From NCBI GenBank assembly GCA_964616645.1, contig CAZTUM010000001.1, forward strand, positions 9,318 through 73,317: a stretch of 64,000 bases of DNA. The letters run 5' to 3'. Under the pieces are notes generated by a model. The model saw nothing but the letters and a program-made list of their open reading frames with translations. It had not been told where the DNA came from and did no database searches. Position numbers and translations under genes: made by a program. Source of the stretch: an uncultured Muribaculaceae bacterium (lineage in GTDB: Bacteria > Bacillota_I > Bacilli_A > RF39 > UBA660). Positions 1-64,000 of this stretch are shown here, one piece after another. Each line of letters opens with the position of its first letter. Within the stretch, counting starts at the first letter, position 1.

Positions 1-52
1 AAAAGCATAATTTTTTGACACTTTTATGTTTAACTATAGTTAAGCATTTATT

Positions 53-1522
53 TTATATAACAATTGCTATCATATTGTTTGAGCCTTTGTTTACTATTTT
101 TGTTAATGTCTGTTTTAATTTATAACGGATATTTTCTGGCATTATTGATAATTTAGCTTGAATACCTTCTTGTACTATAACATCAAGACTTCTTCCAAAT
201 ATCTCACTTTTCCAAATGCTACTTGCTTCCTCATTTTTAGTTAAATAGTTTATTAATTCTTTTGATTGAAGTTCTGAGCCTATGATTGGTTCAAATGTTG
301 ATTCAACATCTACTCTAATCATATGTATCGATGGGGCAATTGCTTTTAGTTTAATTCCATATCGATTTCCTTGTTTAATTATTTCTGGAGTGTCTAGCTT
401 CATGTCTGATAGAGTTGGAGATGCTATACCATATCCTGTTTGTTTTACCATTTTTAATGCAGATTTTATTTGGTCGTATTCTGTTTTGGCTATACTTAAT
501 TCTTGGAATAGTGATAATAAATTTGCTTTAGATGATATATCTACTCCGATTATTTCATTTAAGACTTTATTGTATAATTCACTTGGAGATTCTAAATTTA
601 TGGTTACTTCGCCAGTACCTGGGTCTATTTCTGATATATATGATTTTTTTATATATTCACTATCTTTGAATGTGTTTATTATATTTTCACAATCTCTTAA
701 TTTATCTATTTCTGTTACACTTTCTTTTATTTTTTCAATGTATGTTTGTTTTACATAATGAGTGGGATTTAATATGGCTATCCATTCTGGCATGTTTATT
801 TTTATATCTGAGATTGGGAATTCATATAAGGCCTCTTTTAAGATGTTATACATGTCTTTTTCTACCATATTTTCTACATTTGTTGGTATTACTGGTACTT
901 TGTATTCTGTTTCTAGTGATTGTTTTAAGTTTATAGTTTCACTTGATGTTGGATGCGTTGTATTTAATATCACTATAAATGGTTTCCCTATACTTTTTAA
1001 TTCTTCTATTACTGTTTTTTCCGCTTCTACGTAATCATTTCTTGCTATTTCTCCTATAGAGCCATCTGTTGTTATTACTATTCCTATAGTTGAATGGTCT
1101 TTTATTACTTTTTCAGTACCTATTTCAGCAGCTTCAGTAAAAGGAATAGGTTCATCATACCATGGTGTTCTTACATATCTAGGTCCATTTTCATCTTCGT
1201 ATCCTTTTGCTGCTGGGATTACGTATCCTACACAATCTACCATTCTTATTTGAGCAGTTAAATCTTCTATTTGAATTTTAGCTGCTGTACTTGGAATAAA
1301 TTTTGGTTCTGTGGTCATTATATTTTTACCTGACCCTGATTGGGGTAGTTCATCTAGTGTTCTTTTTCTTTCGTATTCATCTTCTATATATGGTACTACT
1401 AGTGTTTCCATGAATTTTTTTATAAATGTAGATTTGCCAGTTCTTACTGCTCCTACTACTCCTAAATATATATCTCCACCCGTTCTTTTACCTATATTTT
1501 TAATAACTTCTATTTTTTCCAT
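53..1522 (-). CDS. spoIVA: Stage IV sporulation protein A (SpoIVA), spore-coat morphogenetic ATPase. The ORF track's start is 1543; the second Met at 1522 is preceded by an AAGAGG RBS and matches the canonical N-terminus.
   Basis: N-terminus MEKIEVIKNIGKRTGGDIYLGVVGAVRTGKSTFIKKFME carries the SpoIVA Walker A signature, and the length (about 490 aa) fits. Confidence 0.9.
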   Translation of the reverse strand: MEKIEVIKNIGKRTGGDIYLGVVGAVRTGKSTFIKKFMETLVVPYIEDEYERKRTLDELPQSGSGKNIMTTEPKFIPSTAAKIQIEDLTAQIRMVDCVGYVIPAAKGYEDENGPRYVRTPWYDEPIPFTEAAEIGTEKVIKDHSTIGIVITTDGSIGEIARNDYVEAEKTVIEELKSIGKPFIVILNTTHPTSSETINLKQSLETEYKVPVIPTNVENMVEKDMYNILKEALYEFPISDIKINMPEWIAILNPTHYVKQTYIEKIKESVTEIDKLRDCENIINTFKDSEYIKKSYISEIDPGTGEVTINLESPSELYNKVLNEIIGVDISSKANLLSLFQELSIAKTEYDQIKSALKMVKQTGYGIASPTLSDMKLDTPEIIKQGNRYGIKLKAIAPSIHMIRVDVESTFEPIIGSELQSKELINYLTKNEEASSIWKSEIFGRSLDVIVQEGIQAKLSIMPENIRYKLKQTLTKIVNKGSNNMIAIVI

Positions 1523-1574
1523 TACATACCTCTTTTCTTTCATTAAATATTATGTAATAGTTTATAGATTATGT

Positions 1575-1608
1575 AAAAATAAAGAAAAAAAGTGATTTTT
1601 TTCACTTA
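1575..1608 (-). terminator. Rho-independent terminator overlapping the stop codon of the amidotransferase gene.
   Basis: Hairpin aagtga-ttttttt-tcactt (1590-1608), followed on the minus strand by a T-run. Confidence 0.45.
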
Positions 1609-2247
1609 TTTGTTTTTTGATATTTTTCTTAATAATACTTCTTTGATAAATAAATTATATAATAGTTGATAATTTTCTAAATCTTCTTGTTGATATTGTA
1701 ATCCTATTATGAAATGTTTATCATCTATATATTCTATAGCTTCTATTGTATTATCTTCACTTGTAGCAATTATTTTAAAAGGGGGAGAAACATCTTTTAA
1801 TGTGTGATTATATTTTGAGTTTACTGTTATATTTTCCCCGAACGCTTTATATAATATGCTCCCTTTTTCAATATTAATTTTATGTGCATTTTTTATAGAG
1901 GTGGTATGTTTCTTTATTTCTATTAAGGTATCTTCATTACTACTTTTGCTATATAATCCTATTAATTGATGACCCATACATATACCTAAAAAAGGAATAT
2001 TATTATTTATTGCATAGTTTAATATTTGATAGTGATATGGATATATTATTCCATCTCCTTGTATTATTATACCATCACATAATTTCAAAACTTCTATATC
2101 TATATCACTATAATTATCATATGTAATTATACCTATGTAACTACATTTGTTATGGAGATTTTTTAAATTTGATTGTTTTATTGATTGGTAAACAATATTA
2201 TTTCTTTTTTCTTCAGGGATTACTATTCCTATTACTATATTATTCAT
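1606..2247 (-). CDS. Class I glutamine amidotransferase-like protein of the peptidase C26 / gamma-glutamyl-GABA hydrolase family.
   Basis: GICMGHQ nucleophile-elbow motif, length about 210 aa, and a His near the C-terminus. Confidence 0.6.
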   Translation of the reverse strand: MNNIVIGIVIPEEKRNNIVYQSIKQSNLKNLHNKCSYIGIITYDNYSDIDIEVLKLCDGIIIQGDGIIYPYHYQILNYAINNNIPFLGICMGHQLIGLYSKSSNEDTLIEIKKHTTSIKNAHKINIEKGSILYKAFGENITVNSKYNHTLKDVSPPFKIIATSEDNTIEAIEYIDDKHFIIGLQYQQEDLENYQLLYNLFIKEVLLRKISKNK

Positions 2248-2488
2248 CTAAGTATTTATCTAAATTTTTAGGAACATTCCCATTTTTGACTGTACTAATT
2301 ATCTTTTCTTCTTGTTCTTTTGATACTTCTCTTCCAGTCATTTTTGCTATATCGTGAATAACATCTTTTAATACTGTTTCATCTTGCATATTGCCATTTT
2401 GGATTCTTTTTGCAAGCGATAGTATTGTTTCTTTATCAATATTGGTTTTTTGTTCTACTTTTTTAAAAAAATTATCTGAAAACGCCAC
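2240..2488 (-). CDS. Small sporulation protein resembling stage VI sporulation protein F (SpoVIF).
   Basis: 82 aa, highly charged, with N-terminal FFKKVEQKT... resembling the SpoVIF family. Assigned from memory of the family, so not certain. Confidence 0.4.
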   Translation of the reverse strand: MAFSDNFFKKVEQKTNIDKETILSLAKRIQNGNMQDETVLKDVIHDIAKMTGREVSKEQEEKIISTVKNGNVPKNLDKYLDE

Positions 2489-2560
2489 TTAAATACCTCC
2501 TAATACAATATATGTACTAAGAGGTATTTTGTGAAGTATAGTTATTATTTTTATAATTAG

Positions 2561-3874
2561 TTATTCTCCATTTTTATTTTTAAATTGAATTTGTATTGGT
2601 GTTCCTTCAAAATCAAATGATTCTCTTATTTTATTTTCTAAATACCTTTCATACGAAAAATGTACTAAGCTTTTACTATTTACACTAAAAGTAAATTTTG
2701 GAGGTTTGGTTGATGTTTGAGATACAAAGTATATTTTTAGGCGTTTCCCTTTATATGATGGTGGTGCATTTAATAATACTGCTTCTCGTATTACATCATT
2801 TAATATGCTTGTTTTTATTTCTTTTTTTGTGTTTTCATATACTTTGTCTATTTCAGGCATTAATGTATGTATTCTTTTTTTTGTTTTGGCAGATAAGAAT
2901 ACTATTGGTACATATGATAAGAATTTAAATTCTTCTCTTATTAGTTTTGTATATGTTTTTATGTCATTTTTATCTTGTACTGTATCCCATTTATTTACCA
3001 CTATTACCATTGCTTTGCCTGATTCTAATGCATATCCTGCAATATGTTTATCATGTTCTATTATTCCTTCTTCTGCGTTTATTACTATAACGCATACATC
3101 ACTTCGTTCTATTGCTTTCATAGACCTTAGTACACTGTATTTTTCTATATTTTCATAAATACGGCCACTTTTTCTTATACCAGCTGTATCTATTACAACA
3201 TATTCTTTTTTTTCATATGTAAAGTTTGTATCTACAGCATCTCTTGTAGTACCTGCACGTGGGCTTACTATTAATTTTTCTTCATTTAAAAGTGCATTCA
3301 CTAAGCTAGATTTGCCTACATTTGGACGTCCTATAATACAAAACTTTATTTTTTCATCTTCATATGTTATTTCTTCTATTGGTTTAAAATTTTGGGTTAT
3401 TTCTTCTAATAATTCTCCTATTCCAAGATTATGTTCTCCACTCAAAGGTATTACTTTTTCAAAGCCTAATTCGTAATATTCATAAATATTATCTATTCTT
3501 TTAGTGTTATCTATTTTATTTACTGCAAGTATTACTTGTTTACCTGATTTTTTTAAAATATCTCTTATTGTGTAGTCGTTTTCATTTAAACTTTCTTTAC
3601 CATCTACAATAAATACTACAATATCAGATTCATCTATTGCAATATTAGCTTGAATTGTTATTTCGTTATTAAATAATTCTTTTGATACGTCAATGCCTCC
3701 TGTGTCAATCAAATGAAATTTATAATTATTGTAGATTACATCACCATAAATTCTATCTCTAGTTACTCCTGGGGTATCTTCTATAATAGATACTTTTTTT
3801 CCTACTAGACGGTTAAATATTGTAGATTTACCAACGTTAGGTCGGCCTACTAATGCTACTGTAGGTATATACAT
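2561..3874 (-). CDS. der: GTPase Der (EngA), a ribosome-biogenesis GTPase with two G-domains. The likely true start is Met15 of the listed ORF.
   Basis: Two GxxxxGKS P-loops (GRPNVGKST and GRPNVGKSS), DTAG/DTGG motifs, NKxD motifs and a KH-like C-terminus. Confidence 0.9.
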   Translation of the reverse strand: MYIPTVALVGRPNVGKSTIFNRLVGKKVSIIEDTPGVTRDRIYGDVIYNNYKFHLIDTGGIDVSKELFNNEITIQANIAIDESDIVVFIVDGKESLNENDYTIRDILKKSGKQVILAVNKIDNTKRIDNIYEYYELGFEKVIPLSGEHNLGIGELLEEITQNFKPIEEITYEDEKIKFCIIGRPNVGKSSLVNALLNEEKLIVSPRAGTTRDAVDTNFTYEKKEYVVIDTAGIRKSGRIYENIEKYSVLRSMKAIERSDVCVIVINAEEGIIEHDKHIAGYALESGKAMVIVVNKWDTVQDKNDIKTYTKLIREEFKFLSYVPIVFLSAKTKKRIHTLMPEIDKVYENTKKEIKTSILNDVIREAVLLNAPPSYKGKRLKIYFVSQTSTKPPKFTFSVNSKSLVHFSYERYLENKIRESFDFEGTPIQIQFKNKNGE

Positions 3875-3991
3875 TTTATCACATCCTATTTTTTCTTGAT
3901 AGATATATTTTACCACAAATGTTGAATAATTGTATTGTTTTTTATTGTTTTTAATATTAGTTTATTAAAAAAAGATGTATTATTTAACATC

Positions 3992-5002
3992 TCAATTAAT
4001 TGTTAGTGTACCTGTAGTTGGATATATTTGAATAAATGTGTTTCCATCACTTACTTTTATTTCTTCTCCAGATATATATTTATATATAGTTTGACTTTCT
4101 CTATCTTTCTTTTCCCATGTAATTGGTATAGCATATCCATTGGTAATATAATAACCTTTCCCTGTACCTATATTATCTAGGTTTTGTCTTCCAGATGTAT
4201 CATTTGGTATATTTGAATATTTCAAATCATATACTATTATATTTTTTGTGGTGTACTGAGTTCCTGTCACTAAATCAACACTGTATGTTCCTGAATCTTG
4301 TCTTTTGTATACTTTGTTTTTATCATCATAAATATATGTTACTGTTTGGTAATTAGAATATTTTATTGAGACGGAATCCGCTTGTATACTGTCTTCTAAT
4401 TTATCTAATTCTATATCATCGGTTGAGTATTCTAAAAGTAATGGTTGATTTGTAGTGTTTCTTATATTTTTGTTTTTTACATAGTTAGTCATATTTTCCA
4501 TACTAGTAAATGCCGTATGTTCCGTAGCTCTATTTAGATTTTTATCTTTCCAAAATACGCTTTCTACAGCATCTACATGTTGTATTTTAAGTGTCTCAAT
4601 ATCATTGTATGCTTGAGGACTTCCACCCCAGTGAAAATAGATTGCATCATTTTCTAACACATAGTCTAAGTAATAGTGCCTACTGCTTCTTACTGAACCT
4701 ATTTTAGATGCGGTTGCTTCTCTATATAGTGCTAACATTCTAGTAATTCCACCTTCTACCATTAATTCGTATACTATGTATGCATCTTGTATTCCTGATT
4801 GAGGGCGTGCTGCTTTATGGTTATTTATCATTACGGCGTATGTTCTTTGATTGGACTGTGTATCTACAATAGATACTTTTTTTTCTTCTTTTACTGAAAT
4901 ATCTTCATTTTTTGTATCTTGGTCGTTAGAGTTTTCTTTATTATTTGTTCCACAACCTGTTAGTATTATTAATGACATTAAAATTATTATTGACTTCTTC
5001 AT
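3992..5002 (-). CDS. Lipoprotein of the DUF3048 / YerB type.
   Basis: Lipobox signal peptide MKKSIIILMSLIILTGCG; overall similarity to DUF3048 lipoproteins recalled from memory. Confidence 0.45.
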   Translation of the reverse strand: MKKSIIILMSLIILTGCGTNNKENSNDQDTKNEDISVKEEKKVSIVDTQSNQRTYAVMINNHKAARPQSGIQDAYIVYELMVEGGITRMLALYREATASKIGSVRSSRHYYLDYVLENDAIYFHWGGSPQAYNDIETLKIQHVDAVESVFWKDKNLNRATEHTAFTSMENMTNYVKNKNIRNTTNQPLLLEYSTDDIELDKLEDSIQADSVSIKYSNYQTVTYIYDDKNKVYKRQDSGTYSVDLVTGTQYTTKNIIVYDLKYSNIPNDTSGRQNLDNIGTGKGYYITNGYAIPITWEKKDRESQTIYKYISGEEIKVSDGNTFIQIYPTTGTLTIN

Positions 5003-5049
5003 TTTACCACCTAAAATAATTATATATTATATATTAAAAAAATGCAATT

Positions 5050-6495
5050 TTATTTTGCATTAATTATTTCACTTATTTTATTTTGTGCTTCTTCTATGCT
5101 TTCGTTATCTGGCATCATCACGTATAATTCTCGTGTTGGATATGAATATGTATATGCACTATAATCTGTACCATTTAGGCTTTGATTTATTATTTCCCAT
5201 TTAGGCATTTTATTTAGTTGTAATCTTACTATTTTTGATATGCTTTTTTCATCCATGTTAGTTTGAAAACTTTTTTCTATTTTGCTTAAGATACTATCAT
5301 ATTTTTTGATTAGTTGAGTTGATGAAGTCATTTTGTTTATTATTGCTGCGATTATTTTTTGTTGATTTTGTCCTCTTACACGATCTCCTCCAGTAAAGCT
5401 TTTTCTTTCTCTTGCGAAGGCGAGCGCATGTTTCCCATCTAATTTGTTATATCCTTTTTGGTAGCAACCCACTCTTCCACTGTCACAGAAACTATAATCA
5501 GAGTATACTTCAATTCCTCCTATAGAATCAACTATTTCAATTAATGTACTAAAGTTAACTCTAATATAATAATTAATTTCTGTGTTTAATAGGCTTTCTA
5601 CGGTCTTTACTGATGTTTCAATACCATAATAACCACTGTGGGTTAACTTATCCATACCTCCATTTGTATTATATAATTCTACATAATAGTCTCTTGGTAT
5701 TGTTGTTAATAGTATTTGGCTAGTTTTAGGGTTAATCGTTATAACAATATTGACATCACTATTAGATACTTTATCAATGCTTCCATATGAATCAGAACCT
5801 ATTAAATATATATTAAACGGTGTATTAGTTACATCGACTATTTTTACAATATCATTTGTCTTTATAGATACATGTATAGTACTTATAGTTTTGGTTTTAT
5901 TTAATATGTATGAATAGTCTTCTTCTAGGATGCTTTTAATTGAATCATTAATTAATATTGCATCTATTTCTTCTTTTTGTAGCGCATCTATAAGTATTAC
6001 TATATCATCAAAATCTTTTTCTATAAAGTCAATTTTTTTGTTTAATGTTGATACTGCTGTTGTTACGTTTTTGGTATTTTCATTCTTATAAAAGCCAATT
6101 ATCTTTCCTTTACAATCAAAAACTTCCTCATAATTGCTATCATCTAGTACAATTAAATAATAATCTTCAGTTTGTCCTATGTTGTTATTAATTCTATCTA
6201 AAAAGGCTATGGTTCTATCTATGTATTTTATACCAAAGGCAAATGCTATAGAAAATATCGTAATTATTATACTAGAGAATATTTTAATAAATATTTTTAT
6301 TTTTTTATTAAAAATAAGTAAAATCATTAATCCATAGATAAATATAATTATTATTGAAAATATAGCAATATATTTGATTGGTAATATATCTAATTTAAAT
6401 ATATATACTCCAAATGTTATTAATATTATTGAACCGATTATGGCAATAATTTTACTAATTTTGTTAATAAGTTTTTTTCTCTTTCTTTTGGACAT
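5050..6495 (-). CDS. LytR-CpsA-Psr (LCP) family cell-wall glycopolymer ligase.
   Basis: Short cytoplasmic N-terminus plus a TM helix, and an extracellular LCP core (NIVITINPKT...TIPRDYYVEL...GMDKLTHSGYYG...INYYIRVNF). Confidence 0.8.
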   Translation of the reverse strand: MSKRKRKKLINKISKIIAIIGSIILITFGVYIFKLDILPIKYIAIFSIIIIFIYGLMILLIFNKKIKIFIKIFSSIIITIFSIAFAFGIKYIDRTIAFLDRINNNIGQTEDYYLIVLDDSNYEEVFDCKGKIIGFYKNENTKNVTTAVSTLNKKIDFIEKDFDDIVILIDALQKEEIDAILINDSIKSILEEDYSYILNKTKTISTIHVSIKTNDIVKIVDVTNTPFNIYLIGSDSYGSIDKVSNSDVNIVITINPKTSQILLTTIPRDYYVELYNTNGGMDKLTHSGYYGIETSVKTVESLLNTEINYYIRVNFSTLIEIVDSIGGIEVYSDYSFCDSGRVGCYQKGYNKLDGKHALAFARERKSFTGGDRVRGQNQQKIIAAIINKMTSSTQLIKKYDSILSKIEKSFQTNMDEKSISKIVRLQLNKMPKWEIINQSLNGTDYSAYTYSYPTRELYVMMPDNESIEEAQNKISEIINAK

Positions 6496-6726
6496 TTTAT
6501 ATCAACTCCAATTTTAATAACTGCTTATTAATTATTATAGCAAATTATTTAAAAAAATTATACTATTATGTAAATTTATTTTTATTTTGATTTTTTTGTA
6601 TACAGTATGTTATGTGTTTTTTGTAAAATATTATTGATTTACATGACTTTTTTTGATATAATTGTTTTGTATAAAATTTGTTACTATTACGGTAACTGTT
6701 TTAATAATGTATTTAAGGAGGATATT

Positions 6727-7797
6727 ATGAAATATGCATTAATTGGGTGTGGCAGAATTTCACCTAATCATATTAGTGCCGCGTTGAACAATAATTTGGA
6801 TATTGTTGGTCTATGTGATTTAAAAAATGAATGTATTAAAGAAAAAAAGAAGATGTTTAATAATATATTAAATGTTAATGAGTATGTAGATTATAAAGAA
6901 ATGTTAGATAAGGAACATCCCGATTTAGTAGCGATTGCTACTGAAAGTGGGGAGCATGCAAAAATTGCTGTTTATTGTCTTCAGCATGGTGCCAATGTTA
7001 TTATTGAGAAGCCTATTGCTTTGTCTTTAGAAGATGCAGATTTAGTTATTAAAACTGCAAAAGAAAATAATTTAAAAGTTTGTGCTTGTCATCAAAATCG
7101 TTTTAATAGAGCTATTCAAAAGATTAGAAGTGCAGTTGAAAATAATGATTTTGGTAAAATTTTTTATGCAACTGCTCATATTAGATGGAATAGAAATGAA
7201 GATTATTATAAGCAAGCTACTTGGCGTGGAACTTGGGCTTTAGATGGTGGTGCATTAATGAATCAATGTATTCATAATATTGATTTATTAAGATGGATGA
7301 TGGGTGATGAAGTAGAAGAAGTATTTGCTTATACTGATAATTTAAATCATGACTATATTGAGGCTGAGGACTTAGGTATAGCTGTTGTTAAGTTTAAAAA
7401 TGGTGGATATGGTATTATTGAAGGGACTAATGATATTTATCCTAAAAATTTAGAGGAAACTTTGTATGTATTTGGAGAAAATGGTACTGCAAAAGCAGGG
7501 GGAAGTTCAGTAAATAAGTTGGAAGTATGGAGATTTAATGGTCAAGATGAAGAGAGTATACTTGATGAGTTTTCCGAAATACACAAAAATGTATATGGTT
7601 TAGGTCATACTCCGTTATATGCGAATATGATTGATGCTATTAAAAACGATACGAAACCGTATGTTGATGGTGAAGCTGGTAAAAGAGCTTTGGAGTTGGT
7701 ACTAGCAATATATAAATCTGCAAGTGAACATAAAGCTATTAAACTACCTATAAGTAATTGTTCAACTATGGATTTTGTTGGAATGTTTAATAGATGA
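6727..7797 (+). CDS. Gfo/Idh/MocA NAD-dependent oxidoreductase, WbpB-like (UDP-GlcNAcA 3-dehydrogenase).
   Basis: Rossmann N-terminus MKYALIGCGRISPNH, a strong RBS AAGGAGG at 6712, and position as the first gene of a wbpB-E-D-A-like set. Confidence 0.75.
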   Translation: MKYALIGCGRISPNHISAALNNNLDIVGLCDLKNECIKEKKKMFNNILNVNEYVDYKEMLDKEHPDLVAIATESGEHAKIAVYCLQHGANVIIEKPIALSLEDADLVIKTAKENNLKVCACHQNRFNRAIQKIRSAVENNDFGKIFYATAHIRWNRNEDYYKQATWRGTWALDGGALMNQCIHNIDLLRWMMGDEVEEVFAYTDNLNHDYIEAEDLGIAVVKFKNGGYGIIEGTNDIYPKNLEETLYVFGENGTAKAGGSSVNKLEVWRFNGQDEESILDEFSEIHKNVYGLGHTPLYANMIDAIKNDTKPYVDGEAGKRALELVLAIYKSASEHKAIKLPISNCSTMDFVGMFNR

Positions 7798-7805
7798 GGT
7801 GAAAT

Positions 7806-8954
7806 ATGGAATTTATAGATTTAAAGAAACAATATAGTGTTTTGAAGGATAAAATTGATAATGGTATTAACAATGTTTTGACTGATGGGCATTATATTAT
7901 GGGCGAAGAAATAGCTTTGTTAGAAAAAGAATTGGCTTCATATGTTGGTGTGAAACATTGTATAACATGCGCTAATGGTACAGATGCACTTTCTATTGCG
8001 TTGATGGCTTTAGGTGTTAAAGAGGGGGATGCTGTTTTTGTTCCTTCATTTACTTTTTTTTCAACTGCAGAAGTTGTTTCTCTGCATGGGGCTACTCCAA
8101 TATTTGTTGATTCTGATTTTAGGACATTTAACATCGACCCTGAAAAGTTAGAAAATGCTATTTTAAAAGTTAGAAATGAAACTAATTTGAATTTAAAAGC
8201 AATTATACCTGTAGATTTGTTTGGACTTCCTGCAAATTTTGAAAGAATTAGGGAAATTGCTTCTAAGTATAATTTGTTTATTGTTGAAGATGGAGCGCAA
8301 GGATTTGGAGGCAGTATTGATGGCAAAAAAGCGTGTTCTTTTGGAGATATTTCTACCACTTCATTTTTTCCTGCAAAACCATTAGGTTGTTATGGAGATG
8401 GTGGCGCTATATTTACTGATAATGATGATTATTATAACCTTATGTGTTCTATACGTGTGCATGGTAAAGGTGAATTTAAATATGATAATATTAGGATAGG
8501 ATTAAATTCACGATTAGATACTTTACAAGCTAGTATTTTACTTCCAAAGTTAGATGCTTTTAAGAATTATGAATTAGATGAGAGAAATAAATTTGCACAT
8601 TTATATACTGAAAAACTTAAAAATTATATTAAGACTCCTTTTATTGACCATGGATATATAAGTAGTTGGGCTCAGTATACACTTATTTTTGACAGTGAAG
8701 AGGAAAGAAATTTTGTTCAAAATAAACTTAAAAATGTAGGTATTCCTACTATGGTTTATTATGTTAAGCCGTTGCATAAACAAGCAGTTTATGAAAATTA
8801 CACTTTTAATGTTGAAGATTTAAAGAATAGTGAAATTTTATCTAAAACAGTTCTTAGTTTACCTATGCATCCTTATCTGAATGGTGACCAAATTAATGAT
8901 ATTTGTAATAAAATAATAGAAAGTATTGAGGCGTATAAACATGGAGAAAGATAA
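7806..8954 (+). CDS. DegT/DnrJ/EryC1/StrS PLP-dependent sugar aminotransferase, WbpE-like.
   Basis: Fold-type I aminotransferase pattern (ANGTDAL, PLP-Lys region SFFPAKPLG) and an operon position after the oxidoreductase. Confidence 0.8.
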   Translation: MEFIDLKKQYSVLKDKIDNGINNVLTDGHYIMGEEIALLEKELASYVGVKHCITCANGTDALSIALMALGVKEGDAVFVPSFTFFSTAEVVSLHGATPIFVDSDFRTFNIDPEKLENAILKVRNETNLNLKAIIPVDLFGLPANFERIREIASKYNLFIVEDGAQGFGGSIDGKKACSFGDISTTSFFPAKPLGCYGDGGAIFTDNDDYYNLMCSIRVHGKGEFKYDNIRIGLNSRLDTLQASILLPKLDAFKNYELDERNKFAHLYTEKLKNYIKTPFIDHGYISSWAQYTLIFDSEEERNFVQNKLKNVGIPTMVYYVKPLHKQAVYENYTFNVEDLKNSEILSKTVLSLPMHPYLNGDQINDICNKIIESIEAYKHGER

Positions 8955-9516
8955 TTATTTTGTTCATGAGTCTAGTTATGTTGATGAGCATTCTTCTATT
9001 GGGGAAGGTACAAAAATTTGGCATTTTTCTCATATAATGAGTGATTGTGTTATTGGGAAAGGCTGTAATATTGGTCAAAATGTGGTGATTTCTCCTAATG
9101 TGGTGATAGGTAATAATGTTAAAATACAGAATAATGTTTCTGTTTATACTGGGGTTATCTGTGAAGATGATGTTTTTCTTGGACCATCTTGTGTTTTTAC
9201 TAACGTTATAAATCCTAGAAGTTTTATTTCTAGGAAAAATGAATATAGAAAAACGATTATTAAGAAGGGTGCCTCAATTGGCGCTAATGCAACGGTTGTA
9301 TGTGGACATAATGTTGGTAAGTATGCTTTTGTGGCTGCGGGGGCCGTTGTTACTAAGGATATTCCAGATTATGCCCTTGTTATGGGAAATCCCGCGAAGG
9401 TTAAGTATTATGTATGTGAATGTTCTGAAAAAATGAATTTTGTTGATAACAAATTTGTATGTCCAAAATGTGGGCTTAAGTATTGTATTGATGATAATGT
9501 AGTAAGGAGATTTTAA
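8926..9516 (+). CDS. Hexapeptide-repeat N-acetyltransferase, WbpD-like, carrying an extra C-terminal CxC...CxxC zinc-ribbon tail.
   Basis: Left-handed beta-helix hexapeptide repeats (IGxNVxI repeats); C-terminus YVCECSEKMNFVDNKFVCPKCGLKYC. Confidence 0.7.
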   Translation: MRRINMEKDNYFVHESSYVDEHSSIGEGTKIWHFSHIMSDCVIGKGCNIGQNVVISPNVVIGNNVKIQNNVSVYTGVICEDDVFLGPSCVFTNVINPRSFISRKNEYRKTIIKKGASIGANATVVCGHNVGKYAFVAAGAVVTKDIPDYALVMGNPAKVKYYVCECSEKMNFVDNKFVCPKCGLKYCIDDNVVRRF

Positions 9517-9517
9517 T

Positions 9518-10831
9518 ATGAAAGAGTTGTTACTTGATAAAATTGAAAATAAAGAAATTGTAGTTGGTGTTGTTGGTCTTGGATATGTTGGGCTTCCTCT
9601 TGCGGTAGAGAAAGCTAAAGCGGGTTTTAAAACTATTGGTTTTGATGTACAGCAAAAAAAGGTTGATATGGTTAATAGTGGTGTTAATTATATTGGTGAT
9701 GTTGTTGATAATGAGCTAAAAGAGTTAGTAGACAGTGGTATGTTTAGAGCGTCAGTAGATTTTTCTGAAATTAGCAAGGTGGATTTTATTGCTATATGTG
9801 TACCTACTCCGCTTGATGAACATCAACAACCTGATATTAGTTTTGTTAAAAATAGTGCTGAAGAAATTTCTAAATATTTAACATCTAATACTATGGTTGT
9901 TTTAGAGTCTACTACTTATCCTGGTACGACTGAAGAACTTATTAAGCCAATTTTAGAAAATGGTTCTTCTTTAAAATGCGGAAAAGATTTTTATTTAGGA
10001 TTTTCTCCAGAACGTGTAGACCCAGGAAATTTATATTTTAAAACAAAAAATACTCCTAAAGTTGTAGGTGCAATAGGTAGGGATGCTACTGAGGTTATTG
10101 CTAAAATGTATCGTTGTGTATTAGGCGCTGAGATATATGAGGTTTCTTCACCAGCGGTTGCAGAAATGGAAAAAATACTAGAAAATACTTATAGAAATAT
10201 TAATATTGGTTTAGTTAATGAACTGGCAATGTTATGTAATAAAATGGGAATAAGTTTATGGGAAGTAGTTGACGCTGCGAAGACTAAACCTTATGGATTC
10301 CAAGCATTTTATCCAGGTCCTGGGTTAGGTGGACACTGTATTCCACTTGATCCATATTATCTTGATTGGAAAGCTAGAGAATATGGGTTTCACACCTCTT
10401 TAATTCAAGCTTCTGGTATTATAAACGATAGAATGCCTGAGTATTGTGTAGAAAGAGCAAGTAAAGTGCTTGGAAAACATCATATTTCGCTTAATGGTTC
10501 TAAAATTTTAGTACTTGGTGTTGCTTATAAAAATGATATAGACGATTACAGAGAAAGTCCCGCTCTTAGAGTTATTGAAATGCTTGAAGAAAATATGGCT
10601 AATGTTGATTTTTATGACCCTTTGATATCTCAATATAGTTATAAGAACAAAATTCATAATGGTATTGATAATATAGATGATAAAACTATTAAGGACTATG
10701 ACTTAGTAATTATTACTGCTGCTCATTCTGCTTTTGATTATGAAATGATTGCTAAGAATGCTAAGGCTATTTTTGATACTAGAAATGCTATGAAAAATAT
10801 TAAAGATAGAGAAAATATTGAATTGTTATAA
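9518..10831 (+). CDS. UDP-N-acetyl-D-glucosamine / mannosamine 6-dehydrogenase, WbpA/WecC-like, of the UDP-glucose/GDP-mannose dehydrogenase family.
   Basis: N-terminal GLGYVGLP Rossmann motif, catalytic Cys region GPGLGGHCIPLDP, and about 437 aa. Confidence 0.8.
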   Translation: MKELLLDKIENKEIVVGVVGLGYVGLPLAVEKAKAGFKTIGFDVQQKKVDMVNSGVNYIGDVVDNELKELVDSGMFRASVDFSEISKVDFIAICVPTPLDEHQQPDISFVKNSAEEISKYLTSNTMVVLESTTYPGTTEELIKPILENGSSLKCGKDFYLGFSPERVDPGNLYFKTKNTPKVVGAIGRDATEVIAKMYRCVLGAEIYEVSSPAVAEMEKILENTYRNINIGLVNELAMLCNKMGISLWEVVDAAKTKPYGFQAFYPGPGLGGHCIPLDPYYLDWKAREYGFHTSLIQASGIINDRMPEYCVERASKVLGKHHISLNGSKILVLGVAYKNDIDDYRESPALRVIEMLEENMANVDFYDPLISQYSYKNKIHNGIDNIDDKTIKDYDLVIITAAHSAFDYEMIAKNAKAIFDTRNAMKNIKDRENIELL

Positions 10832-10835
10832 TTAA

Positions 10836-12080
10836 GTGAGTGATATTATGAAGAATATTTGGATTATAAATCATTATGCTACACCACCTATGTATGGTGG
10901 ACTTACTAGACATCACTTTTTAGCAAAATATATAAATAATAAGAAATATAAAGTTACTTTAGTCGCAGCGAGTGCTATTCATAATTCAAATATTAATCTT
11001 ATTACTAATGGTGTAGATTTTATAGAGCATAATATAGATGGAGTAAATTATTTGCATATTAAAACATCACAGTATGATAATACGGTTAAGAGAGTTTTGA
11101 ATATGTTACAATATTATTTTAGAACATATAGAATTTTAAAAAGAAAGATAGTTAAAGGAGATAGGCCTGATTATATTTACTGTTCTATGCCTCATCCTCT
11201 ATCTCCTTTAGTAGCTTTAAAGATTGCACGTAAATTTAAAATTCCTTGTACTGTTGAAGTTAGAGATTTATGGCCAGATTCTATTGTTAGTTATGGCGTA
11301 ATGAAGAAAAATAATTTAATTGTTAAATTATTATATAAGTTAGAAAAGTATATATATTTACATGCAGATAAGTTGGTTTTTGTAATGGATGGCGCTAAAG
11401 ATTATTTGTTGAAAACTAGCTATAATACTAAAATTGATTTTAATAAGGTGTATACTATTAGTAATGGTGTAGATTTGGATAAGTATTATTCTGATTTAAA
11501 TAAGTTTAAAATTAAGGATAAAGATTTGGATGATAATAAATCTTTTAAACTAGTGTATACTGGTTCTATTAGATATATATATAATATTAAAAGGCTTATT
11601 GATGTTGCTTCAAAAATTACTAATAAAAATATTAAATTTATTATTTATGGTAATGGACCTTTTTTGGAAGAATATAAGGATTATTGTATTAAAAATAATA
11701 TTAAAAATGTTTTGTTTAAAGGATTTGTTGATAATAAATATATTCCATATATTTTGTCTAAGGCTGATGTATGCTTGTTACATGGGGAGATGAGTAGTAT
11801 TATGCAGTATGGTATGAGTACTAATAAATCTTTTATGTATTTAGCATCGGGTAAACCTATCATATCTACTTATCCTAATAATTATGATTTTATTGATGGT
11901 AAATGTGGAATTACAGTTAGTAATAATAGTAATGATGAATATGTAGATGCCATAATGAATTTATATAATTTAGATGAAAAAAGTAAAGATAGATTTAAAA
12001 ATAATTCATTAAAATTAGTTAAAAAATTTGACTATAAAGTACTTGCTAAAAGTTTAATTAGTGTTATTGATGAGATGTAA
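10836..12080 (+). CDS. Glycosyltransferase family 4, WbuB/WbpH-like.
   Basis: N-terminal IWIINHYATPP...GG motif typical of WbuB-like GT4 enzymes, and a GT-B C-terminal domain. Confidence 0.7.
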   Translation: MSDIMKNIWIINHYATPPMYGGLTRHHFLAKYINNKKYKVTLVAASAIHNSNINLITNGVDFIEHNIDGVNYLHIKTSQYDNTVKRVLNMLQYYFRTYRILKRKIVKGDRPDYIYCSMPHPLSPLVALKIARKFKIPCTVEVRDLWPDSIVSYGVMKKNNLIVKLLYKLEKYIYLHADKLVFVMDGAKDYLLKTSYNTKIDFNKVYTISNGVDLDKYYSDLNKFKIKDKDLDDNKSFKLVYTGSIRYIYNIKRLIDVASKITNKNIKFIIYGNGPFLEEYKDYCIKNNIKNVLFKGFVDNKYIPYILSKADVCLLHGEMSSIMQYGMSTNKSFMYLASGKPIISTYPNNYDFIDGKCGITVSNNSNDEYVDAIMNLYNLDEKSKDRFKNNSLKLVKKFDYKVLAKSLISVIDEM

Positions 12081-12094
12081 GGAGGAATTATATT

Positions 12095-13669
12095 ATGAAT
12101 AATTTACATATTAAGTTTGATAATGCTAATCGTTTTAATTGTGGCAAGTTATTTATAAAATTTAAGGGATTAGTATTTTATAAAAATTATTTATGTGGAA
12201 TTGATTCTTTGAGGCATTTTTTTAATGATTTTTCTCGATATACTGATAATATTAAACATTTAAGAGGAAACTTTATTTTATGTATTGAAGATGGTGATAA
12301 TATATATATATGTACAGATAATTCTGGTATGTCTAGGTTATATTATTATGATAATTGTATATTTGATAAGTATTTGGAATTGGTTGATTATTTTAATTTT
12401 TCTTCTAATGATTTAGATAGTAATGGAATTGTAGAATATATTCAATATGGTTATAGTATGTTTTATACATTTTTTAAGAATGTAAAGATATTGGGTAGAG
12501 AAGAGATAATTTTTTTAAAAAATAAAAAATTAACTATTAAAAAGAAGCATATTGAAGATATATTTGCTAATGGTGAGGACATTGTAGGTTTTTTTAAGAA
12601 TTTTAAATATAATTTTAGTGATAAGAGGATAGCTTGCGATTTAACCGCTGGAATTGATTCTAGACTTAATGTTGCTTTACTTAAAGATAATGGAATTGAT
12701 TTTAAAATTTCTATTTCTGGGCAACCTAATCATATTGATGTTATTAAGTGTAATGAAATTGCTAAAATTATAAATATTGAAGTATTGCAATTTGACCTTG
12801 ATAAAAATATTGATAAATCTATTATTGATAAATTATTTTATCAATTAGATGGTCAATATTCAATTTTGGAATTTTATAAAAATTATATTTTGACTATGGG
12901 ACTTATTAATAATAATATTAACTTGAGAATTAGTGGCGCTGGCGGTGAGATGTATAAATATTCTTGGTTTGCTGAAGATTTCCCATGGTTTAATAAGAAA
13001 AAATTTACTTTTGATAAAGTTTATAATAAAAGATTTATTTCACGTTCAGTTAAATATGAATTTTATACTAATGATTTTTCTAAAAAAATATTTAATTATC
13101 AAAAAAAAGTTAAAAATATATTAGAAAAATATAGATGTATTAATAATTCTAAAACATATGATAAATTATGTTATGAGACTATTATGAGATTTGGAGCTTC
13201 TACTCAAATGATACAATTTGATGATAATTATATTAGATATGCTCCCTTATTAGAATTATCAATAGTAAGAAATGGTGTTAATTTAAATATTAAAGATAGA
13301 TTATTGTATATGTATCATAGGAAGTTAATTACAAAGTCTTGCCAAGAAATTGCTAATGTTAAGACTAATAAAGGTTTAACTGTAAATAGTTCTGTGTTAG
13401 CGTTGGTTGTGGATGCTTTAAAATTATTTGGAGAGTTTGCTTTAAAAATTAAAAATAAGATATTTAGAATTGATGTTAATAAGACTGATAGTGCAAATAG
13501 TGATAAAATTTTTGAATTTATGAAACTTAATGATGCTAATTTAATCAAAATAATTAAAGAATATGGTATTGTTAATGATAGTTTTGATAATATGAAAGTG
13601 GATAATCAAACTTATAGTAGATTGATAACTATTGCTAAAATGATTGATTATATTGATAAAAAATTATGA
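12095..13669 (+). CDS. Asparagine-synthase-family PP-loop amidotransferase, WbpG-like. It lacks the N-terminal Cys nucleophile of class II glutamine amidotransferases.
   Basis: PP-loop variant CDLTAGIDSR within an ATP-pyrophosphatase region; strong RBS GGAGGA; embedded in a glycan operon that makes a hexuronic acid. Confidence 0.5.
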   Translation: MNNLHIKFDNANRFNCGKLFIKFKGLVFYKNYLCGIDSLRHFFNDFSRYTDNIKHLRGNFILCIEDGDNIYICTDNSGMSRLYYYDNCIFDKYLELVDYFNFSSNDLDSNGIVEYIQYGYSMFYTFFKNVKILGREEIIFLKNKKLTIKKKHIEDIFANGEDIVGFFKNFKYNFSDKRIACDLTAGIDSRLNVALLKDNGIDFKISISGQPNHIDVIKCNEIAKIINIEVLQFDLDKNIDKSIIDKLFYQLDGQYSILEFYKNYILTMGLINNNINLRISGAGGEMYKYSWFAEDFPWFNKKKFTFDKVYNKRFISRSVKYEFYTNDFSKKIFNYQKKVKNILEKYRCINNSKTYDKLCYETIMRFGASTQMIQFDDNYIRYAPLLELSIVRNGVNLNIKDRLLYMYHRKLITKSCQEIANVKTNKGLTVNSSVLALVVDALKLFGEFALKIKNKIFRIDVNKTDSANSDKIFEFMKLNDANLIKIIKEYGIVNDSFDNMKVDNQTYSRLITIAKMIDYIDKKL

Positions 13670-14802
13670 AAAATAGGACAATAATAATTTTATCACAGGT
13701 AAATTTTGATGATTCTCCATATACATCATATACTCATTATCATGCTATGGAACTTGTTAAACTTGGTTATAAAGTAATTGTACTTGCTTCTGTTACGATT
13801 AAACCAGGTGCCAATTTAAATAAATATAGTGGAATACATTTTATTAATGGTGTAGAGGTTATTTATTTTAAAAGGCTAGGTTTTTCTAATATTTTATATA
13901 AGAGTAAGATTAATCTTAATGCTATTAGTTATTACATCGGTTGCCATAAAATAATTAAAAATATTTTTGCTAAATATAATGTTGTTTTAATTGATGCACA
14001 TACTTTTAAAGTCCAAGGTGTTGTTGCAAGTTATTTAAAGAAGAAATATGATATTGTTACCATTGTTACCTCACATGGTACTAGTTTAAATAGAAATTTA
14101 CAATTTAAAAATGGAATTAATTCTATTAAAAAGGTATCTAGTATAGTTGATTATATGGTATGTGTAAGTGAAAAAATTGAAAGAGAGCTTTGTAGTTTAG
14201 GCATAATAAATACTAAAGTTATTTATAACGGAGCTATTTCTTATGACAATGATATGGATAATAATAATTATAATATTATATCAGTTGGATATTTTACTAA
14301 AATTAAGAATTTTGATAAGGTAATTATGGCTTTTGCAAAAGTTATAAATATGTTTCCCTCTGCAAGACTTACAATAGTTGGTGATGGGGGAATAAAGAAT
14401 GATTTGATTAAGTTAGCTCAAGATTTAAATGTGGATAAGTATGTTTGTTTTACAGGTGTTTTATCTAATGATAAGGTTAATTATTTATTAGCAAAAAGTA
14501 ATATTTTTGTTTTACCTAGTTCTCCTGAAGGATTTGGAATTACTTATGTTGAGGCTATGAATAATGGATGTATTGTTATAGGTACTAAAAATGAAGGTAT
14601 TGATGGATTTGTTAAAGATAATGTAAATGGTTTTTTAACTAATGTGGATGTTGATGAAATTTATGATAAAATTCTCTATGTTTTTAATAATAATTGTGAT
14701 AAAATTAGAATGACAGGTATAAATGATGCAAGGATGCTTACTTGGGAGAATAATGCAAAAAAATATGTAGAATTGTTAGGTGAGACTAATGAAAAAAAAT
14801 AA
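13666..14802 (+). CDS. Glycosyltransferase family 4 (group 1).
   Basis: C-terminal EGFGITYVEAMNNGCIVIG motif (E-x7-E GT4 signature). Confidence 0.75.
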   Translation: MKNRTIIILSQVNFDDSPYTSYTHYHAMELVKLGYKVIVLASVTIKPGANLNKYSGIHFINGVEVIYFKRLGFSNILYKSKINLNAISYYIGCHKIIKNIFAKYNVVLIDAHTFKVQGVVASYLKKKYDIVTIVTSHGTSLNRNLQFKNGINSIKKVSSIVDYMVCVSEKIERELCSLGIINTKVIYNGAISYDNDMDNNNYNIISVGYFTKIKNFDKVIMAFAKVINMFPSARLTIVGDGGIKNDLIKLAQDLNVDKYVCFTGVLSNDKVNYLLAKSNIFVLPSSPEGFGITYVEAMNNGCIVIGTKNEGIDGFVKDNVNGFLTNVDVDEIYDKILYVFNNNCDKIRMTGINDARMLTWENNAKKYVELLGETNEKK

Positions 14803-15922
14803 GATTACAATGATTTGTCACGTTACTAGTGGACATAGTAGATATGATGGGAGAATTTTTTTAAAGCAATGTTCTTCCTTAGCTAAAAGTAATTATAATG
14901 TTACGCTGTTATGTTGTGATACTTTAAATAATGAAGTTAAAAATAATGTTAACATAGTATCTATTAATAGACAATTTAGTTCTTTGCGAGATAGAATTTT
15001 TAATTCTAAACGGCTACTTAAAAAAAAATGTTTAGAAATTAATGCTGATATTTATCAATTTCATGACCCCGATTTATTACCATTAGCTCTTTATATCAAA
15101 AAAAGAGGAAAAATTGTAATTTTTGACTCTCATGAAAATTATCCTTCACTTGTTTTAGAAAAGCAAAGTATTCCTACTTGTTTAAGAAAAATAGTTTCTT
15201 CAATTTATACAATTTATGAAAAGTATGTTTTTAAGAGACTTAATGGGGTCATTTGTGTTGCTGATTTTCAATTAGATAGAATAAAAAAAATTAACAGTAA
15301 CACTGTTATAATTACAAATTACCCAATTATAGATAATAATTTCAAAAAAAATCATAATGCTAGAAATACAATATGTTTTGCTGGTGGAGTTAGGGCAAAT
15401 TGGAATCATGATAAAGTCATTCGTGCAATAGAAAATATTAATGATGTTAAATATATAATTGCTGGTAGTTATAAGGATAGTTATTTAGATTCATTGAAGT
15501 TATATAATGGATTTGAAAAAGTTAAACTTTTAGGAAAAATTGAAAAGGAGGAAGTTAAGAATTTATATTCTAACTCCAATATTGGGATGGCTCTTTGTTC
15601 ATACAGACCAAATACTTGCTATAAAAGGGGAAGTCTTGGTATTACTAAGATATTTGAGTATATGATGTATGAATTGCCAGTTATTTTTACTGATTTTGAT
15701 GTTTTTAATAACATACTAAAAGAAGGAACATTTGGAATTTCTGTAAATCCATATGATTATAAAGAAGTGTCTAAGGCTATTAAATATTTGATTGACAATC
15801 CTAAAATTGCAAAAAAAATGGGTGCTATAGGGAAAAAACTGGTCTTAAATAAATATAATTGGGAATCTCAGGCTAAAATTTTAATTAAATTTTATAATGA
15901 TATGGTGAGTTGTGATGAATAA
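14780..15922 (+). CDS. Glycosyltransferase (group 1 / GT4-like).
   Basis: GT-B architecture; its start overlaps the upstream gene by 23 bp. Confidence 0.6.
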   Translation: MRLMKKNKITMICHVTSGHSRYDGRIFLKQCSSLAKSNYNVTLLCCDTLNNEVKNNVNIVSINRQFSSLRDRIFNSKRLLKKKCLEINADIYQFHDPDLLPLALYIKKRGKIVIFDSHENYPSLVLEKQSIPTCLRKIVSSIYTIYEKYVFKRLNGVICVADFQLDRIKKINSNTVIITNYPIIDNNFKKNHNARNTICFAGGVRANWNHDKVIRAIENINDVKYIIAGSYKDSYLDSLKLYNGFEKVKLLGKIEKEEVKNLYSNSNIGMALCSYRPNTCYKRGSLGITKIFEYMMYELPVIFTDFDVFNNILKEGTFGISVNPYDYKEVSKAIKYLIDNPKIAKKMGAIGKKLVLNKYNWESQAKILIKFYNDMVSCDE

Positions 15923-17318
15923 AAAAATATTATTTGCTTTATATACTTTATTTATTCTTTTAGTTCCAATTAATATTAAACAGTATTTTATTACCTATTC
16001 AAAGTTAATATTTACTCTATCTTTTATAGTTTTTTTGACTATATTAATTACTGATTATAAGTATTTATTATCTATATTAAAGAAAAAAAATATTAAAATT
16101 ATATTGTTATCTTATTGCTCTTTTGCGTTTTTTGTACTTTTGTCCATTATCTTTAATTCTTTTATTGATAATGAATGGATTTGGTCGAATTTTTTTGAAT
16201 TTCTTAGGGTTATTGAATATTTGTTAATATTTATAAATTATTATTATTTCTTTTCTTTTTGTAAGAATAATTCTAAATTATTTATTGTACTTTTGTTTAT
16301 TGTGTTAACTATTATTTCTCTTGTAGGTATTATGCAATATTTTAATTTGTTTAATTTGAATGAATATTATATTAAATATATAGCTCCTACTCAATATATA
16401 ACACTTGTTAATAATTATCCTTTCCCAAGAATTGTCGGATTGGTGGGTAATCCTAATGTTTTAGGATACTTTTATGCTCTTAATATTGTATTCTTATTAT
16501 ATTTAATGTTTACTAAGAAATATAAATGGCATTATATATTGTTATTTATATTATTGTTTATATTATATAATATTACTTTATTTATGACTTTATCTAGGTC
16601 TTCTTATATTTGTATGATTGTTGGAGAGTTTATTATTACAATTTTATTAAAATTTAAATTTAGGGTTAATAAGTTTATTAATTTTTCTAAGTATCTTTTG
16701 ATAATTATATTATTTAATGTTTTATTACTTTTGATATTGCCTTATAATATTACGTGGAGATTTTTAGAACTTGTTAATATTAATAATGTTGATAGTTGGC
16801 AAAATAGATTAAACAACTATGAAAATGATATGAAATATTTTAATGATTCTACTTTATCTTCTTTTGAATTTATAGATGATAAATCAAATAGTGATAATTC
16901 TAATATTGATAATACTAATGCTATCATTGATAATACTAGTCCTATTGTTAATAATACCGATGATGTAAAGAAAATTGTGGTATCCAATCTTATTTATAAA
17001 ACTGTTGGTTATGGGCCTGATAAACTTGCAAAAAAACATTCTACTATTTTTGATAATGAATGGATTATGTTGTTGTTTAGATATGGATATATAGGTACTT
17101 TATTTTATGTATGTATGTTATTTGCTCCATTATGTTGTTATAAGTATTTAGAAAAAAATAGATTGTTTTTGTATATTGTAATTATGGTAATGACTATTAT
17201 ATATATGATACCATCTGCAGTTTATCACTGTGATATGTTATTTGCTTTCACTTGTATTTTATTTGCATATGCATTACAATATAACGAGAAAGGTGTGCTA
17301 ATTTCTTATGAAAAGTAA
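15912..17318 (+). CDS. Polysaccharide polymerase of the Wzy / O-antigen ligase family.
   Basis: About 10-12 predicted TM helices and a large extracytoplasmic loop, sitting within a Wzx/Wzy-type locus. Confidence 0.55.
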   Translation: MMNKKILFALYTLFILLVPINIKQYFITYSKLIFTLSFIVFLTILITDYKYLLSILKKKNIKIILLSYCSFAFFVLLSIIFNSFIDNEWIWSNFFEFLRVIEYLLIFINYYYFFSFCKNNSKLFIVLLFIVLTIISLVGIMQYFNLFNLNEYYIKYIAPTQYITLVNNYPFPRIVGLVGNPNVLGYFYALNIVFLLYLMFTKKYKWHYILLFILLFILYNITLFMTLSRSSYICMIVGEFIITILLKFKFRVNKFINFSKYLLIIILFNVLLLLILPYNITWRFLELVNINNVDSWQNRLNNYENDMKYFNDSTLSSFEFIDDKSNSDNSNIDNTNAIIDNTSPIVNNTDDVKKIVVSNLIYKTVGYGPDKLAKKHSTIFDNEWIMLLFRYGYIGTLFYVCMLFAPLCCYKYLEKNRLFLYIVIMVMTIIYMIPSAVYHCDMLFAFTCILFAYALQYNEKGVLISYEK

Positions 17319-18510
17319 AAAGAAAAGGATTTTGTTTGTGACTGTTTTACCTCTATGGTCCCTTGGTAATAAGAGTGGTGGACGGGCTTTATATTCAACA
17401 ATTAAGCATTATATTGATAATAATTATGAAGTCTTGCTTATAACTGACAAAAAGGTTGATTTTAATTTTATTAATTTAAATCCTAAAAATGTATTTTATA
17501 TTGATACTAGTTTTTTTATAAATAAATTTGGTATTGAAAAGATTGGTTATTTTTTTAAGATATTATATGTTAAATATTTTAAATATTATGTAGGTAAGAT
17601 TTTTAAATCACTTAATAAAGATAATTTGATTATATATGCGTATGAGGTGCATGCTGTGATGGCATGTAAATGTTTAGCAAAAAAATATAAACTACCTCTA
17701 GTAACTCGCTTTCAAGGAACTATTATGGCAAACAAAAAATATAATTTGATTAATAAAATTAGATTTTATCCTCATTTTCAAGCGCTTGCAACTAGTTCTA
17801 ATTTAGTAATTATGACTAATGATGGGACCCAAGGGAATTTAGTACTAAAAAATTGTAATAACTTTAGTCCAATGTTATTTATTAGAAATGGGGTAAATGT
17901 ATTAGATAATGATATAAATATGAAAAAAGATGATAAATTAATTAAAAAGTTAAATGTTCAGAATAAAACAATTTTATTAACTGTTAGTAGATTAGAAAAA
18001 TGGAAAAAAGTAGAAAGAGCTATTTATACTCTTTATGAATTAAATAATGAAAAATTTCATTTAGTTATTGTTGGTGATGGTGCTATGTTGGATAGTCTTA
18101 AATTACTAGTTAAAAAACTGGATTTAACTAATCAAGTTACTTTTACAGGAGCCATTCAAAATGGTGAAGTATATAAGTATATGTTGATTGCAGATATATT
18201 TTTATCATTTTATGATTTAAGTAATGTAGGTAACCCGTTGTTAGAAGCTCTATGCTTGGGTAAAGCTATCATTACATATAATGTAGGTGATACAAATCAA
18301 GTTATTAATGGAGCTAATGGTATTTTATTAGATAATGTTGACCCTAAATATATTGCTAGTATTATTAATAATTTAAGTGACGAGGATATTAAAAAATATG
18401 GAAAATATGCTAAAGAATATGCTGATGTAAACCTTTACTCTTGGAGAAAAAGAATGATGATCGAAGAAAAGAAAGTTGGTGGGGTTTTTGATGACTTCTT
18501 TAAAAAATAG
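17308..18510 (+). CDS. Glycosyltransferase family 4.
   Basis: GT4 C-terminal motif GNPLLEALCLGKAIITYNVGD. Confidence 0.65.
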   Translation: MKSKKKRILFVTVLPLWSLGNKSGGRALYSTIKHYIDNNYEVLLITDKKVDFNFINLNPKNVFYIDTSFFINKFGIEKIGYFFKILYVKYFKYYVGKIFKSLNKDNLIIYAYEVHAVMACKCLAKKYKLPLVTRFQGTIMANKKYNLINKIRFYPHFQALATSSNLVIMTNDGTQGNLVLKNCNNFSPMLFIRNGVNVLDNDINMKKDDKLIKKLNVQNKTILLTVSRLEKWKKVERAIYTLYELNNEKFHLVIVGDGAMLDSLKLLVKKLDLTNQVTFTGAIQNGEVYKYMLIADIFLSFYDLSNVGNPLLEALCLGKAIITYNVGDTNQVINGANGILLDNVDPKYIASIINNLSDEDIKKYGKYAKEYADVNLYSWRKRMMIEEKKVGGVFDDFFKK

Positions 18511-19768
18511 GTTAATTATTGAATTGAATAGTCTTAAAAAAACTGGCTTCTTTTCAATTTTTATGTCTAGTGTATTATGTAAGATTTTAGTTTTTATTGG
18601 TTCTACTATCTTAGTTAGAATGCTTTCTAAAAATGATTACGGTATTTATGCTTACATTTTAAATTGCATTTCAATGGTTAGTTTACTTGGCGATTTTGGT
18701 GCATCTTCTGCTGCACTACAATTTTTATCACAAAATGAAAAAGATTCTGGTAAAAGTGGCGCAATTGTAGCTTTTTCATTAAAAATAATTATATATTCAT
18801 CTATACTTTGTGGATTATTAATTTTACTATCACCTTTCTATTATCCATTTACTTTGGATGAAGCAAAATATTTGTTGCCTTTTTTGTTTTTATTACCATT
18901 TATTACTTTTATTTCAAATTTAGTACCTATTATTTTAAGAGCTAATCTTGAAAACAAGAAATATGCAAAGTTTCAAATTTTTTCCACTTTTGCTAGTTAT
19001 TTATTTTTAATTTCTTTTTCTGTTATATTTGGTTTATATGGTGCTGTTTTTTCACAATATATATATAATTTAGCCATTTTATTCTTTGGTATCTTTCTTT
19101 GTAAAGATTATTTAAAAAAATACTCTTTTAAAGATAGATTATCTAAAGAATATAAACATGATTTTTTAAAATTTTCTGTTGCTAGTCAAATTAATAATTC
19201 TATTAATGGTATATTATTAATTATAGATACTTTTTTAATAGGACTGTTAATTGCAGAATCTACAACTGTAGCTTCATATAAAATTGCTTCTGCTATTCCT
19301 CATGCTTTGACTTTTCTTTCTTCGTGTGTTACTGTTTATACTATGCCACATTTTATTAAGCATAACAAAGATAAATTCTGGATTAAAAGTAATTTAAATA
19401 AAATGTTTAAATACGGTACAATAATTTATGGTATTTTATTTACTGGAGTTATTTTATTTTCAAAAATTATTATTAAATTAATTTACGGTAATGCTTATTT
19501 AGATACTGTTCCTACTTTTATTGTTTTAATGATAGGCTTGCTATTTTCTTCAGCGTATAAGATACCAATTTCTAATGCACTACATTGCATGGGTAAAATT
19601 AAAATTAATATTATTATTAACACTATTTCTGCTGTAGCTAATGCTATATTAAATGTTATTTTTATAATTAATTATGGATATATTGGGGCCGCGATTACTA
19701 CTACTTTAATTAATATTGCTAGCTCTGTTTTCTATATTATTTATATTAAGAGATTATTAAGAAATTAA
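18476..19768 (+). CDS. Wzx-type oligosaccharide flippase of the MOP/PST family.
   Basis: About 12 TM helices, about 420 aa, adjacent to a Wzy-like polymerase. Confidence 0.65.
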   Translation: MVGFLMTSLKNRLIIELNSLKKTGFFSIFMSSVLCKILVFIGSTILVRMLSKNDYGIYAYILNCISMVSLLGDFGASSAALQFLSQNEKDSGKSGAIVAFSLKIIIYSSILCGLLILLSPFYYPFTLDEAKYLLPFLFLLPFITFISNLVPIILRANLENKKYAKFQIFSTFASYLFLISFSVIFGLYGAVFSQYIYNLAILFFGIFLCKDYLKKYSFKDRLSKEYKHDFLKFSVASQINNSINGILLIIDTFLIGLLIAESTTVASYKIASAIPHALTFLSSCVTVYTMPHFIKHNKDKFWIKSNLNKMFKYGTIIYGILFTGVILFSKIIIKLIYGNAYLDTVPTFIVLMIGLLFSSAYKIPISNALHCMGKIKINIIINTISAVANAILNVIFIINYGYIGAAITTTLINIASSVFYIIYIKRLLRN

Positions 19769-19803
19769 CTATATTATTAATTGGTATGATATTGGAGGTA
19801 ATT

Positions 19804-20376
19804 ATGAAATTTAAACGTTTTTTAGTATATTTATTTATTTGTCCTATATACTGGTTTAGTTGTTTAATATATGACAAAAAGTATTTAACTGGTTCTCTTT
19901 ATGCACGCGATCATTTTTCTATTGGTTGGAAGTGGGTATTAAAGTATTGGTATGTTCAAAAGATAAAAGGAATTAATAGACATGTACCTTTCCCTGTGCC
20001 ACCTTGGGTTAAATTTGCTAATGCAGAAAACTTAATTTTTGATGTTGAAGATATGAGATATTTTCATTCAGTTGGTTGTTATTTTCAAGGTATTAATGCC
20101 AAAATTTATATTGGCTCTGGTACACAGATAGCTCCAAATTGTGGTTTTATCACTGCTAATCACGATTTTAATGACCTTAGTAAATCTGCAAAGGGTGAAG
20201 ATATTTGCATTGGAAAATCTTGTTGGATTGGAATGAATAGTGTTATTTTACCTGGAGTTACTTTAGGTGACCATACAATTGTTGGAGCTGGTAGTGTTGT
20301 TACAAAGAGTTTTAATGAAGGTAATTGTATAATAGCAGGAAATCCTGCAAGAAAAATTAGAGATTTAAAAAATTAA
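19804..20376 (+). CDS. Hexapeptide-repeat O-acetyltransferase (maltose/galactoside acetyltransferase-like, WcaF-like).
   Basis: C-terminal hexapeptide repeats (IGKSCWIGMNSVILPGVTLGDHTIVGAGSVV); RBS GGAGGT placed before the internal Met at 19804. Confidence 0.65.
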   Translation: MKFKRFLVYLFICPIYWFSCLIYDKKYLTGSLYARDHFSIGWKWVLKYWYVQKIKGINRHVPFPVPPWVKFANAENLIFDVEDMRYFHSVGCYFQGINAKIYIGSGTQIAPNCGFITANHDFNDLSKSAKGEDICIGKSCWIGMNSVILPGVTLGDHTIVGAGSVVTKSFNEGNCIIAGNPARKIRDLKN

Positions 20377-20391
20377 TTTATGGAGGTTATT

Positions 20392-21480
20392 ATGAAAAAA
20401 ATTATAACGATTGTTGGTGCGAGGCCTCAGTTTATTAAGGCTGCAATGGTTTCTAAAGAATTAAGAAAAAAGTTTAAAGAAATTATTGTTCATACTGGAC
20501 AACATTATGACAGTAATATGTCTGATATATTTTTTAAACAGTTAAATATTCCTACTCCTGATTATAACTTAGGTGTCGGTTCTGGTTCTCATGCAGTACA
20601 AACTGGTAATATGCTTATTGAGATTGAAAAAATTTTATTAAAGGAAATGCCTGATTATATTTTAGTATATGGTGATACTAATTCTACTTTAGCGGGTGCC
20701 CTTGCGGCTTCTAAGTTATTAATCCCTGTAATTCATGTCGAAGCTGGTTTAAGATCATTTAATATGTGTATGCCTGAAGAGCAAAATAGAGTTCTTACTG
20801 ATCATATTTCTAGTGTGCTATTTTGTCCTACTGATATTGCTGTTAATAATCTGATAAAAGAAAATATTAATAATAATGTATTTAATGTTGGAGATGTGAT
20901 GTGTGATTCTGTTCTATACTATTCTAAATTGGCATGTGACACTATTAATAAAGAGAATATTAATTTGAATCCAATATATGATAAAAAAGTCATTGATAAA
21001 TGGTATTTAACTACAATTCATAGAGCTGAAAATACACATGATGAAAAGAATATATGTAGTATTCTTAAGGTGTTAAATAATTTAAATGATATGGTTATTT
21101 TCCCAGTACATCCTAGAATTAGAAATATTATTGATGAATTATATAAGCATAATCATTATGATAATATTTATTTTGTAGAACCAGTTGATTATTTGACTAT
21201 GCTATATTTAACAAAAAATTCTATTAAAGTTATTACAGATTCTGGTGGATTACAAAAAGAATGTTATATATTAAATGTACCTTGTATAACAGTTAGAGAC
21301 CAAACGGAATGGATAGAAACACTTGCAAATGGTTATAATGTTTTATCTACTCCTACATATGATGATTTATATAATAAAATTATTGGGGCTAATATCTTGA
21401 AACATAATATGAAGATTGATTACTATGGTAATGGCAAAGCATCGGAAAATATTTGTGCTATCTTGGAAAAAATTGATTAA
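20392..21480 (+). CDS. wecB: Non-hydrolysing UDP-N-acetylglucosamine 2-epimerase (WecB / WbpI-like).
   Basis: N-terminus MKKIITIVGARPQFIKAAMV, plus the HTGQHYD and LVYGDTNSTLAGAL motifs of the WecB family. Confidence 0.85.
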   Translation: MKKIITIVGARPQFIKAAMVSKELRKKFKEIIVHTGQHYDSNMSDIFFKQLNIPTPDYNLGVGSGSHAVQTGNMLIEIEKILLKEMPDYILVYGDTNSTLAGALAASKLLIPVIHVEAGLRSFNMCMPEEQNRVLTDHISSVLFCPTDIAVNNLIKENINNNVFNVGDVMCDSVLYYSKLACDTINKENINLNPIYDKKVIDKWYLTTIHRAENTHDEKNICSILKVLNNLNDMVIFPVHPRIRNIIDELYKHNHYDNIYFVEPVDYLTMLYLTKNSIKVITDSGGLQKECYILNVPCITVRDQTEWIETLANGYNVLSTPTYDDLYNKIIGANILKHNMKIDYYGNGKASENICAILEKID

Positions 21481-21485
21481 TATTA

Positions 21486-21525
21486 AAAGGGGCTGTAATG
21501 AAATAAGATAAATTTCATTCAGTTC
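21486..21525. repeat. Left terminal inverted repeat of the IS element.
   Basis: aaaggggctgtaatgaaataagataaatttcattcagttc. Confidence 0.8.
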
Positions 21526-22543
21526 CTTTTTTCTGTTTTTGTTTAACATATGGAAATTTTTCTGCTTTTAAGTTATTTGATTTTTCCCAATATTTTGACT
21601 TTATTTTCTTTTTATCTAATAATGTAAAAAATTTACGAATGTTTATACCAAGACACATCAGCATAAATTCACAAGAAACTTTTTCTAAACCACGTCTTCT
21701 AACTCTTATGTATTGCATATTTTGTTTTAATTGACCGAAGGTTCCTTCTACCTGAATACTTCTATTAATTCTTATTTCTATTCCTTCAGGACTAAGCAAA
21801 TTATTTCTAGCTTGTTCTTTTAATAGTTCATATTCTGGAATTAATTCAATAAATCTATAGTCATTGTCTTTATTTTTTAATTTCTTTTTACAAATATAGG
21901 CATAACTACAATTATTACATCCAATAAACTTATATAACTTACCATCTTTATATCTTTGATGATGACTATAGTTAAAAAATACTTCTTCTCCAATACAAGT
22001 ATTTAAACACATAATTCCATCATCAAAAGTATAAAAAAGTTGAGGATTTTTGCCGCTTGATTCTCCTTGCCATTGTTGAAACTTTATATAATTACCTATA
22101 TTATGTTTTGTTAAATATTTATAGTTATCATATATTCCATATCCTGCATCGGCACAAATATTTTTAGGATATTCATTATAATATTTAAAATACATATCAT
22201 TCATTGAAATAAATGTATGTTGATCATCTCTATTTTGAAATACACCATACATAGTAATTATCCCACTTGATACAAGTACTTGAACATTATATCCAGCATG
22301 AAAGTCATGACTTAATTTAGAATAATAATCTTTTTTTAATACCATTGCTGTTGCATCTATATCAGTTTTATAATATGAGTTTCTATTATTACCACATATT
22401 CTTTCTTTTTCTTCATATTCTAGTAATTTAATTAAATATTCATAAAAAAGTTTATATGTTTTCTGTTCTTTTGTTAATCTTTTTCCTTTTCCACTTGGAA
22501 TAGAATATATATCAATTGAATTATCTGTTACATATTTATTCAA
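21515..22543 (-). pseudogene. C-terminal DDE catalytic part of the IS1182-family transposase. The apparent start is TTG, so it most likely continues from the upstream ORF.
   Basis: DDE region with DAGYGIYDNY and CNNCSYAYIC motifs; its frame is offset by 2 from the 183-aa ORF. Confidence 0.6.
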
Positions 22544-22569
22544 TATTTCATTTAGCTCATAACTTTTTA

Positions 22570-23121
22570 CTAAATCTTTTTTGGTAAATTTAAATTTAAT
22601 TCAAATAATAAATCCTTAATTTTAATATCTAGTTTTTTATGATAAGTAGTTGGTTTCCATACAAATTTATATTTATTTGCATTAGCTACTATTTTTGTTC
22701 CATCTAAATATTGATTAGAAATATCCAAATTAAATTCGTCTTCGATTGACTTAGTTATTAGTGTAAATATTTCATATTGATATGGTAATATATATTTATT
22801 TATACATTCTTTTATAGCATTATGACTAGGTTCTTCTTGGCGCATTAAATACATAACTCGTAAGTCAAATTTACACAAATCTTCTATTTCTCGTAATGAA
22901 CTTCTAAATTGAGAAAAACAATATAAAATAGTTGCAACCAAATTATAAGGATTATATCCATATCTTCCTTTTTTCTTTTTTTCATTTTCTATTATTATTC
23001 CAATTCCACTTTTATTTAAAATTGATATAAATTTGTCAATTTTAGTAAATTCCTCATTACATTTGTTTGAGGATACTAGAAAAAGGAATCTTTTTGTGTT
23101 AAAATATTCCACGTGATACAT
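22570..23121 (-). pseudogene. N-terminal part of the IS1182-family transposase, separated from its C-terminal part by a frameshift.
   Basis: 183 aa in a different frame from the downstream ORF; it ends 27 nt before the downstream ORF begins. Confidence 0.6.
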
Positions 23122-23206
23122 CTTCTTTCGTCAATTAGATTGTATCACAAAAATGGCGTTAGAGGTTAATTCTTCTATCGCTTTTATTATTTTAAATAAA
23201 GAAAAA

Positions 23207-23246
23207 GAACTGAATGAAATTTATTTTATTTCATTACAGCCCCTTT
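23207..23246. repeat. Right terminal inverted repeat of the IS element.
   Basis: gaactgaatgaaatttattttatttcattacagcccctttat, which matches IR-L in reverse complement at 39 of 40 positions. Confidence 0.8.
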
Positions 23247-24843
23247 ATTTATTGTTATTTTTTAAGTAGTTAACATAATCGTGTGCTATTATAGAGACTA
23301 CTGATGTTCTTTTTTTGAAATAATGCTTTAAATAGTCTTTTAGGGATAAGAACCCATATATATTTATATAGTGATGATAATAATTGTTATACATAATTTT
23401 AATTCTATTTAAATTTCTAATTATTATATTTTTACTAACTTTTTTATTTTTACCATATATTTGAGCAATTGGTGCATAATTTAATAACTCTGTGTAATAT
23501 TTTTCTATGTATCTTATATATTGCTTCCTATCTGCTTTTTCTTTATAATTACTATTTTTAAAATATTCCATTAATTCTTTGTCTATATATACTATGTACC
23601 ATTGCATTTTATAATACTCATATATTCTTATGGCATTAGCAATATATTTAGATTCTCTTTCATTTAAATCAAATATTTCTAACATATTGGCTATTTGTTG
23701 TGTACTTATTGGCTCGTCACTTAAATTAGTATTTATACTTTTACTTATTTCTTTTTCAAAGTATTTTTTGGTATTATTATTAAATTTATTAAATCTATAC
23801 GAATGAGTTAGAATGTATTCTTTTAGATTATTTGTTGTGTTATATTCCTCTTTAATCAAGTAGTCGTCACTTATTTCAAGTCCTGCTAAAAAGTCACCTA
23901 AATATCCTGGCGCAACTATACATTCTTGATTTATTATTCCTTTTTTTATTAATTTATCTATTGCAAAATAATCCTGAATTACGGGTATAGCTTTTCCTCT
24001 TCCTAAGTAATCTATAATTTTTTTGTGTTCATTTTTATTATAATACATTTTTTGCATTTCTTTGTGTTTATATTCCACAAAATACAGTGGATATTTTAAA
24101 TATTCTGCAACTTTTTTTGCTGTTTGATATTCTGGATTTTTCTTTTTATTTCCGTATGTATAACATATTACATTGTCATAGTTGTTTTTTCTTAGATGAT
24201 AAGCAATTAATCTTGAATCGTAACCTCCACTTAAAGGTATTACGATTGTACGTTTATTAGCAAATGTTATTAATCTTTTTATTGCATTGTCGTACTTTTT
24301 ATACATTTTTTTAAATATTAATTCTTCTTTTTCGTTTATATTATTTTCACATTTATAAGTAAAATATTTAATTTCTTGAACTTTATTATTATCTGTTATA
24401 ATTGTAATTGTTGATGATGGTACTTGGTACACATTATTATATACTGTTTTATTATTACTACATGTACGTAGTGCTAATAGTTCTTCAATATTGTTTTCGT
24501 TGAATTTTAAATTATTGAAATTGTTAATGTCATCTGTTATTAAGGTATTTTCTTTATTTTTGCTATATAATATTGGAAAGCTTGCAATTATATCTGTTAT
24601 TAAATAATATAAATTATCTTTTTTTATGACTATCGAGAATGCTCCATTTAAATTTTTTACTAATTTAAGTATTTCTTTTTCGTTTTTAGCTTCTTTTACT
24701 AAATTTAATAAGTCTTCTTCTCTTAGTAATTTGTTTTGATAATAAGCATAACCTATAACATAACTATCTTCATCACTATACCATTTGAATGCATTGTTAT
24801 AGTTTAGTTTAATGTTAATATTTTTCATTATTTCAATACCCAA
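23245..24843 (-). CDS. Asparagine-synthase-family PP-loop amidotransferase (second copy). It has no N-terminal Cys2 glutaminase nucleophile.
   Basis: PP-loop IPLSGGYDSRLIAYHL. Its stop codon overlaps the last 2 nt of IR-R. Confidence 0.55.
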   Translation of the reverse strand: MGIEIMKNINIKLNYNNAFKWYSDEDSYVIGYAYYQNKLLREEDLLNLVKEAKNEKEILKLVKNLNGAFSIVIKKDNLYYLITDIIASFPILYSKNKENTLITDDINNFNNLKFNENNIEELLALRTCSNNKTVYNNVYQVPSSTITIITDNNKVQEIKYFTYKCENNINEKEELIFKKMYKKYDNAIKRLITFANKRTIVIPLSGGYDSRLIAYHLRKNNYDNVICYTYGNKKKNPEYQTAKKVAEYLKYPLYFVEYKHKEMQKMYYNKNEHKKIIDYLGRGKAIPVIQDYFAIDKLIKKGIINQECIVAPGYLGDFLAGLEISDDYLIKEEYNTTNNLKEYILTHSYRFNKFNNNTKKYFEKEISKSINTNLSDEPISTQQIANMLEIFDLNERESKYIANAIRIYEYYKMQWYIVYIDKELMEYFKNSNYKEKADRKQYIRYIEKYYTELLNYAPIAQIYGKNKKVSKNIIIRNLNRIKIMYNNYYHHYINIYGFLSLKDYLKHYFKKRTSVVSIIAHDYVNYLKNNNK

Positions 24844-25841
24844 GCATTTGGAATATTTCTTCCTCCTGACCCTTCCTGTGTCGATGGTGTACTTACATAA
24901 TCTCCTTCGGCGTACATAATCGATGAGTTTCCACCATCTAAATTACAAGCATTATAAGCTCCATATCTTAATAATAAATTTGCCATTTGTTTTATACTCA
25001 TACCAACTATTCCGTTTGAATACTGTCTTCCATCGGATACTAGGAATAATACTATTCCATCTTTTCTTTGTGCAATCGCGGTTCTTTGAGCTTTTCCTAA
25101 GCCTCCGTCTCCTTTAAACTGTGCCATTTTACCATTTATTATTAAAAATGGTCCAAACTCTACCGCGTCTACCAGTCCATATCTATCTATAGCCGTTTGA
25201 GGTTCTTCTGTTGTAAGTATTAATATATTATCCTTATTAAATCCTACTATACCTCCGTTTTTACCTCCTACAGCTTCATTATCATAAATTATTTTCCCAT
25301 CCATTATAACTGCTCCTGTTGGAATTTTTGTTCTATTTTTACCATATAGATATCCACTTGCATTTATAGCAATTATTGCATTATTTTCCTCTGCTATTTC
25401 ATCTATTTTTTGTTTACCTTTATTTGATGAAGATACTAACTCTACACGTGATGGGTCATATATTACTGCTAAATAAGCTTTATATCCATCTTCTTCAATA
25501 GTTAATATTTTATATAAGTCATTCCCTTCATCTTTTTTTAATATTTGTTCTTCATAAATAGATGAATACGTTTCTTGTTCTTTAATATTACCTATTTGAA
25601 TAACACTTGTATCAATTTCGTTTGTTAAGCCAATTATACCGTTTCTTTTTAAAACATTTTCTATCATATTATCAGTATAAAATGTTCTAGCTATATATTT
25701 ATGAGTCATCGTGGACATCGCATTAGTAACTAAGAAATCTTTTACAAAAGTAAATGGCCCATAGAACAAAAATAATGTTATTATGGCTAATGTATCTATT
25801 ATCATAAATGTAATTACCCATTTTTTAGTTTTTCTTTTCAT
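24828..25841 (-). CDS. Membrane-anchored phosphodiester glycosidase family protein (NAGPA 'uncovering enzyme'-like, DUF2233).
   Basis: N-terminal TM helix; C-terminal RTAIAQRKDG...LFLVSDGRQ...NACNLDGGNSS, characteristic of the phosphodiester glycosidase family. Confidence 0.6.
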   Translation of the reverse strand: MKRKTKKWVITFMIIDTLAIITLFLFYGPFTFVKDFLVTNAMSTMTHKYIARTFYTDNMIENVLKRNGIIGLTNEIDTSVIQIGNIKEQETYSSIYEEQILKKDEGNDLYKILTIEEDGYKAYLAVIYDPSRVELVSSSNKGKQKIDEIAEENNAIIAINASGYLYGKNRTKIPTGAVIMDGKIIYDNEAVGGKNGGIVGFNKDNILILTTEEPQTAIDRYGLVDAVEFGPFLIINGKMAQFKGDGGLGKAQRTAIAQRKDGIVLFLVSDGRQYSNGIVGMSIKQMANLLLRYGAYNACNLDGGNSSIMYAEGDYVSTPSTQEGSGGRNIPNAWVLK

Positions 25842-25843
25842 GT

Positions 25844-27229
25844 TTACCTCCCAATTATATATGGACTATCATTTGTTCCTTCACCTGATAGTGCAATTAG
25901 ATTACCATCTAAATATATTACTGGTCTTATTTTTTTTGTATCGTTTATTTTTGATGCATATAAATTATTATTTTCTTCTATTACGTATAATATATTATTC
26001 ATATGGTCTTCTATTCCCAGTGATGTTAAGATATTGCTATGTGTATTTATGTATAAGTCTCCTATTTGGGGTAGACCAATGTATGTTTCAATTTTATTAT
26101 TATATATTAATCTATAATCATATGTATCTGTTTTATATTTACCTATATAGAATGGCCCTTTAACTAAGTATTCTTTATTTTCTAAGATATTGTAATAGTC
26201 ATTATTTAAATAATAAGCTATACTATCTTTATCTTTTATATCAAAAGTATTATTTTTTTTAGAAAAAATACTTTCTTTATCTATATCATCTTCTTCTATA
26301 TAGTCTTCTAATATCACTTTAACTGATGTATCTTGTTTAGAAATAATTCTCCATATTTTATTACTATATTCTACATATTCTCCCACACCAACATTAATTA
26401 GTTTGTAATCTTTATATTCATCTATTAAATAAGGATTTTCTATAGTGCCATCTCCAGATGTTAATAATAATTCTCCATCTATTGTTATTACTGGTCTTAT
26501 ACCATAGTGATTAGTATTATATTTTTCTGTTTTATTTATACCTCCTTTATCGAATACGTAATATAATTTATTAGTATTATCAAAATCCATTAACCAAAAA
26601 TACTCATTAATATTTAGGTATCCCTCATTAGCACCTGAGTTTAAATAGTCATTTAGACTTAGTAAAGTTAGTTTATATTCACTATTTTTAGTATTACATG
26701 TAATATTATCTATTTCTTCTATTTTATCTTCACAATAAATAGTATTTTTTAGGACTTCTTTATTATTTAAAGTATTATAAAATATTGAATAGGTATCTAT
26801 ATCATTTAAATAATTATTAATATATGATGTTTTATAGTTTGCTTCTTCACCATATGGGAGTAATGTTTGTATTTCTTCTGTTATTAATGTAATATTATTA
26901 TTTTCATCTATTTTTACTATTCTCCATAATCTACCAGAATAATGGATATAGTTATTAGTAACTTGTCCTTTAAAATAATATTCATTTGTTAATTCATTTT
27001 TAACTAAAGGGCTTGTTATCCCACTTAACTTATCTTCTTCGCTTGTTAAATATGTTAATAGATGATTATATATAGATATTGGTTCTGATATTTGGGTATT
27101 GTTATCTGTGTTTTTATGTTCTAATCTATAATAATGTATAAATCTATATCCATATATAATAAATAGTATGATGATAAATAAGATACTTGTATATATAAAT
27201 ATTTTGTCTTGTTTTATTTTCTTTCTCAT
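25844..27229 (-). CDS. Membrane-anchored extracytoplasmic protein with an internal duplication; function unknown.
   Basis: A single N-terminal TM helix. Two repeat units each end in IRPVI(T/Y)(I/L)DG(E/N)L(L/I)..SG(D/E)GT...(N/S)PY(L/I)I. Confidence 0.45.
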   Translation of the reverse strand: MRKKIKQDKIFIYTSILFIIILFIIYGYRFIHYYRLEHKNTDNNTQISEPISIYNHLLTYLTSEEDKLSGITSPLVKNELTNEYYFKGQVTNNYIHYSGRLWRIVKIDENNNITLITEEIQTLLPYGEEANYKTSYINNYLNDIDTYSIFYNTLNNKEVLKNTIYCEDKIEEIDNITCNTKNSEYKLTLLSLNDYLNSGANEGYLNINEYFWLMDFDNTNKLYYVFDKGGINKTEKYNTNHYGIRPVITIDGELLLTSGDGTIENPYLIDEYKDYKLINVGVGEYVEYSNKIWRIISKQDTSVKVILEDYIEEDDIDKESIFSKKNNTFDIKDKDSIAYYLNNDYYNILENKEYLVKGPFYIGKYKTDTYDYRLIYNNKIETYIGLPQIGDLYINTHSNILTSLGIEDHMNNILYVIEENNNLYASKINDTKKIRPVIYLDGNLIALSGEGTNDSPYIIGR

Positions 27230-27243
27230 TTTACACCTACTTA

Positions 27244-27915
27244 CTAAGCTCCAAAGTCATTTTGATAGCTAATTATACTGGTACTAATAATTCCATTCAT
27301 ATCTTTAAATTTATCTAATATATCTGTTTTTTCTTCTTTTATTTCTATTTCAAATGTTATTTCTGCTGTATCTTTGGTAATAGATTTACTTTTTAATTTA
27401 TGTTTAGGTAACCTTTTAATTTTTTCCATTACTTGTTTATCAATATCTACTTGATACTTTATAATAAATAGATATTTTGTTTCTTTTTTAAAACCTATTG
27501 AATATGTTATAAAATACAATAGCCCTAAAGCTACTGTTGCCACTAGGGCTACCAAATATAGTCCTGCACCTGACATTATACCTATTGTTATAGACCAAAA
27601 CATAAATGCAGTGTCTACTGGTTCTTTTACAGCTGTCCTAAAGCGAACGATTGATAAGGCTCCTACCATACCTAGTGATAATGAAAGGTTAGAATTGATT
27701 GTCCTTATTATTAATGCAGTAATCATACCTAATAGCATTAGGCATAATGCAAATGATTTTGAATATACAACTCCATTAAATGTTTTTTTGTATACATATA
27801 TAATGAATAAACCTAAGATAAACGCAGTTATTAAAGATAGAGATACATCTACTACACTTATTTTCCCAGTAAATTCATTTAATACACTTTTTTTAATTAT
27901 ATCTGTAATTCCCAT
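27244..27915 (-). CDS. DUF4956-family integral membrane protein.
   Basis: Multi-pass membrane N-terminal half plus a soluble C-terminal domain; occurs in the CotH/VTC context typical of this family. Confidence 0.55.
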   Translation of the reverse strand: MGITDIIKKSVLNEFTGKISVVDVSLSLITAFILGLFIIYVYKKTFNGVVYSKSFALCLMLLGMITALIIRTINSNLSLSLGMVGALSIVRFRTAVKEPVDTAFMFWSITIGIMSGAGLYLVALVATVALGLLYFITYSIGFKKETKYLFIIKYQVDIDKQVMEKIKRLPKHKLKSKSITKDTAEITFEIEIKEEKTDILDKFKDMNGIISTSIISYQNDFGA

Positions 27916-27928
27916 AATAAATACTCCT

Positions 27929-28609
27929 TTATTTTAAATTTCTACAGGTAGCAAATTTTGAATATGCTTCCCTATTTAGTGATACAGTTGATAATATAAT
28001 CGCGATTGGCTCTGGTAGTATCTCGTTATATTTAACTTCTAAAATTAGATAATTATCATCAATAACACTTGTATATGTACTATCATTATCAAATAAACAA
28101 TAATTATATACACCTGATTTTATTTGTTCATCAAATGTTATTCTTACTTCTGATATTGGATAGGTATATGCTAGTCTTTTATAGTCCACTATTACGGATG
28201 GAGAAAGATGTTTAACTTTCATATCTATAATAAATTTTTTTAAGATGTTATCTTTAGTTATATCTATATCATCTATATTACCACTTAATATTTTACTACA
28301 AATTTCTTTACTTAGCAAGACTGATTCTTTACTGGTCATATTATTATGTTTATATTTACATTCTAGTTTAATAAAGTTATCTTGCAGATTGTATATTCTA
28401 ATACGATATTTTTTTCTATATAGAACTCCATCTTGTTTTTCATGATAAGCAGTGCTGTTTAAATCATCAAAGTATAAGCTTCTTATTAAATAGGTGTTAT
28501 CTTCATTATATGAATTTTTATCTATATCAAGTAATAAAGATAATTTTTGTTTTAATATTTGTGCTGTTTGTTTACTAATTAAATATTTAATTTCATGTCT
28601 ATATTTCAT
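27929..28609 (-). CDS. VTC-domain (polyphosphate-polymerase-like, triphosphate-tunnel fold) protein.
   Basis: N-terminus MKYRHEIKYLISKQTAQIL...IRSLYFDD matches the conserved start of bacterial VTC-domain proteins. Confidence 0.6.
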   Translation of the reverse strand: MKYRHEIKYLISKQTAQILKQKLSLLLDIDKNSYNEDNTYLIRSLYFDDLNSTAYHEKQDGVLYRKKYRIRIYNLQDNFIKLECKYKHNNMTSKESVLLSKEICSKILSGNIDDIDITKDNILKKFIIDMKVKHLSPSVIVDYKRLAYTYPISEVRITFDEQIKSGVYNYCLFDNDSTYTSVIDDNYLILEVKYNEILPEPIAIILSTVSLNREAYSKFATCRNLK

Positions 28610-31482
28610 AATAAATCACCAAAGTATTCTTGCATTTGTGCATCTGTTAAGTTAAAGAATGATTTAGTTTGTTTAAGCATAATTGGTGTCCTTTTTTTTA
28701 CATAGTTTTTTAATCTTTCTACATTAGATATCCAATTATCATAACTTATATTCCATCTTTCACAGTTGCGAGGCATTTCTTTTTTATATATTTCATATAA
28801 TTCTTCTATTTTATTTAATAATTTTTCTTCTGTCCATATATTATTTAAATTATAAGATAGTCTTTCTACATATCTTGTTTTAAATTCTTCGTTTTTCATT
28901 AAGTTTCTTAGTAGAGTTGTTGGTACTTTTAGTCTACTCATTGGAGTTGTACTTGTTGAAAATTGATAATAGTTTTTAGTTACATTAAACATTGCCCAGT
29001 CTAAATCATAAAATATTGCTCGTAGTTTCCCATCAGATACATCTGGGTGTGAATAAAATCTGGCATTAACTATATCATTGTTTGTAGTATATGTTTCTGC
29101 AATCCAGAAATCTATTAAACTGTCTATATCAATTTTTGTTTTTATATATTCATAATTCTTTGTATCAGACATATTGTGAGTGCTAGTATAATTTACAATA
29201 TCTTTATACCAAGTGGTACTTCCACATGTGACATTATAATCTATTCTTGTTATATTTACATTTTCTTTATCTACATTATAATGATTAGATATAAATTCTG
29301 ATTCTATTTTTTCTCTAATATTATATATTCCCCAGTATTCTCCATTAATATATAGAATAATTGTTTTATATGCTTGAACATCTACAGTATCTAAATCTTC
29401 TAGGGTTGAGGTCATAAATATATCAGAAAAAGCTGCATATTCATAGTCAGTTGAAGCACTTCTTATAACTAATGTGTTAAATGATGAGAAGTCACGATTA
29501 TCAAAAACTTGATAGTTTAATTTACTTGCTCCATATTTACTTCTAAATTTTAGTTTAAAGCTTTTTTTAGGTAGTCCTCTGGTAGTACCTCCAAATAATT
29601 GAAATCCACATGAAATGTTAAAACTCCCATCTTCCTCAAAAAGCTCTGCATTCGCAGGTACTTCTAAGTCATTATCCCAAGAGGAATTATGTACTTTGTT
29701 AAAATCGCTTTTGTTTAATGATATGGACATTACTGGTACTGTATGATTTTCATTTATTATATAAGAGGATGTTTTTATTTCACTAGGAAGTTTATCTTCT
29801 TCATAACTTATTGCTTTTAATACTGTTGTCTTTGTAAGAAAAAGAGGACTTGTATATTTTTTAGATGTTTTATTTGGATTACTACCATCTAATGTATAAT
29901 ATATTGTCCCATTTCCTGTTAATTCTACACTAATTTGTTCAACATTATTATATATACCTGGAGTAACGCTCACTTCTGGAGCGTATGCTATTGAATTTAC
30001 TCCTTTTGCATTATTTTTCTTAGGAGTTGGAGTAGAAAAATAACATATTCCTTTATCTTCACATTTGCCTATACTATAATCTAATGGTACATTTGATACA
30101 AATATTGAATCTATTATTTTATTTTCTTTTACTAGATATATACTTTCTATTTCAGATATTTTAAAATTTGTATGGTTATAAGTGTTATTTGATAGATTAG
30201 TATCTCCTGATGCCATTAAGATATAATATTCTCCTGGTTTTAGATTGACATCTGGTAAATTATACATATCTTTTATACTTTCTTTGGTAGTTAGATAATA
30301 ATTTTTTAAATTTATTGTACTTTTACTAGTGTTTTTTATCTCTATCCAGTCATAATAACTGCCTCCGTTTTGAGGTAAATAGGAATTATTTTCATTCATA
30401 ACTTCGTTTATAACTAAATCATTATTAGTATTATTTATAGTTTCGTTATATTTTTTTATTCCTGTTTTATCGTTTGCATATCCTGGAGTAATATTACTTC
30501 CTTGATAGAAGGTATCATTTTCTTTTATATAAGCAAATCCATTAGGTAAATCTTCATATTCTATTATATCTACTATTTTGTTTTTGTTTGATAGTATTAC
30601 TTGACCTTTCTTTTCTAACAATTTAAATGATGTGTAGTTATCTTGACTACTATTTGTACCTGTATAAAAGAGGTATATTTCTCCTTTTTTTAAAGATATA
30701 TCTGGCAAATTATATTTATATGGTGTATTAATATCGTTAGATAAACTATATGTTTTTAAATTAACTGTATCATTAGAAGTATTAATAATTTCAATATATC
30801 CTGGGAAATCTCCTTCTTCGGTCATAAAATTACCTTTATTTCTTGGTAATATTTCATTAATTTTTATTGTATTTTCTTCTTCATATAAACTATTTATATA
30901 TTCATTACTACCTTCTTGGGTATTAGGATATCCAGGTGTTGGGGTTTTAGAAGTATATAGATTACCATTTAAATCTCTTGCTATTGTTTCGTTTTTATCA
31001 AGTGGTGTTACATCAATTGCATCTAGTACTTTGCCATTTGATTTCGTAAGTACTATAGTTTCTCCTCCGTTGGAACTTAATTTAAAGTTTGCATATAATC
31101 CTTCTTTATTTTCTCCTGTTAAATATACTATTAGGTATGATTTAGATTTAATTGTAGTGTCAGGGAACAACCATTTAATTTTGGTTTCATCATCAGACAA
31201 ACCATAGTTTTTTAAGTTTATATCATGACTAGAACCATTATATAGTTCTATCCAATCATATAAATTACCTTCTTTATCTGCATATGCACCTTTATTTGAA
31301 GACATCACTTCATTTATTATAAGTTTGTCAATATTTGGTTCTCCAGATGATGCATTTTCTTTTTCTTCTAACTTTTTACTTGTATTTTTATCTGCTAAAA
31401 TTCCTATAGTTATACCTAGTATTACTAATATTAGACATATTATAATAAATTTTCTATTTTGGTATAAAAATTTTCTATTCAT
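28606..31482 (-). CDS. cotH: CotH-family atypical kinase with an N-terminal signal anchor and three lamin-tail domains (LTDs).
   Basis: Three LTD-like repeats (DWIELYNGSSHDINLKNYGLSD, GYIEIINTSNDTVNLKTYSLSND, DWIEIKNTSKSTINLKNYYLTT), and a C-terminal CotH domain with FYSHPDVSDGKLRAIFYDLDWAMF. Confidence 0.8.
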   Translation of the reverse strand: MNRKFLYQNRKFIIICLILVILGITIGILADKNTSKKLEEKENASSGEPNIDKLIINEVMSSNKGAYADKEGNLYDWIELYNGSSHDINLKNYGLSDDETKIKWLFPDTTIKSKSYLIVYLTGENKEGLYANFKLSSNGGETIVLTKSNGKVLDAIDVTPLDKNETIARDLNGNLYTSKTPTPGYPNTQEGSNEYINSLYEEENTIKINEILPRNKGNFMTEEGDFPGYIEIINTSNDTVNLKTYSLSNDINTPYKYNLPDISLKKGEIYLFYTGTNSSQDNYTSFKLLEKKGQVILSNKNKIVDIIEYEDLPNGFAYIKENDTFYQGSNITPGYANDKTGIKKYNETINNTNNDLVINEVMNENNSYLPQNGGSYYDWIEIKNTSKSTINLKNYYLTTKESIKDMYNLPDVNLKPGEYYILMASGDTNLSNNTYNHTNFKISEIESIYLVKENKIIDSIFVSNVPLDYSIGKCEDKGICYFSTPTPKKNNAKGVNSIAYAPEVSVTPGIYNNVEQISVELTGNGTIYYTLDGSNPNKTSKKYTSPLFLTKTTVLKAISYEEDKLPSEIKTSSYIINENHTVPVMSISLNKSDFNKVHNSSWDNDLEVPANAELFEEDGSFNISCGFQLFGGTTRGLPKKSFKLKFRSKYGASKLNYQVFDNRDFSSFNTLVIRSASTDYEYAAFSDIFMTSTLEDLDTVDVQAYKTIILYINGEYWGIYNIREKIESEFISNHYNVDKENVNITRIDYNVTCGSTTWYKDIVNYTSTHNMSDTKNYEYIKTKIDIDSLIDFWIAETYTTNNDIVNARFYSHPDVSDGKLRAIFYDLDWAMFNVTKNYYQFSTSTTPMSRLKVPTTLLRNLMKNEEFKTRYVERLSYNLNNIWTEEKLLNKIEELYEIYKKEMPRNCERWNISYDNWISNVERLKNYVKKRTPIMLKQTKSFFNLTDAQMQEYFGDLL

Positions 31483-31565
31483 AGGGTACTCCTTTAACTT
31501 TTTATTCTTACTTTATTATGGTACCATAATATGTCATTTTTTTCAAGGTTAATATATGGCATTTC

Positions 31566-31604
31566 AGTAAAAAAGACTAAAGTAATTTTTTTATACTCAA
31601 GTCT
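31566..31604 (-). terminator. Imperfect hairpin terminator (possibly bidirectional) separating the T7SS-locus genes from the cotH operon.
   Basis: agactaaagta ... tactcaagtct (9 of 11 bp pair), flanked by an A-run and a T-run. Confidence 0.4.
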
Positions 31605-31616
31605 TTTTTTCTTAAT

Positions 31617-31988
31617 TTAACTATTTTGTGATAGTGGAAGTTCTAAATCATTAATTACACTATTTTCAGTATTTGTATTAGGTGATGAAGTTGATATTGC
31701 TGATGTATTTTCAATTTTTTCATTTACTATATTGGTTAAATGAGTTATAAAATCATTTTGCTCTTCGTCCATCAAACCATAGTAAAACAGTTTATCTATG
31801 TCACTATGATTAAATAACATAGCGGTTTTGGAATCCATTACTCCCTCTGGAAATAAACATCCACTGTAGTCATAAGTTATTTCGTTACCATTAGCTAAAA
31901 CAGTTGGATAATATCCTATAACCATCACTCTTTTATTTGCCTCTTTTAACAAAACTACTGACCCAATTGATAATAATTTTTTATTCAT
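31617..31988 (-). CDS. DUF4176-family protein (associated with T7SSb loci).
   Basis: Paralogous to ORF 32443-32763 (LGSVVLLK..KR.M.G....Y.GCL.PEG....). Confidence 0.55.
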   Translation of the reverse strand: MNKKLLSIGSVVLLKEANKRVMVIGYYPTVLANGNEITYDYSGCLFPEGVMDSKTAMLFNHSDIDKLFYYGLMDEEQNDFITHLTNIVNEKIENTSAISTSSPNTNTENSVINDLELPLSQNS

Positions 31989-32004
31989 TTTACTAAAATC
32001 CTTT

Positions 32005-32421
32005 CTATCTTGTTTTATTCTTACTCATTTGTGCTATTTCTGTTTCTAAATTATAATCTATTTTATTTACATCTTTATTATCTATAATCCATTGTTTCCA
32101 AAATTCAAATCTTTTTAAATCAAAATTAAATAATAAATTTGAAGATAAATTATTCAATACTTTCGTTGCTAGTGGATAAATTAATCTGTTTTTCTCTACT
32201 AATTTTTTCATTACGTTAGGAGTCATATATATGCCAAATGGTGGCTCATCATCCGAAAAATATGGACAAGCTACATAAACTCTTTCTCCAAAACTCAATA
32301 TTGAAAAATCTAATGAACTATATATTTCTCTTACCATTTCTTGGTCAAAATATGGCTGCATTTTTTGATAAAATTTTTTCTTGTCTGACTCTTTTTGTTG
32401 ATAAAATAATTCTTTATTCAT
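32005..32421 (-). CDS. Hypothetical cytoplasmic protein, a candidate immunity protein.
   Basis: 138 aa, no TM helix, nested between two DUF4176 genes downstream of the putative effector. Confidence 0.35.
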   Translation of the reverse strand: MNKELFYQQKESDKKKFYQKMQPYFDQEMVREIYSSLDFSILSFGERVYVACPYFSDDEPPFGIYMTPNVMKKLVEKNRLIYPLATKVLNNLSSNLLFNFDLKRFEFWKQWIIDNKDVNKIDYNLETEIAQMSKNKTR

Positions 32422-32442
32422 TTTTTTCTCTCCTTTAATCTA

Positions 32443-32763
32443 TTAATTTTGTGTGTTATTTTGGCTATTTTTATTTAACATACTATCTAAAAAATTTATA
32501 TATCTTTTGTGTTCATCATCACAATATCCTATAGCATATATTGTACTTATATCTTTATGATCAAATAACAAATTTTTATCTGAGGATTGTATACCTTCTG
32601 GATAAAGGCATCCTATATAATCCCATATTTTGTCTTGATTTTCATTAGCCTTAATTGCAAAACCAGTAATCATAATCCTTTTTTTTGCATTTTTAATCAA
32701 AACCACACTCCCTAAGGGTAAGTATTTTTTATATTTATCATTCATATTTATTTTCCCTTTCAT
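32443..32763 (-). CDS. DUF4176-family protein (associated with T7SSb loci).
   Basis: PLGSVVLIKNAKKRIMITGF...IGCLYPEGI pattern. Confidence 0.55.
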   Translation of the reverse strand: MKGKINMNDKYKKYLPLGSVVLIKNAKKRIMITGFAIKANENQDKIWDYIGCLYPEGIQSSDKNLLFDHKDISTIYAIGYCDDEHKRYINFLDSMLNKNSQNNTQN

Positions 32764-32874
32764 TTACTATCTTAATATTAACACCCTGGATTAATTATAT
32801 TAAATTATATATGTTTTGAATTATCCAGTCCATATTATATTAATATTTTTATAAAATTGTATTTAATTAAAGAT

Positions 32875-34851
32875 TTAATTATCTTCATAAATAATTTCAT
32901 CATATGCCCATTCTATTGCTTTACTACTAACTTTAGTTGCATATTTGTTAACGATACCACTATCAAGTATGTCGATAAGCACGTTAGATTCATGCTTTGT
33001 AGCCATCGTTATGTTCACCGTAGTTGCTGATTCATAAGTTGCGGACCCTATGTCTTCGGATAGCTTATCCATTCCCAGTTCTTCCATCATTTGCTTTGTT
33101 TCATTTGTATCTAATTGCATTTCTTCTGTTTTCGCTATATTTGTTTTTACTTGTTCTGTTGCTTTATCTACTAGAGGATTAACGATAGTTGTATTAACTG
33201 TTGTAACAACCCCAGCTTTAATAGCTTCTGATGTTGCAGCACTAAAATCAAATTCACCATCCAATGATATACTAGCATATTCTTTTAAATATTCCTTACC
33301 CATTGATGTTCCTACTTTAGTAACTAAGCCTGATGTTCTTGGACTGCTTATACCCAATCTATTATCAATTGCATCGGAAAGAGCTTTTGAGCCTTCGCCG
33401 TATGTTAAATATGTAGCTCCAACCTCTATTGCACCTAATGCCATTCCATAGCTAGATGCTGTATCAAAATCATATCCTTTATTAAGTGCTCCTTCAGTCC
33501 CTTTGCCAATAGCTCTTAATCCATTTGTCGCGCATTTCATCGCTACTCCACCTGGCAAATATAATATTGCAATTGTTCCTGTTGTTTCTCCTATCCATTC
33601 ACCCACTGAATGCCAATTAGAATATGCAGATACACTATTTAAATGTGCTGATGCTATTAAATCATAAGTTTCTTCTGCATAATTTACTGACACAAAATCT
33701 TCTGCCCATGTAGCAGTAGGTATGAAGGGCCTATCTAATAATCTTCCTAATACCGTTACTATACCGTCAGTTATTTCTTCAAATATGTGCAAAACACCAC
33801 AACCAGTACTAGCTCCCAAAGTTTTTGTATTTTCTACGATCTTTGAGAAAGTGTTCATATTATACCAATTTATTTCATCTTCTGTTGCAATACCCATTTT
33901 CATTTTTTGATTTATTATTTTTTCTTCTACGTCTTTTGCGGAAGTGTGAATATCATACATTTCAATGTCTTTCTCTGTTGCATTACCCAATTTTATGTCA
34001 ATTTCTATTTTCGGCCAATTACAGTTAAGTTCTTTATCTTGCTCTTGTATTATATATAATTTATTTAATGTTATATTATCTTTTAAATCGTTTAATCGTT
34101 CTTTTTCTTCATTTGTTAAATTACCTTTAAAGTTATAGTAATCAATTTCATACTCTAATAATTGGTTTTCTTCCACATAATAGGAATATGTTCCTGGAGT
34201 TTTATCAGATAAAATACTTCTTTGAGTCATTATGCTTAGCTGTATTGATGTATATTTATCTATTTGCTTTATTTGTTCAGCCTTTTCATCATCTGTTAAA
34301 TTAGTAGATAAATTTATTAAATTTTTTTCACATTTTGCTTTTTTTTCTAAATCTTGCCTCTTAAAATGATAATCTCCATTTGATTTATATGTTGCCATTC
34401 TATCTTCTATACGATACAATTCTGCTAAATTCCTTCGGACTTCTAATTCTTGTTTCATCTCATCATTTAACATCCCTGATTTTTCATATTTTTCTAACAT
34501 ATCCATGAGAATTTGGTTGTATTCTCTAGCATACGCATCCATTTGAATACTATATTGCATTTTTTCTGCTTCTGTCATATTAGTATCAATTGTTGAATTT
34601 TCTGTAAATTCTTGCAATAATGTCATATATTCACTAGAAAATTTTTCATTTTCCATTAGGCTTGATTTAGCTGCATCAACTTTAGTTATTAAATCTTTTA
34701 TGTCATTGTAACACTTATAAATTAATTCATTTATACCATCTTCTGATGCTAAATTTTCCGCTACTTCCCCTATACATCTATGTATTAACGTATTAGCACA
34801 AGAAAGCTTATTATAAGCACTGAGGAATAGTCTTGCTTCAGTTTTAAACAT
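32875..34851 (-). CDS. Putative T7SS substrate or effector. The N-terminal half is helical and LXG-like; the C-terminal region is Gly/Ala/Thr-rich.
   Basis: 658 aa, with no signal peptide. It sits downstream of WXG-like and small helper genes. The C-terminus is compositionally distinct, with a run of GxxxG-like spacings. Confidence 0.4.
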   Translation of the reverse strand: MFKTEARLFLSAYNKLSCANTLIHRCIGEVAENLASEDGINELIYKCYNDIKDLITKVDAAKSSLMENEKFSSEYMTLLQEFTENSTIDTNMTEAEKMQYSIQMDAYAREYNQILMDMLEKYEKSGMLNDEMKQELEVRRNLAELYRIEDRMATYKSNGDYHFKRQDLEKKAKCEKNLINLSTNLTDDEKAEQIKQIDKYTSIQLSIMTQRSILSDKTPGTYSYYVEENQLLEYEIDYYNFKGNLTNEEKERLNDLKDNITLNKLYIIQEQDKELNCNWPKIEIDIKLGNATEKDIEMYDIHTSAKDVEEKIINQKMKMGIATEDEINWYNMNTFSKIVENTKTLGASTGCGVLHIFEEITDGIVTVLGRLLDRPFIPTATWAEDFVSVNYAEETYDLIASAHLNSVSAYSNWHSVGEWIGETTGTIAILYLPGGVAMKCATNGLRAIGKGTEGALNKGYDFDTASSYGMALGAIEVGATYLTYGEGSKALSDAIDNRLGISSPRTSGLVTKVGTSMGKEYLKEYASISLDGEFDFSAATSEAIKAGVVTTVNTTIVNPLVDKATEQVKTNIAKTEEMQLDTNETKQMMEELGMDKLSEDIGSATYESATTVNITMATKHESNVLIDILDSGIVNKYATKVSSKAIEWAYDEIIYEDN

Positions 34852-34868
34852 AATGTTAACTCCTTTTT

Positions 34869-35198
34869 TTAAAATCTAATCCTAATTAAGGAAGATATTT
34901 TTTCAGTGCGGATTCTATTTTGTAATTTTGATATTTTTTCATTATAACTGTTAATCTTATTAGATGCGATATCAATAAAATTATCTGTGGATGTTGCACA
35001 TTTGTTAAATAGCCCCGCCTGAAGAGGAACATCATTTAAAACATGCCCACCATTTTTAAAATCTAATTTTGCTTCGTTTAAATATGACTGACATTCTTTT
35101 ATTTTTGAAATTAAATTATTAAGATAATTTATTTTTGTATTGTAATCTGAAATTTTTTTTTCTAATCGTGCTACTTCTGCTTCAGTTAGTTTGTCCAT
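34869..35198 (-). CDS. Small coiled-coil helper protein (YwqH/DUF5082-like, Lap-like targeting factor).
   Basis: 109 aa with a predicted helical hairpin, immediately upstream of the large putative effector. Confidence 0.35.
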   Translation of the reverse strand: MDKLTEAEVARLEKKISDYNTKINYLNNLISKIKECQSYLNEAKLDFKNGGHVLNDVPLQAGLFNKCATSTDNFIDIASNKINSYNEKISKLQNRIRTEKISSLIRIRF

Positions 35199-35260
35199 AA
35201 ATATTCCTCCACTTAATTCTAAAACAAGATGATATTTAAATCATCTTGTTAAAATAAACA

Positions 35261-35875
35261 CTATAATAATTGTTTTTTATTTTCAGCAACTATATTTAAA
35301 TTATCTCTAACTTTAGTTATTTGGCTCTTATAATCAGCTACATTATTATTGAAATTTTCAAATGTTGATATTACTTCTGCTCTATTAGAACCATCTAACC
35401 AATTATTTAGTAAATTATTTTTTGATTCATTTAATGTATTTACAAAATTTTCAAATGTTGTTGGAAAATTTGTAAATGCTTCTGCATCCGCTATTATTGC
35501 TGGATCAGTCCAACTTTCTACAGTTTCAGTAGGTACAGCTATAACTGAATCAACATTAAGTGTTACTGCTAATTCATTCCCAATTGTACAAGTTCCTCCA
35601 CTTGCTACAATATGTTTTTGTAATGGAAGTACTTCGTTGTTATTAACACTAACTATAATTTTTTGTAAATTTTTAACTAAGTCTGTTACTGCAGTATATA
35701 CTTTAGATAAATCAGTTAAATTTGCAACTGCGTCAGACCCTTTCCAATGACTTTTTAAGTTTTCTATAGTTTGAGAAAAACTAGTAATTAAATCTTTCCC
35801 TGTTGTATTTGTTACATTAAACATTTCTTCTGCTTGAGTTCCAACTGTATTTGGATTTACGCAATGTATTGCCAT
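35261..35875 (-). CDS. Tandem WXG100-like protein (two fused EsxA-like helical hairpins).
   Basis: HWKGSD (W-x-G) at about residue 43, and a second W-containing turn, NWLDGSN, at about residue 150. There is no signal peptide, and the gene is adjacent to EssC. Confidence 0.5.
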   Translation of the reverse strand: MAIHCVNPNTVGTQAEEMFNVTNTTGKDLITSFSQTIENLKSHWKGSDAVANLTDLSKVYTAVTDLVKNLQKIIVSVNNNEVLPLQKHIVASGGTCTIGNELAVTLNVDSVIAVPTETVESWTDPAIIADAEAFTNFPTTFENFVNTLNESKNNLLNNWLDGSNRAEVISTFENFNNNVADYKSQITKVRDNLNIVAENKKQLL

Positions 35876-36021
35876 AGTTAACCACTCTCCCTTACTCTAT
35901 ATGACAATTTTTATGAAACACCATTTTGGAGTATCATTATCTTAATTATAATACACCAAGTTGGTGTTCGTCAAGACAAAATTATGCTAAAAGTGATATT
36001 TTTGTCTTGGGTGATTAAATT

Positions 36022-36252
36022 ATGATTGGAAAAACTTTAAAATATATGCGTGTTAAAAAAGGATTAAATCAAAAAGAATTAGGAAAATTAATAAATTTAA
36101 ATCAACAAAGTTTATCTAGGTATGAAAAAAATCAAAGGATTATCTCCTTTGATATGATAGAAAAAATAGCAAACAGCTGTGGGTACCAAATATATTTTGA
36201 AAATGATAATGAAAGATTTCAAATAAAAGATATTGAAAGAAAAATTGATTGA
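36022..36252 (+). CDS. XRE-family helix-turn-helix transcriptional regulator.
   Basis: LKYMRVKKGLNQKELGKLINLNQQSLSRYEKNQR is a classic Cro/C1 HTH. Confidence 0.7.
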   Translation: MIGKTLKYMRVKKGLNQKELGKLINLNQQSLSRYEKNQRIISFDMIEKIANSCGYQIYFENDNERFQIKDIERKID

Positions 36253-36292
36253 TTAATAATAAATCCAAAAATATTTTATTACCTATTTATAA

Positions 36293-39200
36293 TTACATTT
36301 TTTCTACTATTTTAATAAATTTAACTTGTCCATTTTCTACTATATATCCATAGTTATTACCTATAATAGTATAGTAATCTTGAGTTACTTTGGTAGGTTT
36401 AATTAAGTATTGTTCTGCAAATCCATCTCCTACCCATAAACCAGAACTTGGATTTATTGATGCTTTATACCATGATTCAAATTCATAAGGTTTAAATCCT
36501 GATGGTATATCTATAAATATAAAATGTACTTTTAATGTTTCTTTTGATTTATTTAAAATATTAATAAATATATCTTTATCTTTATTAGATAATGTACTTA
36601 TAAATTTATCAAAGCCAATAATAACACACATTATGTCTTCTATATTTTTTATAGCTCTAATATTATTGTTATTATTTTTTAATACTTCATCTACATTATT
36701 AACAAATTTATTTACATTATTTAGCATTTCTGTATAATTATTATTTAAATATTTTATTTTCTTAAAATCACTATTTTCATATATATATTTAGCATCCATT
36801 ACAAGGGTATTTGTATTACTATTATCTAAAATACGTAAGAATTTATCTATAAATGATATATTTTCATCTAATTCTCTAAAACTAATTAGATAACTTAATT
36901 CATCTTTCAATTTTATACTAGCTACACCTAAAGTCTTTTTTATCATACCAACAGGTATGAAATTTAATCCTATTTCTCCTTTAGCTATATGCTTAAATTC
37001 TACTTCTTTAGGTAGTACTGGTATTGGTTTCATCTTTGTTTTGTAGGTCATAAATGTTTTTATTGAAGTAGCTAGAATATTTTTATATAACTCATCTTTA
37101 TCAAATGCATAAGCAGTTTGAAATTCTAATACTCTATCTTTCTTAAATAAACCTCTACCATATAGTTTAGATGGTACTATACCATTAGTATTTCCATATA
37201 TACTTCTATAATCAAATTCATTGTTAAGTTGTAGGGAGTATATTGTTTTAAATGTTTGTAATAATTTACTCTTTACTCCGTTTATAGAACTAACTGTAAG
37301 TATAAAGTATATACCAAACTTATTAGCTTCACGGGTTAATTCATATAGTTTTTCTGATTCATTATTATAAAGCTCTGAGAATACATCAAATTGATTTATA
37401 ATTATTACAAGATTAGGTATTTTTTGTTCTGATTTAGATATAAAGTCTTTATAATTACCATTAAATTGTAAGAATTTTTTTCTTCTAAAATCTATTTCGG
37501 TTTTAATATACTTAAATAAGTTTTCTAATTTTTCATCTTCTCCAGAATGTACTATATCTCCTACATGTGAACTATCAATAAAATTATTTAATACTTCTGT
37601 ACCAAAATCTAGTATATAAATACCTAATTCTTCTGGTGTATATGTGGTTATTAATGAATAAATTAAAGTTGTTAGAAACAGTTCTTTACCACTTCCACTT
37701 GCTCCATAAAGTAAGAAGTTTCCTTCGTTGCTAAGCGGAACAGTAAGTATATTTTGTTGTTGTTTGTGTGGTTCATCATATTCACCAACTATTGGATTTA
37801 AAACAAAGTTTTCTTTTTGATAATTATACTTTGCTTTTAATTTATCAACATAAATTGTTTTTGGAATACTCCCTAACCATAGTGGGGTTATTTTTAATTT
37901 TTGGGTTTTTGATGTTTCTATTATGTAATTAAGTATATTAGGAAGTTCTTCTCCTTTATGTACAAATTGTGTATTATTTTTTTCTATATTAGATTTTTTT
38001 ATTATAGCCCCTATATCATCTACAAAATCTATTGTAGAATCTACTAAAGTTATTTTTTTATCGCTTTCATAATAAGGCATACCTGCATAAGCACTTTGTC
38101 CTAATGCAAAGAATTCATTATAACCTACTTGTAAATAGAATCTTCCTGTATCTTTTAGCATTACTGCCTCTGGACGTTTTAACATATCGTTTGAATCTGT
38201 TTTATCTTGTACTTTTAAGCATATTCTAAATTTAGAGTTAGACCAAATTTGGTCATCAACTACACCACTTGGTTTTTGAGTTGCTAGTATGAGGTGTACC
38301 CCCAAGGAACGGCCTATACGTGCTGTTGAAATTAATTCATCCATAAACTCTGGTTGTTGGCTTTTAAGTTCTGCAAACTCATCACTTATTATAAATAAAT
38401 GACTCATTGGCTCATCTAGTTTACCTGCTCTATAAAGTTCTTGATATTTATAAATATCCATACTGCTTTCATTTAATTTTTCACGGGCTTGTTTAAACAT
38501 GGTCTGTCTTCTTTTAAGTTCACTATTAATACTAGCTAAACTTCTTTTTATTTCAACTACATCCAAATTAGTAAGAGTCCCTACTACGTGTGGAAGTTTT
38601 ACGCCTGTTTCTCTATTATCAAATGTAAGAGCAAGTCCACCCCCTTTATAATCTATAAGTACAAATTGTACTTCTTCTGGACTATAATTTACCGCCATGG
38701 AAAGTATATAAGTTATTATCCACTCTGATTTACCACTTCCTGTCATACCAGCAACAAGTCCATGTGGTCCATGTGCTTTTTCGTGTAAATCAAGTTTAAA
38801 TAATTCTCCTTGTTCATCTATTCCTACAGGAGCTTCTAATGATTTTGTTATATTATTTTCTTTCCATCTATTAATTATATTTAATTGATTAACATTTCCT
38901 ACATCAAACATTTCTAAAAAACCATATTTTTTAGGAAGTACAAATTTACCACTATTAATATCCATAGGTATATTACTTATTTTTGTAATGCAGTTATTTA
39001 ATGAAAAGTTTACTATATCAGGTTTAAATGCAATTTGATTATCTGATGACATTTGATTAGTAAATATACCACTTAATCCATAAGCTGCATTTATAAACAT
39101 ACTACACTCATTAGGGATAGTATTAAGTTTATTATCACTCATTATTATACTATAACCTAAATTAACTTGACTTTTTAATATTTCACTAATAAAAGAATTA

Positions 39201-40900
39201 CTTTTTAATGTTGAAATATCATCTGTTATTATTAGGTAATATGGAATAAACTGTATTTTTTCACCATTTTCACTGCTTGTTTCTTTTCTATAGTTATATT
39301 CTTCCATTAACAGTCTTGTTATTTTATTTATATCATCTTTATTTGTTCCAAAATACCTAGTACTTTTTTCATTATCCCATATAAATGGTATACTTTTATA
39401 TTTTTCCCAATATTTTTTGTTTTTTTCATTGGTTAAAATAATAATTCTTAACATGTCATATCCATGATAAGCCATTACTTGCAATAACAAATTATCAAAG
39501 AAATTATTCACCATATTTTTTTCACCTATTATAGCAACTTTATTATTATTTCTAAAATTTAGTGTTATAGGTACATTTTCTATTTCTTTATTATCTTTTG
39601 CTATTTCAGTAATTAAGTTCTTTAAATCATCTTCTTCCATAGTAAAATGTTCTTCTGGATATTTTATTTCTATGTCAGGAATTTTATTTCCCAAACCTAA
39701 TCTAAGTTCTAAAAAATCTGTATGTTCTAATTTCCTTTCCCATAAATTACGTGATTTATTTAAAATAACATCTCTTACATTTTCTATAGGTAAATTATTC
39801 TCAGATAGTACTGCTTTTTGGTAATTAACCTCTTTCATTATTTCTTGATGTTTACTATCAATATATTTTTTATATTTTTTTACTCTTGCTTTTTCTTTTT
39901 TTATTTTTTTTCTTTTATTATAAAACTTTTGAGCTAATGGGAAAACTATCATAGCAATTAACATACAAACTGTCATAAGTATTGATGAAAATTGTTCTTT
40001 TAGAGTACTTTCACCACTTAATACTTTTTGAAGAGCCATAACTCCTGTTACCATACTCATCATACCCATAGTAAGCATAGGTGCTATGGTAAATATTAAA
40101 GGCATATCTTCTTGTTTTTCTTTTTGGGTAGGAGGGTCTAAATTAAATATTTTTCTCTCTATTTGTCTTTTAAATCTTGGTGGTCTTTGAAAATATTGTG
40201 ATTTATCAAAGAATAATACTTCTTTATCTATATATTCTTTATAATCTGTAATAGGATTTTCTTTAACTATTCTTTGGCTTAATTTTTCTGTATTGAATGT
40301 AATATCATTGTTATTATTACTTATTAATAATAATGAGCCAAAATAATATATGAATAATCCACAAATAAAAATTGAATCACCTAATTGTAAATACATTTCA
40401 TTTGATAATATATTATTAATAAATAATTTATTATCTTGATTTAAATTTTTTATTAATATTCCACCGTTATCTTGATTATAAGTAATATTTATTTGTTGTT
40501 TTGAAAATAGATTATTATTAACATTTATATCACAAGTATTATCACTACCAATTATTATGCTGTTGTTTTTTGTCCAATCAATAATTAAATTTTCAAAATT
40601 TTCACAACTAGGTAGTATATATAATATATATTTTTCTTTAGTATTTAGGTTAATTATATAATAAATATTATTTATCTTTAATATTTCTGATTCTTTAAAT
40701 TCAACTCCATTTAAATCATTATTTATAAAATTAGTACTTATTTTTATATCTGCATTACTTTTTAATACCCAATTATTTTCTTCTTCTACAACGTTTAGCA
40801 AGTTTTTTGAATTACTATCTAGTATCCAATAATTACCTGATGTTTGTTCCGGTAATGTGGTAACACTTATATTATTAACACTTTCTACTATTACTTTCAT
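36293..40900 (-). CDS. essC: Type VII secretion FtsK/SpoIIIE-family ATPase EssC (YukB-like).
   Basis: 1535 aa with an FHA-like N-terminus, two TM helices at about residues 270-330, and three P-loop ATPase domains (Walker A GMTGSGKSE; degenerate GASGSGKE in D2; degenerate D3). Confidence 0.85.
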   Translation of the reverse strand: MKVIVESVNNISVTTLPEQTSGNYWILDSNSKNLLNVVEEENNWVLKSNADIKISTNFINNDLNGVEFKESEILKINNIYYIINLNTKEKYILYILPSCENFENLIIDWTKNNSIIIGSDNTCDINVNNNLFSKQQINITYNQDNGGILIKNLNQDNKLFINNILSNEMYLQLGDSIFICGLFIYYFGSLLLISNNNNDITFNTEKLSQRIVKENPITDYKEYIDKEVLFFDKSQYFQRPPRFKRQIERKIFNLDPPTQKEKQEDMPLIFTIAPMLTMGMMSMVTGVMALQKVLSGESTLKEQFSSILMTVCMLIAMIVFPLAQKFYNKRKKIKKEKARVKKYKKYIDSKHQEIMKEVNYQKAVLSENNLPIENVRDVILNKSRNLWERKLEHTDFLELRLGLGNKIPDIEIKYPEEHFTMEEDDLKNLITEIAKDNKEIENVPITLNFRNNNKVAIIGEKNMVNNFFDNLLLQVMAYHGYDMLRIIILTNEKNKKYWEKYKSIPFIWDNEKSTRYFGTNKDDINKITRLLMEEYNYRKETSSENGEKIQFIPYYLIITDDISTLKSNSFISEILKSQVNLGYSIIMSDNKLNTIPNECSMFINAAYGLSGIFTNQMSSDNQIAFKPDIVNFSLNNCITKISNIPMDINSGKFVLPKKYGFLEMFDVGNVNQLNIINRWKENNITKSLEAPVGIDEQGELFKLDLHEKAHGPHGLVAGMTGSGKSEWIITYILSMAVNYSPEEVQFVLIDYKGGGLALTFDNRETGVKLPHVVGTLTNLDVVEIKRSLASINSELKRRQTMFKQAREKLNESSMDIYKYQELYRAGKLDEPMSHLFIISDEFAELKSQQPEFMDELISTARIGRSLGVHLILATQKPSGVVDDQIWSNSKFRICLKVQDKTDSNDMLKRPEAVMLKDTGRFYLQVGYNEFFALGQSAYAGMPYYESDKKITLVDSTIDFVDDIGAIIKKSNIEKNNTQFVHKGEELPNILNYIIETSKTQKLKITPLWLGSIPKTIYVDKLKAKYNYQKENFVLNPIVGEYDEPHKQQQNILTVPLSNEGNFLLYGASGSGKELFLTTLIYSLITTYTPEELGIYILDFGTEVLNNFIDSSHVGDIVHSGEDEKLENLFKYIKTEIDFRRKKFLQFNGNYKDFISKSEQKIPNLVIIINQFDVFSELYNNESEKLYELTREANKFGIYFILTVSSINGVKSKLLQTFKTIYSLQLNNEFDYRSIYGNTNGIVPSKLYGRGLFKKDRVLEFQTAYAFDKDELYKNILATSIKTFMTYKTKMKPIPVLPKEVEFKHIAKGEIGLNFIPVGMIKKTLGVASIKLKDELSYLISFRELDENISFIDKFLRILDNSNTNTLVMDAKYIYENSDFKKIKYLNNNYTEMLNNVNKFVNNVDEVLKNNNNNIRAIKNIEDIMCVIIGFDKFISTLSNKDKDIFINILNKSKETLKVHFIFIDIPSGFKPYEFESWYKASINPSSGLWVGDGFAEQYLIKPTKVTQDYYTIIGNNYGYIVENGQVKFIKIVEKM

Positions 40901-40908
40901 ACTATCAC

Positions 40909-41163
40909 CTATACTAAAGCCAAAAGTGTACCATTTTTTATTCCAGAATTTATTATTTCAACATTATAATCATAAAATACACCCTCAATAACATTCAACA
41001 AAGATAATTTATTATTTATCGCAAAACATCCTGTCATTTCATTTATTGCTTTATTTAAAATAACAATAACTTCTCCTACTGTTTTGTTAACTGGTATAAA
41101 TATATTATATTGTTTACCAACACTTGGAACAATTAATTCAACATTAACTTTATTCCCTTTCAT
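40909..41163 (-). CDS. esaB: EsaB/YukD ubiquitin-like T7SS protein.
   Basis: 84 aa, beta-grasp-like; C-terminus GIKNGTLLALV resembles YukD; immediately upstream of essC. Confidence 0.7.
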   Translation of the reverse strand: MKGNKVNVELIVPSVGKQYNIFIPVNKTVGEVIVILNKAINEMTGCFAINNKLSLLNVIEGVFYDYNVEIINSGIKNGTLLALV

Positions 41164-41261
41164 ATAATCACTCTACCTTATGATAATAGTATATTATAAA
41201 TATTTTAATTTTGCAATAACGAATGTAAGAAAAATAAATAATAAATTAGCTAACTTTTAAT

Positions 41262-41300
41262 TAAAAAAATAAGGATAATCTTTTTTCGATTTCCTTATTT
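41262..41300 (-). terminator. Rho-independent terminator of rpsR. The T7SS promoter region lies in the roughly 140 bp that follow.
   Basis: Hairpin ataagga...tccttat (41269-41298), with a T-run on the minus strand. Confidence 0.6.
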
Positions 41301-41307
41301 ATTAAAT

Positions 41308-41529
41308 TTACTTAACGTATGGTATTAATGCCATAAATCTAGCTCTTTTTACTTGCATTGCAACATATCTTTGATGTTTTGCACAAGTACCAGTTACTCT
41401 TCTTGGTAATATTTTACCTGTTTCTAAATTTATATATTTGCTTATAATATTAACATCTTTATAATCTACTGTTTTACCAGCACACATATGACATATTTTT
41501 TTTCTTTTTCTACTATGAAATTCCGCCAT
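41308..41529 (-). CDS. rpsR: 30S ribosomal protein S18.
   Basis: [34 protein letters not shown]. Confidence 0.9.
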
Positions 41530-41544
41530 GGCTATCCTCCTTTT

Positions 41545-42054
41545 TTAGAAAGGTAAATCGTCGTCGCTTAAGTCTATTGATTGACCAAAATTTTCAAATG
41601 GGTCTTTTGTTACATCCATAGTGTTTTGACTATTTACTGTTGTATTATTTATTGGCGTATCTACATTATTATATCCACTTGGTGCATCTATATTATCAAA
41701 CGGATTAGGAGTACTATAATTATTAGTAGTACTACTTCCTTTTGATTCTAAAAATTGAACACTTAAAGCAACAACTTCTGTTACATATACTTTTTTACCT
41801 TCGCTATTATCATAATTTCTTGTTTGTATGCGGCCATCTACCGCGATTAAGCGACCTTTAGTTAGGTATTTGGCTACATTTTCTGCTTGTTTATCCCAAA
41901 TTACTACATTAATAAAATCTGCTTCCCTCTCACCATTTTGATTGGTAAAACTTCTATTTACTGCTAGAGTTATTTGAGTAACAGCTCTGTTTGACCCTGT
42001 ATATCTTAATTCTGGGTCTTTTGTTAATCTTCCGATTAGTATTACTTTGTTCAT
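41545..42054 (-). CDS. ssb: Single-stranded DNA-binding protein.
   Basis: N-terminal OB fold [19 protein letters not shown], acidic C-terminal tail DDDLPF. Confidence 0.9.
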
Positions 42055-42063
42055 ATAACACTC

Positions 42064-42354
42064 CTATTTATCTAAGTTAATTATTAAATGACGAATTATA
42101 TTTTCGTTGATTTTAGATATACGGTCAAATTCTTTAACAGCTTTATCATCATTTGTTTCAATATTATATAAATAATAATATCCTGATTTAAACTTATTTA
42201 TTTCATAAGCTAGTTGTTTTTGACCTAATTCTTTAGATAAAGTAATAGTCGCCTTATTATCAGTGAATATTTTTTCTAAATCAGTTACTACTTTTTTTAG
42301 TGTTTCACTTTCTAAATTTGGTTGTACTATAAACATTATTTCATATTTTTTCAT
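42064..42354 (-). CDS. rpsF: 30S ribosomal protein S6.
   Basis: MKKYEIMFIV start and conserved rpsF-ssb-rpsR order. Confidence 0.9.
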   Translation of the reverse strand: MKKYEIMFIVQPNLESETLKKVVTDLEKIFTDNKATITLSKELGQKQLAYEINKFKSGYYYLYNIETNDDKAVKEFDRISKINENIIRHLIINLDK

Positions 42355-42430
42355 ACTTTTACACCTCCTTTTGGTCTATCGGCCCTATATTATGGGCAAG
42401 GAGCTTTCGCTCAGGAAATATTATAACAAA
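42355..42430 (-). promoter_or_regulatory. rpsF 5' leader with a locally GC-rich hairpin; possible S6:S18 autoregulatory leader.
   Basis: Minus-strand sequence ...gagcgaaagctccttgcccataatatagggccgatagaccaaaaggaggtg ATG. The gccc/gggc stem stands out in AT-rich context. Ribosomal-protein leaders are known for rpsF. Confidence 0.3.
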
Positions 42431-42512
42431 CTTTTATTGAGAAGTAAATTATTTTTTTATAAATTTCATATTATTTTATGATTAATTTTTAGTATTTAGA
42501 AGAAAAGATGGT

Positions 42513-43619
42513 TTATTTGCTTACATTAAATCTAAAGTAACAAATGTCACCATCTTGCATTTTATATTCTTTGCCTTCTAATCTCATTTTTCCTGCTTCT
42601 TTTACAGATTTTTCTGTACCATATTTAACTAAGTCTTCATAACTCATTATTTCCGCTTTTATAAAACCTTTTTGAAAATCTGTATGTATTATTCCTGCAC
42701 ATGTAGGCGCGTTAGAGCCTTTTTTGAATGTCCATGCACGGCATTCATCAGCACCTGCGGTAAAGAATGTTGCCAATCCTAGCAGAGAGTATGTTTTTTT
42801 TACTAGTTGGTCTAGCCCACTTTCTTCTATTCCTAATTCTTCTAAGAATAAGGTTTTTTCATCATCTGGTAATTCTGATAATTCACTTTCAATTTTAGCA
42901 CATATCATTACGGCTTCACTGTTATCATTGTTTGCATATTCTTTTAATTTATCAACATAAATATTTCCATGATTATTTATATCTATTTCTTTTACATTGG
43001 CTACATATATTATTGGTTTTTCTGTAATTAAATTAAAAGTGGATATAATTTTAATTTCTTCTTCTGTTAGATTTAATTTTCTTACTGGAATGTTTTTTTC
43101 AAGTGAAGATTTTATTTTTTCTAATAATTCTAATTCTTTTATTTCTTCTTTGTTGTTAGTCATTTTAGCTTTTTTTCCTATTTTATTAATTCTATTTTGA
43201 ACTATCTCTAAATCAGATAAAATTAGTTCTACATTGATTACTTCTATATCCCTTATTGGGTCTACATTACCATCAACATGAATAATATTTTCATCATCAA
43301 AACATCTTACTACTTCTACAATAGCATCTACTTCTCTTATGTGAGATAGAAATTTATTACCTAATCCTTCCCCGTTAGATGCCCCTTTTACAAGACCTGC
43401 TATATCAGTAAATTCAAAGGAAGTTGGTACTGTTTTTTCTGGATTATATATACTTACTAAAGTTTCTAATCTTTTATCTGGTACTATTACAATTCCTACA
43501 TTTTGGTCTATGGTTGCAAAGGGGTAATTTGCCGCTAAGATATTTTTTTTAGTAATTGCATTAAATAATGTGGATTTGCCTACGTTTGGTAGCCCTATAA
43601 TACCTGCAGTTAAACTCAT
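42513..43619 (-). CDS. ychF: Ribosome-binding ATPase YchF (Obg-family GTPase with a TGS domain).
   Basis: MSLTAGIIGLPNVGKSTLFNAIT, with the C-terminal TGS region GFIKAEIMSYEDL. Confidence 0.9.
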   Translation of the reverse strand: MSLTAGIIGLPNVGKSTLFNAITKKNILAANYPFATIDQNVGIVIVPDKRLETLVSIYNPEKTVPTSFEFTDIAGLVKGASNGEGLGNKFLSHIREVDAIVEVVRCFDDENIIHVDGNVDPIRDIEVINVELILSDLEIVQNRINKIGKKAKMTNNKEEIKELELLEKIKSSLEKNIPVRKLNLTEEEIKIISTFNLITEKPIIYVANVKEIDINNHGNIYVDKLKEYANNDNSEAVMICAKIESELSELPDDEKTLFLEELGIEESGLDQLVKKTYSLLGLATFFTAGADECRAWTFKKGSNAPTCAGIIHTDFQKGFIKAEIMSYEDLVKYGTEKSVKEAGKMRLEGKEYKMQDGDICYFRFNVSK

Positions 43620-43643
43620 GTTATCACTTCTTTCTTTTAAATA

Positions 43644-45173
43644 TTATATTGTTGGATTTATTCCTGGACCTATAGGTAATCCTATTATGTAAAATCCTAA
43701 TATGATTAATAACCATAAAATAGTAAATGCTATGGCATATGGTGTCATTAGAGATATAGCATCAGTTAAAGTTATTGTTTCTTCTTGTTTTTGATTATAT
43801 ATTTGTAAAAATCCTATCAATAGTACAAAGTATGTAAATAATGGGGTTATGCCTTTTACCGATGAGTCAGCCGCTCTAAATACGGCAGTTGCAAATTCTG
43901 GTGTCATAGAACTAGACATAAACATTGGTACTAATACCGGGGATAGAATCGCCCATTTTGTTGAAGATACTGGTACAAATATAGATGATATTATAATGAC
44001 TATAAAGCTTACTATAATTAAGATAATTCCAGTTAATTCAAAATTACTAATAGCTTCTGTTAGAGAGGCTATTATGAAGATACCAATGTTGCTTTTTTTA
44101 AATATTGATATTAATTGTGCATAGAAAAATATTAATACAAGTATTGAAGATATGTTTGTTAAATAATAACTCATGCCATCTACAAAGTCTTTGTTATTCT
44201 TAATAGTTTTTACTCTAATACCATATATTAAACCCGCTATCATGAGATAGGCACTAGTTATAAATACTATTCCTTGATTAAAATATGAATTATTTCCAAA
44301 TAATTGATCTATATATAAATCATCTTTTAGATATAGAAATAATCCTGAGAATGGTAATCCTGGGATAATGCAATATATAGTTATTACAAGTAATATTAAT
44401 AAAGATATTAATGCTAGGGTCAAACCTTTTTTTTCTTTTGGTGTTATTGCTTCTTCTATTTCTTCTTCAGAAGTATATTTTCCTAGTTTAGGTATAATAT
44501 ATTTTTCTGTTATATGCATACCTACATATGCTATTAATATTGTACTTATTATCATTAAATATAGATTACCAGTTAAGCTTACTTTGTAGTTAGCATCAAG
44601 TATTAATGTAGAACTTGATGTGTATGTTGTTAATATACTATCTAAACCATTTATTACTATGTTAGCACCATATCCAAATGTAATTCCTGAAAATGCTGCA
44701 CAGATACCCGCGGAGGGATGTCGTTTTAGTGTAATAAATAGGATTGCACTTAATGGGATTAAAATTACATAAGCCATTTCGTAAAACATAGATGTTATTA
44801 TTCCTAATAAGACTATTAAAAAAGTAATAAATTTTCTGGATACATTCTTTTTAATTAGTTTAAATAATGTTGTTAGAAATCCTGATTTATATGCTACTCC
44901 AACTCCTAATAAGCCAACTATTAATGTTCCTAATGGAGCAAAATTAATAAAGTTAGATATCATATTACTTACCATGTATTGTATACCAGTTCTATTAAAT
45001 ATAGAGTCTATTTCTACTAGTTGGCTTTCCATTTTACCAGTAATAGGATTTACATGATAATAACTTGTTTGAAGTCCTAAAGCATCTCCTATACCACTTA
45101 CTATTACTACGATTGCAATTAATATTAAGCACATTAATATAGGATGAATTTTAGTTTTATTTCTTTTTTTCAT
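43644..45173 (-). CDS. AbgT-family transporter (p-aminobenzoyl-glutamate transporter-like).
   Basis: About 509 aa, polytopic, with N-terminal features resembling the AbgT family. Confidence 0.7.
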   Translation of the reverse strand: MKKRNKTKIHPILMCLILIAIVVIVSGIGDALGLQTSYYHVNPITGKMESQLVEIDSIFNRTGIQYMVSNMISNFINFAPLGTLIVGLLGVGVAYKSGFLTTLFKLIKKNVSRKFITFLIVLLGIITSMFYEMAYVILIPLSAILFITLKRHPSAGICAAFSGITFGYGANIVINGLDSILTTYTSSSTLILDANYKVSLTGNLYLMIISTILIAYVGMHITEKYIIPKLGKYTSEEEIEEAITPKEKKGLTLALISLLILLVITIYCIIPGLPFSGLFLYLKDDLYIDQLFGNNSYFNQGIVFITSAYLMIAGLIYGIRVKTIKNNKDFVDGMSYYLTNISSILVLIFFYAQLISIFKKSNIGIFIIASLTEAISNFELTGIILIIVSFIVIIISSIFVPVSSTKWAILSPVLVPMFMSSSMTPEFATAVFRAADSSVKGITPLFTYFVLLIGFLQIYNQKQEETITLTDAISLMTPYAIAFTILWLLIILGFYIIGLPIGPGINPTI

Positions 45174-45355
45174 AATTTTACCACCTTTTTTAATTTCTTA
45201 TTAAACTCTATTCTAGGTAACATTACACATCTTTGACATTCAATACATTTGATTTTAATATCGATTCCTAGGCGAATTATTTCCCATTCATTTGTGCCAC
45301 ATGGATGAGTTTTTTTCATGATAACTATGCTACCAAGTTTATATTCTTTATCCAT
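45170..45355 (-). CDS. DUF951-family small protein, the conserved neighbour of ychF in Bacilli.
   Basis: 61 aa with four Cys (C..C....C..C-like), overlapping the start of the AbgT gene. Confidence 0.5.
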   Translation of the reverse strand: MDKEYKLGSIVIMKKTHPCGTNEWEIIRLGIDIKIKCIECQRCVMLPRIEFNKKLKKVVKL

Positions 45356-45596
45356 TATATTTATTCCTCCTAATACTTTTTTTGCAAGTTAATAAGATTA
45401 TAGCATTAATAATTTATTTTGTAAATATTTTGTTATTTATCAGATGGAGGATAGGTCCATATATTTAGTCTCCCTTTTGCTTTCATTTTCTTTTGTACTT
45501 AGTACTTTAATATTTATTAATCTCCTTTTATATATTAATATAATTTATTTTTTTAATAATAGATTTTTATTACGTTTTATGATAATATTATAATAG

Positions 45597-47969
45597 GTGG
45601 TAGGTATGTTAGGTGATACAGTTATTCATGGGGTAGAAGAGTTTAACAATTTACTTAATAAGGATATTTTTATTAGTAAGAAGTTAGTAGATAAAATTTT
45701 AGATAAGTATAGTGATGTATTTAAATATGTTATTAAATATAGAGGTATTGTTGATGATTTTATATGTGATTATGTTATTAATATATTAAATAATGGTTAT
45801 AATTTGGTTAAAGAACATAATAATATTTATTTGGATAGACATTTAAAGGAAGATAGAGAATATTTTGATAATATGTTTAAGGGGATTGATGATAGTATTG
45901 TTTTAGATGATGAGCAGAGAAAGGCTATTTTATGTGATGAAGATTATTCTTTGATAGTTGCTGGGGCTGGTTCTGGTAAGACTACTACTATGGCGGCTAA
46001 AGTAAAATATTTAATTGATAGGGGAGGGATTTCACCTGATAAGATTATTCTACTTGCTTTTACTAATAAGGCTAAGGAAGAATTAGAGCAAAGAATTAAT
46101 GGGCAATTTAATTTAGGAGTAGAAGTTCTTACTTTTCATAAGTTAGGTATGAAATTTATTAGGAAGATATTTGATGAGGGAGTTAGAAATGTAGGGGATG
46201 GGGTTGTTAGAGAGGTACTTGTTAGTTATATTAAAGATGTAGTATTTAAAGATAAAGATAAGTTAAGAGAGTTTATGGGGGCTTTTTCTAAGTATGTTTA
46301 TTTTGGTACTGAGGTATTTAATTTTGATAATTTTGATGATTATTTTAAAGATTTTGTTGATAGGAAATATAAGTTATATGAAAATGATTTATGGGATTAT
46401 AATAAGAGTGTTATAGATATTAGAAAAGAGAATAATTTTACTATTAAGGGAGAGTATGTTAAATCTAGTTTTGAGGTAGATATTGCTAATTATTTATATA
46501 TTAATGGATATGATTATAAATATGAAGAGTTATATTATTATACAGTTGGGGATACTAGAAGTTATGCTCCAGATTTTACAATACATGATAATTTTAGGAA
46601 GTTATATATTGAATATTATGGAATGGCTAAATTTGTTGATGGTAAGTTAGATAGTGAGGATGAATATAATAAAAATATATTAAGGAAAAGAGATATACAT
46701 AATAAGTATCATACTAATTTAATTGAATTATATTATAGTAATAATTCTAAGGGAGATTATTTAACGTATCTAAATAGTGAGTTAAATAGATTTAAGTTTA
46801 AGAGCAAGAAAAGAACCGATAAGGAGATATTTTATACTCTTTGGTATACTAATTATGAATATCATATATTTAAGTTTATAAATTTAGTTAGTGTATTTAT
46901 TTCTAGGTTTAAAGATTTAGGGTATGAAGAAGATGATTTTGATAGTTTTATAGATAAATGTGAGGATAATAATATTAAAAGACAGCTTGTATTTATTAAA
47001 GATATTTTTATTTATTATCAAAATTATTTACATAGGAATAGATTGATTGATTTTCCTGATATGATTAATTATGCTTATAAAGGAATGAAAAGAGTACTTC
47101 TTAAAGATAAAACTTTAAGTTATGATTATTTGATTATTGATGAATATCAAGATATTTCTTTTAGAAGATATAATTTTGCTAAGAGGTTATCTTATTTGTT
47201 TGGTGCTAAGATTGTTGCAGTTGGAGATGATTGGCAAGCAATATTTGGGTTTTCTGGTAGTGATGTTTCTGTCTTTACTAATTTTTATGAGCTTATGGGA
47301 TATGCTGATATTATAAAGATTACTAAGACTTATCGTAATAGTCAGGAATTATTAGATGTAGCTTCTTTGTTTGTTCTTAAAAATACTAATCAAATAAAAA
47401 AGGATTTAACTTCTTTAAAACATTTAGATAATCCAGTTAATATAGTTTATTATAATTATGATAGTTGTTATGGTAGAAGTTATGCTGTTAGAAAGATAGT
47501 TAAAGATATATATAGTAATGATAATAAAGCTAGGATATTACTTCTTGGTAGATATAATGATGATATTAATGAGTTATTAAGTTCTTTTCTGTTTATTAAA
47601 GGGAAAGAAGATAAAATTATATGTAAAGATGAAGTTGATGCAAGTATTAATTTTATGACTATACATGAATCTAAAGGTTTGGGGTATGATTATGTTATTA
47701 TTTTAAATGCTCTTAATGAGAGGAAGGGATTCCCTAGTAAAATAGTGGATGAGCCTATTATTAAGTTAATTGATAGTAATAATGAGGAGGGGAATATTAG
47801 TTATCCTGAAGAGAGAAGATTATTTTATGTTGCTATTACTAGAGCTAAAAATAAAGTATATATTTTATGTCCTTATATGCCTATTAGTAAGAGAAGTGAA
47901 TTTGTTTTAGAAATTAAAAATTATAAGAATGTTTGTGAAATTTTTGATGAAGAATTAATAAATAAGTAA
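45597..47969 (+). CDS. UvrD/Rep-family superfamily 1 helicase, with an atypical N-terminal region and a mid-protein insertion.
   Basis: Walker A GAGSGKTTT, Walker B DEYQD, and a C-terminal LFYVAITRAK motif. The insertion FEVDIANY...YAPDFTIHD...IEYYG has the appearance of a nuclease-fold insert. Confidence 0.7.
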   Translation: MVGMLGDTVIHGVEEFNNLLNKDIFISKKLVDKILDKYSDVFKYVIKYRGIVDDFICDYVINILNNGYNLVKEHNNIYLDRHLKEDREYFDNMFKGIDDSIVLDDEQRKAILCDEDYSLIVAGAGSGKTTTMAAKVKYLIDRGGISPDKIILLAFTNKAKEELEQRINGQFNLGVEVLTFHKLGMKFIRKIFDEGVRNVGDGVVREVLVSYIKDVVFKDKDKLREFMGAFSKYVYFGTEVFNFDNFDDYFKDFVDRKYKLYENDLWDYNKSVIDIRKENNFTIKGEYVKSSFEVDIANYLYINGYDYKYEELYYYTVGDTRSYAPDFTIHDNFRKLYIEYYGMAKFVDGKLDSEDEYNKNILRKRDIHNKYHTNLIELYYSNNSKGDYLTYLNSELNRFKFKSKKRTDKEIFYTLWYTNYEYHIFKFINLVSVFISRFKDLGYEEDDFDSFIDKCEDNNIKRQLVFIKDIFIYYQNYLHRNRLIDFPDMINYAYKGMKRVLLKDKTLSYDYLIIDEYQDISFRRYNFAKRLSYLFGAKIVAVGDDWQAIFGFSGSDVSVFTNFYELMGYADIIKITKTYRNSQELLDVASLFVLKNTNQIKKDLTSLKHLDNPVNIVYYNYDSCYGRSYAVRKIVKDIYSNDNKARILLLGRYNDDINELLSSFLFIKGKEDKIICKDEVDASINFMTIHESKGLGYDYVIILNALNERKGFPSKIVDEPIIKLIDSNNEEGNISYPEERRLFYVAITRAKNKVYILCPYMPISKRSEFVLEIKNYKNVCEIFDEELINK

Positions 47970-48049
47970 TAAGGGGTACTGTTTTAGATATATCAGTATC
48001 TTTTTTATGGGTAGTATATAAAGTGTGATATAATTATATAGGTGGTTTT

Positions 48050-48943
48050 ATGAATAGATGTATGAAATGTCCTAGAAAGTGTTTAGTAGATAGAAAAATT
48101 AATAAGGGGTATTGTGGAGTAGGGGATGAGTTAAAGATTGCTAGAGCTAGTTTACATATGTGGGAAGAGCCATGTATTTCTGGTGATACTGGTAGTGGTA
48201 CTATTTTTTTTAGTGGATGTAATTTAAAGTGTGTGTATTGTCAAAATTATGATATTTCTCATAATGGGTTTGGAAAGATAATATCTGTTGATAGATTGGT
48301 AGAGATTTTTTTTGAACTTAAGAATAAGGGGGCTAATAATATTAATTTAGTTACTCCATCTCATTATACTGATTTGATTAAGAAAGCTATTGTTTTAGCT
48401 AAAAATAAGGGGTTTGATTTGCCTTTTATATATAATTCTTCTGGGTATGATAGTGTTAATTCTATTAAATGTTTAGAAGGACTTATTGATGTATATTTGC
48501 CTGATTTTAAATATATAGATAATGAGGTAGCATATAAATATTCTAAGTGTAATAATTATGTTTCTATAGTTAAGGATGTTATTGATTGTATGTATAAGCA
48601 AGTTGGAGATGTTGTTATTTCTAGTGATGGTTTAATTAAAAAAGGAGTTATAGTTAGAGTTTTAGTATTACCTGGTTATATTAGTGATAGTAAAAGGATT
48701 ATTAAGTATTTATATAGTAAATATAAGGATGGTATTTATATTAGTATTATGAATCAATATACTCCTTATGGAAATTTAGATAAGTATCCCGAAATTAATA
48801 AAAAGTTATCTTTTGATGAATATAATGATGTGGTAGATTATGCTGTTAATTTGGGTATTAGTAATGCTTATATTCAAGAAGAAGGAACTTGTGATGAGAA
48901 TTTTATTCCTTGTTTTGATTTAGAAGGAGTAGAAAAAAGATAA
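48050..48943 (+). CDS. Radical SAM protein, PflX-like (COG1313).
   Basis: CxxxCxxC-type cluster GCNLKCVYCQN plus an N-terminal Cys-rich region. Confidence 0.6.
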   Translation: MNRCMKCPRKCLVDRKINKGYCGVGDELKIARASLHMWEEPCISGDTGSGTIFFSGCNLKCVYCQNYDISHNGFGKIISVDRLVEIFFELKNKGANNINLVTPSHYTDLIKKAIVLAKNKGFDLPFIYNSSGYDSVNSIKCLEGLIDVYLPDFKYIDNEVAYKYSKCNNYVSIVKDVIDCMYKQVGDVVISSDGLIKKGVIVRVLVLPGYISDSKRIIKYLYSKYKDGIYISIMNQYTPYGNLDKYPEINKKLSFDEYNDVVDYAVNLGISNAYIQEEGTCDENFIPCFDLEGVEKR

Positions 48944-48961
48944 GAAAATGTTTTTTATTTC

Positions 48962-49951
48962 TTATCTATCTATCATATATAAGTTGTCTAATAGTATTCC
49001 TGTTCCTTCTGCTACACAAGTTAGAGGACTTTCTGCGATAAATACTGGTACTTTTAATTCTTGACTGAGTAAGTTACTGAATCCATCTACCATCGCTCCT
49101 CCTCCAGTTAGGACAATTCCTTTATCTATTATGTCCGCGGATAATTCTGGTGGTGTTTGTTCTAATATACCTTTAGCACAGTGAATAATAGTATATACAC
49201 TTTCTCTTAATGCTTCTTCTACTTCATCTGAATTTAGTGTGATGGTATGTGGAAGTCCTGTTACTAAATCTCTTCCACGTACTTCCATTTTTTCTTTACG
49301 TGAGCCTGGAAAAACTGTTCCTATTGTTTTTTTTATGTCTTCCGCGGTTCTTTCTCCTATTAATAGTTTATATTTGTCTTTAATATATTTAACAATATCT
49401 AAATCAAAAGCATTTCCCGCTATTCTAATAGATGAAGAGTTAACTATTCCTCCTAATGATAAAATAGCTATATCTGTTGTTCCTCCTCCAATATCTATTA
49501 CCATGTTACCACTTGGTTTTGATATATCCATACCCGCTCCTACCGCAGCTACTTTAGGTTCTTCTTCTAAAAATACTCTTTTAGCTCCTGTTCTTTCTGC
49601 AGCTTCTTTTATTGCGTTTTTTTCTACTTGTGTGATATTTGATGGACAACATATAAGTATTCTTGGTCTTGATAGGAAGTTTTTACCATTTACTTTTTTT
49701 ATAAAGTGATTTAACATTATTTCTGTTGTTTCAAAATCTGCAATTACACCATCTTTCATAGGTTTAATTGCTTTTACTTTCCCTGGAGTACGTCCTAACA
49801 TTTCGTGAGCTTCTTTACCTACTGCTAGGGCTTTTTTTGTTTCTGAATCTATTGCAACAACGCTTGGTTCATTTAAAACTATTCCTTGTCCTTTTATATA
49901 TATAAGTACATTCGCGGTTCCTAAATCTATTCCAATATCTTTATTAAACAT
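48962..49951 (-). CDS. mreB: Rod-shape-determining actin homologue MreB/Mbl.
   Basis: MFNKDIGIDLGTANVLIY, adjacent to spoIIID as mbl is in Bacillus. Confidence 0.9.
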   Translation of the reverse strand: MFNKDIGIDLGTANVLIYIKGQGIVLNEPSVVAIDSETKKALAVGKEAHEMLGRTPGKVKAIKPMKDGVIADFETTEIMLNHFIKKVNGKNFLSRPRILICCPSNITQVEKNAIKEAAERTGAKRVFLEEEPKVAAVGAGMDISKPSGNMVIDIGGGTTDIAILSLGGIVNSSSIRIAGNAFDLDIVKYIKDKYKLLIGERTAEDIKKTIGTVFPGSRKEKMEVRGRDLVTGLPHTITLNSDEVEEALRESVYTIIHCAKGILEQTPPELSADIIDKGIVLTGGGAMVDGFSNLLSQELKVPVFIAESPLTCVAEGTGILLDNLYMIDR

Positions 49952-50003
49952 AATATCACCTTCTTATCTATATTTTACCATATATTGCCTTTTTTTAAAA
50001 TAT

Positions 50004-50261
50004 TTATATTGTTTTTTTTAGCATAAACTTTTTACGTGTAGACTCTCCACCTTTGATATGTCTAGTATCTATATGTTCTTTTAATATGGGTAATGTCTTT
50101 AAATAAAGATTTCTATCTATTTCTATTAATCTTTTAGATATATCTTTATGAACAGTACTTTTACTAACATTAAAATATTTAGCTATTTGTCTAATGGTAT
50201 TTTTTGTTTCTACTAGATAGTTGCTTTCTTTAAGTACTCTATCTATTATAAATTTATTCAT
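50004..50261 (-). CDS. spoIIID: Sporulation transcriptional regulator SpoIIID.
   Basis: 85 aa with the HTH YFNVSKSTVHKDI. Confidence 0.85.
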   Translation of the reverse strand: MNKFIIDRVLKESNYLVETKNTIRQIAKYFNVSKSTVHKDISKRLIEIDRNLYLKTLPILKEHIDTRHIKGGESTRKKFMLKKTI

Positions 50262-50337
50262 ATTATTCTCCTTATAATATACTATATTATAAACGATATA
50301 ATAATATGTAAAAGAAAATAGGCTTTAAATGTAATGC

Positions 50338-50976
50338 CTATAATTCTTGGGTTTTTTTACCAAAATATTCTTCTGGGTTTACTACCATGCCTTTATAATA
50401 TAATTCAAAATGAAGATGTTCTTTTAATTCTTGGTTTATGTTATTAGTACCACTTGTACCAATGATTTGTCCTTGCAATACTGTGTCATCTTTTTTTACA
50501 GTTACATTTGATAAACTTTGGTATATGCTTATTAACTCATTATTATGTCTTATTTCTACTGTAGTTCCTAATATGTTATCTTCTTTAACATCTATGATAG
50601 TACCATCTAATATAGATACTACATCAAAGGTACCTTCTTTTTTATAATCTATACCTGAGTTTTGCATATATGTATTTTCATAATATATAATAGCATTTTC
50701 TTGATTTGTAGCATCACTTTGGTAGTCATAGTAGTCTTTTACTATTTTTACATTTTCATCTAAATATGGTCTTATTAATACTTCAACATTTCCTACTACT
50801 GGAATACTGTAACTTTCGTTAAGTATTTCTTTATCTACGTATTTAATGTTATTTGAGGTATCTTTAAAGACTATATTACTGAATAATATTTGAATAAAGT
50901 ATATACTTAGTCCAAAGGCTATTACCGATAAAAAATATATTGTTGGTATAGCTATTTTTTTTAATTTTTTTTGCAT
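50338..50976 (-). CDS. M23 (LytM) peptidase-domain membrane protein, SpoIIQ-like.
   Basis: N-terminal TM helix; M23 domain that retains the HLHFE (HxH) motif; located between spoIID and spoIIID. Confidence 0.55.
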   Translation of the reverse strand: MQKKLKKIAIPTIYFLSVIAFGLSIYFIQILFSNIVFKDTSNNIKYVDKEILNESYSIPVVGNVEVLIRPYLDENVKIVKDYYDYQSDATNQENAIIYYENTYMQNSGIDYKKEGTFDVVSILDGTIIDVKEDNILGTTVEIRHNNELISIYQSLSNVTVKKDDTVLQGQIIGTSGTNNINQELKEHLHFELYYKGMVVNPEEYFGKKTQEL

Positions 50977-51029
50977 ATTTTTTCACCTCTATTTTAAGTT
51001 TTAACAGAAATGAAAAATATATACATTTT

Positions 51030-51947
51030 TTATAATTTTTTTACTGTAGTATTCTGATAATAGTATGTTAGTATTTCATCGTATGTATAACCTATTTTTG
51101 CCATACCTAATGCTCCATATTGACTCATACCAACTCCATGTCCATATCCTGTGGTTGTAATTATTACATTATCTTTATCTTGTGTAATTGTAAAATCAGT
51201 AGAACGAAGTGATAATTTTGAATATAATTCTCTTCCTGTATATTCAGTGTCATTTATTTTTAATTTTAAGATACGATTAGTAGGGCTTCTTTCTAATATT
51301 TCTATTTTTAAATTATCTTGATATGACATAGATAATTTTTTGTAGAATTCTAATAAAGATATAGTAGTTTCTTTTTTATATAATTCGTTTTCTTCTTCAT
51401 CCCATGGGGAAGATACGCTTTTTAAATATGATACATCAAAGTTAAATACTAAATTGCTATCTTCTGTATATCCATTACTAGTAGAGAAGAATAGAGCATC
51501 TACTATTTTCCCATCATATTCTAAATATTCATTATATGTATCATTTACTGCTTTTTTTAGTTTGTTTATATTTTTTATATAGTTATTACCCCAAGTTTTT
51601 TTTAGATAGTTATTATCAAGATATACTTGATTGCTTATACTATCTACTACATCATATTCTTTATCTTTGTTATATTCTATTCTTTTTAGAGCATAACTAC
51701 GTGATGCGACCGCTTGTGCTTTTAAGGCTTCTATATCAAAAGTAACAGGCATCTCTCCTGCTAATACACCTAAGATGTATTCATTTATATCTAGTGTTTC
51801 TATAGTAGATGTTTTTAATCTTTTTACTCTAATACTTATATTACTGTTAGTATATAGATTTATTTCTTTTATATTTTTTTCATATATTTGTAATATTATG
51901 TATGGTATTAATATAATAAAAAAAGTAAATATTAATATTTTTTTCAT
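51030..51947 (-). CDS. spoIID: Stage II sporulation protein D (SpoIID/LytB lytic transglycosylase).
   Basis: EYILGVLAGEMPVTFDIEALKAQAVASRSYAL is the SpoIID signature. Confidence 0.8.
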   Translation of the reverse strand: MKKILIFTFFIILIPYIILQIYEKNIKEINLYTNSNISIRVKRLKTSTIETLDINEYILGVLAGEMPVTFDIEALKAQAVASRSYALKRIEYNKDKEYDVVDSISNQVYLDNNYLKKTWGNNYIKNINKLKKAVNDTYNEYLEYDGKIVDALFFSTSNGYTEDSNLVFNFDVSYLKSVSSPWDEEENELYKKETTISLLEFYKKLSMSYQDNLKIEILERSPTNRILKLKINDTEYTGRELYSKLSLRSTDFTITQDKDNVIITTTGYGHGVGMSQYGALGMAKIGYTYDEILTYYYQNTTVKKL

Positions 51948-51958
51948 AGTTCCTCCTA

Positions 51959-52159
51959 TTAATTAGTTATTACTACAAAATCATATATAAAATTTACTAC
52001 TAAATAACTTATTGAGAATATTAAAGCTATGTAGAATATTCTAGCTTGTATAATTTTGTTTTTTTTAAATATTTGGTTTATATTAATACTATCTATACTC
52101 CAAGTAATTATAGGAAATATTACAATATAAAGTATTATTTTAAACATTTTCATACTCAC
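51959..52159 (-). CDS. Small hydrophobic protein, hypothetical.
   Basis: 66 aa with two predicted TM helices; overlaps the rpiB start by 20 nt. Confidence 0.25.
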   Translation of the reverse strand: MSMKMFKIILYIVIFPIITWSIDSININQIFKKNKIIQARIFYIALIFSISYLVVNFIYDFVVITN

Positions 52160-52580
52160 TAATTTTGTTTATTCTACTTATATGTCTTTTATCATTTGAA
52201 AATGATGTATTTATAAAAGTTAAAGCTATTTCTTTTGCTAATTCGTTAGGTATTTTACTCGATAGGGCTATTGCGTTTGCATTATTATGACTTCTAGCTA
52301 AAGTTGCTTCTTCTTTAGAATTTATTTTAGCACAACGAATGTTTTTTACTTTGTTTAATGCTATATCCATACCTAATCCCGTTCCACATATTGCTATTCC
52401 CAAATCTACTTCTTTATTATTTATAGCACTTCCTAGTTTAAATGCATAATCTGGATAATCTACACTATCATCTGTATAAGCACCATAATCAACAACATTA
52501 TATCCTATATTTTCTAAATAATTTGTCAGTGTTTGTTTTAATATTAATCCTCGATGGTCATTAGTTATTCCTATTTTCAT
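52140..52580 (-). CDS. rpiB: Ribose-5-phosphate isomerase B.
   Basis: MKIGITNDHRG...ICGTGLGMDIALNK. Confidence 0.85.
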   Translation of the reverse strand: MKIGITNDHRGLILKQTLTNYLENIGYNVVDYGAYTDDSVDYPDYAFKLGSAINNKEVDLGIAICGTGLGMDIALNKVKNIRCAKINSKEEATLARSHNNANAIALSSKIPNELAKEIALTFINTSFSNDKRHISRINKISEYENV

Positions 52581-52683
52581 TTTATCAGCTTCTTTCTTAA
52601 ATATTAAAATAAGTTTTACTTAACTTATCTTTATAATAATTATATCATAAGACTTTTAAATAATATATTAATTTATGTAATTA

Positions 52684-53220
52684 TTATTTATTTATTAATG
52701 TTAATACTTTATGATAGTGCTTTTCTATAGTTGTATCTAAATCTTCTAGTGTTGATATAACTGGATAATTACTTTTATTTAATTTAGGGTCAAAATGAAT
52801 TGGTAGTCCTCCTTTGTTTGTCCATGGAAGTAAATTTCCTTTATAATCATCTACTAATATTGCATTATGTGGATTTACATATAAAGATTTTTCAATTTGT
52901 TTAGGTACACAGATTACTTCTATATTTTTTATATATTCTTTTATTATACTAATTTTAGCTTGTTCTTCTTCTTGTGAGTTTACATGAGATAGTATTTTTG
53001 TTATATATCTATTATCGTTACATAATTGTTGTAAGTAGTAGATAGAATTATTAATTTGTTTAGCATTAGTTATCATTGTATAAAAATCTATTTGTTTTAT
53101 GTATTTGCGTACTTCTTCTTCTTTAGTTAGACCTTCCTTTATTATTAGTGTATCTATTATTTCATTGGTATTAAATAATACTCCATCAAAGTCTATATAT
53201 CTATATATTTTATTATTCAT
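52684..53220 (-). CDS. HAD-superfamily 5'(3')-deoxyribonucleotidase-like protein.
   Basis: DFDGVL (DxDG) HAD motif I near the N-terminus; about 178 aa. Confidence 0.45.
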   Translation of the reverse strand: MNNKIYRYIDFDGVLFNTNEIIDTLIIKEGLTKEEEVRKYIKQIDFYTMITNAKQINNSIYYLQQLCNDNRYITKILSHVNSQEEEQAKISIIKEYIKNIEVICVPKQIEKSLYVNPHNAILVDDYKGNLLPWTNKGGLPIHFDPKLNKSNYPVISTLEDLDTTIEKHYHKVLTLINK

Positions 53221-53297
53221 AAAAACCTCCTGTGGTAATTAATATATGCTTATATAATTATATATATGTTTATTAAAAAAAGATAAGCTCTCTTATC

Positions 53298-53498
53298 TTA
53301 GTTTAAACCATATTTTTTGTTGAATTTTTCAACGTTTCCTTTTTTAGAAGCTAGTACTTGCTTGCCAGTATAGAAAGGATGACATTTTGAACATACTTCA
53401 ACATGAATATCTTTTATTGTTGATTCTGTTTTAAATGTTTCTCCACAAGCACATACTACTGTTGCTTCAACTGTTTTTGGATGTATTCCTTTTTTCAT
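53298..53498 (-). CDS. rpmE: 50S ribosomal protein L31. The true start is MKKGIHPK, preceded by an AAGGAGG RBS.
   Basis: [22 protein letters not shown]...[12 protein letters not shown]. Confidence 0.9.
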
Positions 53499-53559
53499 TT
53501 TTTTCCTCCTTGTCCGCCATGACAAATGTCATAGTAATAAAATTACTTGTTATATTATA

Positions 53560-54252
53560 TCAATAATTTTTTATTTTTTCAAGGATTATTTGATAAATTT
53601 GGTAATATCCATTATTATTTGGTATAAAATTAGTGCTATTTATAAAATATTTAGGATTATTATTTAATATTGAGGCAATATCTATGTATTCAAAACCATA
53701 TAATTTAGTTATTTCTTTTAATTTTATATTAGCATAATTAAATATATCTTGATTGGTAGTAGTAGTATTATAGTAATTTAGTACTAATATTTTACGATGA
53801 TTTAGTTTACTTATTTTATTAAATAGTATATCTATATCTTCCATCATAGTATTTATATATTCATATATATTATTATTATCTGTTAATAATTTATAGTATA
53901 ATTCATTCATACCAAGAGAAATTGTTATTAAATCTGATTTAGATATTAGTTGATTAATTGTTATTTTTTTGGTACCTATTATAGTTTCTTTTGAGGTATC
54001 TAATTGATTAATCATATCTGTTATACGATTATATTTACTTGTAAATGTTTTGTCGTATCCTTCTAGGAGGTTATTTTTTTTTAAATAGTCTCTTATGTAA
54101 TCACTATATCCTTGTCCTGTCTCGCTATAGGGTGTACTGCCTTTAGATATGGCATCTCCTAAAGATAAATAGTATATTTTATTGTCTTGCGTTTTTGTAT
54201 GTATTATATAACATGTAAGAAAAAGAATTAAGATAAATATAATTTTTTTCAT
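53560..54252 (-). CDS. Secreted SGNH/GDSL-like hydrolase.
   Basis: Signal peptide, then YLSLGDAISKG (a GDS(L)-like block). Confidence 0.45.
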   Translation of the reverse strand: MKKIIFILILFLTCYIIHTKTQDNKIYYLSLGDAISKGSTPYSETGQGYSDYIRDYLKKNNLLEGYDKTFTSKYNRITDMINQLDTSKETIIGTKKITINQLISKSDLITISLGMNELYYKLLTDNNNIYEYINTMMEDIDILFNKISKLNHRKILVLNYYNTTTTNQDIFNYANIKLKEITKLYGFEYIDIASILNNNPKYFINSTNFIPNNNGYYQIYQIILEKIKNY

Positions 54253-54278
54253 AGGTCACTTCCTACTTTAATATATAT

Positions 54279-55529
54279 TTAAATTAATTCTATTTTAGCA
54301 CCTACTTTAGCTAATTTGTTTATTATATCATCATAACCTCTTAAGATATGCTCTATATTATCTATAATGGTTATTCCTTCTGAGATTAAACCTAGAACTA
54401 CTAATGAAGCTCCTCCTCTTAGGTCTGTTGCAGATACGTTTTTACCTTTTAAGGGTGTTGGACCTGATATTATAGCTATTTTATTATCTATTACTTCTAT
54501 TGAGGCACCCATTTTGTTTGTATCTTTTATATTTTGAAATCGATTTTCATATATCGTTTCTTCTACTTTACTTATGCCATGGCACTGTGTTAGTAGAGGA
54601 ATTATTACTTGTTGTAAGTCTGTTGGGTATCCTGGATATGCTAATGTTTTTATGTTTATTGGTTTATAATTTTTTTCTGCATTAATTATTATATTATCAT
54701 CATTTATTTGTAATAAAGAACCACATTCTTTTAATTTTGAAGTTAAAGATTCTAGGTGACTAGGAATTATTTTGTTTATTTTTAAGTTATTCCCTAATAA
54801 AGCTCCAATTATTAAATAGGTTCCAGCTTCTATTCTATCTGGGATTACTTCAGTAAAACATTTATGAAGATATCTCACTCCTTCTATTTTTATTATGCTT
54901 GTTCCTGCACCTTTTATTTTTGCTCCCATATTGTTTAAGAATGTTGCGACACTTACTATTTCTGGTTCTTTTGCCGCATTTTCTATGGTTGTTATACCTT
55001 CTGCTTTAACTGAAGCTAAGATAGTATTTATAGTAGCTCCTACTGATGGCATATCTAAATATACATATCCTCCTATTAGTTTTTTAGCGGTTATTTTATA
55101 TTTATTTCCATCTTCTTCTATAGTTGCTCCTAATGCACGATATCCTTTTAATGTTTGGTCAATTGGGCGTGCTCCTATTGAACAACCACCTGGGAAATAC
55201 ATAGATACTTCTTTATATTTTCCTAATAAAGCAGACATAAAATAATATGATGCTCGTAGTTTTTTTGAAATATTTTCTGGAATTTCTTTGTTTTCTAGCG
55301 ATGTTACATCTATTTTTATTGTATCTTTTTTTCTTTCTACTTTTGCATTTAAATAGGTTAAAATTTCTTCTAATGCTTTTACATCTGATATATTAGGAAT
55401 ATTACTAATTGTACATTCTTCATCACATAAAATAGCAGCGGGGATTAATGCTACTGCACTATTTTTTGCACCACTTATATTAATAGTGCCACTTAATGGA
55501 TGTTTTCCTTCTATTTTTATTTTAGGCAT
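54279..55529 (-). CDS. murA: UDP-N-acetylglucosamine 1-carboxyvinyltransferase.
   Basis: MPKIKIEGKHPLSGTINISGAKNSAVALIPAAIL. Confidence 0.9.
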   Translation of the reverse strand: MPKIKIEGKHPLSGTINISGAKNSAVALIPAAILCDEECTISNIPNISDVKALEEILTYLNAKVERKKDTIKIDVTSLENKEIPENISKKLRASYYFMSALLGKYKEVSMYFPGGCSIGARPIDQTLKGYRALGATIEEDGNKYKITAKKLIGGYVYLDMPSVGATINTILASVKAEGITTIENAAKEPEIVSVATFLNNMGAKIKGAGTSIIKIEGVRYLHKCFTEVIPDRIEAGTYLIIGALLGNNLKINKIIPSHLESLTSKLKECGSLLQINDDNIIINAEKNYKPINIKTLAYPGYPTDLQQVIIPLLTQCHGISKVEETIYENRFQNIKDTNKMGASIEVIDNKIAIISGPTPLKGKNVSATDLRGGASLVVLGLISEGITIIDNIEHILRGYDDIINKLAKVGAKIELI

Positions 55530-55615
55530 ATTTACCTCCTACTAATATAGTATATGTTTTTTTCTTAGTTTGACATTCTTTTCTTTTTATAGTTTTATTT
55601 ATCTGATTTAATGAT

Positions 55616-55658
55616 AACAAAAAATATAAAGAGAAGTCAAGGGCTTGGCATTCTCTTT
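55616..55658 (-). terminator. Rho-independent terminator downstream of mntP.
   Basis: aaagaga...tctcttt stem, with a T-run on the minus strand. Confidence 0.5.
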
Positions 55659-55671
55659 ACATGTTATGTAG

Positions 55672-56205
55672 TTATTTAAATAAATATATTATTCCTAAAA
55701 TTAATAAAATTATACTTCCTATTAGTGTAGAATATTTGCCATATTTTTGATTTAATGTAGTACCTAGATTAAGTCCTAGGTAAGTGAATATTATACTTGT
55801 TATCATAAATATTAATGAACATTGTATGTAGTTTGGATTTATTACATTTAACCCTATTCCTGTAGAAAAGCTATCTATACTGACGCTTAAACCAAATATT
55901 AAGAAACCTATTATTGATAGAGGAGGTAAGTTTTCTTCTTTTGATACTGATGTTATCATTTGTAGAGATATTACTATAAATATTATGCCTAGTAATATAT
56001 TTAAATTTATCATTATGTACTTTGTTATTATACTTTCTAAAATATTTCCTAATAATGGCATAATAAAATGATAAATGCCTACTACTAATGATAATATAAT
56101 TTTATTTTTTTTAGATAATCCTATAGTACCATATAGTAATGATAATGAAAAAGTATCCATACTTAGACTTATTCCTATTATAATTGTTGTTATTAATATA
56201 TTCAT
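55672..56205 (-). CDS. mntP: Putative manganese efflux pump MntP (DUF204).
   Basis: N-terminus MNILITTIIIGISLSMDTFSLSL; 6 TM helices. Confidence 0.7.
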   Translation of the reverse strand: MNILITTIIIGISLSMDTFSLSLLYGTIGLSKKNKIILSLVVGIYHFIMPLLGNILESIITKYIMINLNILLGIIFIVISLQMITSVSKEENLPPLSIIGFLIFGLSVSIDSFSTGIGLNVINPNYIQCSLIFMITSIIFTYLGLNLGTTLNQKYGKYSTLIGSIILLILGIIYLFK

Positions 56206-56235
56206 ATACTCACCTAAATAAATATATTAATTTAG

Positions 56236-56760
56236 TTAATCGAATATGTTTTCTAATAGTTCTACTACTTTAAATTTATATTCTATTTCAGTATTTTCTT
56301 CTGATTCTAATAGGCATAACGGAGGAAATAAGACACACCACCAGTTATCTCCTAGACCTTTACCTATAGTAATTACTAATGATTCATATTCTCCTTCTTT
56401 ATATTCTATACCTTTATAATATTTTGAAGGAAAATAATTTATACCAAAATTTATAGATATATCTTCTTGATAATTTTTTTCTTTAAATAAATTAGTTATT
56501 TTTGTTTTATATGTATTTAGATTGGTTGTAATTATTTCTCTTGATGTTTCTATATCTTTTACGTTAGTTAGTGTATTACTTATTTCATTTTCTAATATTT
56601 TTCTTACTTCTTGTTTCATATATTGGTCATATGTGGTGTTAGATGAAGCTATTATTCTTAATCTTATTGCACTAGATGGTATTATTATAGTGTTATTATT
56701 TTTATTTAATACTTGAGATATTATTAATATTATAGCAATTATAGGTATTATTTTCTTCAT
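56236..56760 (-). CDS. spoIIR: Stage II sporulation protein R.
   Basis: Signal peptide plus AIRLRIIASSNTTYDQYMKQEVR, the SpoIIR signature. Confidence 0.75.
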   Translation of the reverse strand: MKKIIPIIAIILIISQVLNKNNNTIIIPSSAIRLRIIASSNTTYDQYMKQEVRKILENEISNTLTNVKDIETSREIITTNLNTYKTKITNLFKEKNYQEDISINFGINYFPSKYYKGIEYKEGEYESLVITIGKGLGDNWWCVLFPPLCLLESEENTEIEYKFKVVELLENIFD

Positions 56761-56804
56761 AAAAAATCACCCTTTCATTTAATATTGAGTGATTTTAATT
56801 ATTT

Positions 56805-57566
56805 TTATTCATTTTTATTATAAATAAAGATGTATCTATCTTTATTACTATAATCTTTTTCAACAGATATTTCTATATTATTTAAATATTTATTAGCGTA
56901 GTATTTAATTTTATCTGCTTGTTTATAACCTATTTCAAAAGCAATTAGAAATGGGGGAGTTATATCTATATTTTTTAATATAGCTTCATAAAAATATAAT
57001 CCATTATTTTTAGCATATAATGCTATATGTGGTTCGTTATCTTTTACTATATCCATGATTGGTTCAGTGTAACTTATATATGGGGGATTACTAATAATTA
57101 TATTATATTTTTTTGTTAAAGGTTTTGTTATATCTTTTTTAATAAATTTAATATTAGCGTTATTATTTTTAGCATTTATACTAGCTAAGTATAATGCTTG
57201 TTTGCTTATGTCATATGCATCTATTTCAAGGTTTGGTAGAATATTTTTTAGAGCTATTGCTATACAACCAGAGCCAGTTCCTAAATCTGCAAGGGTTAGG
57301 GTAGGGGTATTAAATATTTTATTAATATACTTAATTGTTTTTTCTACAAGTAATTCTGTTTCAAAGCGTGGAATTAAAACATTTTTATTTACTTTTATTT
57401 TGTATCCATAAAAATCTACATTACCTATTATATACTGAATAGGTTCTTTATTTTTAATACGTTTAATTCCTTCTTGATATAATTTTTCTGTATAGATACC
57501 TTCTTTTTTTAAATAATTTAAATAGTATTCTAATTGATGTTTATCTAAATTATCTTTATATTCCAT
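56805..57566 (-). CDS. prmC: Release-factor glutamine N5-methyltransferase PrmC (HemK).
   Basis: IISNPPY motif; overlaps the upstream prfA. Confidence 0.85.
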   Translation of the reverse strand: MEYKDNLDKHQLEYYLNYLKKEGIYTEKLYQEGIKRIKNKEPIQYIIGNVDFYGYKIKVNKNVLIPRFETELLVEKTIKYINKIFNTPTLTLADLGTGSGCIAIALKNILPNLEIDAYDISKQALYLASINAKNNNANIKFIKKDITKPLTKKYNIIISNPPYISYTEPIMDIVKDNEPHIALYAKNNGLYFYEAILKNIDITPPFLIAFEIGYKQADKIKYYANKYLNNIEISVEKDYSNKDRYIFIYNKNE

Positions 57567-58620
57567 GGTTTCCTTCTAATTCTAATTTTTGATTTGCCGT
57601 GATTAATTCTTCAATTATAATACCTAAATCTCCATCCATAATTCTGTCTAAGTTCATAGATGTAAAACCAATACGATGGTCAGTTACTCTATTTTGAGGA
57701 TAATTATATGTTCTTATTTTTTCTGACCTATCTCCTGTACCTATCTTTATTTTCCTTTCTGCATGGGATTTTTCTTCTTGTTCTCTTAATTTTAAATCAT
57801 ATAACCTTGTTTTTAATATTTTCATGGCTAATTCTTTATTCTTTATTTGGCTTCTTTCTGTTTGTGAGTATACAATTATACCTGTTGGAATGTGTGTTAG
57901 GCGAACAGCTGAATCTGTTGTGTTTACTCCTTGTCCTCCACATCCTGAGCTTCTTGTAATGTCAATACGTACTTCTTTTTCATCTAATTCAAAGTCAAAT
58001 TCTTCTGCTTCTGGCATTACTAAAACAGTCGCGGTTGAAGTATGTACTCTACCACCTGATTCAGTAGTAGGTACTCTTTGAACACGGTGAGAGCCACTTT
58101 CATATTTTAGTTTAGAATATGCTCCTTCTCCTTTTATCATAAATTCTATTTGTGAAAACCCTCCTGCAGACCCTTCTGTTTGATTTAATATTTCTATTTT
58201 CCAGCCAAAATTAGTTATATATTTTTGATACATATCAAATAAATTACCTGCGAAGATATTTGCTTCATCTCCTCCTGCGGCCCCGCGGATTTCTACTATA
58301 ACATTTTTATCATCATTAGTATCATGTGGTAATAATAATATTTCTAATTTACTTGTTAGTTGTTTTTCTTCTTGTTCTTTTGTTTCTACCTCTTCTTTAG
58401 CATACTCATACATATCTTTGTCTTTCATTAATTCTTTAGCTTCTTCTTTTTCTGTTAGTACTTTTTTATATTCTGTATAAGTATCCACTATTTCTTTTAG
58501 TCTTACTTGTTCTTTTGATAATTCTGTCATTTTTTTTATATCTTCTAATATTTCTTTTTTTGATAATTCATTAGTTATTTCTTTATATCTTGTTAATATC
58601 ATTTCTAGTCTGTTTATCAT
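57556..58620 (-). CDS. prfA: Peptide chain release factor 1.
   Basis: GGQ motif region SGCGGQGVNTTDSAVRLTHIPTG, and the PxT-domain region. Confidence 0.9.
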   Translation of the reverse strand: MINRLEMILTRYKEITNELSKKEILEDIKKMTELSKEQVRLKEIVDTYTEYKKVLTEKEEAKELMKDKDMYEYAKEEVETKEQEEKQLTSKLEILLLPHDTNDDKNVIVEIRGAAGGDEANIFAGNLFDMYQKYITNFGWKIEILNQTEGSAGGFSQIEFMIKGEGAYSKLKYESGSHRVQRVPTTESGGRVHTSTATVLVMPEAEEFDFELDEKEVRIDITRSSGCGGQGVNTTDSAVRLTHIPTGIIVYSQTERSQIKNKELAMKILKTRLYDLKLREQEEKSHAERKIKIGTGDRSEKIRTYNYPQNRVTDHRIGFTSMNLDRIMDGDLGIIIEELITANQKLELEGNHGI

Positions 58621-58692
58621 TATTATCAGTCCTTTTCTTCTAAATTATATTATAAATTATTAGTTATGTAAAGAGAAAAAAACTAGATTTAA

Positions 58693-59139
58693 TTAATCTT
58701 CTAGTTCTTCTTCACCTACAATTGATAAATCTGATAAATCTTCTTCATCAAAATCATCATCTACTAAATCATCATAGTTTTCTTCTTCATCAATATTTTC
58801 TTCTTCTATTTCATCTTCTTCTATTTCATCTTCTTTAATATTTATATCAAAATCTTCTTCATCGTATATTTCATCTATATTAATTTTAACAGCGTGATTT
58901 TCTTTTAAATCCCAATTACCATCAGGTAGTAATATAAATTCCTTTGCTGTGGTTAGACTTTCAAAAAAGTCAGGCATTTTATCTATATATATATTTTCAT
59001 CTAATTCTAATAATTTGCATACTTCTTTAAACAATGATGCTGTGTTCATTGTGGTTTTATTTTCTTTTAAATATAATTCTGCTAATTTCACGTAAGATAA
59101 TTGTTCTAATTCATCTTTTGTCATTTTATTTAATTTCAT
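58693..59139 (-). CDS. rpoE: RNA polymerase delta subunit.
   Basis: HARE-HTH N-terminal domain (SYVKLAELYLKENK) and a poly-acidic C-terminal tail. Confidence 0.65.
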   Translation of the reverse strand: MKLNKMTKDELEQLSYVKLAELYLKENKTTMNTASLFKEVCKLLELDENIYIDKMPDFFESLTTAKEFILLPDGNWDLKENHAVKINIDEIYDEEDFDINIKEDEIEEDEIEEENIDEEENYDDLVDDDFDEEDLSDLSIVGEEELED

Positions 59140-59148
59140 ATTTTCCTC

Positions 59149-60771
59149 CTACATTTCTTCTCTTGGTATAATACCAATTAAATTTAATGCATTATTTAAC
59201 ACTATCTTTATTGATGTTATTAATGCTATTTTTTGTTTTGTTTCTTCTATATTATCAGTAAGTAATTTTTCTTTAGTATAATATGTATGAAATAGTGTTG
59301 CTAATTCATAACAATAATTTGAAATTATATGAGGTAATCTTTTTTCTCCAGATGATTTTACTACATTTTTAAATTCATATAATTTATTCAAAATATTATA
59401 TGTATTTTCATTATTTAGATATGTATAATCGTCTATATTATTTATATTGTATTCTTTTATGCTTTTTAATACTTTACTTATTCTGGCATTTGCATATTCA
59501 ATATAGTATATTGGATTATCATTATTTTCTTTAGTAGCAATATCTAAATTAAAATCCATTTGAGTATCTAAAGCATGTGATACAAAGAAATATCTTGTAG
59601 CATTTACACCTACTTCTTCAATTAAATCATTCATAGTTATTGTTTTACCAGTACGCTTACTTAATTTTAATTCTTCATTATTTTTTATTAATCTAACCAT
59701 TTGTAATATTTTGATATCTAATACATTACTATCATATCCTACTAAATCTATACCAATTTTTATTCTTTTGATATAACCATGATGGTCTGCGCCTAAGATA
59801 TCTATCAATTTATCAAATTTTCTATTTAATTTATCACTGTGATATGCTATATCTGGTAATAAGTATGTGTATGTTCCATCACTTTTTATTAATACACGGT
59901 CTTTTTCATCTCCATATTCTGTAGTTTTTAACCATAATGCACCTTCTTCGATATAACATTTACCTGTATTTTTTAGTTTATTAATAGTAGTATCTACTAA
60001 ACCTTTATCATATATACTTTGTTCACTTGACCATACGTCAAAATTGACACGAAATTTATCTAAATCTTTTTTTATTTGGTCTAATAGAATATCTAATCCA
60101 AATTTTTTAAAGAAATTAATATCTTCATCTTTTTTAGTATCTTGGTATGTATTATAGATTTTGTTAGCTATATCTATTATTTCTTTTCCATGATATCCAT
60201 CTTCTGGTAATTCACATTTTATTCCACATAAATTTAAATATCTTACTTTTATTGATGTACCTAAATTATTCATTTGATTTCCTGCATCGTTTATATAGTA
60301 TTCTCTTGTTACGTCATATCCACAGAAACTTAATATTTTTGACAGTGAATCTCCATAAGCTGCACCTCTTGCATGACCTACATGTAATATTCCAGTAGGA
60401 TTAGCACTTACATATTCTATATTTATTTTAGTATTATTACCTATATTACTTCTACCATAATTTTTATTTTCTTTTAAAATGGTATTTATATTTTCTAATA
60501 GGTATTTTTTATCTATTTTAAAGTTAATAAATCCTGGGGGAAGTACTGTTATAGATTCTATGTAAGAGTTTGATAGTAGGTTTTTTATGTTATTTGCAAT
60601 TTCTAATGGTGATGTAGTTAATGTTTTAGCTAACTGTAATGCTACGTTAGTTGAATAATCACCATGAATTCTATTTTTAGGTATTTCTATATTAATATTT
60701 ATATTTTCTTTTATATTTAATTTATTTAATACTTCTTTTAGTGATTGCTCTAAACTTTCTTTTATATCCAT
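59149..60771 (-). CDS. argS: Arginine--tRNA ligase.
   Basis: HVGHARGAAYGD (HIGH region); 540 aa. Confidence 0.9.
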   Translation of the reverse strand: MDIKESLEQSLKEVLNKLNIKENININIEIPKNRIHGDYSTNVALQLAKTLTTSPLEIANNIKNLLSNSYIESITVLPPGFINFKIDKKYLLENINTILKENKNYGRSNIGNNTKINIEYVSANPTGILHVGHARGAAYGDSLSKILSFCGYDVTREYYINDAGNQMNNLGTSIKVRYLNLCGIKCELPEDGYHGKEIIDIANKIYNTYQDTKKDEDINFFKKFGLDILLDQIKKDLDKFRVNFDVWSSEQSIYDKGLVDTTINKLKNTGKCYIEEGALWLKTTEYGDEKDRVLIKSDGTYTYLLPDIAYHSDKLNRKFDKLIDILGADHHGYIKRIKIGIDLVGYDSNVLDIKILQMVRLIKNNEELKLSKRTGKTITMNDLIEEVGVNATRYFFVSHALDTQMDFNLDIATKENNDNPIYYIEYANARISKVLKSIKEYNINNIDDYTYLNNENTYNILNKLYEFKNVVKSSGEKRLPHIISNYCYELATLFHTYYTKEKLLTDNIEETKQKIALITSIKIVLNNALNLIGIIPREEM

Positions 60772-60776
60772 ATTAT

Positions 60777-61133
60777 TTACCTCATTTCTATTTCATATAT
60801 AAATTTATTATTATTATCTGGTAATTCATATTCTATTTTTATATAATCTTTTTCTATTGTTAATTCTTTGGTCAAAATATCTATATTTAAGTACATATCT
60901 AATGGTTTAGCATAATAACTTGAAGGAATAGTTTTTCCTTTTTCAAAATTTATTGTGTGATGATGTTCTGGTGTCTCTATTGATAATATAATTTTTTTAT
61001 CTTTTATATAGATTGTTTCTTTATTAATATCATTATGATAGGTTATTTTATTTTTTTTAATAGTAGCAGAATATTCGTTAGTTAGTATTTTATTTTCACT
61101 TATATTAGTTAAAGTTGTTTTAACTTTACTCAT
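60777..61133 (-). CDS. DUF1934 (YwiB-like) beta-barrel protein, the conserved argS neighbour in Bacilli.
   Basis: 118 aa, with argS-ywiB-type synteny. Confidence 0.55.
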   Translation of the reverse strand: MSKVKTTLTNISENKILTNEYSATIKKNKITYHNDINKETIYIKDKKIILSIETPEHHHTINFEKGKTIPSSYYAKPLDMYLNIDILTKELTIEKDYIKIEYELPDNNNKFIYEIEMR

Positions 61134-61282
61134 ATATATAATATCACTTCCTTTGTAATAAATTCGGTATACATTATATCATAACTATTAAAAAAATTAA
61201 ACTTATATTTTAACTTTTTTTACAAATAATATATTTAGGTGTTAAAAGCACTTATTTTATATGGGATTTTAGGTGATAAATT

Positions 61283-63247
61283 ATGTGTAAATTTAAGGTT
61301 ATTATTAAAAAAGTTAGTATGTTTGTTTTTTTTGGTATTATTTTGTTTATTGTTTGTAATTTAGGAATGTTTTTATATTGTTTAATTACACCAAAGATTG
61401 ATTTAAATAAGATGCAATCATATTATTTATATGATAGTGATGATAATTTAGTTTTTAATAATCAAGATGATTGGATTAGTTTAGATAAGATTTCTGATTA
61501 TGTTATTAAAGCCACTGTTAACACTGAAGATAAGAGGTTTTATAAACATAAGGGGATTGATTATATTAGAGTTTTAAAGGCTATTTTTGTTAATTTAAAA
61601 TCTGGTTCTATGAAAGAGGGTGCTTCAACAATTACACAACAATATGCCAGAAATTTATTTTTAAATTTCGATAAAACTTGGACTAGAAAGGTAGAGGAGG
61701 CTATTTTATCTTTTGAGATAGAAACTCATTATTCTAAAGATGAAATATTAGAGGGTTATTTAAATACAATTGATTATGGAGGAGTTTATGGGATAGAGAA
61801 TGCTAGTTATTATTATTTTGGTAAGAGTAGTGAGTATTTGAATTTAGCAGAAGCTACCTTATTATGTGGAATACCTAAATCACCTTATTATTATTCTCCT
61901 TTTATTAATTTTGATAAATCTAAGGAAAGGCAAGAACTTATACTTAGTTTAATGCTTAAAAATGAAGTTATTTCTAAGGAAGAGTATGATGAAGCTTTGA
62001 AGTATGAATTTGTTTTTAATTCTTCTGATGATAAAGATACTTTATCTAGTTTAATGTATTATAAAGATGCTGTTGTAGAGGAGTTATATAGCATTAATGA
62101 AATTCCTAAATCTTTGATTGAAACTGGTGGGCTTAAGGTTTATACTACTTTAGATATAGAGGGGCAAAAAATATTAGAGGAATCTGTTTTAAATAATATT
62201 GATAAAGAGGATGAGTTTCAAGCTGCAGGGATATTAATGAATCCAGAGAATGGAGATGTTTTAGCTTTGATTGGAGGTACTGATTATAGTGTGAGTCAAT
62301 TTAATAGAGCGATTAAGGCTAAAAGACAAGTTGGTTCTACTATGAAGCCATTTTTATATTATGCTGCTTTAGAAAATGGATTTACAGCTTCTTCTTCATT
62401 TATTAGTGAGAGGACAATATTTACTTTTTCTAATAATAGTACTTATTCTCCTAAAAATTATAATGATAAATATCCTAATATGCCTATTTCTATGGGGGCC
62501 GCGATTGCATATTCAGATAATATTTATGCGGTTAAGACACATTTGTTTTTAGGTGAAGAGGTGTTGGTTGATATTGCTAAGAGGGTTGGAATTACTAGTG
62601 AGTTAGAGGCAATTCCAAGTTTAGCTCTTGGGAGTGAGGAAATTAGTTTACTCGAAATGGTAAGAGGTTATGCTGCTTTTGCTAATGAAGGGTATAAGGT
62701 TAAACCACATTTTATTAGGAAGGTTACTGATAGTACTGGAGTTGTTTTATATGAATTTAATGATGTAAAGGAGTGTGTACTTAATAAGAGTACTACTTAT
62801 ATTTTAAATAATTTACTTACTTCTACATATGATACTGCATTAATTGATTATAATAATCCTACTTTGATTAATTTACTTCCTCAGATGACTCATAAGTATG
62901 CTGTTAAAACTGGGTCTAGCGGGAGTGATTATTGGATTATTGGTTATAATAAAAATGCGGTTTTAGGGATATGGAATGGTTATGATGATAATAGGGAAGT
63001 TAATTTTGATATATATAATGCACATAAGAATATTTGGATACAAACTATGGAAGGTTATTTAAAGGATAAAGATAAAAGTAGGGAATGGTATAATATGCCT
63101 AATAATGTAGTAGGAGTGTTAGTTAATCCTATTACTGGTGAGGTAGTTACAGAAGAGGTTAAAAATGCAAGAATATTCTATTATATAAAAGGGACTGAGC
63201 CTTATTATAATACTGCGGATTTAGATTTGGTATTTAAAGATAGTTAA
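61283..63247 (+). CDS. Class A penicillin-binding protein (GT51 transglycosylase plus transpeptidase).
   Basis: GT51 motif GASTITQQYARNLFL, transpeptidase STMKP (SxxK), and an N-terminal signal anchor. Confidence 0.85.
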   Translation: MCKFKVIIKKVSMFVFFGIILFIVCNLGMFLYCLITPKIDLNKMQSYYLYDSDDNLVFNNQDDWISLDKISDYVIKATVNTEDKRFYKHKGIDYIRVLKAIFVNLKSGSMKEGASTITQQYARNLFLNFDKTWTRKVEEAILSFEIETHYSKDEILEGYLNTIDYGGVYGIENASYYYFGKSSEYLNLAEATLLCGIPKSPYYYSPFINFDKSKERQELILSLMLKNEVISKEEYDEALKYEFVFNSSDDKDTLSSLMYYKDAVVEELYSINEIPKSLIETGGLKVYTTLDIEGQKILEESVLNNIDKEDEFQAAGILMNPENGDVLALIGGTDYSVSQFNRAIKAKRQVGSTMKPFLYYAALENGFTASSSFISERTIFTFSNNSTYSPKNYNDKYPNMPISMGAAIAYSDNIYAVKTHLFLGEEVLVDIAKRVGITSELEAIPSLALGSEEISLLEMVRGYAAFANEGYKVKPHFIRKVTDSTGVVLYEFNDVKECVLNKSTTYILNNLLTSTYDTALIDYNNPTLINLLPQMTHKYAVKTGSSGSDYWIIGYNKNAVLGIWNGYDDNREVNFDIYNAHKNIWIQTMEGYLKDKDKSREWYNMPNNVVGVLVNPITGEVVTEEVKNARIFYYIKGTEPYYNTADLDLVFKDS

Positions 63248-63271
63248 TGTATTGTATAAAAAAATATATAG

Positions 63272-63318
63272 ATAAAAAAAGTCATAGATTTTCGTTTTTC
63301 TATGACTTATTTGATTTT
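63272..63318. terminator. Bidirectional hairpin terminator between the convergent PBP gene and the ATPase gene.
   Basis: agtcatag ... ctatgact 8-bp stem, flanked by an A-run and a T-run. Confidence 0.5.
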
Positions 63319-64000
63319 ATACATCCATTTTTCATATATATTAGCACTTGCACTTGTTGGAGGTGGGTTTGGTACTTGCATTTTTACTATCATTGGTAAT
63401 TGCATCATTTTACCAAAAGCTATACATGTTCCTGATTGTAGTGATTTTTGTTTTTCTATTATTTCTTTGCTAATATTAGGTACCATTTTTTCTATATATT
63501 CTAAATCTGTTGGATGATTTATTTTAAAAATTAGAAAGTTGGTACATTGACTTAATACTGTTTCTGATAATTCTGTTGGTCTTTGAGTAATTAAGTCTAT
63601 TATTACTCCATATTTTCTTCCTTCTTTTGCTATTCTTTCAAAAATATTATAACCCATAGTTTTGGTATCATAATCTTTTTGTACGTAACGATGAGCTTCT
63701 TCTAACATTATATGGATAGGGAATGTTCCTCGTTCTTTTAAATTTTTTGAAAATTTAAATATTAATCTTGAATATATTTTTGTTAAAGCTTTAGCCATTC
63801 TATCATCTATATCTTCTAATACAAAGTTAATTATTTGGCATCTTTTATTTGGAGAAGCCATAACTAACTCATTTATATATTCATTTAACGTTATAAATTT
63901 ATCATAATTAAAAAATTTCTTATATGAACTGTTACAAATGGTATGTAATTTTACTTTTAATGCTATTGCATCTGAATAATATTTATCATTTAGTAAAAGG
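63307..64000 (-). CDS. C-terminal part of a HerA/FtsK-like (DUF87-type) ATPase. The ORF is open to the window edge, so the gene is partial.
   Basis: VIIDLITQRPTELSETVLSQCTNFLIFKINHPTD is typical of the conserved C-terminal block of HerA/AAA_10 ATPases. There is no stop codon in frame upstream to position 64000. Confidence 0.4.
   Translation of the reverse strand, partial: LLLNDKYYSDAIALKVKLHTICNSSYKKFFNYDKFITLNEYINELVMASPNKRCQIINFVLEDIDDRMAKALTKIYSRLIFKFSKNLKERGTFPIHIMLEEAHRYVQKDYDTKTMGYNIFERIAKEGRKYGVIIDLITQRPTELSETVLSQCTNFLIFKINHPTDLEYIEKMVPNISKEIIEKQKSLQSGTCIAFGKMMQLPMIVKMQVPNPPPTSASANIYEKWMYKIK

Follow-up and report, generated by a model that had tools for sequence, protein, structure and literature searches.

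Genes for a CotH-family kinase, a VTC domain protein, and a DUF4956 membrane protein have been described side by side next to the pel operons of Gram-positive bacteria. The order there is cotH-PPP(VTC)-DUF4956-DUF4832, e.g., SIR_1594-1591 in S. intermedius (10.1101/768473 / PMC7112168; PMC12345266). The trio is also found in non-sporulating streptococci and bifidobacteria (10.1101/768473). In S. intermedius, deletion of the CotH and DUF4956 homologues alters exopolysaccharide level and aggregation, whereas aggregation and Pel signal do not change significantly when VTC is knocked out (PMC12345266). These knockout phenotypes are mild.

The three families are probably also represented in NELoc-2 of C. 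perfringens, which contains two VTC genes, two genes for 'tubulin/FtsZ-like' membrane proteins, cotH, a chitin-synthase-like glycosyltransferase gene, and a deacetylase gene (PMC2879425, PMC11677781). After each of the VTC proteins (230-232 aa) comes a protein of the cytoplasmic membrane with 222-226 aa, which from its size and localization would be DUF4956.

The locus described here lies in the window, i.e., the whole stretch of 64,000 nucleotides that was analyzed. As in the pel accessory set, the same three families are adjacent on one strand, with an exported kinase, a cytoplasmic VTC protein, and a membrane protein having 4-5 transmembrane helices and an ACT-like domain. The fourth gene of the pel set encodes an extracellular glycosidase (DUF4832; PMC12345266), while the window has genes for a DUF6273-like protein and a NAGPA-family glycosidase instead. 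The pel-associated CotH is about 570-600 aa with FN3; the window CotH has 958 aa and three lamin-tail domains (LTDs). Neither the window nor any of 80 related genomes has a pel gene within 10 kb, and no homologues of PelG, DUF2194, or DUF4832 were found in the window or in loci L007-L086, so the module is not contiguous with pelDEA(DA)FG. NELoc-2 shares with the window the VTC-membrane protein pairs, a CotH in the same locus, and a polysaccharide synthase. It differs in lacking a NAGPA or DUF6273-like gene, in its shorter CotH (497 aa), and in being strain-variable. An earlier note on this DNA stated that the trio has no assigned function. This holds, but the trio is not new, having been published both beside pel operons and in NELoc-2. 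What is new here is that it is frequent outside pel loci and recurs with NAGPA.

Organization of the block

The block consists of six consecutive ORFs, all on the minus strand, from 23245 to 31482 (ORF calls in the window). Its features, with those of its two boundaries, are the following.

31566-31612, minus strand: terminator-like hairpin after the upstream DUF4176 gene; upstream boundary (-14.6 kcal/mol, z -3.6)
31518-31546, minus strand: candidate sigma-70-type promoter (TTGAAA, 17 nt, TACCAT, TG before the -10)
28606-31482, minus strand: CotH-family kinase, 958 aa, surface-anchored (Pfam and hydrophobicity)
30073-31329, minus strand: three LTD repeats of CotH, about residues 52-470, predicted extracellular (PF00932, three stretches, E 1.8e-39)
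28687-29598, minus strand: CotH kinase domain, residues 629-932 (PF08757, 135 bits vs. cut-off 23.8, E 5e-39; aligned to 5jd9)
27929-28609, minus strand: stand-alone cytoplasmic VTC/TTM domain protein, 226 aa (start overlaps the CotH stop, ATGA)
27244-27915, minus strand: DUF4956 membrane protein, 223 aa (PF16316, 45.8 bits vs. cut-off 30.6, E 7e-12)
25844-27229, minus strand: DUF6273-like protein, 461 aa, surface-anchored by an N-terminal transmembrane helix (homologues and AF2)
24828-25841, minus strand: NAGPA-family phosphodiester glycosidase, 337 aa, surface-anchored (PF09992, 140.9 bits vs. cut-off 25, E 6e-41)
23245-24828, minus strand (ORF 23245-24843): PP-loop ATP-pyrophosphatase of the AsnB superfamily, about 526 aa, cytoplasmic (SGGYDS motif)
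23203-23246, minus strand: terminator-like hairpin with U-rich tract at the block end (-16.8 kcal/mol, z -3.6; 0/200 shuffles fold as well)

The gaps between the genes are -4, +13, +14, and +2, and the last one is -16 if a TTG at 24843 is used as the start of the AsnB-like gene. The ATG at 24828 is the more likely start. It overlaps the NAGPA stop as TAATG and gives a product of about 526 aa, the same length as is called in relatives. The cotH gene starts with the ATG at 31482, which has an AAGGAG site ahead of it; 31483-31616, which the earlier note had included in the feature, is intergenic. The candidate promoter sits in a 75-bp upstream stretch common to the window and the relative L001, with which collinearity resumes at 31557. 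Promoter-like matches are, however, no commoner in this AT-rich region than in shuffles (82 observed vs. 78.8 expected), and the candidate is therefore weak evidence. The upstream hairpin falls inside a T7SS insertion specific to the window (31558-41281; limits from the alignment to L001). Promoter and terminator consensus scans were in general uninformative in the AT-rich DNA of the window.

The ORF calls and the flanking hairpins agree with the earlier description of six tightly packed minus-strand genes in one co-oriented block, and Pfam bears out its assignment of CotH with three LTDs, VTC, DUF4956, and NAGPA. The label 'extracytoplasmic operon' fits only in part. Hydrophobic N-terminal anchors are found in CotH, the 461-aa protein, and NAGPA but not in VTC or the PP-loop protein; of the six products, three are anchored at the surface, DUF4956 is polytopic, and the remaining two are cytoplasmic.

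Conservation and genomic context

CotH-VTC-DUF4956 is found in the same order in all of the 80 related gut-Bacilli genomes (species representatives) where the contig allows. Both the 461-aa protein and NAGPA are present in 45 of the 80, and NAGPA alone in 9. The distant sample consisted of 80 metagenome loci of 22-68% GC, whose VTC proteins are 42-67% identical to the query used there. When at least 4 kb was available on both sides, CotH was located at most 2.5 kb from VTC in 26/26 of these loci and DUF4956 adjoined VTC in 25/26, with the gene order of the trio permuted among loci. CotH, VTC, and DUF4956 are thereby shown to be an evolutionarily tight unit, and the recurrence of the trio claimed by the earlier note is confirmed, very widely, in both samples. 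One locus, L093, has VTC-DUF4956 without CotH. The pel-type architecture was recovered in 13-16 metagenome loci. It has been stated that synteny is absent outside pel loci (PMC12345266), which is contradicted by the clade genomes and the distant loci.

The predicted topology is conserved as well. An N-terminal hydrophobic segment exists in 51 of 53 complete trio-associated CotH ORFs vs. 1 of 83 VTC proteins, which by sequence places the kinase outside the membrane, the VTC enzyme in the cytoplasm, and the polytopic protein between them.

The composition of the module is kept while its genomic context changes. In the window it is found at an rpsR/polysaccharide locus with a Wzx/Wzy-type neighbor. 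In a subclade it exists inside a gap-glmS...pgk-tpi glycolytic operon with a Spo0A gene nearby, and elsewhere the trio is found in pel loci or beside two-component systems. The proximity to a wall-polysaccharide locus, to which the earlier note drew attention, is therefore not conserved. NAGPA is found with the trio once more in another, distant lineage (two loci), where a GT2-GtrA polyprenyl-phosphate-sugar-synthase-type gene accompanies them; a DUF368 undecaprenyl-phosphate-translocase-like gene is present in one of these loci.

That six unrelated genes were placed side by side by accident is barely credible. The sixth gene is indeed lineage-specific, and the promoter and terminator scans carry no information in such AT-rich DNA. 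Against this, the first five genes exist together in 45 species-level genomes and the first three across very distant lineages, and for genes 1-5 a chance juxtaposition is already refuted by these data. The block is also collinear with one relative at about 80% nucleotide identity and is not a chance arrangement.

The CotH kinase

The window CotH has a signal anchor (residues 12-30), the three LTD repeats, whose limits were taken by reading the sequence, and a CHB_HEX_C_1/Fn3_assoc region (residues 507-574; Pfam) ahead of the kinase domain. The same LTD, CHB_HEX_C, and CotH architecture is found in the distant loci L090 and L115. The profile matches B. cereus CotH (5jd9, E 1.6e-9). D803 and D826, 23 residues apart, align to the Asp pair of 5jd9 that corresponds to D228/D251 of B. 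subtilis CotH, catalytic and metal-binding residues whose mutation inactivates that enzyme (PMC7821199). The comparison with B. cereus CotH that the earlier note proposed thus finds this pair intact. D803, N806, D826, D828, K639, and K640 are each at least 97% conserved among 84 CotH homologues.

Spore CotH, with about 360 aa and a single domain, works in the mother-cell cytoplasm and has no signal anchor. The spore-coat CotH proteins of B. subtilis and B. cereus (substrates CotB/CotG) share the atypical kinase fold and the catalytic Asp pair with the window protein (PMC7821199; 5jd9) but lack VTC and DUF4956 partners. The module has no neighboring gene for a CotB/CotG-like Ser-rich substrate. 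Because of the signal anchor, the extracellular LTD/CHB_HEX_C domains, and the lack of such a neighbor, the window CotH is, as judged from sequence, a member of the fold family and not an orthologue of spore-coat CotH. It is accordingly very improbable that CotH here phosphorylates coat proteins at sporulation as in Bacillus, with its neighbors as coat or cortex accessories. The family is named after the spore-coat kinase (PMC7821199) and a Spo0A gene lies near the module in the subclade. However, apart from the missing substrate gene, the N-terminal membrane anchor and wall- or glycan-binding domains of the protein, the embedding of the module in the gap-pgk operon in the subclade, and the presence of the trio in non-sporulating streptococci and bifidobacteria (10.1101/768473) all speak against it.

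The VTC protein

PF09359 covers residues 4-222 of the VTC protein (profile positions 2-230 of 235, 124 bits vs. cut-off 23, E 7e-36). The profile matches the structure of yeast Vtc4 (3g3q, E 6.9e-11), in agreement with the earlier reading of this domain as the catalytic polyphosphate-polymerase fold of Vtc4. In the alignment to 3g3q, K8 corresponds to K200, R69/R71 to R264/R266, and E191 to E426 (with a chain offset of 185; E426 falls in a second, weakly aligned piece), and K218 may correspond to K458. K8, R69, R71, and E191 are invariant across diverse VTC homologues, and mutation of the matching residues inactivates yeast Vtc4 (PMC9911596). Catalytic residues are therefore kept in both CotH and VTC, the loss of which in both would have spoken against the earlier proposal. 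A gene neighborhood confined to this one genome would have done so as well, but the trio recurs far beyond it.

The window shares with the yeast VTC complex the homologous catalytic domain with equivalents of K200/R264/R266/E426, together with a genetic link to a membrane protein whose cytoplasmic face is predicted to carry a conserved basic cluster. By Pfam and hydrophobicity the protein has no other domain and no hydrophobic segment, i.e., it differs from Vtc4 in having neither SPX nor a fused transmembrane part. Its partner is the MgtC-like DUF4956 and not a Vtc1-type three-helix subunit. The product enters the vacuole in yeast, while here it would leave the cell by a putative translocation.

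The TTM superfamily includes triphosphatases and cyclases. The VTC protein might therefore perform other triphosphate-tunnel chemistry (triphosphatase, nucleotide cyclase) and, with DUF4956, signal to or activate polymer secretion or modification, CotH modifying the polymer or its synthase. We regard this as quite unlikely. The absence of the SPX and transmembrane parts of Vtc4 would agree with it, and so would the attachment of the trio to different polymer systems, pel and NELoc-2 with its glycosyltransferase and deacetylase (PMC2879425; PMC11677781). However, it is specifically the Vtc4 polymerase domain that gives the best structure and Pfam matches, the K/R/R/E set is conserved, and no cyclase or CYTH family scored for this protein.

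The DUF4956 membrane protein

DUF4956 has 4-5 hydrophobic segments by hydrophobicity and five predicted helices in the AF2 model (pLDDT 68, moderate confidence). In the same model, the C-terminal domain is a beta-alpha-beta-beta-alpha-beta, ACT-like fold, whose best structural matches are MgtC C-terminal domains (7qa5/2lqj) and ACT domains. The family signature GMVGALSIVR91-F-R93-x-A-x-K97-E-P-x-D101 is present in the window protein and conserved in 116 representatives, with R91, R93, and K97 basic in 100% of them. This invariant basic cluster is predicted to lie on the cytoplasmic face. MgtC/SapB/YhiD proteins resemble DUF4956 in having about five transmembrane helices and a small ACT-like cytoplasmic domain, but the likeness is one of architecture only. 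DUF4956 forms a Pfam family of its own, marked by a separate signature motif, and its NCBIfam MgtC/SapB match (26.4 bits) is far below the equivalog cut-off of 214. DUF4956 is no homologue of the Vtc1-type channel, and the analogy to the VTC transmembrane channel drawn in the earlier note stays a hypothesis. Some DUF4956-like genes occur alone.

The characterized relative of DUF4956, MgtC, is a regulator and not a transporter. It is possible, if rather unlikely, that VTC makes polyphosphate that stays inside (or hydrolyzes a triphosphate) and that DUF4956 is an MgtC-like regulator or sensor of phosphate/energy status acting through its ACT-like domain. CotH would then independently phosphorylate surface or host proteins with ambient extracellular ATP, and the genes would be co-regulated without being mechanically coupled. 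The resemblance to MgtC/SapB fits this, as do the trios adjoining two-component systems and the lack of any VTC-DUF4956 fusion among 150 diverse DUF4956 representatives or of any structural sign of docking. It has also been suggested that polyphosphate may stay cytoplasmic and that the three proteins are tied to phosphate metabolism (PMC12345266). Such a scheme leaves unexplained, however, the strict linkage of a cytoplasmic TTM protein to an exported kinase across lineages of 22-68% GC and permuted gene orders, as well as the invariant basic cluster. In addition, extracellular ATP is scarce for a surface kinase that is constitutively encoded.

The DUF6273-like protein and NAGPA

The earlier note placed a membrane-anchored protein and a NAGPA-like glycosidase after the trio, which PF09992 and the N-terminal anchors support. 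The 461-aa protein is modeled (AF2, pLDDT 86) as two tandem beta-rich, DUF6273-like (C-type-lectin-like) domains. It has no Pfam match at E <= 0.01; PF19789 is precomputed on homologues 33-39% identical to it but is not matched by the window protein itself. Among PDB structures, only the T. ramosa IgA peptidase 9qa6 matches significantly (E 4e-7; aligned part of 9qa6 not given); the N-terminal domain of this peptidase is described as CTLD-like (PMC12237041). None of the invariant residues in the alignment of the 461-aa protein is acidic or a histidine, so that a role in binding or as a scaffold is probable.

NAGPA matches the solved uncovering enzymes 6pku/6pky (about E 5e-7). In the human enzyme the catalytic Asp, D286, is located in a DGGGS loop and the backbone of G289 contacts the phosphate (PMC13474241). 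The window protein has D302-G-G-N-S306 in place of DGGGS, i.e., the Asp is kept and Asn replaces the residue equivalent to G289. DGGGS is found in 50 of 54 aligned clade homologues and DGGNS in four, including the window. R328 is invariant in the alignment. Compared with the mannose-6-phosphate pathway (GlcNAc-1-phosphotransferase plus the uncovering enzyme NAGPA, PMC13474241), the glycosidase domain is homologous with the catalytic Asp kept, and both systems work in a compartment without cytosolic ATP. Differences are the DGGNS loop and the absence of a Stealth/GNPT homologue from the window cluster.

A possible trans-envelope phosphate module

The reading we tentatively prefer, while giving it somewhat less than an even chance, is a trans-envelope phosphate module, in which polyphosphate made inside is passed outward and feeds a surface kinase acting on an envelope polymer. 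Like Vtc4, VTC would build the phosphate chain from ATP, working on the inner side of the membrane. The chain would be taken up at the strictly conserved, basic R-x-R-x3-K face of an MgtC-like DUF4956 oligomer, which would pass the chain or its phosphoryl groups outward. CotH, which its LTD and CHB_HEX_C domains would fix to the wall, would use this supply in an ATP-poor compartment to phosphorylate the polymer (glycan or protein). The lectin-like DUF6273-type protein may bind the polymer, and NAGPA may trim its sugar-1-phosphate diesters, so that phosphate-linked sugars are uncovered or taken off.

The trio in the same order in 80 clade genomes, its linkage at a distance, its constant composition across contexts, the inside/membrane/outside topology, and the intact catalytic residues of CotH and VTC are all consistent with this module. 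So are the likeness between the DUF4956 basic cluster and the ring of basic residues where the yeast VTC channel opens (PMC9911596), the recurrence of NAGPA with the trio in a distant lineage, the extracellular glycosidase as the fourth gene of pel loci, and the effects of the S. intermedius CotH and DUF4956 deletions (PMC12345266). On the other side, the VTC knockout in that species, unlike those two, gave no significant change (PMC12345266). Points against it are also that DUF4956 is not a Vtc1/3/4 homologue and has a regulator, MgtC, as its relative, that VTC-DUF4956 fusions are lacking, and that the model has a pLDDT of only 68. The L093 locus without CotH, the lone DUF4956-like genes, and the DGGNS of the window NAGPA count against it, too. 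Moreover, no bacterial VTC protein is known to make polyphosphate, no DUF4956 to conduct anything, and no CotH kinase to use polyphosphate. The surface phosphorylation, polyphosphate, or phosphodiester-glycan system suggested by the earlier note is a reasonable reading, backed by the topology and the NAGPA recurrence in a second lineage.

A more specific version, which we consider unlikely, is a minimal bacterial VTC-like machine. The stand-alone polymerase would dock on an MgtC-like DUF4956 pore and thread polyphosphate out. Exported CotH kinases would use it on wall glycans or matrix polysaccharides, either as phosphoryl donor or as the polymer to be grafted, with NAGPA marking a second, sugar-phosphate-based route. 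If true, bacteria would have in it a general way of phosphorylating outside the cytoplasm, where ATP is lacking, and a third polyphosphate route besides PPK1 and PPK2.

The AsnB-like gene

The last gene encodes a protein with a weak Asn_synthase/QueC/NAD_synthase PP-loop match in Pfam, and the SGGxDS motif is found as PLSGGYDSRL. It was rejected as a glutamine-hydrolyzing asparagine synthetase B; the protein starts with MKNINIK, lacking Cys2, and its asn_synth_AEB score (TIGR01536, 40.5 bits) is below the cut-off of 267. The gene is found only in L001-L003, whose VTC is 87% identical, and is absent in L007 (82%). It is thus a lineage-specific addition outside the conserved module, and where the earlier note had seen a six-gene unit, the conserved unit contains five genes at most. 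The AsnB-like gene probably serves the neighboring polysaccharide locus (Wzx/Wzy-type), to which it would be a local add-on. Inside that locus, a second, distant AsnB-like gene is found at 12095-13669.

Gene block and boundaries

At 23245-31482 the window, which has a GC content of about 25%, carries six successive ORFs, all on the minus strand. Their lengths and Pfam assignments are as follows:

Gene 1, minus strand, 958 aa, three lamin-tail domains (LTDs), CHB_HEX_C_1/Fn3_assoc and a C-terminal CotH kinase domain
Gene 2, minus strand, 226 aa, VTC domain
Gene 3, minus strand, 223 aa, DUF4956
Gene 4, minus strand, 461 aa, no Pfam family
Gene 5, minus strand, 337 aa, NAGPA phosphodiester glycosidase
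Gene 6, minus strand, about 526 aa, weak PP-loop matches alone (Asn_synthase, QueC, NAD_synthase)

The ORFs and Pfam calls thus confirm the six-gene block described in an earlier note, with minor coordinate corrections. The block had been extended to 31616; CotH instead starts at the ATG at 31482, which is preceded by an AAGGAG site. Within the intergenic stretch 31483-31616, a terminator-like hairpin (z -3.6) ends the upstream gene, and there is also a weak match to a promoter. Another hairpin, with a U-tract, lies at the end of the block (about 23203-23246). Folding of the flanks told more than a scan for promoter and terminator consensus sequences, which is uninformative in DNA of 25% GC. 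For gene 6 the ATG at 24828, which overlaps the NAGPA stop codon, is the most likely start; the resulting 526 aa is the length called in relatives. By hydropathy, CotH, the 461-aa protein and NAGPA have N-terminal anchors, the DUF4956 protein has four to five hydrophobic segments, and the VTC and PP-loop proteins have none.

Conservation in the clade

A VTC profile scan, with one genome kept per species, yielded 80 clade genomes with VTC identities of 51-82%. All are uncultured gut assemblies named 'Bacilli/Tenericutes/Mollicutes/Clostridium sp. CAG'. In these genomes the order CotH (about 950-980 aa), VTC, DUF4956 (the trio) is kept wherever the contig permits. Downstream of the trio, the 461-aa protein and NAGPA are both found in 45 genomes, NAGPA alone in 9, and neither in 12; a contig end cuts the region in 9. 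The 80-genome scan overturned the view that the last three genes are restricted to close relatives. This restriction is true of the sixth gene only: the three closest loci have it, and at 82% VTC identity it is already absent. We place it in polysaccharide chemistry, outside the module, because a second, very divergent AsnB-like gene (12095-13669), which has only the PP-loop region in common with it, lies inside the neighbouring polysaccharide locus. A defence reading was dropped, as PADLOC gave no defence-system match except a PP-loop/QueC echo.

In one subclade the module lies between gap/glmS and small kinase-pgk-tpi-gpmI, that is, inside a glycolytic operon. Such loci are L053, L046, L031, L040, L081, L068, and L078 (e.g., L068 5185-6987 and L053 14364-15512), and their gene order is whiA ... 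gap, glmS, the five-gene module, a small P-loop kinase, pgk, tpi, gpmI. Relatives at 67% identity have the trio alone, in another place. The frequent position of the module inside a core glycolytic operon in this gut-Bacilli clade suggests a constitutive envelope function in these abundant, uncultured gut organisms.

Some loci depart from the common arrangement. In L084 (4552-14310) the pair of NAGPA and the 461-aa protein, which is DUF6273-like, is divergent and upstream of the trio, and a second full-length CotH paralogue (11422-14310) is found immediately 3' of DUF4956. In loci with NAGPA after the trio and no DUF6273-like gene, most NAGPA copies have a Lys/Glu-rich extension of tens to about 130 residues preceding the membrane anchor (e.g., L013 11501-12811, L015 11519-12916, L025 11578-12933, and others). 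In 27 clade loci (e.g., L071 16962-17726) the pgk-tpi-gpmI region includes, a few kb downstream of the module, a gene for a Spo0A-type response regulator, a hint that these uncultured Bacilli may sporulate.

The trio beyond the clade

A metagenome scan seeded with a distant VTC gave 80 further loci of 22-68% GC; alignment A7 was too diverse to serve as the query. A divergent CotH (in locus L089) escaped the clade-specific CotH HMM, and Pfam scans and phmmer seeds were added for the distant loci. Among those with 4 kb or more of flank on each side, CotH is within 2.5 kb in 26/26 and DUF4956 is adjacent in 25/26. Chance juxtaposition of these genes is unlikely and was rejected.

The contexts of diverse DUF4956 representatives include VTC-DUF4956 pairs with CotH in other gene orders and one DUF4956-like gene alone, without partners. 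None of the best 150 DUF4956 representatives is a VTC-DUF4956 fusion; the longer proteins among them have N-terminal extensions or an unrelated citrate-synthase fusion. Three other, unusually long ORFs may be fusions or start-codon artefacts: a 665-aa ORF in L163 (1187-3184), which matches DUF4956 and clusters with DUF4832 proteins, and two VTC ORFs, in L153 (2133-3521, 462 aa) and L115 (1993-3075, 360 aa, with a 136-aa N-terminal extension).

The pel-type architecture (PelG, DUF2194, CotH, VTC, DUF4956, DUF4832) is found in only 13-16 of the 80 distant loci and is absent from the window's clade. In another lineage, two loci (L115 3827-7054; L133 11466-13438) have NAGPA together with the trio, and also a GT2-GtrA fusion of the polyprenyl-phosphate sugar synthase type, which points to lipid-linked sugar-phosphate chemistry. 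L115 additionally has a DUF368 undecaprenyl-phosphate-translocase-like gene. In L093 (1329-4687) a Cthe_2159-family beta-helix protein, in place of CotH, comes after the VTC-DUF4956 pair, and a gene for a GGDEF/HD-domain signalling protein adjoins the pair. These data show that the trio is an autonomous unit which attaches to a range of envelope polymers, with a separate glycosidase for each, and not a pel-specific accessory.

Catalytic residues and folds

Single-sequence searches with VTC and CotH against solved structures gave nothing useful, and profiles were required. The CotH profile matches B. cereus CotH (5jd9, E 1.6e-9). D803 and D826 align to the Asp pair equivalent to D228 and D251 of B. 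subtilis CotH, mutation of which inactivates the enzyme (PMC7821199). D803, D826, N806, D828, and K639/K640 are conserved in 84 homologues. A spore-coat function of the module, as the family name might suggest, is unlikely and was likewise rejected.

The VTC profile matches the Vtc4 catalytic domain (3g3q, E 6.9e-11), and K8, R69, R71, and E191 fall on Vtc4 K200, R264, R266, and E426. In yeast, Vtc4 R264A/R266A/E426N is a catalytically impaired mutant (PMC9911596). A profile from the C-terminal part alone did not reach Vtc4, so the equivalence of E191 and E426 rests on a weak second alignment segment and on invariance. The triphosphate-tunnel fold would also accommodate other triphosphate chemistry; with these residues falling on those of Vtc4, we regard that as quite improbable.

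The AF2 model of the DUF4956 protein (pLDDT 68) shows five helices together with a C-terminal domain that is ACT-like and for which the best matches, weak ones, are MgtC C-terminal domains. Conservation in the family is highest in a motif whose positions R91, R93, and K97 are basic in 100% of 116 representatives; we predict this motif to be on the cytoplasmic face. The confident model of the 461-aa protein (pLDDT 86) has an anchor and two tandem beta-rich domains. The T. ramosa IgA peptidase is the one PDB entry that it matches significantly; the N-terminal domain of that enzyme has been described as C-type-lectin-like (PMC12237041). The 461-aa protein has no invariant acidic or histidine residues. 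NAGPA matches solved uncovering enzymes and retains the catalytic Asp. Its residues 302-306 (24915-24929) read DGGNS against the family DGGGS, a loop reported as strictly invariant (PMC13474241); the change is found in 4 of 54 aligned clade homologues, the window's included.

Topology and proposed mechanism

Across lineages, an N-terminal hydrophobic segment is present in 51/53 complete trio-associated CotH ORFs versus 1/83 VTC proteins. The layout is therefore conserved, with the enzyme that uses ATP inside, the polytopic protein in the membrane, and the kinase outside. No other argument speaks as strongly for the trio acting across the membrane, not side by side. The main rival reading, in which VTC and DUF4956 have a cytoplasmic or regulatory role and CotH uses external ATP, we consider rather unlikely. 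The earlier interpretation, a six-gene extracytoplasmic system for phosphorylation, polyphosphate or phosphodiester-linked glycans, is partly supported: the linkage, topology and intact catalytic residues of the module are shown, and the unit of six genes falls on account of gene 6.

We tentatively favour a model that infers VTC polymerase activity, translocation, phosphoryl-donor use and a substrate. The VTC protein would make polyphosphate from ATP at the membrane and DUF4956 would carry it outward. The anchored CotH kinase would use the exported polyphosphate on an envelope polymer, to which the lectin-like 461-aa protein may bind, and NAGPA may process sugar-phosphate diesters on the same polymer.

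PPK1 and PPK2 are credited with polyphosphate synthesis in bacteria, and the VTC type is regarded as eukaryotic; one survey of the VTC domain covers eukaryotes alone (PMC10657179). With a Vtc4-like enzyme inside, a conserved membrane protein in between and a kinase outside, both VTC-type polyphosphate synthesis in bacteria and the source of the phosphoryl donor for exported kinases become directly testable.

Relation to known systems

An earlier study described the trio as an accessory set in Gram-positive pel operons (10.1101/768473). When its homologues of CotH and DUF4956 were deleted, S. intermedius showed changes in Pel level and aggregation; the authors of that work reported that they did not find the trio synteny outside pel loci (PMC12345266). 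Next to a glycosyltransferase and a deacetylase, C. perfringens NELoc-2 encodes VTC, CotH, and small membrane proteins (PMC2879425; PMC11677781). The literature searched yielded no biochemical work on the bacterial trio proteins. In contrast to the pel accessory set, the window's module is autonomous, its kinase is long and LTD-bearing, and it has the DUF6273-like protein and NAGPA where the pel set has a DUF4832 hydrolase. While the trio itself is already published, this autonomous form is new. Since the trio is independent of pel, the published pel knockouts should be reread. The module is widespread, mechanistically unexplained and clearly testable; its carriers span 22-68% GC, with commensals of the gut and also pathogens among them (S. 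intermedius pel, C. perfringens NELoc-2).

Neighbourhood in the window

On the left flank, the plus strand carries a polysaccharide locus of the Wzx/Wzy type, with WbpB/E/D-like enzymes, a UDP-sugar dehydrogenase, GT4 transferases, a Wzy-like protein, a flippase, and a 2-epimerase. The right flank has a type VII secretion system (T7SS) island (EssC, WXG100, and DUF4176 genes), then ssb and ychF. The window and the metagenomic relative L001 (VTC 87% identical) are collinear, at a nucleotide identity of 78-86%, barring two window-specific insertions:

31558-41281, T7SS island, about 9.7 kb, between rpsR and the cotH promoter region
31617-31988 and 32443-32763, two DUF4176 genes in the island
32875-34851, 658-aa protein of no family, in the island
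35261-35875, WXG100-like gene in the island
36293-40900, EssC, in the island
21483-23243, IS element between the UDP-GlcNAc 2-epimerase gene and the PP-loop gene

The IS element transposase is split over two ORFs, DUF772 (22570-23121) and DDE_Tnp_1_6 (21515-22543). Within the polysaccharide locus, the ORF at 12095-13669 encodes a 524-aa protein with no Pfam match and a weak match to asn_synth_AEB.

Follow-up and report, generated by a model that had tools for sequence, protein, structure and literature searches.

The locus at 31617-41307 of the window (the whole 64-kb stretch of DNA that was analysed) is probably, as judged from sequence comparison, a functional, self-contained, reduced T7SS cassette of an uncultured low-GC gut "Bacilli" lineage. 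On the evidence of the locus, EssC/TsxC and the ubiquitin-like YukD/TsxB would be its only machinery and would suffice, and the cassette is best read as a variant beyond the subtypes a-j described to date. Such a cassette of motor ATPase, ubiquitin-like partner and double-length WXG protein may be a natural minimal T7SS.

Gene content and order

The genes on the minus strand were ordered as ubiquitin-fold gene, EssC, tandem WXG100, helical helper, effector, DUF4176, candidate immunity gene and DUF4176, with rpsR, ssb and rpsF directly upstream at 41308-42354. All eight ORFs of the first-pass annotation were recovered on the minus strand at the positions it had given, and its call of a genuine T7SS locus was borne out by the EssC equivalog score and by YukB as the top PDB match. 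The DNA of the locus was low in GC (25% GC). The features were as follows.

41262..41300, minus strand: rpsR intrinsic terminator, hairpin and U-run (sequence, RNA fold)
41164..41261, minus strand: intergenic leader of the T7SS operon (hexamers, ribosome-binding site)
40909..41163, minus strand: TsxB, 84-aa ubiquitin-like YukD/EsaB-type protein (AF2 fold, Foldseek, adjacency to essC)
36293..40900, minus strand: TsxC/EssC, 1535-aa membrane ATPase (TIGR03928, FHA, FtsK_SpoIIIE)
36022..36252, plus strand: Xre-type HTH protein, 76 aa (HTH_3, E = 4e-14)
35945..35974, minus strand: strong sigma-70-like promoter match TTGACG-18-TATAAT, 11/12, upstream of the substrate module (consensus match only)
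35261..35875, minus strand: TsxA candidate, 204-aa tandem WXG100 protein (PF06013, 1.5e-9; AF2 model)
34869..35198, minus strand: 109-aa coiled-coil helper, Lap/YwqH-like (sub-threshold YwqH-like match, E = 4e-4)
32875..34851, minus strand: 658-aa putative polymorphic effector (homologue conservation pattern)
32443..32763, minus strand: DUF4176 protein, 106 aa (PF13780, 2.6e-26)
32005..32421, minus strand: candidate immunity protein, 138 aa (position after effector homologues)
31617..31988, minus strand: second DUF4176 protein, 123 aa, final cassette gene (PF13780, 4.7e-24)

Core proteins

TIGR03928, Pfam and hydrophobicity agreed with the earlier description of a 1535-aa EssC with an FHA N-terminus and two TM helices. 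Its domain order was N-terminal FHA region, two TM helices, DUF/D0 and D1-D3 P-loop domains; Pfam matched FHA at residues 115-177 as well as FtsK_SpoIIIE, and the two hydrophobic helices started at about 266 and 302. EssC scored 1009.6 bits against TIGR03928 (cutoff 778.4) in a match that spanned positions 2-1295 of the 1296-position model, and its top PDB match was B. subtilis YukB (9qks, 417 bits). The phmmer match to YukB started at residue 235, leaving the N-terminal FHA region unaligned. The D1 Walker A was intact (GMTGSGKS) and invariant.

The 84-aa protein itself had zero Pfam or NCBIfam matches, so that the YukD/EsaB-like call made earlier lacked a family match of its own; it stood on fold, structural similarity, orthologues and synteny. 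The AF2 model (pLDDT 91) had a beta-grasp fold, the PDB entries matched by Foldseek were ubiquitin-like, among them EccD5 and EccD3 through their Ubl domains, PF08817 was weakly matched by 11 of 28 orthologues, and a yukD-like gene adjoined essC in 25 loci. The C-terminal Gly-Gly was absent from TsxB.

The WXG100 match of the 204-aa protein (1.5e-9) upheld the gene's description as WXG-like. The protein had two helical hairpins with turns W44-x-G46 and W159-xx-G162, and AF2 (pLDDT 94, pTM 0.88) placed helices at residues 8-43, 47-91, 127-158 and 165-203, which gives a predicted single-chain four-helix bundle. In hhalign, the N half reached 93% against the single WXG100 family, and the C half was weak against the partner family (17%). 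The protein family had 168 representatives, nearly all of about 200 aa. The locus had no EsxA-type single WXG100 gene, and the tandem protein stood in its place.

The dN/dS values were 0.11-0.14 for EssC, 0.18 for the YukD-like gene and 0.11-0.17 for the tandem WXG100 gene (overall 0.1-0.19); all three genes are under purifying selection.

Search for accessory genes

EssA, EssB and EsaA, which the first-pass annotation had also failed to find in the window, were undetected by custom HMMs and Pfam in the 64-kb window and 31 related loci. The best E of the custom HMMs was about 0.03 over the six-frame ORFs of the window (every ORF of at least 30 aa) and of L001-L032, and Pfam found no YukC or EssA among all membrane-protein candidates of the window. 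An independent T7SSb locus, used as a positive control, gave 378 bits for EsaA, 19 for EssA and 314 for EssB; the EssA HMM is weak (18.8 bits in the control), and a divergent small single-pass protein could escape it. Phmmer with accessory proteins of Coriobacteriia and Ruminococcus returned nothing in the window and, in the MAG loci, only one weak, partial kinase-like ORF, located 9 kb from essC in L018. The data searched were 64 kb of the source genome and flanks of at most 10 kb of the relatives, all MAGs or metagenome contigs.

Phylogeny and related loci

A neighbour-joining tree of EssC, in which only four sequences stood for T7SSb and none for T7SSc or T7SSf-j, placed the window EssC among uncultured gut "Bacilli" MAGs, in a clade with a bootstrap of 100/100. 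In 97/100 bootstraps this clade joined Coriobacteriia and Ruminococcus, whose systems are T7SSd/e-like, apart from the canonical T7SSb clade (100/100), outside which the window EssC fell. The closest relatives beyond the MAG clade were T7SSd/e-like (32-33% identity), and identity to the four canonical T7SSb EssC was 24-28%. Both the grouping and the low identity speak against the earlier framing of the locus as a reduced T7SSb.

The comparison of locus architecture in related genomes, which had been suggested earlier, showed that only yukD (25 loci) and essC (32, the window counted) were conserved, followed in frequency by WXG100, DUF4176 and effector families. Around 24 same-clade EssC genes, yukD and essC were the only conserved neighbours, with WXG100-type genes always nearby; other recurrent neighbours were housekeeping genes (LtaS-like, Tex, AsnB, IF-2, ABC-F and spermidine synthase). 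The cassette occupied differing chromosomal sites in differing genomes: it adjoined rpsR in the window and a serine recombinase in L043, and in L041 and L042 it was a closed island with infB on one side and rbfA on the other. The first-pass annotation had left two options, components encoded elsewhere or a reduced system, and the lack of linked accessory genes around the 24 EssC genes and the closed island favour the latter. Intact 1535-aa EssC ORFs were present in more than 20 species-level genomes.

Cargo module

Orthologues of the 109-aa helper (L002, L003, L041, L043) shared a DFxNGGHV motif in alignment and had an extra N-terminal hydrophobic helix that was absent from the window copy. 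By sequence, these orthologues could be an unrecognised membrane component; the family was missing from much of the MAG clade.

The 658-aa putative effector had a conserved helical N-terminal region, a glycine-rich centre and a variable extreme C-terminus. A set of 5.8 billion proteins yielded only 9 homologues, all of them lacking a Pfam domain; conservation extended over about residues 1-480/590, with divergence beyond. The two DUF4176 genes reported earlier were both recognised by PF13780 (3e-26 and 5e-24 when rounded); DUF4176 is a T7SS substrate-associated chaperone family and recurred in 11 related loci. The 138-aa candidate immunity protein had no family match in Pfam or NCBIfam. In L008 and L043 its homologues sat behind related effectors and had diverged in parallel with them.

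Comparison with known T7SS types

The T7SSb systems, such as S. aureus Ess and B. subtilis Yuk/Yue, were compared using loci of Listeria, B. mycoides and L. fermentum (L033, L034, L036, L038). They shared with the window the overall build of EssC (an FHA region at the N-terminus, two TM helices and P-loop domains), a ubiquitin-like YukD/EsaB protein with its own gene adjoining essC, a WXG100-type substrate and, downstream, genes for DUF4176 proteins, for small helical partners and for a polymorphic toxin paired with an immunity protein. However, these canonical loci kept esxA-esaA-essA-esaB-essB-essC contiguous, whereas EssB/YukC, EsaA/YueB and EssA/YueC were found neither in the window nor in related loci; their EsxA is about 100 aa and forms homodimers, in contrast to the 204-aa tandem fusion, and the window EssC differed in its FHA region, unalignable to YukB, and its position in the tree.

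In Coriobacteriia and Ruminococcus, the T7SSd/e-like loci (L022, L023, L025, L027, L028, L031) also had an FHA-bearing TsxC with an adjacent YukD-like gene, and WXG100 pairs, as in T7SSe, occurred in many members of the MAG clade. The Coriobacteriia loci encoded a protein kinase, a PP2C phosphatase, DUF6382, a separate FHA protein and an 1893-aa protein, and the Ruminococcus loci a protein of about 1960-1990 aa with conserved neighbour genes that had no Pfam match. The T7SSd/e-like kinase, phosphatase, DUF6382/FHA and large envelope genes were absent throughout the MAG clade loci; of the accessory genes that define T7SSd and T7SSe (Garrett et al. 2024, PMC11217815), the window lacked TsxD (membrane Ser/Thr kinase), TsxF (PP2C phosphatase), TsxJ (DUF6382/FHA), TsxI (large envelope protein) and the small TM proteins TsxH and TsxK. 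The FHA phosphothreonine-binding motif (GR...SxxH...NG), conserved in TsdC and TseC and kept in the Coriobacteriia and Ruminococcus relatives, was degenerate in EssC of the window clade (GS...SKQQ).

The near-universal T7SS core is TsxA, TsxB and TsxC (Garrett et al. 2024, PMC11217815). Of the subtypes described to date, T7SSg of Acetivibrio/Paenibacillus is the simplest. It resembled the window in its short parts list around these three, but TsgC has no FHA, the DUF5050 beta-propeller TsgL is present and Tad pilus genes always lie beside it; the window had an FHA, and Pfam found no DUF5050-type protein in the locus. Agathobacter rectalis DFI.5.28 (NZ_CP143948.1, L035), a cultured gut Bacillota, had WXG100, YukD and FHA plus EssC, and, as in the window, EsaA, EssA and EssB were absent within 9 kb of essC. 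Its WXG100 was single-length, in contrast to the window, and the FHA part was annotated as a separate ORF. Its EssC (about 30% identity) was not part of the MAG clade and had no partner with bootstrap support, joining canonical T7SSb in 2/100 bootstraps.

Proposed mechanism and alternatives

Oka et al. 2025 (PMC12637312) showed that the central channel is made by YukB, whose FHA and DUF domains hold YukD between them. By analogy with B. subtilis YukB-YukD, the window system probably works like this cryo-EM core: the two TM helices of EssC would build a membrane channel in the hexamer, and YukD, gripped by the FHA region and the DUF/D0 domain, would stabilise the assembly. The 204-aa protein would act as a ready-made single-chain "dimer" in the EsxA role, co-secreted and/or activating the ATPase. 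The downstream genes would be an interbacterial-toxin cassette, in which the effector is targeted with its small helical partner and DUF4176 chaperones and is neutralised by the 138-aa protein. The cassette, whose EssC is related to T7SSd/e-like systems, appears to have lost the large envelope protein, DUF6382/FHA protein, phosphatase and kinase of such systems, together with the FHA phosphothreonine-binding residues. Since EssC groups with T7SSd/e-like systems, these parts are likelier to have been lost than EssA, EssB and EsaA, and decay of the phosphothreonine site would be expected if the kinase partner is truly gone.

A split system, with further machinery (EssB/EsaA/EssA-like, T7SSd/e-type or novel) at unlinked genome sites, is possible but doubtful. 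Every experimentally studied T7SS needs extra membrane components, namely EssA, EssB and EsaA in T7SSb and EccB, EccD and EccE in T7SSa (PMC11217815, PMC12637312), and Garrett et al. warned that neighbourhood analysis can miss components (PMC11217815); the view covered 64 kb here and at most 10-kb flanks in relatives, and the L018 kinase-like ORF points the same way. However, no accessory gene was ever linked to the 24 EssC genes (40-86% identity) or on extra metagenome contigs, the core genes of T7SSa-j cluster with essC, the cassette moves between genomes as one unit, and the FHA phosphothreonine site has decayed. We think it very unlikely that the locus is an ordinary T7SSb with essA, essB and esaA displaced elsewhere in the genome: the tree position, the low EssC identity, the FHA region unaligned to YukB, the tandem protein and the contiguity of canonical loci all oppose this, although EssC passes an NCBIfam model named for Firmicutes EssC and its FHA architecture is typical of T7SSb.

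Loss of accessory genes, degenerate FHA residues and a 109-aa gene lacking the N-terminal helix of its orthologues would suit a decaying remnant of a larger T7SS that no longer secretes, but this is highly improbable given the intact EssC ORFs, the dN/dS of 0.11-0.19, the invariant D1 Walker A, and diverse effector modules turning over beside a conserved core, a pattern typical of toxin-delivery loci in active use. There is hardly any chance that the ATPase is a conjugative or DNA-translocating FtsK/SpoIIIE-family protein. FtsK_SpoIIIE domains are present and the L043 cassette has a serine recombinase nearby, but the FtsK and TraB models gave only 54.7 and 12 bits as compared with 1009.6 for the EssC equivalog, the best solved relatives were YukB and EccC, YukD-like, WXG100 and DUF4176 genes flank the ATPase, and relaxase and other conjugation genes were absent from the locus. 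The conjugative/FtsK-like reading, a check raised with the first-pass annotation, is refuted by the equivalog score and the YukB match.

Transcription signals

The rpsR terminator was found where it had been placed before, as a hairpin (-11.8 kcal/mol, z = -3.07; 1/200 shuffles equally stable) followed by a U-run. A T7SS promoter between this terminator and esaB is plausible. The leader had a AAGGTAGAG ribosome-binding site and weak sigma-70-like hexamers, e.g., TTGCAA-17-TATACT at 41216-41188, whose matches were not above chance; 95 promoter-like hexamers were found in this 25% GC DNA versus 90 expected from shuffled sequence. The gene of the 76-aa Xre-type HTH protein was found in a contig of the same species (L032) and was absent from all other related loci; this species-specific protein is a possible local regulator.

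Organization of the locus

The cassette consisted of eight co-oriented genes, and every ORF of at least 40 aa in the interval was assigned.

Features of the cassette and its immediate surroundings
42354-41308, minus strand: rpsF-ssb-rpsR, directly upstream of the cassette
40909-41163, minus strand: 84-aa ORF, YukD-like
36293-40900, minus strand: 1535-aa ORF, EssC
36022-36252, plus strand: 76-aa Xre-type HTH gene, antisense, separating essC from the substrate genes
35261-35875, minus strand: 204-aa ORF, tandem WXG100
34869-35198, minus strand: 109-aa ORF, coiled coil
32875-34851, minus strand: 658-aa ORF, putative effector
32443-32763, minus strand: 106-aa ORF, DUF4176
32005-32421, minus strand: 138-aa ORF, candidate immunity gene
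31617-31988, minus strand: 123-aa ORF, DUF4176

The hairpin after rpsR (approximately 41262-41300), called as a terminator in the first-pass annotation, had an energy of -11.8 kcal/mol (z = -3.1), was followed by a U-run and was retained as such. Promoter-like hexamers were present between this hairpin and the 84-aa gene, at a frequency in this AT-rich DNA no higher than in shuffled sequences (95 vs. 90 expected). The best promoter match of the region, TTGACG-18-TATAAT, lay upstream of the 204-aa gene, so the substrate module may have its own promoter. The Xre-type HTH gene occurred only in the species of the window, and close relatives carried a spermidine-synthase-like gene at this position; a minus-strand terminator-like hairpin (36153-36131) was located inside the Xre-type gene.

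The ATPase and the ubiquitin-like protein

The 1535-aa protein scored 1009.6 bits against TIGR03928 (cutoff 778.4) with the whole model covered, compared with 54.7 bits against FtsK and 12 bits against the plasmid-transfer protein TraB. Judged by sequence, the earlier assignment of this protein to EssC is beyond reasonable doubt. Pfam analysis revealed FtsK_SpoIIIE and an FHA domain at 115-177, in agreement with the FHA N-terminus described before. The top PDB match was Bacillus subtilis YukB (9qks, 417 bits), and EccC proteins ranked next; the locus thus encoded the EssC/EccC-type FtsK-family membrane ATPase of a T7SS in the broad sense. The Walker A motif of D1 was intact and invariant across relatives, D2 had a conserved GSGKE variant, and D3 was degenerate, which is usual for EssC. 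The phosphothreonine-binding motif of the FHA domain (GR...SxxH...NG) was retained in the EssC proteins of Coriobacteriia and Ruminococcus. In the EssC clade of the window the motif was degenerate (GS / SKQQ in the window protein), and among close relatives the Arg position was occupied by S, R, I, K, N or A. The conserved phosphothreonine-binding residues of the TsxC (EssC-EccC ATPase) FHA domain in T7SSd and T7SSe were not found in the window.

The 84-aa protein had no Pfam or NCBIfam match of its own. Its AlphaFold (AF2) model (pLDDT 91) displayed a beta-grasp fold, and Foldseek returned ubiquitin-like proteins, the second and third matches being the ubiquitin-like domain of EccD5 in the ESX-5 complex. 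PF08817 (YukD) matched 11 of 28 orthologues weakly (best E = 0.0026), and the custom EsaB HMM gave E = 1.1 for the protein of the window. The YukD-like alignment used as a profile against PDB sequences produced only noise, and structure prediction was therefore relied on instead. The C-terminus (...LLALV) was without Gly-Gly. The YukD/EsaB-like assignment made in the first-pass annotation was upheld by the predicted fold, with weak sequence matches, and the ubiquitin-like element of a T7SS in the broad sense was accordingly present.

The tandem WXG100 protein

The WXG-like gene noticed at the locus encoded the 204-aa protein, which matched PF06013 (WXG100) at 1.5e-9; the WXG100 element of a T7SS was therefore present, in tandem form rather than at the usual length of about 100 aa. 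The model (pLDDT 94, pTM 0.88) consisted of two helical hairpins (helices 8-43/47-91 and 127-158/165-203) with turns at W44-K-G46 and W159-L-D-G162. By hhalign, the N-terminal half matched the approximately 96-aa WXG100 family of sister loci (93%), and the C-terminal half aligned collinearly and weakly (17%) with the partner of that family. The protein is read here as a probable single-chain equivalent of an EsxA/EsxB-type pair; the evidence for a fusion origin is no more than suggestive.

An exhaustive profile search recovered 168 representatives of the family; nearly all had lengths of 200-210 aa and aligned over their full extent. Foldseek of the model against the PDB found generic four-helix bundles only (Dps/ferritin, E 0.06 or worse), which is consistent with the modelled four-helix bundle and yields no specific homologue. 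The tandem WXG100 proteins of about 200 aa make up a discrete family and are predicted to be single-chain four-helix bundles. An earlier description of fused or tandem WXG100 proteins was not found in the literature searched. A single-chain WXG100 "dimer" would be useful to dissect the engagement of the ATPase by EsxA-type proteins.

The effector module

A search of 5.8 billion sequences gave just nine homologues of the 658-aa protein, none with a known domain. Pfam analysis of all 12 family members gave zero matches, the LXG domain (PF04740) was absent from the protein and 11 homologues, and a PDB profile search was empty. Kinship to the pre-toxin-TG T7SS toxin of Bacillus mycoides was also considered, and hhalign showed no relation. 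Residues 1 to about 480-590 were common to the homologues, with divergence beyond; on sequence grounds, this conserved N-terminal part with a variable C-terminus is as expected for a polymorphic toxin. Together with small helical partners and a candidate immunity gene, the arrangement was that of LXG-type toxins.

The 106-aa and 123-aa proteins adjoining the effector were confirmed by Pfam as the two DUF4176 proteins of the first-pass annotation. Homologues of the 138-aa gene came after related effectors in two of the compared loci (L008 and L043), and their divergence paralleled that of the effector; this sequence pattern fits an immunity role and is not proof of it.

The 109-aa protein was a coiled coil with a sub-threshold YwqH-like match (Lap/YwqH-like). 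Its orthologues were located in four related loci (L002:16237-16632, L003:16262-16660, L041:11670-12215 and L043:16494-16910). All four orthologues had an N-terminal hydrophobic helix, so that they might be a small membrane component and not a mere targeting partner, yet the family was confined to loci with this effector type. They also shared a conserved DFxNGGHV motif, and the copy of the window began after the helix. The 62-bp gap upstream of the 109-aa gene contained a hairpin and a good ribosome-binding site.

Search for accessory components

Custom HMMs of EsxA, EsaA, EssA, EsaB, EssB and EssC were built from annotated T7SSb loci of Listeria, B. mycoides and Limosilactobacillus fermentum and run without filters on all six-frame ORFs of at least 30 aa in the window and 32 related loci. 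The EssC HMM scored about 750 bits and the EsxA HMM picked up the WXG100 genes. In the same ORF set, the best E values were 0.03 for EssB/YukC, 0.37 for EsaA/YueB and 0.85 for EssA/YueC, all at noise level. An independent B. mycoides locus used as the positive control gave 378 bits for EsaA, 314 for EssB, 47 for EsaB and just 18.8 for EssA. Since the controls were recovered, the negative result was solid for EsaA and EssB and softer for EssA, the HMM of which was weak. Pfam analysis found no YukC or EssA among the plausible membrane proteins of the window, which had ordinary functions instead, and no ORF of the window longer than 600 aa had multiple TM helices. The observation in the first-pass annotation that the window has no EssB, EsaA or EssA thus held for EssB and EsaA; for EssA, the lack of any HMM or Pfam match agreed with it, but the weak model left that part less secure.

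Several proteins were considered as hidden machinery and rejected. The 461-aa single-TM protein (25844-27229) had its TM helix at the N-terminus, not in the centre as for EssB, and belonged to a CotH/VTC/DUF4956/NAGPA cluster. The 635-680-aa polytopic proteins of neighbour cluster c14 were LtaS-type sulfatases, and the other recurrent neighbours were Tex, AsnB, IF-2, ABC-F and spermidine synthase.

Components of other subtypes were searched by phmmer. Three Coriobacteriia kinases (Ser/Thr kinase TsxD) matched nothing in the window, and among the MAG loci the kinase-like match was one weak, partial ORF at the end of L018. Searches for TsxI (a large envelope protein with signal peptide and Ig-like domains) and for the small TM proteins TsxH and TsxK, with the 1893-aa and 1964-aa proteins and their small TM neighbours, found no homologue in the window or the MAG loci. 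The PP2C phosphatase TsxF and the DUF6382-FHA protein TsxJ, which mark T7SSe/f/j, were likewise absent from the window and the MAG loci. These absences were established for the window and related loci; unlinked partner genes are possibly present elsewhere in the genome.

Phylogeny and comparison with known subtypes

A neighbour-joining tree of EssC, a distance-based tree with limited sampling of subtypes, was rooted on a Streptomyces EccC-type protein and included four T7SSb sequences and none of T7SSc or T7SSf-j. The 24 MAG EssC proteins formed one clade (100/100 bootstraps), and 97/100 replicates placed this clade with Coriobacteriia and Ruminococcus. A separate clade (100/100), from which the window clade was excluded, held the four canonical T7SSb EssC proteins. 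Identity to the EssC of the window was 32-33% for Coriobacteriia and Ruminococcus and 24-28% for T7SSb; the T7SSb-like label of the first-pass annotation is imprecise.

The Coriobacteriia loci contained a membrane Ser/Thr kinase, a PP2C phosphatase, a DUF6382 protein, a separate FHA protein and a 1893-aa protein, which is the inventory given for T7SSd/T7SSe by Garrett, Higginson and Palmer (2024, PMC11217815). The Ruminococcus loci contained a protein of about 1960-1990 aa and several conserved neighbour genes without a Pfam match. The decayed FHA motif and the missing kinase and partners of the window are the pattern expected if a kinase-regulated ancestor had lost the kinase and related partners. 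Three Coriobacteriales/Coriobacteriia MAG loci (Actinomycetota; L022, L023 and L031) had YukD-like and DUF6382 genes with an FHA-bearing EssC; L023 and L031 added a kinase and L023 also a PP2C phosphatase, a T7SSe-like inventory. The published Actinomycetota T7SSd was reported without a ubiquitin-like protein, whereas these three loci had a YukD-like gene.

Ten T7SS arrangements (a-j) are recognised, with TsxA (WXG100 protein), TsxB (YukD-EsaB-type protein) and TsxC as the core in common; the ATPase and the WXG100 protein occur in all described subtypes and the ubiquitin-like protein in nearly all, and each subtype carries at least one further component (PMC11217815). The simplest of them is T7SSg (PMC11217815), which has an FHA-less TsgC, the DUF5050 beta-propeller TsgL and adjacent Tad pilus genes. 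The EssC of the window, in contrast, had an FHA domain, and Pfam found no DUF5050 or Tad-type match among the locus proteins and the scanned flanking membrane proteins. With an FHA-bearing EssC, YukD and a tandem WXG100 protein and nothing else linked, the locus fitted no described subtype a-j. The survey behind these subtypes was based on RefSeq, and these MAG lineages would have been outside its sampling. In the literature searched, no gut MAG had been reported to carry an A/B/C-only T7SS.

A locus of the cultured Lachnospiraceae strain Agathobacter rectalis DFI.5.28 (L035, NZ_CP143948.1) contained WXG100, Imm59 genes, YukD, a separately annotated FHA ORF and EssC, with no EsaA, EssA or EssB within 9 kb of essC. 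This neighbourhood was similarly bare but had a different EssC lineage; stripped-down loci in gut Bacillota may therefore be commoner than reported. The 252-kb "plasmid" record of this locus may be a chromosome fragment.

Conservation, mobility and selection

A scan of GTDB species representatives yielded 31 loci. The nearest tiers, from 86% down to 40% EssC identity, consisted entirely of MAGs of uncultured "Bacilli bacterium", with human (Hadza), sheep and rabbit samples among their gut or rumen sources; farther matches were Coriobacteriia MAGs and Ruminococcus. Clustering of neighbour genes singled out just two as conserved, essC in 32 loci (including the window) and the YukD-like gene in 25. 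Next most recurrent were single WXG100 pairs (clusters c2 and c4), DUF4176, tandem WXG100 (c5) and effector families. The remaining recurrent neighbours were housekeeping genes (LtaS-type sulfatase, Tex, AsnB, IF-2, ABC-F and spermidine-synthase-like).

The site of the cassette differed by genome, being rpsR in the window, infB/rbfA in two JGI metagenome contigs (L041 and L042) and a large serine recombinase in L043, a locus with otherwise 88% identity in YukD. The insert of L041/L042 (L041:4911-16244) sat inside the otherwise conserved rimP-nusA-ylxR-infB-rbfA operon and comprised YukD, EssC, two tandem-WXG genes, a 181-aa gene, a 1115-aa effector, a 69-aa gene and DUF4176. Because the whole insert lay between infB and rbfA, the cassette behaves as a discrete island.

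Two divergent yukD-essC pairs stood side by side in four loci (L002, L003, L013 and L017); the essC copies of L002, at 3290 and 10001, were about 40% identical. Such pairs are paralogous minimal systems in one locus. Comparison with three orthologues gave dN/dS values of 0.11-0.14 for EssC, 0.18 for YukD and 0.11-0.17 for the 204-aa protein, which showed that the three genes are kept by selection.

Proposed minimal translocon

For the T7SS of monoderm bacteria, a central question concerns what makes up the channel and which of the many accessory proteins the mechanism actually needs. We tentatively propose, at somewhat less than an even chance, that EssC and YukD are the complete machine, a minimal translocon without pseudokinase, kinase or envelope-spanning partner in which the tandem WXG100 protein replaces the EsxA dimer, and that the locus is a new subtype beyond T7SSa-j. 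In B. subtilis, YukB is the central channel unit and holds YukD between its FHA domains and its DUF domain, with YukC dimers as the outer crown (Oka et al., 2025, PMC12637312). By analogy, EssC hexamers would form the channel, and the retained, phospho-blind FHA region would mainly hold the YukD-like protein. The EsxA function would be supplied by the tandem WXG100 protein, and the effector would be delivered along with its helical partner and the DUF4176 chaperones.

If the proposal is true, this would be the simplest T7SS for reconstitution and structure work. A lineage that kept just three core parts under purifying selection and relocated them together would serve as a natural experiment in favour of a sufficient EssC-YukD core, and its three genes would be suited to heterologous reconstitution and cryo-EM. 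The toxin modules of the cassettes change rapidly, which points to interbacterial antagonism among these uncultured gut Bacilli, a little-known group with small genomes found in humans, ruminants and rabbits.

Host and flanking genes

The window had a GC content of about 25% and encoded SpoIIR, an M23 peptidase, a class A PBP and a LytR-CpsA-Psr protein (sporulation and cell wall; Pfam), and the host was therefore taken to be a walled, spore-forming, low-GC member of the Bacillota. The 496-aa ORF at 53-1543 is presumably SpoIVA, as we read its N-terminal sequence. Rfam families at the gathering threshold and tRNA genes numbered zero in the whole 64 kb.

Just downstream of the cassette, the minus-strand cluster at 24828-31482 encoded a 958-aa CotH kinase/lamin-tail-domain protein, a VTC-domain protein, a DUF4956 membrane protein, a 461-aa single-TM protein without family and a NAGPA-domain protein. 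Adjacent minus-strand ORFs of 342 aa and 183 aa (21515-23121) are, from their sequence, a putative split transposase and were located between the polysaccharide cluster and an asparagine-synthase-like gene. The former, 15 kb of co-oriented genes on the plus strand (6607-21480), is presumably a surface polysaccharide locus, judged from the sequence and TM counts; its two 10-TM proteins could be O-antigen-ligase-like and flippase-like, and the rest would be glycosyltransferase and sugar-modifying genes.

Follow-up and report, generated by a model that had tools for sequence, protein, structure and literature searches.

The described systems closest to the locus analyzed here are the LXG/Lap/Ltc toxin systems, e.g., TelA and TelB of Streptococcus intermedius, which are linked to essC and whose toxins lack a signal peptide (PMC12478183, PMC10801868, PMC9600955). 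In the TelA/TelB type, the gene for a small helical partner precedes that of a toxin with a helical N-terminal domain and a poorly predicted amphipathic middle region, and a DUF4176 gene is adjacent. The C-terminus of LXG toxins is hypervariable and is matched by a cognate gene downstream; the characterized toxins use two Lap factors, and large Ltc genes are flanked by the lap genes on one side and the toxin gene on the other. DUF4176 proteins have been shown experimentally to be chaperones of disordered amphipathic middle domains, the Ltc chaperones binding those of TelA and TelB, and the authors of that work speculated that the LXG middle domains are translocation modules, drawing a mechanistic analogy with the T domain of diphtheria toxin (PMC12478183). 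DUF4176 proteins also chaperone cognate C-terminal toxins, and stabilization by DUF4176 was shown for the glycine-zipper toxin LXG1-CT3 of S. suis (PMC12482557). This toxin, TspA, TelE and EsxX share a GxxxGxxxG motif in an amphipathic region rich in Gly (PMC10434224, PMC12744356, PMC12482557, 10.64898/2026.03.12.711312). Polytopic membrane immunity proteins of the DUF443 or ExiCD type belong to the TspA, TelD and EsxX systems, and a soluble pair, ExiAB, was shown to neutralize the membrane-active EsxX in the cytoplasm (PMC12744356). In the Zhang/Aravind classification, pre-toxin modules are conserved and lie between the trafficking domain and the variable toxin.

The window, a stretch of 64,000 nucleotides from an uncultured member of the low-GC Bacilli, contains a cassette that shares with the LXG systems the essC linkage, the absence of a signal peptide, the helical N-terminal domain behind a small helical partner, the poorly predicted amphipathic middle, the adjacent DUF4176 genes and the hypervariable C-terminus with a cognate downstream gene, the C-termini of relatives including NADase (TNT) and ADP-ribosyltransferase (ART) domains. 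The original prediction, of a modular effector with a dedicated helper linked to a secretion system of type VII (T7SS), agrees with this context of EssC, WXG100 and DUF4176 genes and variable C-termini. Unlike LXG toxins, the 658-aa effector has an N-terminal domain with no detected match to the LXG model or to solved structures and no L-x-G; there is one helper rather than two, the DUF4176 genes are of the small class and downstream, the middle region is conserved in sequence and defines the family (invariant E/D, glycine zipper), and the WXG100 protein is a fused tandem, with EssA, EssB and EsaA not found nearby. The best reading of the cassette is a non-LXG variant of the T7SSb polymorphic toxin cassettes. 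The 658-aa protein is most likely antibacterial and exported by the T7SS; more specifically, we consider it probable, with moderate confidence, that it is the exported toxin of a compact T7SSb cassette, with an LXG-like build made of modules that belong to no described family.

Secretion genes and organization of the locus

The locus reads, on the minus strand, EssC, tandem WXG100 protein, 109-aa coiled-coil helper, 658-aa effector, DUF4176a, 138-aa open reading frame (ORF) and DUF4176b (Table 1); the positions predicted for the helper and the effector proved to be correct. The six genes from tandem WXG100 to DUF4176b are tightly spaced on the same strand and adjoin essC. The related loci L002, L004, L006, L007 and L015 show the same succession of tandem WXG gene, helper and effector followed by small ORF(s) and DUF4176; in L009, the helper is separated from the WXG gene by a DUF4176 gene. 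Where the contig extends far enough to judge, a YukD-like ORF and essC are found ahead of the WXG-effector block in L004 and L007, and essC is also found in L015 and L009. Flanking genes are housekeeping-like, namely, ribosomal proteins S18 and S6 and SSB, as read from their translations, and CotH, as matched in Pfam.

EssC and a WXG100 protein, the pair that marks a T7SSb, are encoded together (TIGR03928, E = 2e-303; PF06013, E = 1.5e-9). The EssC match in NCBIfam (E = 2.1e-303) scored 1009.6 bits against a cut-off of 778, and Listeria EssC found the same protein in a phmmer search (E = 1.4e-175). The tandem WXG100 protein consists of two WXG100-like halves and scores above the curated cut-off of PF06013. 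Its identity to the counterpart in L002 is 94%, compared with ~40% for the N-terminal module of the effector and 34% for the helper, indicating that it is a conserved core component rather than effector specific; it is likely to be the equivalent of the core EsxA. The 84-aa ORF preceding essC had no match in Pfam or NCBIfam, but homologues with 68 to 70% identity occupy the equivalent slot in L004 and L007, and we infer that it is YukD-like.

No match to the Listeria EsaA, EssA, EsaB or EssB was obtained at E ≤ 0.1 with phmmer against the ORFs translated in six frames from the window, L002, L004, L007 and L015, a search of limited sensitivity, as it also missed the YukD-like ORF, and one covering the 64 kb visible here. 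An LXG complex is reported to associate with the EssB pseudokinase (preprint 10.64898/2026.03.12.711312); with EssB undetected in the window, the route of T7SS recognition may hence differ in this system. A divergent regulator gene lies between essC and the effector operon, a slot filled by other genes in relatives. A promoter-like site upstream of the tandem WXG gene is possibly the start of the operon, as judged from its consensus match, in a region where the count of such sites is not above the shuffled expectation.

Table 1. Features of the locus (positions in the window)
Feature	Coordinates	Strand	Basis
EsaB/YukD-sized 84-aa ORF, directly 5′ of essC	40909..41163	-	Position and size only
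EssC, FtsK/SpoIIIE-type T7SSb ATPase, 1535 aa	36293..40900	-	TIGR03928 T7_EssCb_Firm
Xre-type HTH regulator, 76 aa	36022..36252	+	HTH_3, E = 4.3e-14
Promoter-like site TTGACG-18-TATAAT	35945..35974	-	Consensus match, 11/12
Tandem (fused two-domain) WXG100 protein, 204 aa	35261..35875	-	PF06013, E = 1.5e-9
109-aa helix-turn-helix helper, conserved DFKNGGHV turn	34869..35198	-	Homologues 5′ of effector in relatives
658-aa effector ORF	32875..34851	-	ORF list; AAGGAG Shine-Dalgarno
Effector module N, aa 1-330, charged, all-helical	33862..34851	-	AlphaFold2 model; family alignment
Y146-x-x-x-D150 motif, end of helix 5 in N	34402..34416	-	Alignment
Effector module M, aa 331-480, Gly/Ala-rich, amphipathic	33412..33861	-	Conservation among relatives
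Strict glycine zipper G417-x3-G421-x3-G425 in M	33577..33603	-	Motif and alignment
Effector module CT-Q, aa 481-658, variable C-terminal module	32878..33411	-	Shared by few relatives
DUF4176a, 106 aa as listed	32443..32763	-	PF13780, E = 2.6e-26
138-aa soluble protein	32005..32421	-	Tracks CT-Q loci
DUF4176b, 123 aa	31617..31988	-	PF13780, E = 4.7e-24

The effector, its conserved middle and its variable C-terminus

The effector start is preceded by an AAGGAG Shine-Dalgarno sequence at a distance of 8 nt. An identical protein is recorded in public assemblies of NCBI and Logan, and homologues were found with both a word-indexed search (8) and an exhaustive HMMER search (392 cluster representatives at E ≤ 1e-3), demonstrating that the ORF is not due to chance. 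A hydropathy scan of the full protein detected no signal peptide, N-terminal hydrophobic stretch or transmembrane (TM) helix, the maximum Kyte-Doolittle mean over 19 residues being 1.19 against a usual threshold of ~1.6 for a TM helix. The predicted absence of a signal peptide was thus borne out, and a Sec-exported or membrane-anchored surface protein was rejected. A signal peptide, a TM anchor and homology to a housekeeping family had been named beforehand as observations that would overturn the prediction; all three were looked for and none was found. Neither the effector nor its modules had a match above threshold in Pfam, NCBIfam or PHROGs, searches of PDB with the single sequence and with the profiles of N, M, CT-Q and the 138-aa family gave coiled-coil and low-complexity noise only, and Foldseek comparisons with PDB told little about either the full-length model (pLDDT 58.7) or the confident model of N.

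The composition switch noted originally is present, the fraction of G+A+S+T being 0.08-0.30 at residues 1 to 400 and 0.44-0.48 at residues 401 to 550, while that of charged residues drops from 0.24-0.40 to 0.10-0.22. The GC content also rises as was claimed, to 0.33 to 0.38 at ~32950 to 33900 from 0.21 to 0.27 on both sides. This rise is confined to codon positions 1 and 2 (0.45/0.47 in module M versus 0.37/0.25 in module N), with GC3 flat at 0.18 to 0.21 along the gene, and is therefore an effect of Gly and Ala codons and not of foreign DNA; the suggestion that the C-terminal half was gained horizontally as a separate module was rejected. The family alignment is conserved to about residue 465 to 480 and divergent thereafter, and the protein consists of three modules, N, M and CT-Q, rather than two.

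M is the most widespread of the modules: of the 155 best relatives, 146 have it, following N-termini of three classes, and 57 have N. D362 (144/144) and E358 (141/144) of M are near invariant, and further conserved residues are G449 (137/144), Y396 (132/146) and G421 (130/145). The predicted zipper is real, with G at positions 417, 421 and 425 in 99, 130 and 103 of 145 rows; of 142 M modules, 93 have the strict GxxxGxxxG and 137 have a small-xxx-small ladder of four rungs. It lies, however, in conserved M and not in the variable part as had been supposed. The model of M has a pLDDT of 45 to 66, its mean hydrophobicity is positive, and no match was found in Pfam, pre-toxin models included, or in a profile search of PDB. 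Kinship of M to phage tape-measure proteins, prompted by giant M-bearing proteins, was rejected, the lone PHROG match being of unknown function and far from M. No additional sequences came from word-indexed searches of proteins with the alignments of M and N.

M is found upstream of unrelated C-termini, including TNT and ADP-ribosyltransferase toxins. Among 70 members scanned with Pfam, 6 carry TNT and 5 carry ADPrib_exo_Tox; for ~100 family members in all, 11 match known toxin domains and none matches a known trafficking domain. The C-terminus of P0075 matches C3/Vip2 ADP-ribosyltransferases in PDB (E = 5e-10), and N-bearing effectors can likewise end in an ART-like C-terminus, as does the effector next to essC in L007. 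In the latter locus, an ADP-ribosylglycohydrolase (E = 5e-73) is encoded downstream of the effector, beyond a 74-aa ORF; enzymes of this type serve as immunity to ADP-ribosylating toxins. M resembles a pre-toxin module in its conservation and position, and its hydrophobic, amphipathic character and conserved acidic residues are what a device for membrane insertion would be expected to show. Unlike described pre-toxin modules, it matches no Pfam model of that class, and a translocation function for it is one that we infer.

CT-Q is common to only seven other cluster representatives (P0004, P0015, P0022, P0035, P0093, P0114 and P0115), whose N-termini differ, and it shows no homology to what comes after M in other members; the idea that CT-Q is a diverged copy of "M2", the segment next to M in most relatives on its C-terminal side, was rejected (hhalign probability, 3%). 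Its profile matched nothing in PDB beyond coiled-coil or low-complexity noise, and it has no recognizable toxin fold or motif. It has Lys-rich amphipathic helices and no catalytic-looking invariant residues, the invariant residues being only Y, A and four K, and contains a single small-xxx-small run (residue 539). The model of CT-Q is unreliable (pLDDT < 35). Of the Gly/Ala-rich C-terminus taken originally for a toxin domain, residues 331 to 480 are accordingly a conserved pre-toxin module, while ~481 to 658 are the variable module and the putative toxin domain.

The 138-aa ORF, originally proposed as the immunity candidate, is supported as the specific partner of the effector. Its homologues (35 to 52% identity) are encoded downstream of every other CT-Q effector, directly abutting it in L009, L016 and L017. 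They follow the effector in all seven distinct CT-Q loci, the window included, but in zero of four loci whose C-termini are of other types (Fisher's exact test, P ~ 0.003, shared ancestry ignored), which supports the proposed role in immunity or neutralization and makes the protein a candidate cognate immunity protein or neutralizer for CT-Q. It has no hydrophobic segment, the family has 25 invariant residues across four homologues, and no known family was matched in Pfam, NCBIfam, PHROGs or a PDB profile search.

Both DUF4176 proteins fall within the small class of 70 to 130 aa (PMC12478183) and lie next to effector and immunity genes; from their sequences, they are candidate chaperones. For DUF4176a, the probable true start is 32745, giving 100 aa, as the second ATG has a better-placed ribosome-binding site and agrees with the public gene call. 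Wherever a related locus is long enough for neighbors to be seen, it contains a gene 53 to 81% identical to DUF4176a, and M-bearing genes adjoin DUF4176 in every such locus. DUF4176b travels with the CT-Q/138-aa cassette: counterparts (59 to 68% identity) follow the immunity gene in L002 and L015, a partial DUF4176 gene does so in L017, and the non-Q loci L004, L006, L007 and L008 have a single DUF4176 gene each. M is a putative module for DUF4176 binding and membrane insertion. As a separate observation, the DUF4176-containing plasmid loci that were examined encode WXG100-fused proteins or a canonical Listeria T7SS and have no annotated LXG gene.

The zipper raises the alternative that conserved M is itself a membrane-depolarizing toxin, like TspA, TelE and EsxX, with CT-Q as a regulatory or receptor-binding tail and with the 138-aa protein and DUF4176b forming an ExiAB-like cytoplasmic complex that sequesters hydrophobic helices before export. 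The strict motif does lie in M rather than CT-Q, CT-Q lacks invariant residues of a catalytic type, and the 138-aa partner is soluble, as are the neutralizers of EsxX, and the cassette encodes no membrane protein, polytopic immunity proteins (DUF443, TsaI or ExiCD type) included, a difference from the TspA, TelD and EsxX systems. However, M precedes bona fide TNT and ART toxins in relatives, where these would be redundant if M alone were lethal, and the 138-aa protein tracks CT-Q and not M, which is present in all of the loci. We consider M as the toxin unlikely. In the TspA/TelE/EsxX type, the zipper is in the variable toxin domain and not in a conserved pre-toxin module, and the effector has no sequence similarity to any PDB chain.

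Module N, the helper and the LXG question

The AlphaFold2 model of residues 1 to 260 (pLDDT 91.2; pTM 0.81) consists of nine helices, none longer than 31 residues, in agreement with the original description of the N-terminal ~330 residues as charged and helical. The further proposal that it resembles an LXG-type domain was not supported. PF04740 was matched neither by the query (hmmscan versus Pfam, E ≤ 1) nor by ~100 relatives (8 close homologues, then 7+10+6, then 70 more), N as a whole had no match in Pfam or NCBIfam, and the N-family profile found no LXG chain among PDB sequences. A conserved Leu-x-Gly is absent from the family alignment, in which the conserved columns are F9, A19, F71, Y75, Y100, L119/E120, L128 and E131 and the sole conserved Gly is G126 (36/48), in an E/K-S-G context. 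Since N has no detectable kinship to LXG, WXG100 or solved T7SS substrates, it is its genomic context that points to N as a putative T7SS targeting domain. Y146 and D150 are invariant in nine close homologues, and among the 68 rows of the wider family alignment 43 have Y and 49 have D/E; the resemblance of this sequence to the YxxxD/E export motif of T7SS is a lead only.

Homologues of the helper lie directly 5′ of the effector in L002, L004, L006, L007 and L009 with identities of 30 to 39%, indicating that the helper diverges together with module N. No match above threshold was found in Pfam, NCBIfam or PHROGs, and none to DUF3130 or DUF3958 of Pfam at E ≤ 1; in place of two upstream Lap factors of these families, the 109-aa protein is the sole small helper, the other upstream gene being that of the highly conserved tandem WXG100 protein, and is a candidate Lap-like targeting factor.

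A highly diverged LXG domain, which would make the protein a remote member of the LXG toxin family, could be argued from the succession of helical N-terminus, middle region and variable C-terminus, which matches the logic of LXG cassettes, from the small helical partner 5′, the DUF4176 and immunity genes 3′ and the linkage to essC, and from a sub-threshold YwqH-like match of the helper in Pfam (E = 4e-4). It is nevertheless decidedly unlikely, given the PF04740, PDB profile, L-x-G and single-helper results above, and given a confident model that found nothing in PDB with Foldseek (best E = 0.29; TM score, ~0.2) and shows nine short helices instead of a long hairpin. That the protein is no antibacterial toxin but a conserved secreted or structural part of the T7SS, e.g., a channel- or tip-forming substrate that replaces EsaA, EssA and EssB and has an accessory C-terminus, is highly improbable: an N+M protein is found at the equivalent place in every such locus examined, those three components are undetected there and M is membrane-prone, but TNT and ART toxins, with immunity genes to match, are among the hypervariable C-termini, L008 has M-bearing genes in tandem arrays of toxin, immunity and DUF4176 genes, and N is ~40% identical compared with 72 to 78% for core EssC and 77 to 94% for WXG.

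Proposed mode of action and significance

For the favored reading of an exported toxin, N would pair with the 109-aa helper, and possibly with the WXG100 protein, to present a helical signal to EssC. M would be an amphipathic glycine-zipper region that is poorly ordered alone and would be held by DUF4176 in the cytoplasm of the producer; once exported and uncovered, it would insert into the membrane of the target cell. Relatives would use M as the carrier of C-terminal enzymes (TNT NADase, ADP-ribosyltransferase) whose site of action is the cytoplasm, and M would thus be a generic module for membrane insertion or translocation. CT-Q may be a nonenzymatic, membrane-perturbing toxin domain, which the soluble 138-aa protein would bind and neutralize in the cytoplasm of the producer, and DUF4176b would be a stabilizer specific to the CT; ExiAB and EsxX provide a precedent for the soluble neutralization of a T7SS toxin that is membrane active and of the glycine-zipper type (PMC12744356). 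Against this explanation are the lack of detectable kinship of N to solved T7SS substrates, the one helper versus two Laps, the nondetection of EssA, EssB and EsaA in the window, the lack of a recognizable fold in CT-Q, the lack of a stretch of TM strength and the lack of a membrane immunity gene.

A broader proposal is advanced only tentatively. M, with ~150 residues, an invariant E-x3-D pair in the first hydrophobic helix, a conserved zipper, an association with DUF4176 and a distribution over at least 392 clusters at 50% identity, might be a widely distributed membrane-insertion or translocation device for type VII toxins, i.e., a sequence-defined counterpart of the disordered middle domain of LXG proteins, operating in a stripped-down T7SS (EssC, YukD-like protein and tandem WXG100, with no EssA, EssB or EsaA) that recognizes a new non-LXG fold via a single helper.

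The locus bears on the question of how T7SSb toxins with cytoplasmic targets cross the recipient membrane. The middle region can be a conserved, alignable domain with mutable invariant residues (E358, D362, G421 and G449), and M occurs in hundreds of toxin clusters, ahead of NADase, ADP-ribosyltransferase and unknown domains; hence, the translocation hypothesis becomes directly testable. T7SS targeting here may use a non-LXG domain and one helper, apparently without EssB or EsaA. The locus also indicates that current domain databases largely miss the repertoire of T7SSb toxins in uncultured gut Bacilli.

Modules of the effector family

When 5.8 billion proteins were searched by word index with the 658-aa effector, only eight homologues (716 to 1016 aa) were detected, none of which contained a Pfam domain. 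Alignment of these homologues exhibited conservation from Met1 to about Ala465 and complete divergence beyond this point. An exhaustive HMMER search with this alignment of 1.84 billion cluster representatives yielded 392 clusters (E ≤ 1e-3), the best 155 of which were dissected by local jackhmmer searches. Module N (residues 1 to 330) was present in 57 of these 155, module M (331 to 480) in 146 and the C-terminal module CT-Q (481 to 658) in seven others (P0004, P0015, P0022, P0035, P0093, P0114 and P0115). The original prediction of a two-part effector was correct with respect to modularity, but alignment and dissection resolved three modules. M was preceded by N in 48 cases, by an unrelated N-terminus of ≤130 aa in 59 and by another, longer one in 39; at least three different N-terminal arrangements were found among the seven other CT-Q carriers. 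Between 140 and 2,900 residues always followed M, except in a few proteins ending within or just after it, which look like fragments. A relationship of CT-Q to the segment following M in most other members was rejected (hhalign probability of 3%).

M was also found near the N-terminus of giant proteins of 1,900 to 3,100 aa, an M-like module lying within the first ~270 residues of P0123, P0129, P0131, P0132, P0141 and P0151 to P0153. The gene for P0123 follows a stretch of unannotated genes; a Pfam scan of this giant was empty, and another part of its sequence matched a giant-phage-protein PHROG with no assigned function.

A confident AlphaFold2 model of residues 1 to 260, based on a 22-sequence alignment (pLDDT 91.2, pTM 0.81), consisted of nine helices, each of ≤31 residues. 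No PDB match to this model was detected with Foldseek (best E 0.29, TM ~0.2), a profile search with the N family retrieved neither LXG chains nor those of other T7SS substrates, and Leu-x-Gly was not conserved in N. A Pfam scan of ~100 family members gave no matches to LXG or WXG100, most C-termini being without any match. On the basis of these results, we do not class N as an LXG domain. The best-conserved positions of N were F9, A19, F71, Y75, Y100, L119/E120, L128 and E131. All nine close homologues have an invariant Y146-x3-D150 motif, as do about two-thirds of the members of the wider family; the similarity of this motif to YxxxD/E of T7SS substrates provides only a lead. From its position as the conserved N-terminus of essC-linked polymorphic toxins, we infer that N is a targeting module.

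Across genomes, identity was ~40% for effector N and 30 to 39% for the 109-aa helper, in contrast to 77 to 94% for the tandem WXG100 protein and 72 to 78% for EssC. This co-divergence of N and helper suggests that the helper partners the effector specifically and that the WXG protein belongs to the core components. A DFKNGGHV turn is common to all helpers. Some homologues carry an N-terminal hydrophobic Gly-rich segment of ~25 residues (e.g., VLTTCILVGLGATALIGTGAYLW), which may be a membrane anchor and is absent from the window and L009 helpers.

The Gly/Ala-rich region had been regarded as a modular toxin domain; its distinct composition was confirmed, but this region, M, is the conserved part of the protein. 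Within M, D362 was conserved in 144/144 sequences, E358 in 141/144, G449 in 137/144, Y396 in 132/146 and G421 in 130/145. A strict glycine zipper (G417-x3-G421-x3-G425) was present in 93 of 142 M modules and a four-rung small-xxx-small ladder in 137. The mean hydrophobicity of the predicted M helices was positive, in contrast to those of N, and AlphaFold confidence for M was low (pLDDT 45 to 66). M matched no Pfam model or PDB chain, including the TelA middle-domain fragment from the co-crystal, provided that this entry was present in the PDB copy searched.

Gene order and the secretion locus

The minus-strand cassette runs, from upstream to downstream, from the 84-aa ORF through essC and the genes for the WXG protein, helper, effector, DUF4176a, 138-aa protein and DUF4176b (see the table), in a region of ~25% GC. 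Housekeeping genes appear to flank the T7SS cluster; from their translations, we take the upstream ORFs to encode ribosomal proteins S18 and S6 and SSB. Directly past the cassette is a gene for a CotH kinase-like protein with lamin-tail and Fn3-associated domains, followed on the minus strand of the same contig by ORFs with VTC, DUF4956 and NAGPA domains in public gene calls, a group which appears unrelated to the T7SS. No Rfam family reached the gathering score across the whole 64-kb window (1-64000).

Within the limits of sensitivity and visible sequence, neither the window nor the related loci that lie between housekeeping genes yielded EsaA, EssA or EssB, and the Listeria proteins, used as queries, had no counterpart in the window or in four related loci. 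Judged from sequence, the secretion locus appears to be reduced to the YukD-like ORF, EssC and the tandem WXG100 protein, directly amid housekeeping genes. What lies between essC and the WXG gene varies from locus to locus: an opposite-strand Xre-type gene in the window and genes for other proteins in L004, L007 and L015. A divergent second essC is located ~1.8 kb downstream of the cassette in L002 (the P0004 contig), past an ffh-like gene; some of these genomes may have two T7SS loci.

Coordinates of the cassette genes and of features in related loci
Feature	Sequence	Position	Strand	Match or remark
84-aa ORF, YukD-like by position and size	window	40909-41163	-	
EssC	window	36293-40900	-	TIGR03928, E 2e-303
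Small Xre-type HTH gene	window	36022-36252	+	
204-aa protein, two WXG100-like halves	window	35261-35875	-	PF06013, E 1.5e-9
Helper, 109-aa coiled-coil ORF	window	34869-35198	-	
Effector, 658-aa ORF	window	32875-34851	-	
Promoter-like site	window	32804-32832		TGGACT-17-TATAAT
DUF4176a	window	32443-32763	-	E 2.6e-26
138-aa ORF	window	32005-32421	-	no family match
DUF4176b	window	31617-31988	-	E 4.7e-24
CotH kinase-like protein, 958 aa	window	27929-31482	-	
Putative reduced secretion locus	window	36293-41163		
Putative reduced secretion locus	L004	3095-7966		
Putative reduced secretion locus	L007	1044-5918		
Slot protein, 250-260 aa	L004	7978-8760		spermidine-synthase-like
Slot protein, 250-260 aa	L007	5996-6748		spermidine-synthase-like
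Slot protein, 246 aa	L015	4094-4834		31% identity to tandem WXG protein
Second essC	L002	6759-9746		41% identity to window EssC
Helper with Gly-rich segment	L002	1065-1481		
Helper with Gly-rich segment	L004	9568-9966		
Helper with Gly-rich segment	L006	1044-1553		
Helper with Gly-rich segment	L007	7563-7970		
ART-like effector to glycohydrolase	L007	7992-12323		PF03747, E 5e-73
Toxin array	L008	1-3731		
Giant-protein locus	L018	7001-15697		
Mini-cassette	L010	10702-12264		Clostridium felsineum plasmid p337
Mini-cassette	L013	6919-8237		Bacillus cereus pBC07-2

The effector gene has an AAGGAG ribosome-binding site 8 nt ahead of its ATG. Neither a signal peptide nor a segment of transmembrane strength was found in the protein (highest 19-residue Kyte-Doolittle mean, 1.19). 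The composition switch and raised GC content noted originally were both genuine. The GC rise was limited to codon positions 1 and 2, GC3 being 0.18 to 0.21 along the entire gene, indicating that it is a by-product of Gly/Ala codons and does not point to separately acquired DNA. GC3 was somewhat higher in the effector (0.18 to 0.21) and 138-aa ORF (0.17; both in window 32005-34851) than in EssC (0.12) and the WXG gene (0.09; both in 35261-40900) or CotH (0.13), a weak sign of more frequent exchange of the toxin and immunity cassette than of the core genes.

Variable C-termini and the immunity candidate

Pfam assigned a TNT (NAD+ glycohydrolase) domain to six of 70 further members scanned and an exoenzyme domain of the ADP-ribosyltransferase (ART) type to another five; the P0075 C-terminus resembled C3/Vip2-type ADP-ribosyltransferases (PDB, E 5e-10). 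ART-like C-termini also occur on N-module effectors, such as the essC-adjacent one of L007, downstream of which lie a 74-aa ORF and then a gene encoding an ADP-ribosylglycohydrolase of 398 aa. Enzymes of this kind serve as immunity to ADP-ribosylating toxins, and this protein is likely an enzymatic immunity protein. L008 exhibits a tandem order of effector, 171-aa ORF, DUF4176 and second effector. These C-termini, the immunity neighbour and the tandem array form the signature of a polymorphic toxin family. The L008 toxins bear M without N, the first being P0061-like with a YHEAFH motif and the second, P0060, having a short N-terminus, M and a C-terminus without assignment; this array points to orphan or secondary cassettes that each have a chaperone of their own.

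CT-Q comprises a moderately conserved core (L-V-T-K..V.GGKEY.KE....IDGEFDF..A...A.....T..NE..V.P.V), a variable charged coiled-coil stretch and a conserved terminal amphipathic helix (W....KFAKKVG). Invariance within CT-Q is limited to one Tyr, one Ala and four Lys, none catalytic-looking, and neither CT-Q nor the 138-aa family had a Pfam or PDB match. The proposal of the 138-aa ORF as the immunity candidate gained support: a homologue was located downstream in all seven CT-Q loci (window, L002 [= L003], L009, L014, L015, L016 and L017) and in none of four loci with other C-termini (L004 [= L005], L006, L007 and L008; Fisher's exact p ~0.003, shared ancestry ignored). This covariation provides clear genetic evidence, at the sequence level, linking the ORF to CT-Q. 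The homologues have 35 to 52% identity (25 invariant residues among four) and directly abut the effector in L009, L016 and L017. In L002 and L015, the gene after the immunity gene is of the DUF4176b type, and in L017 a partial DUF4176 gene occupies this place; each non-Q locus examined had one DUF4176 gene. The 138-aa protein is predicted to be soluble, which is compatible with a cytoplasm-acting toxin and also with a membrane-active one; for Staphylococcus aureus EsxX, the cytoplasmic neutraliser is a soluble pair, ExiAB (PMC12744356).

Candidate chaperones and a proposed mechanism

In all related loci that extend far enough to include neighbouring genes, the gene encoding M has a DUF4176 gene beside it. 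DUF4176 (Ltc) proteins were shown experimentally to act as chaperones for the middle domain of LXG toxins, folding its disordered amphipathic helix and shielding it; the authors speculated that this region is a membrane-translocation domain and that the clients of small DUF4176 proteins are membrane-inserting helices (PMC12478183). DUF4176 proteins of Streptococcus suis partner with and stabilise cognate C-terminal toxins (PMC12482557). By analogy, the DUF4176a client is most likely M. The second ATG (32745) is the probable start of DUF4176a, giving a protein of 100 aa; its ribosome-binding site is better placed and the public gene call agrees with it. The promoter-like site in the 111-nt gap past the effector possibly drives the chaperone and immunity genes separately. 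Plasmids of cultured organisms carry a mini-cassette of a WXG100-annotated type VII target (277 to 317 aa), a small hypothetical ORF and a small DUF4176 gene, which may be another non-LXG toxin/immunity/chaperone arrangement.

In the proposed mechanism, N would be presented to EssC by the helper, either alone or together with the WXG protein, while DUF4176 proteins would keep the amphipathic helices of M and CT-Q soluble. Once exported, M would insert into the target membrane and, in relatives, would carry enzymatic toxins across; CT-Q is probably membrane-perturbing and non-enzymatic, with the 138-aa protein as its putative neutraliser in producer cells. Gene order, module limits, conservation, the toxin domains of relatives and the covariation of the immunity candidate were shown directly, whereas export, every protein contact, insertion into the membrane and the activity of CT-Q are the inferred parts of this scheme.

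The cassette has the same working logic as LXG/Lap/Ltc/immunity cassettes, but the effector was negative in the defining LXG tests among those run. Unlike the glycine-zipper toxins TspA, TelE and EsxX, the zipper lies in a conserved module and the cassette encodes no membrane immunity protein. We rate a non-LXG T7SSb polymorphic toxin family of uncultured low-GC gut Bacilli as the favoured reading, with moderate confidence. The middle module of this family had not been described before, can be aligned and is linked to DUF4176, and it makes the entry of T7SS toxins into the target approachable by experiment.
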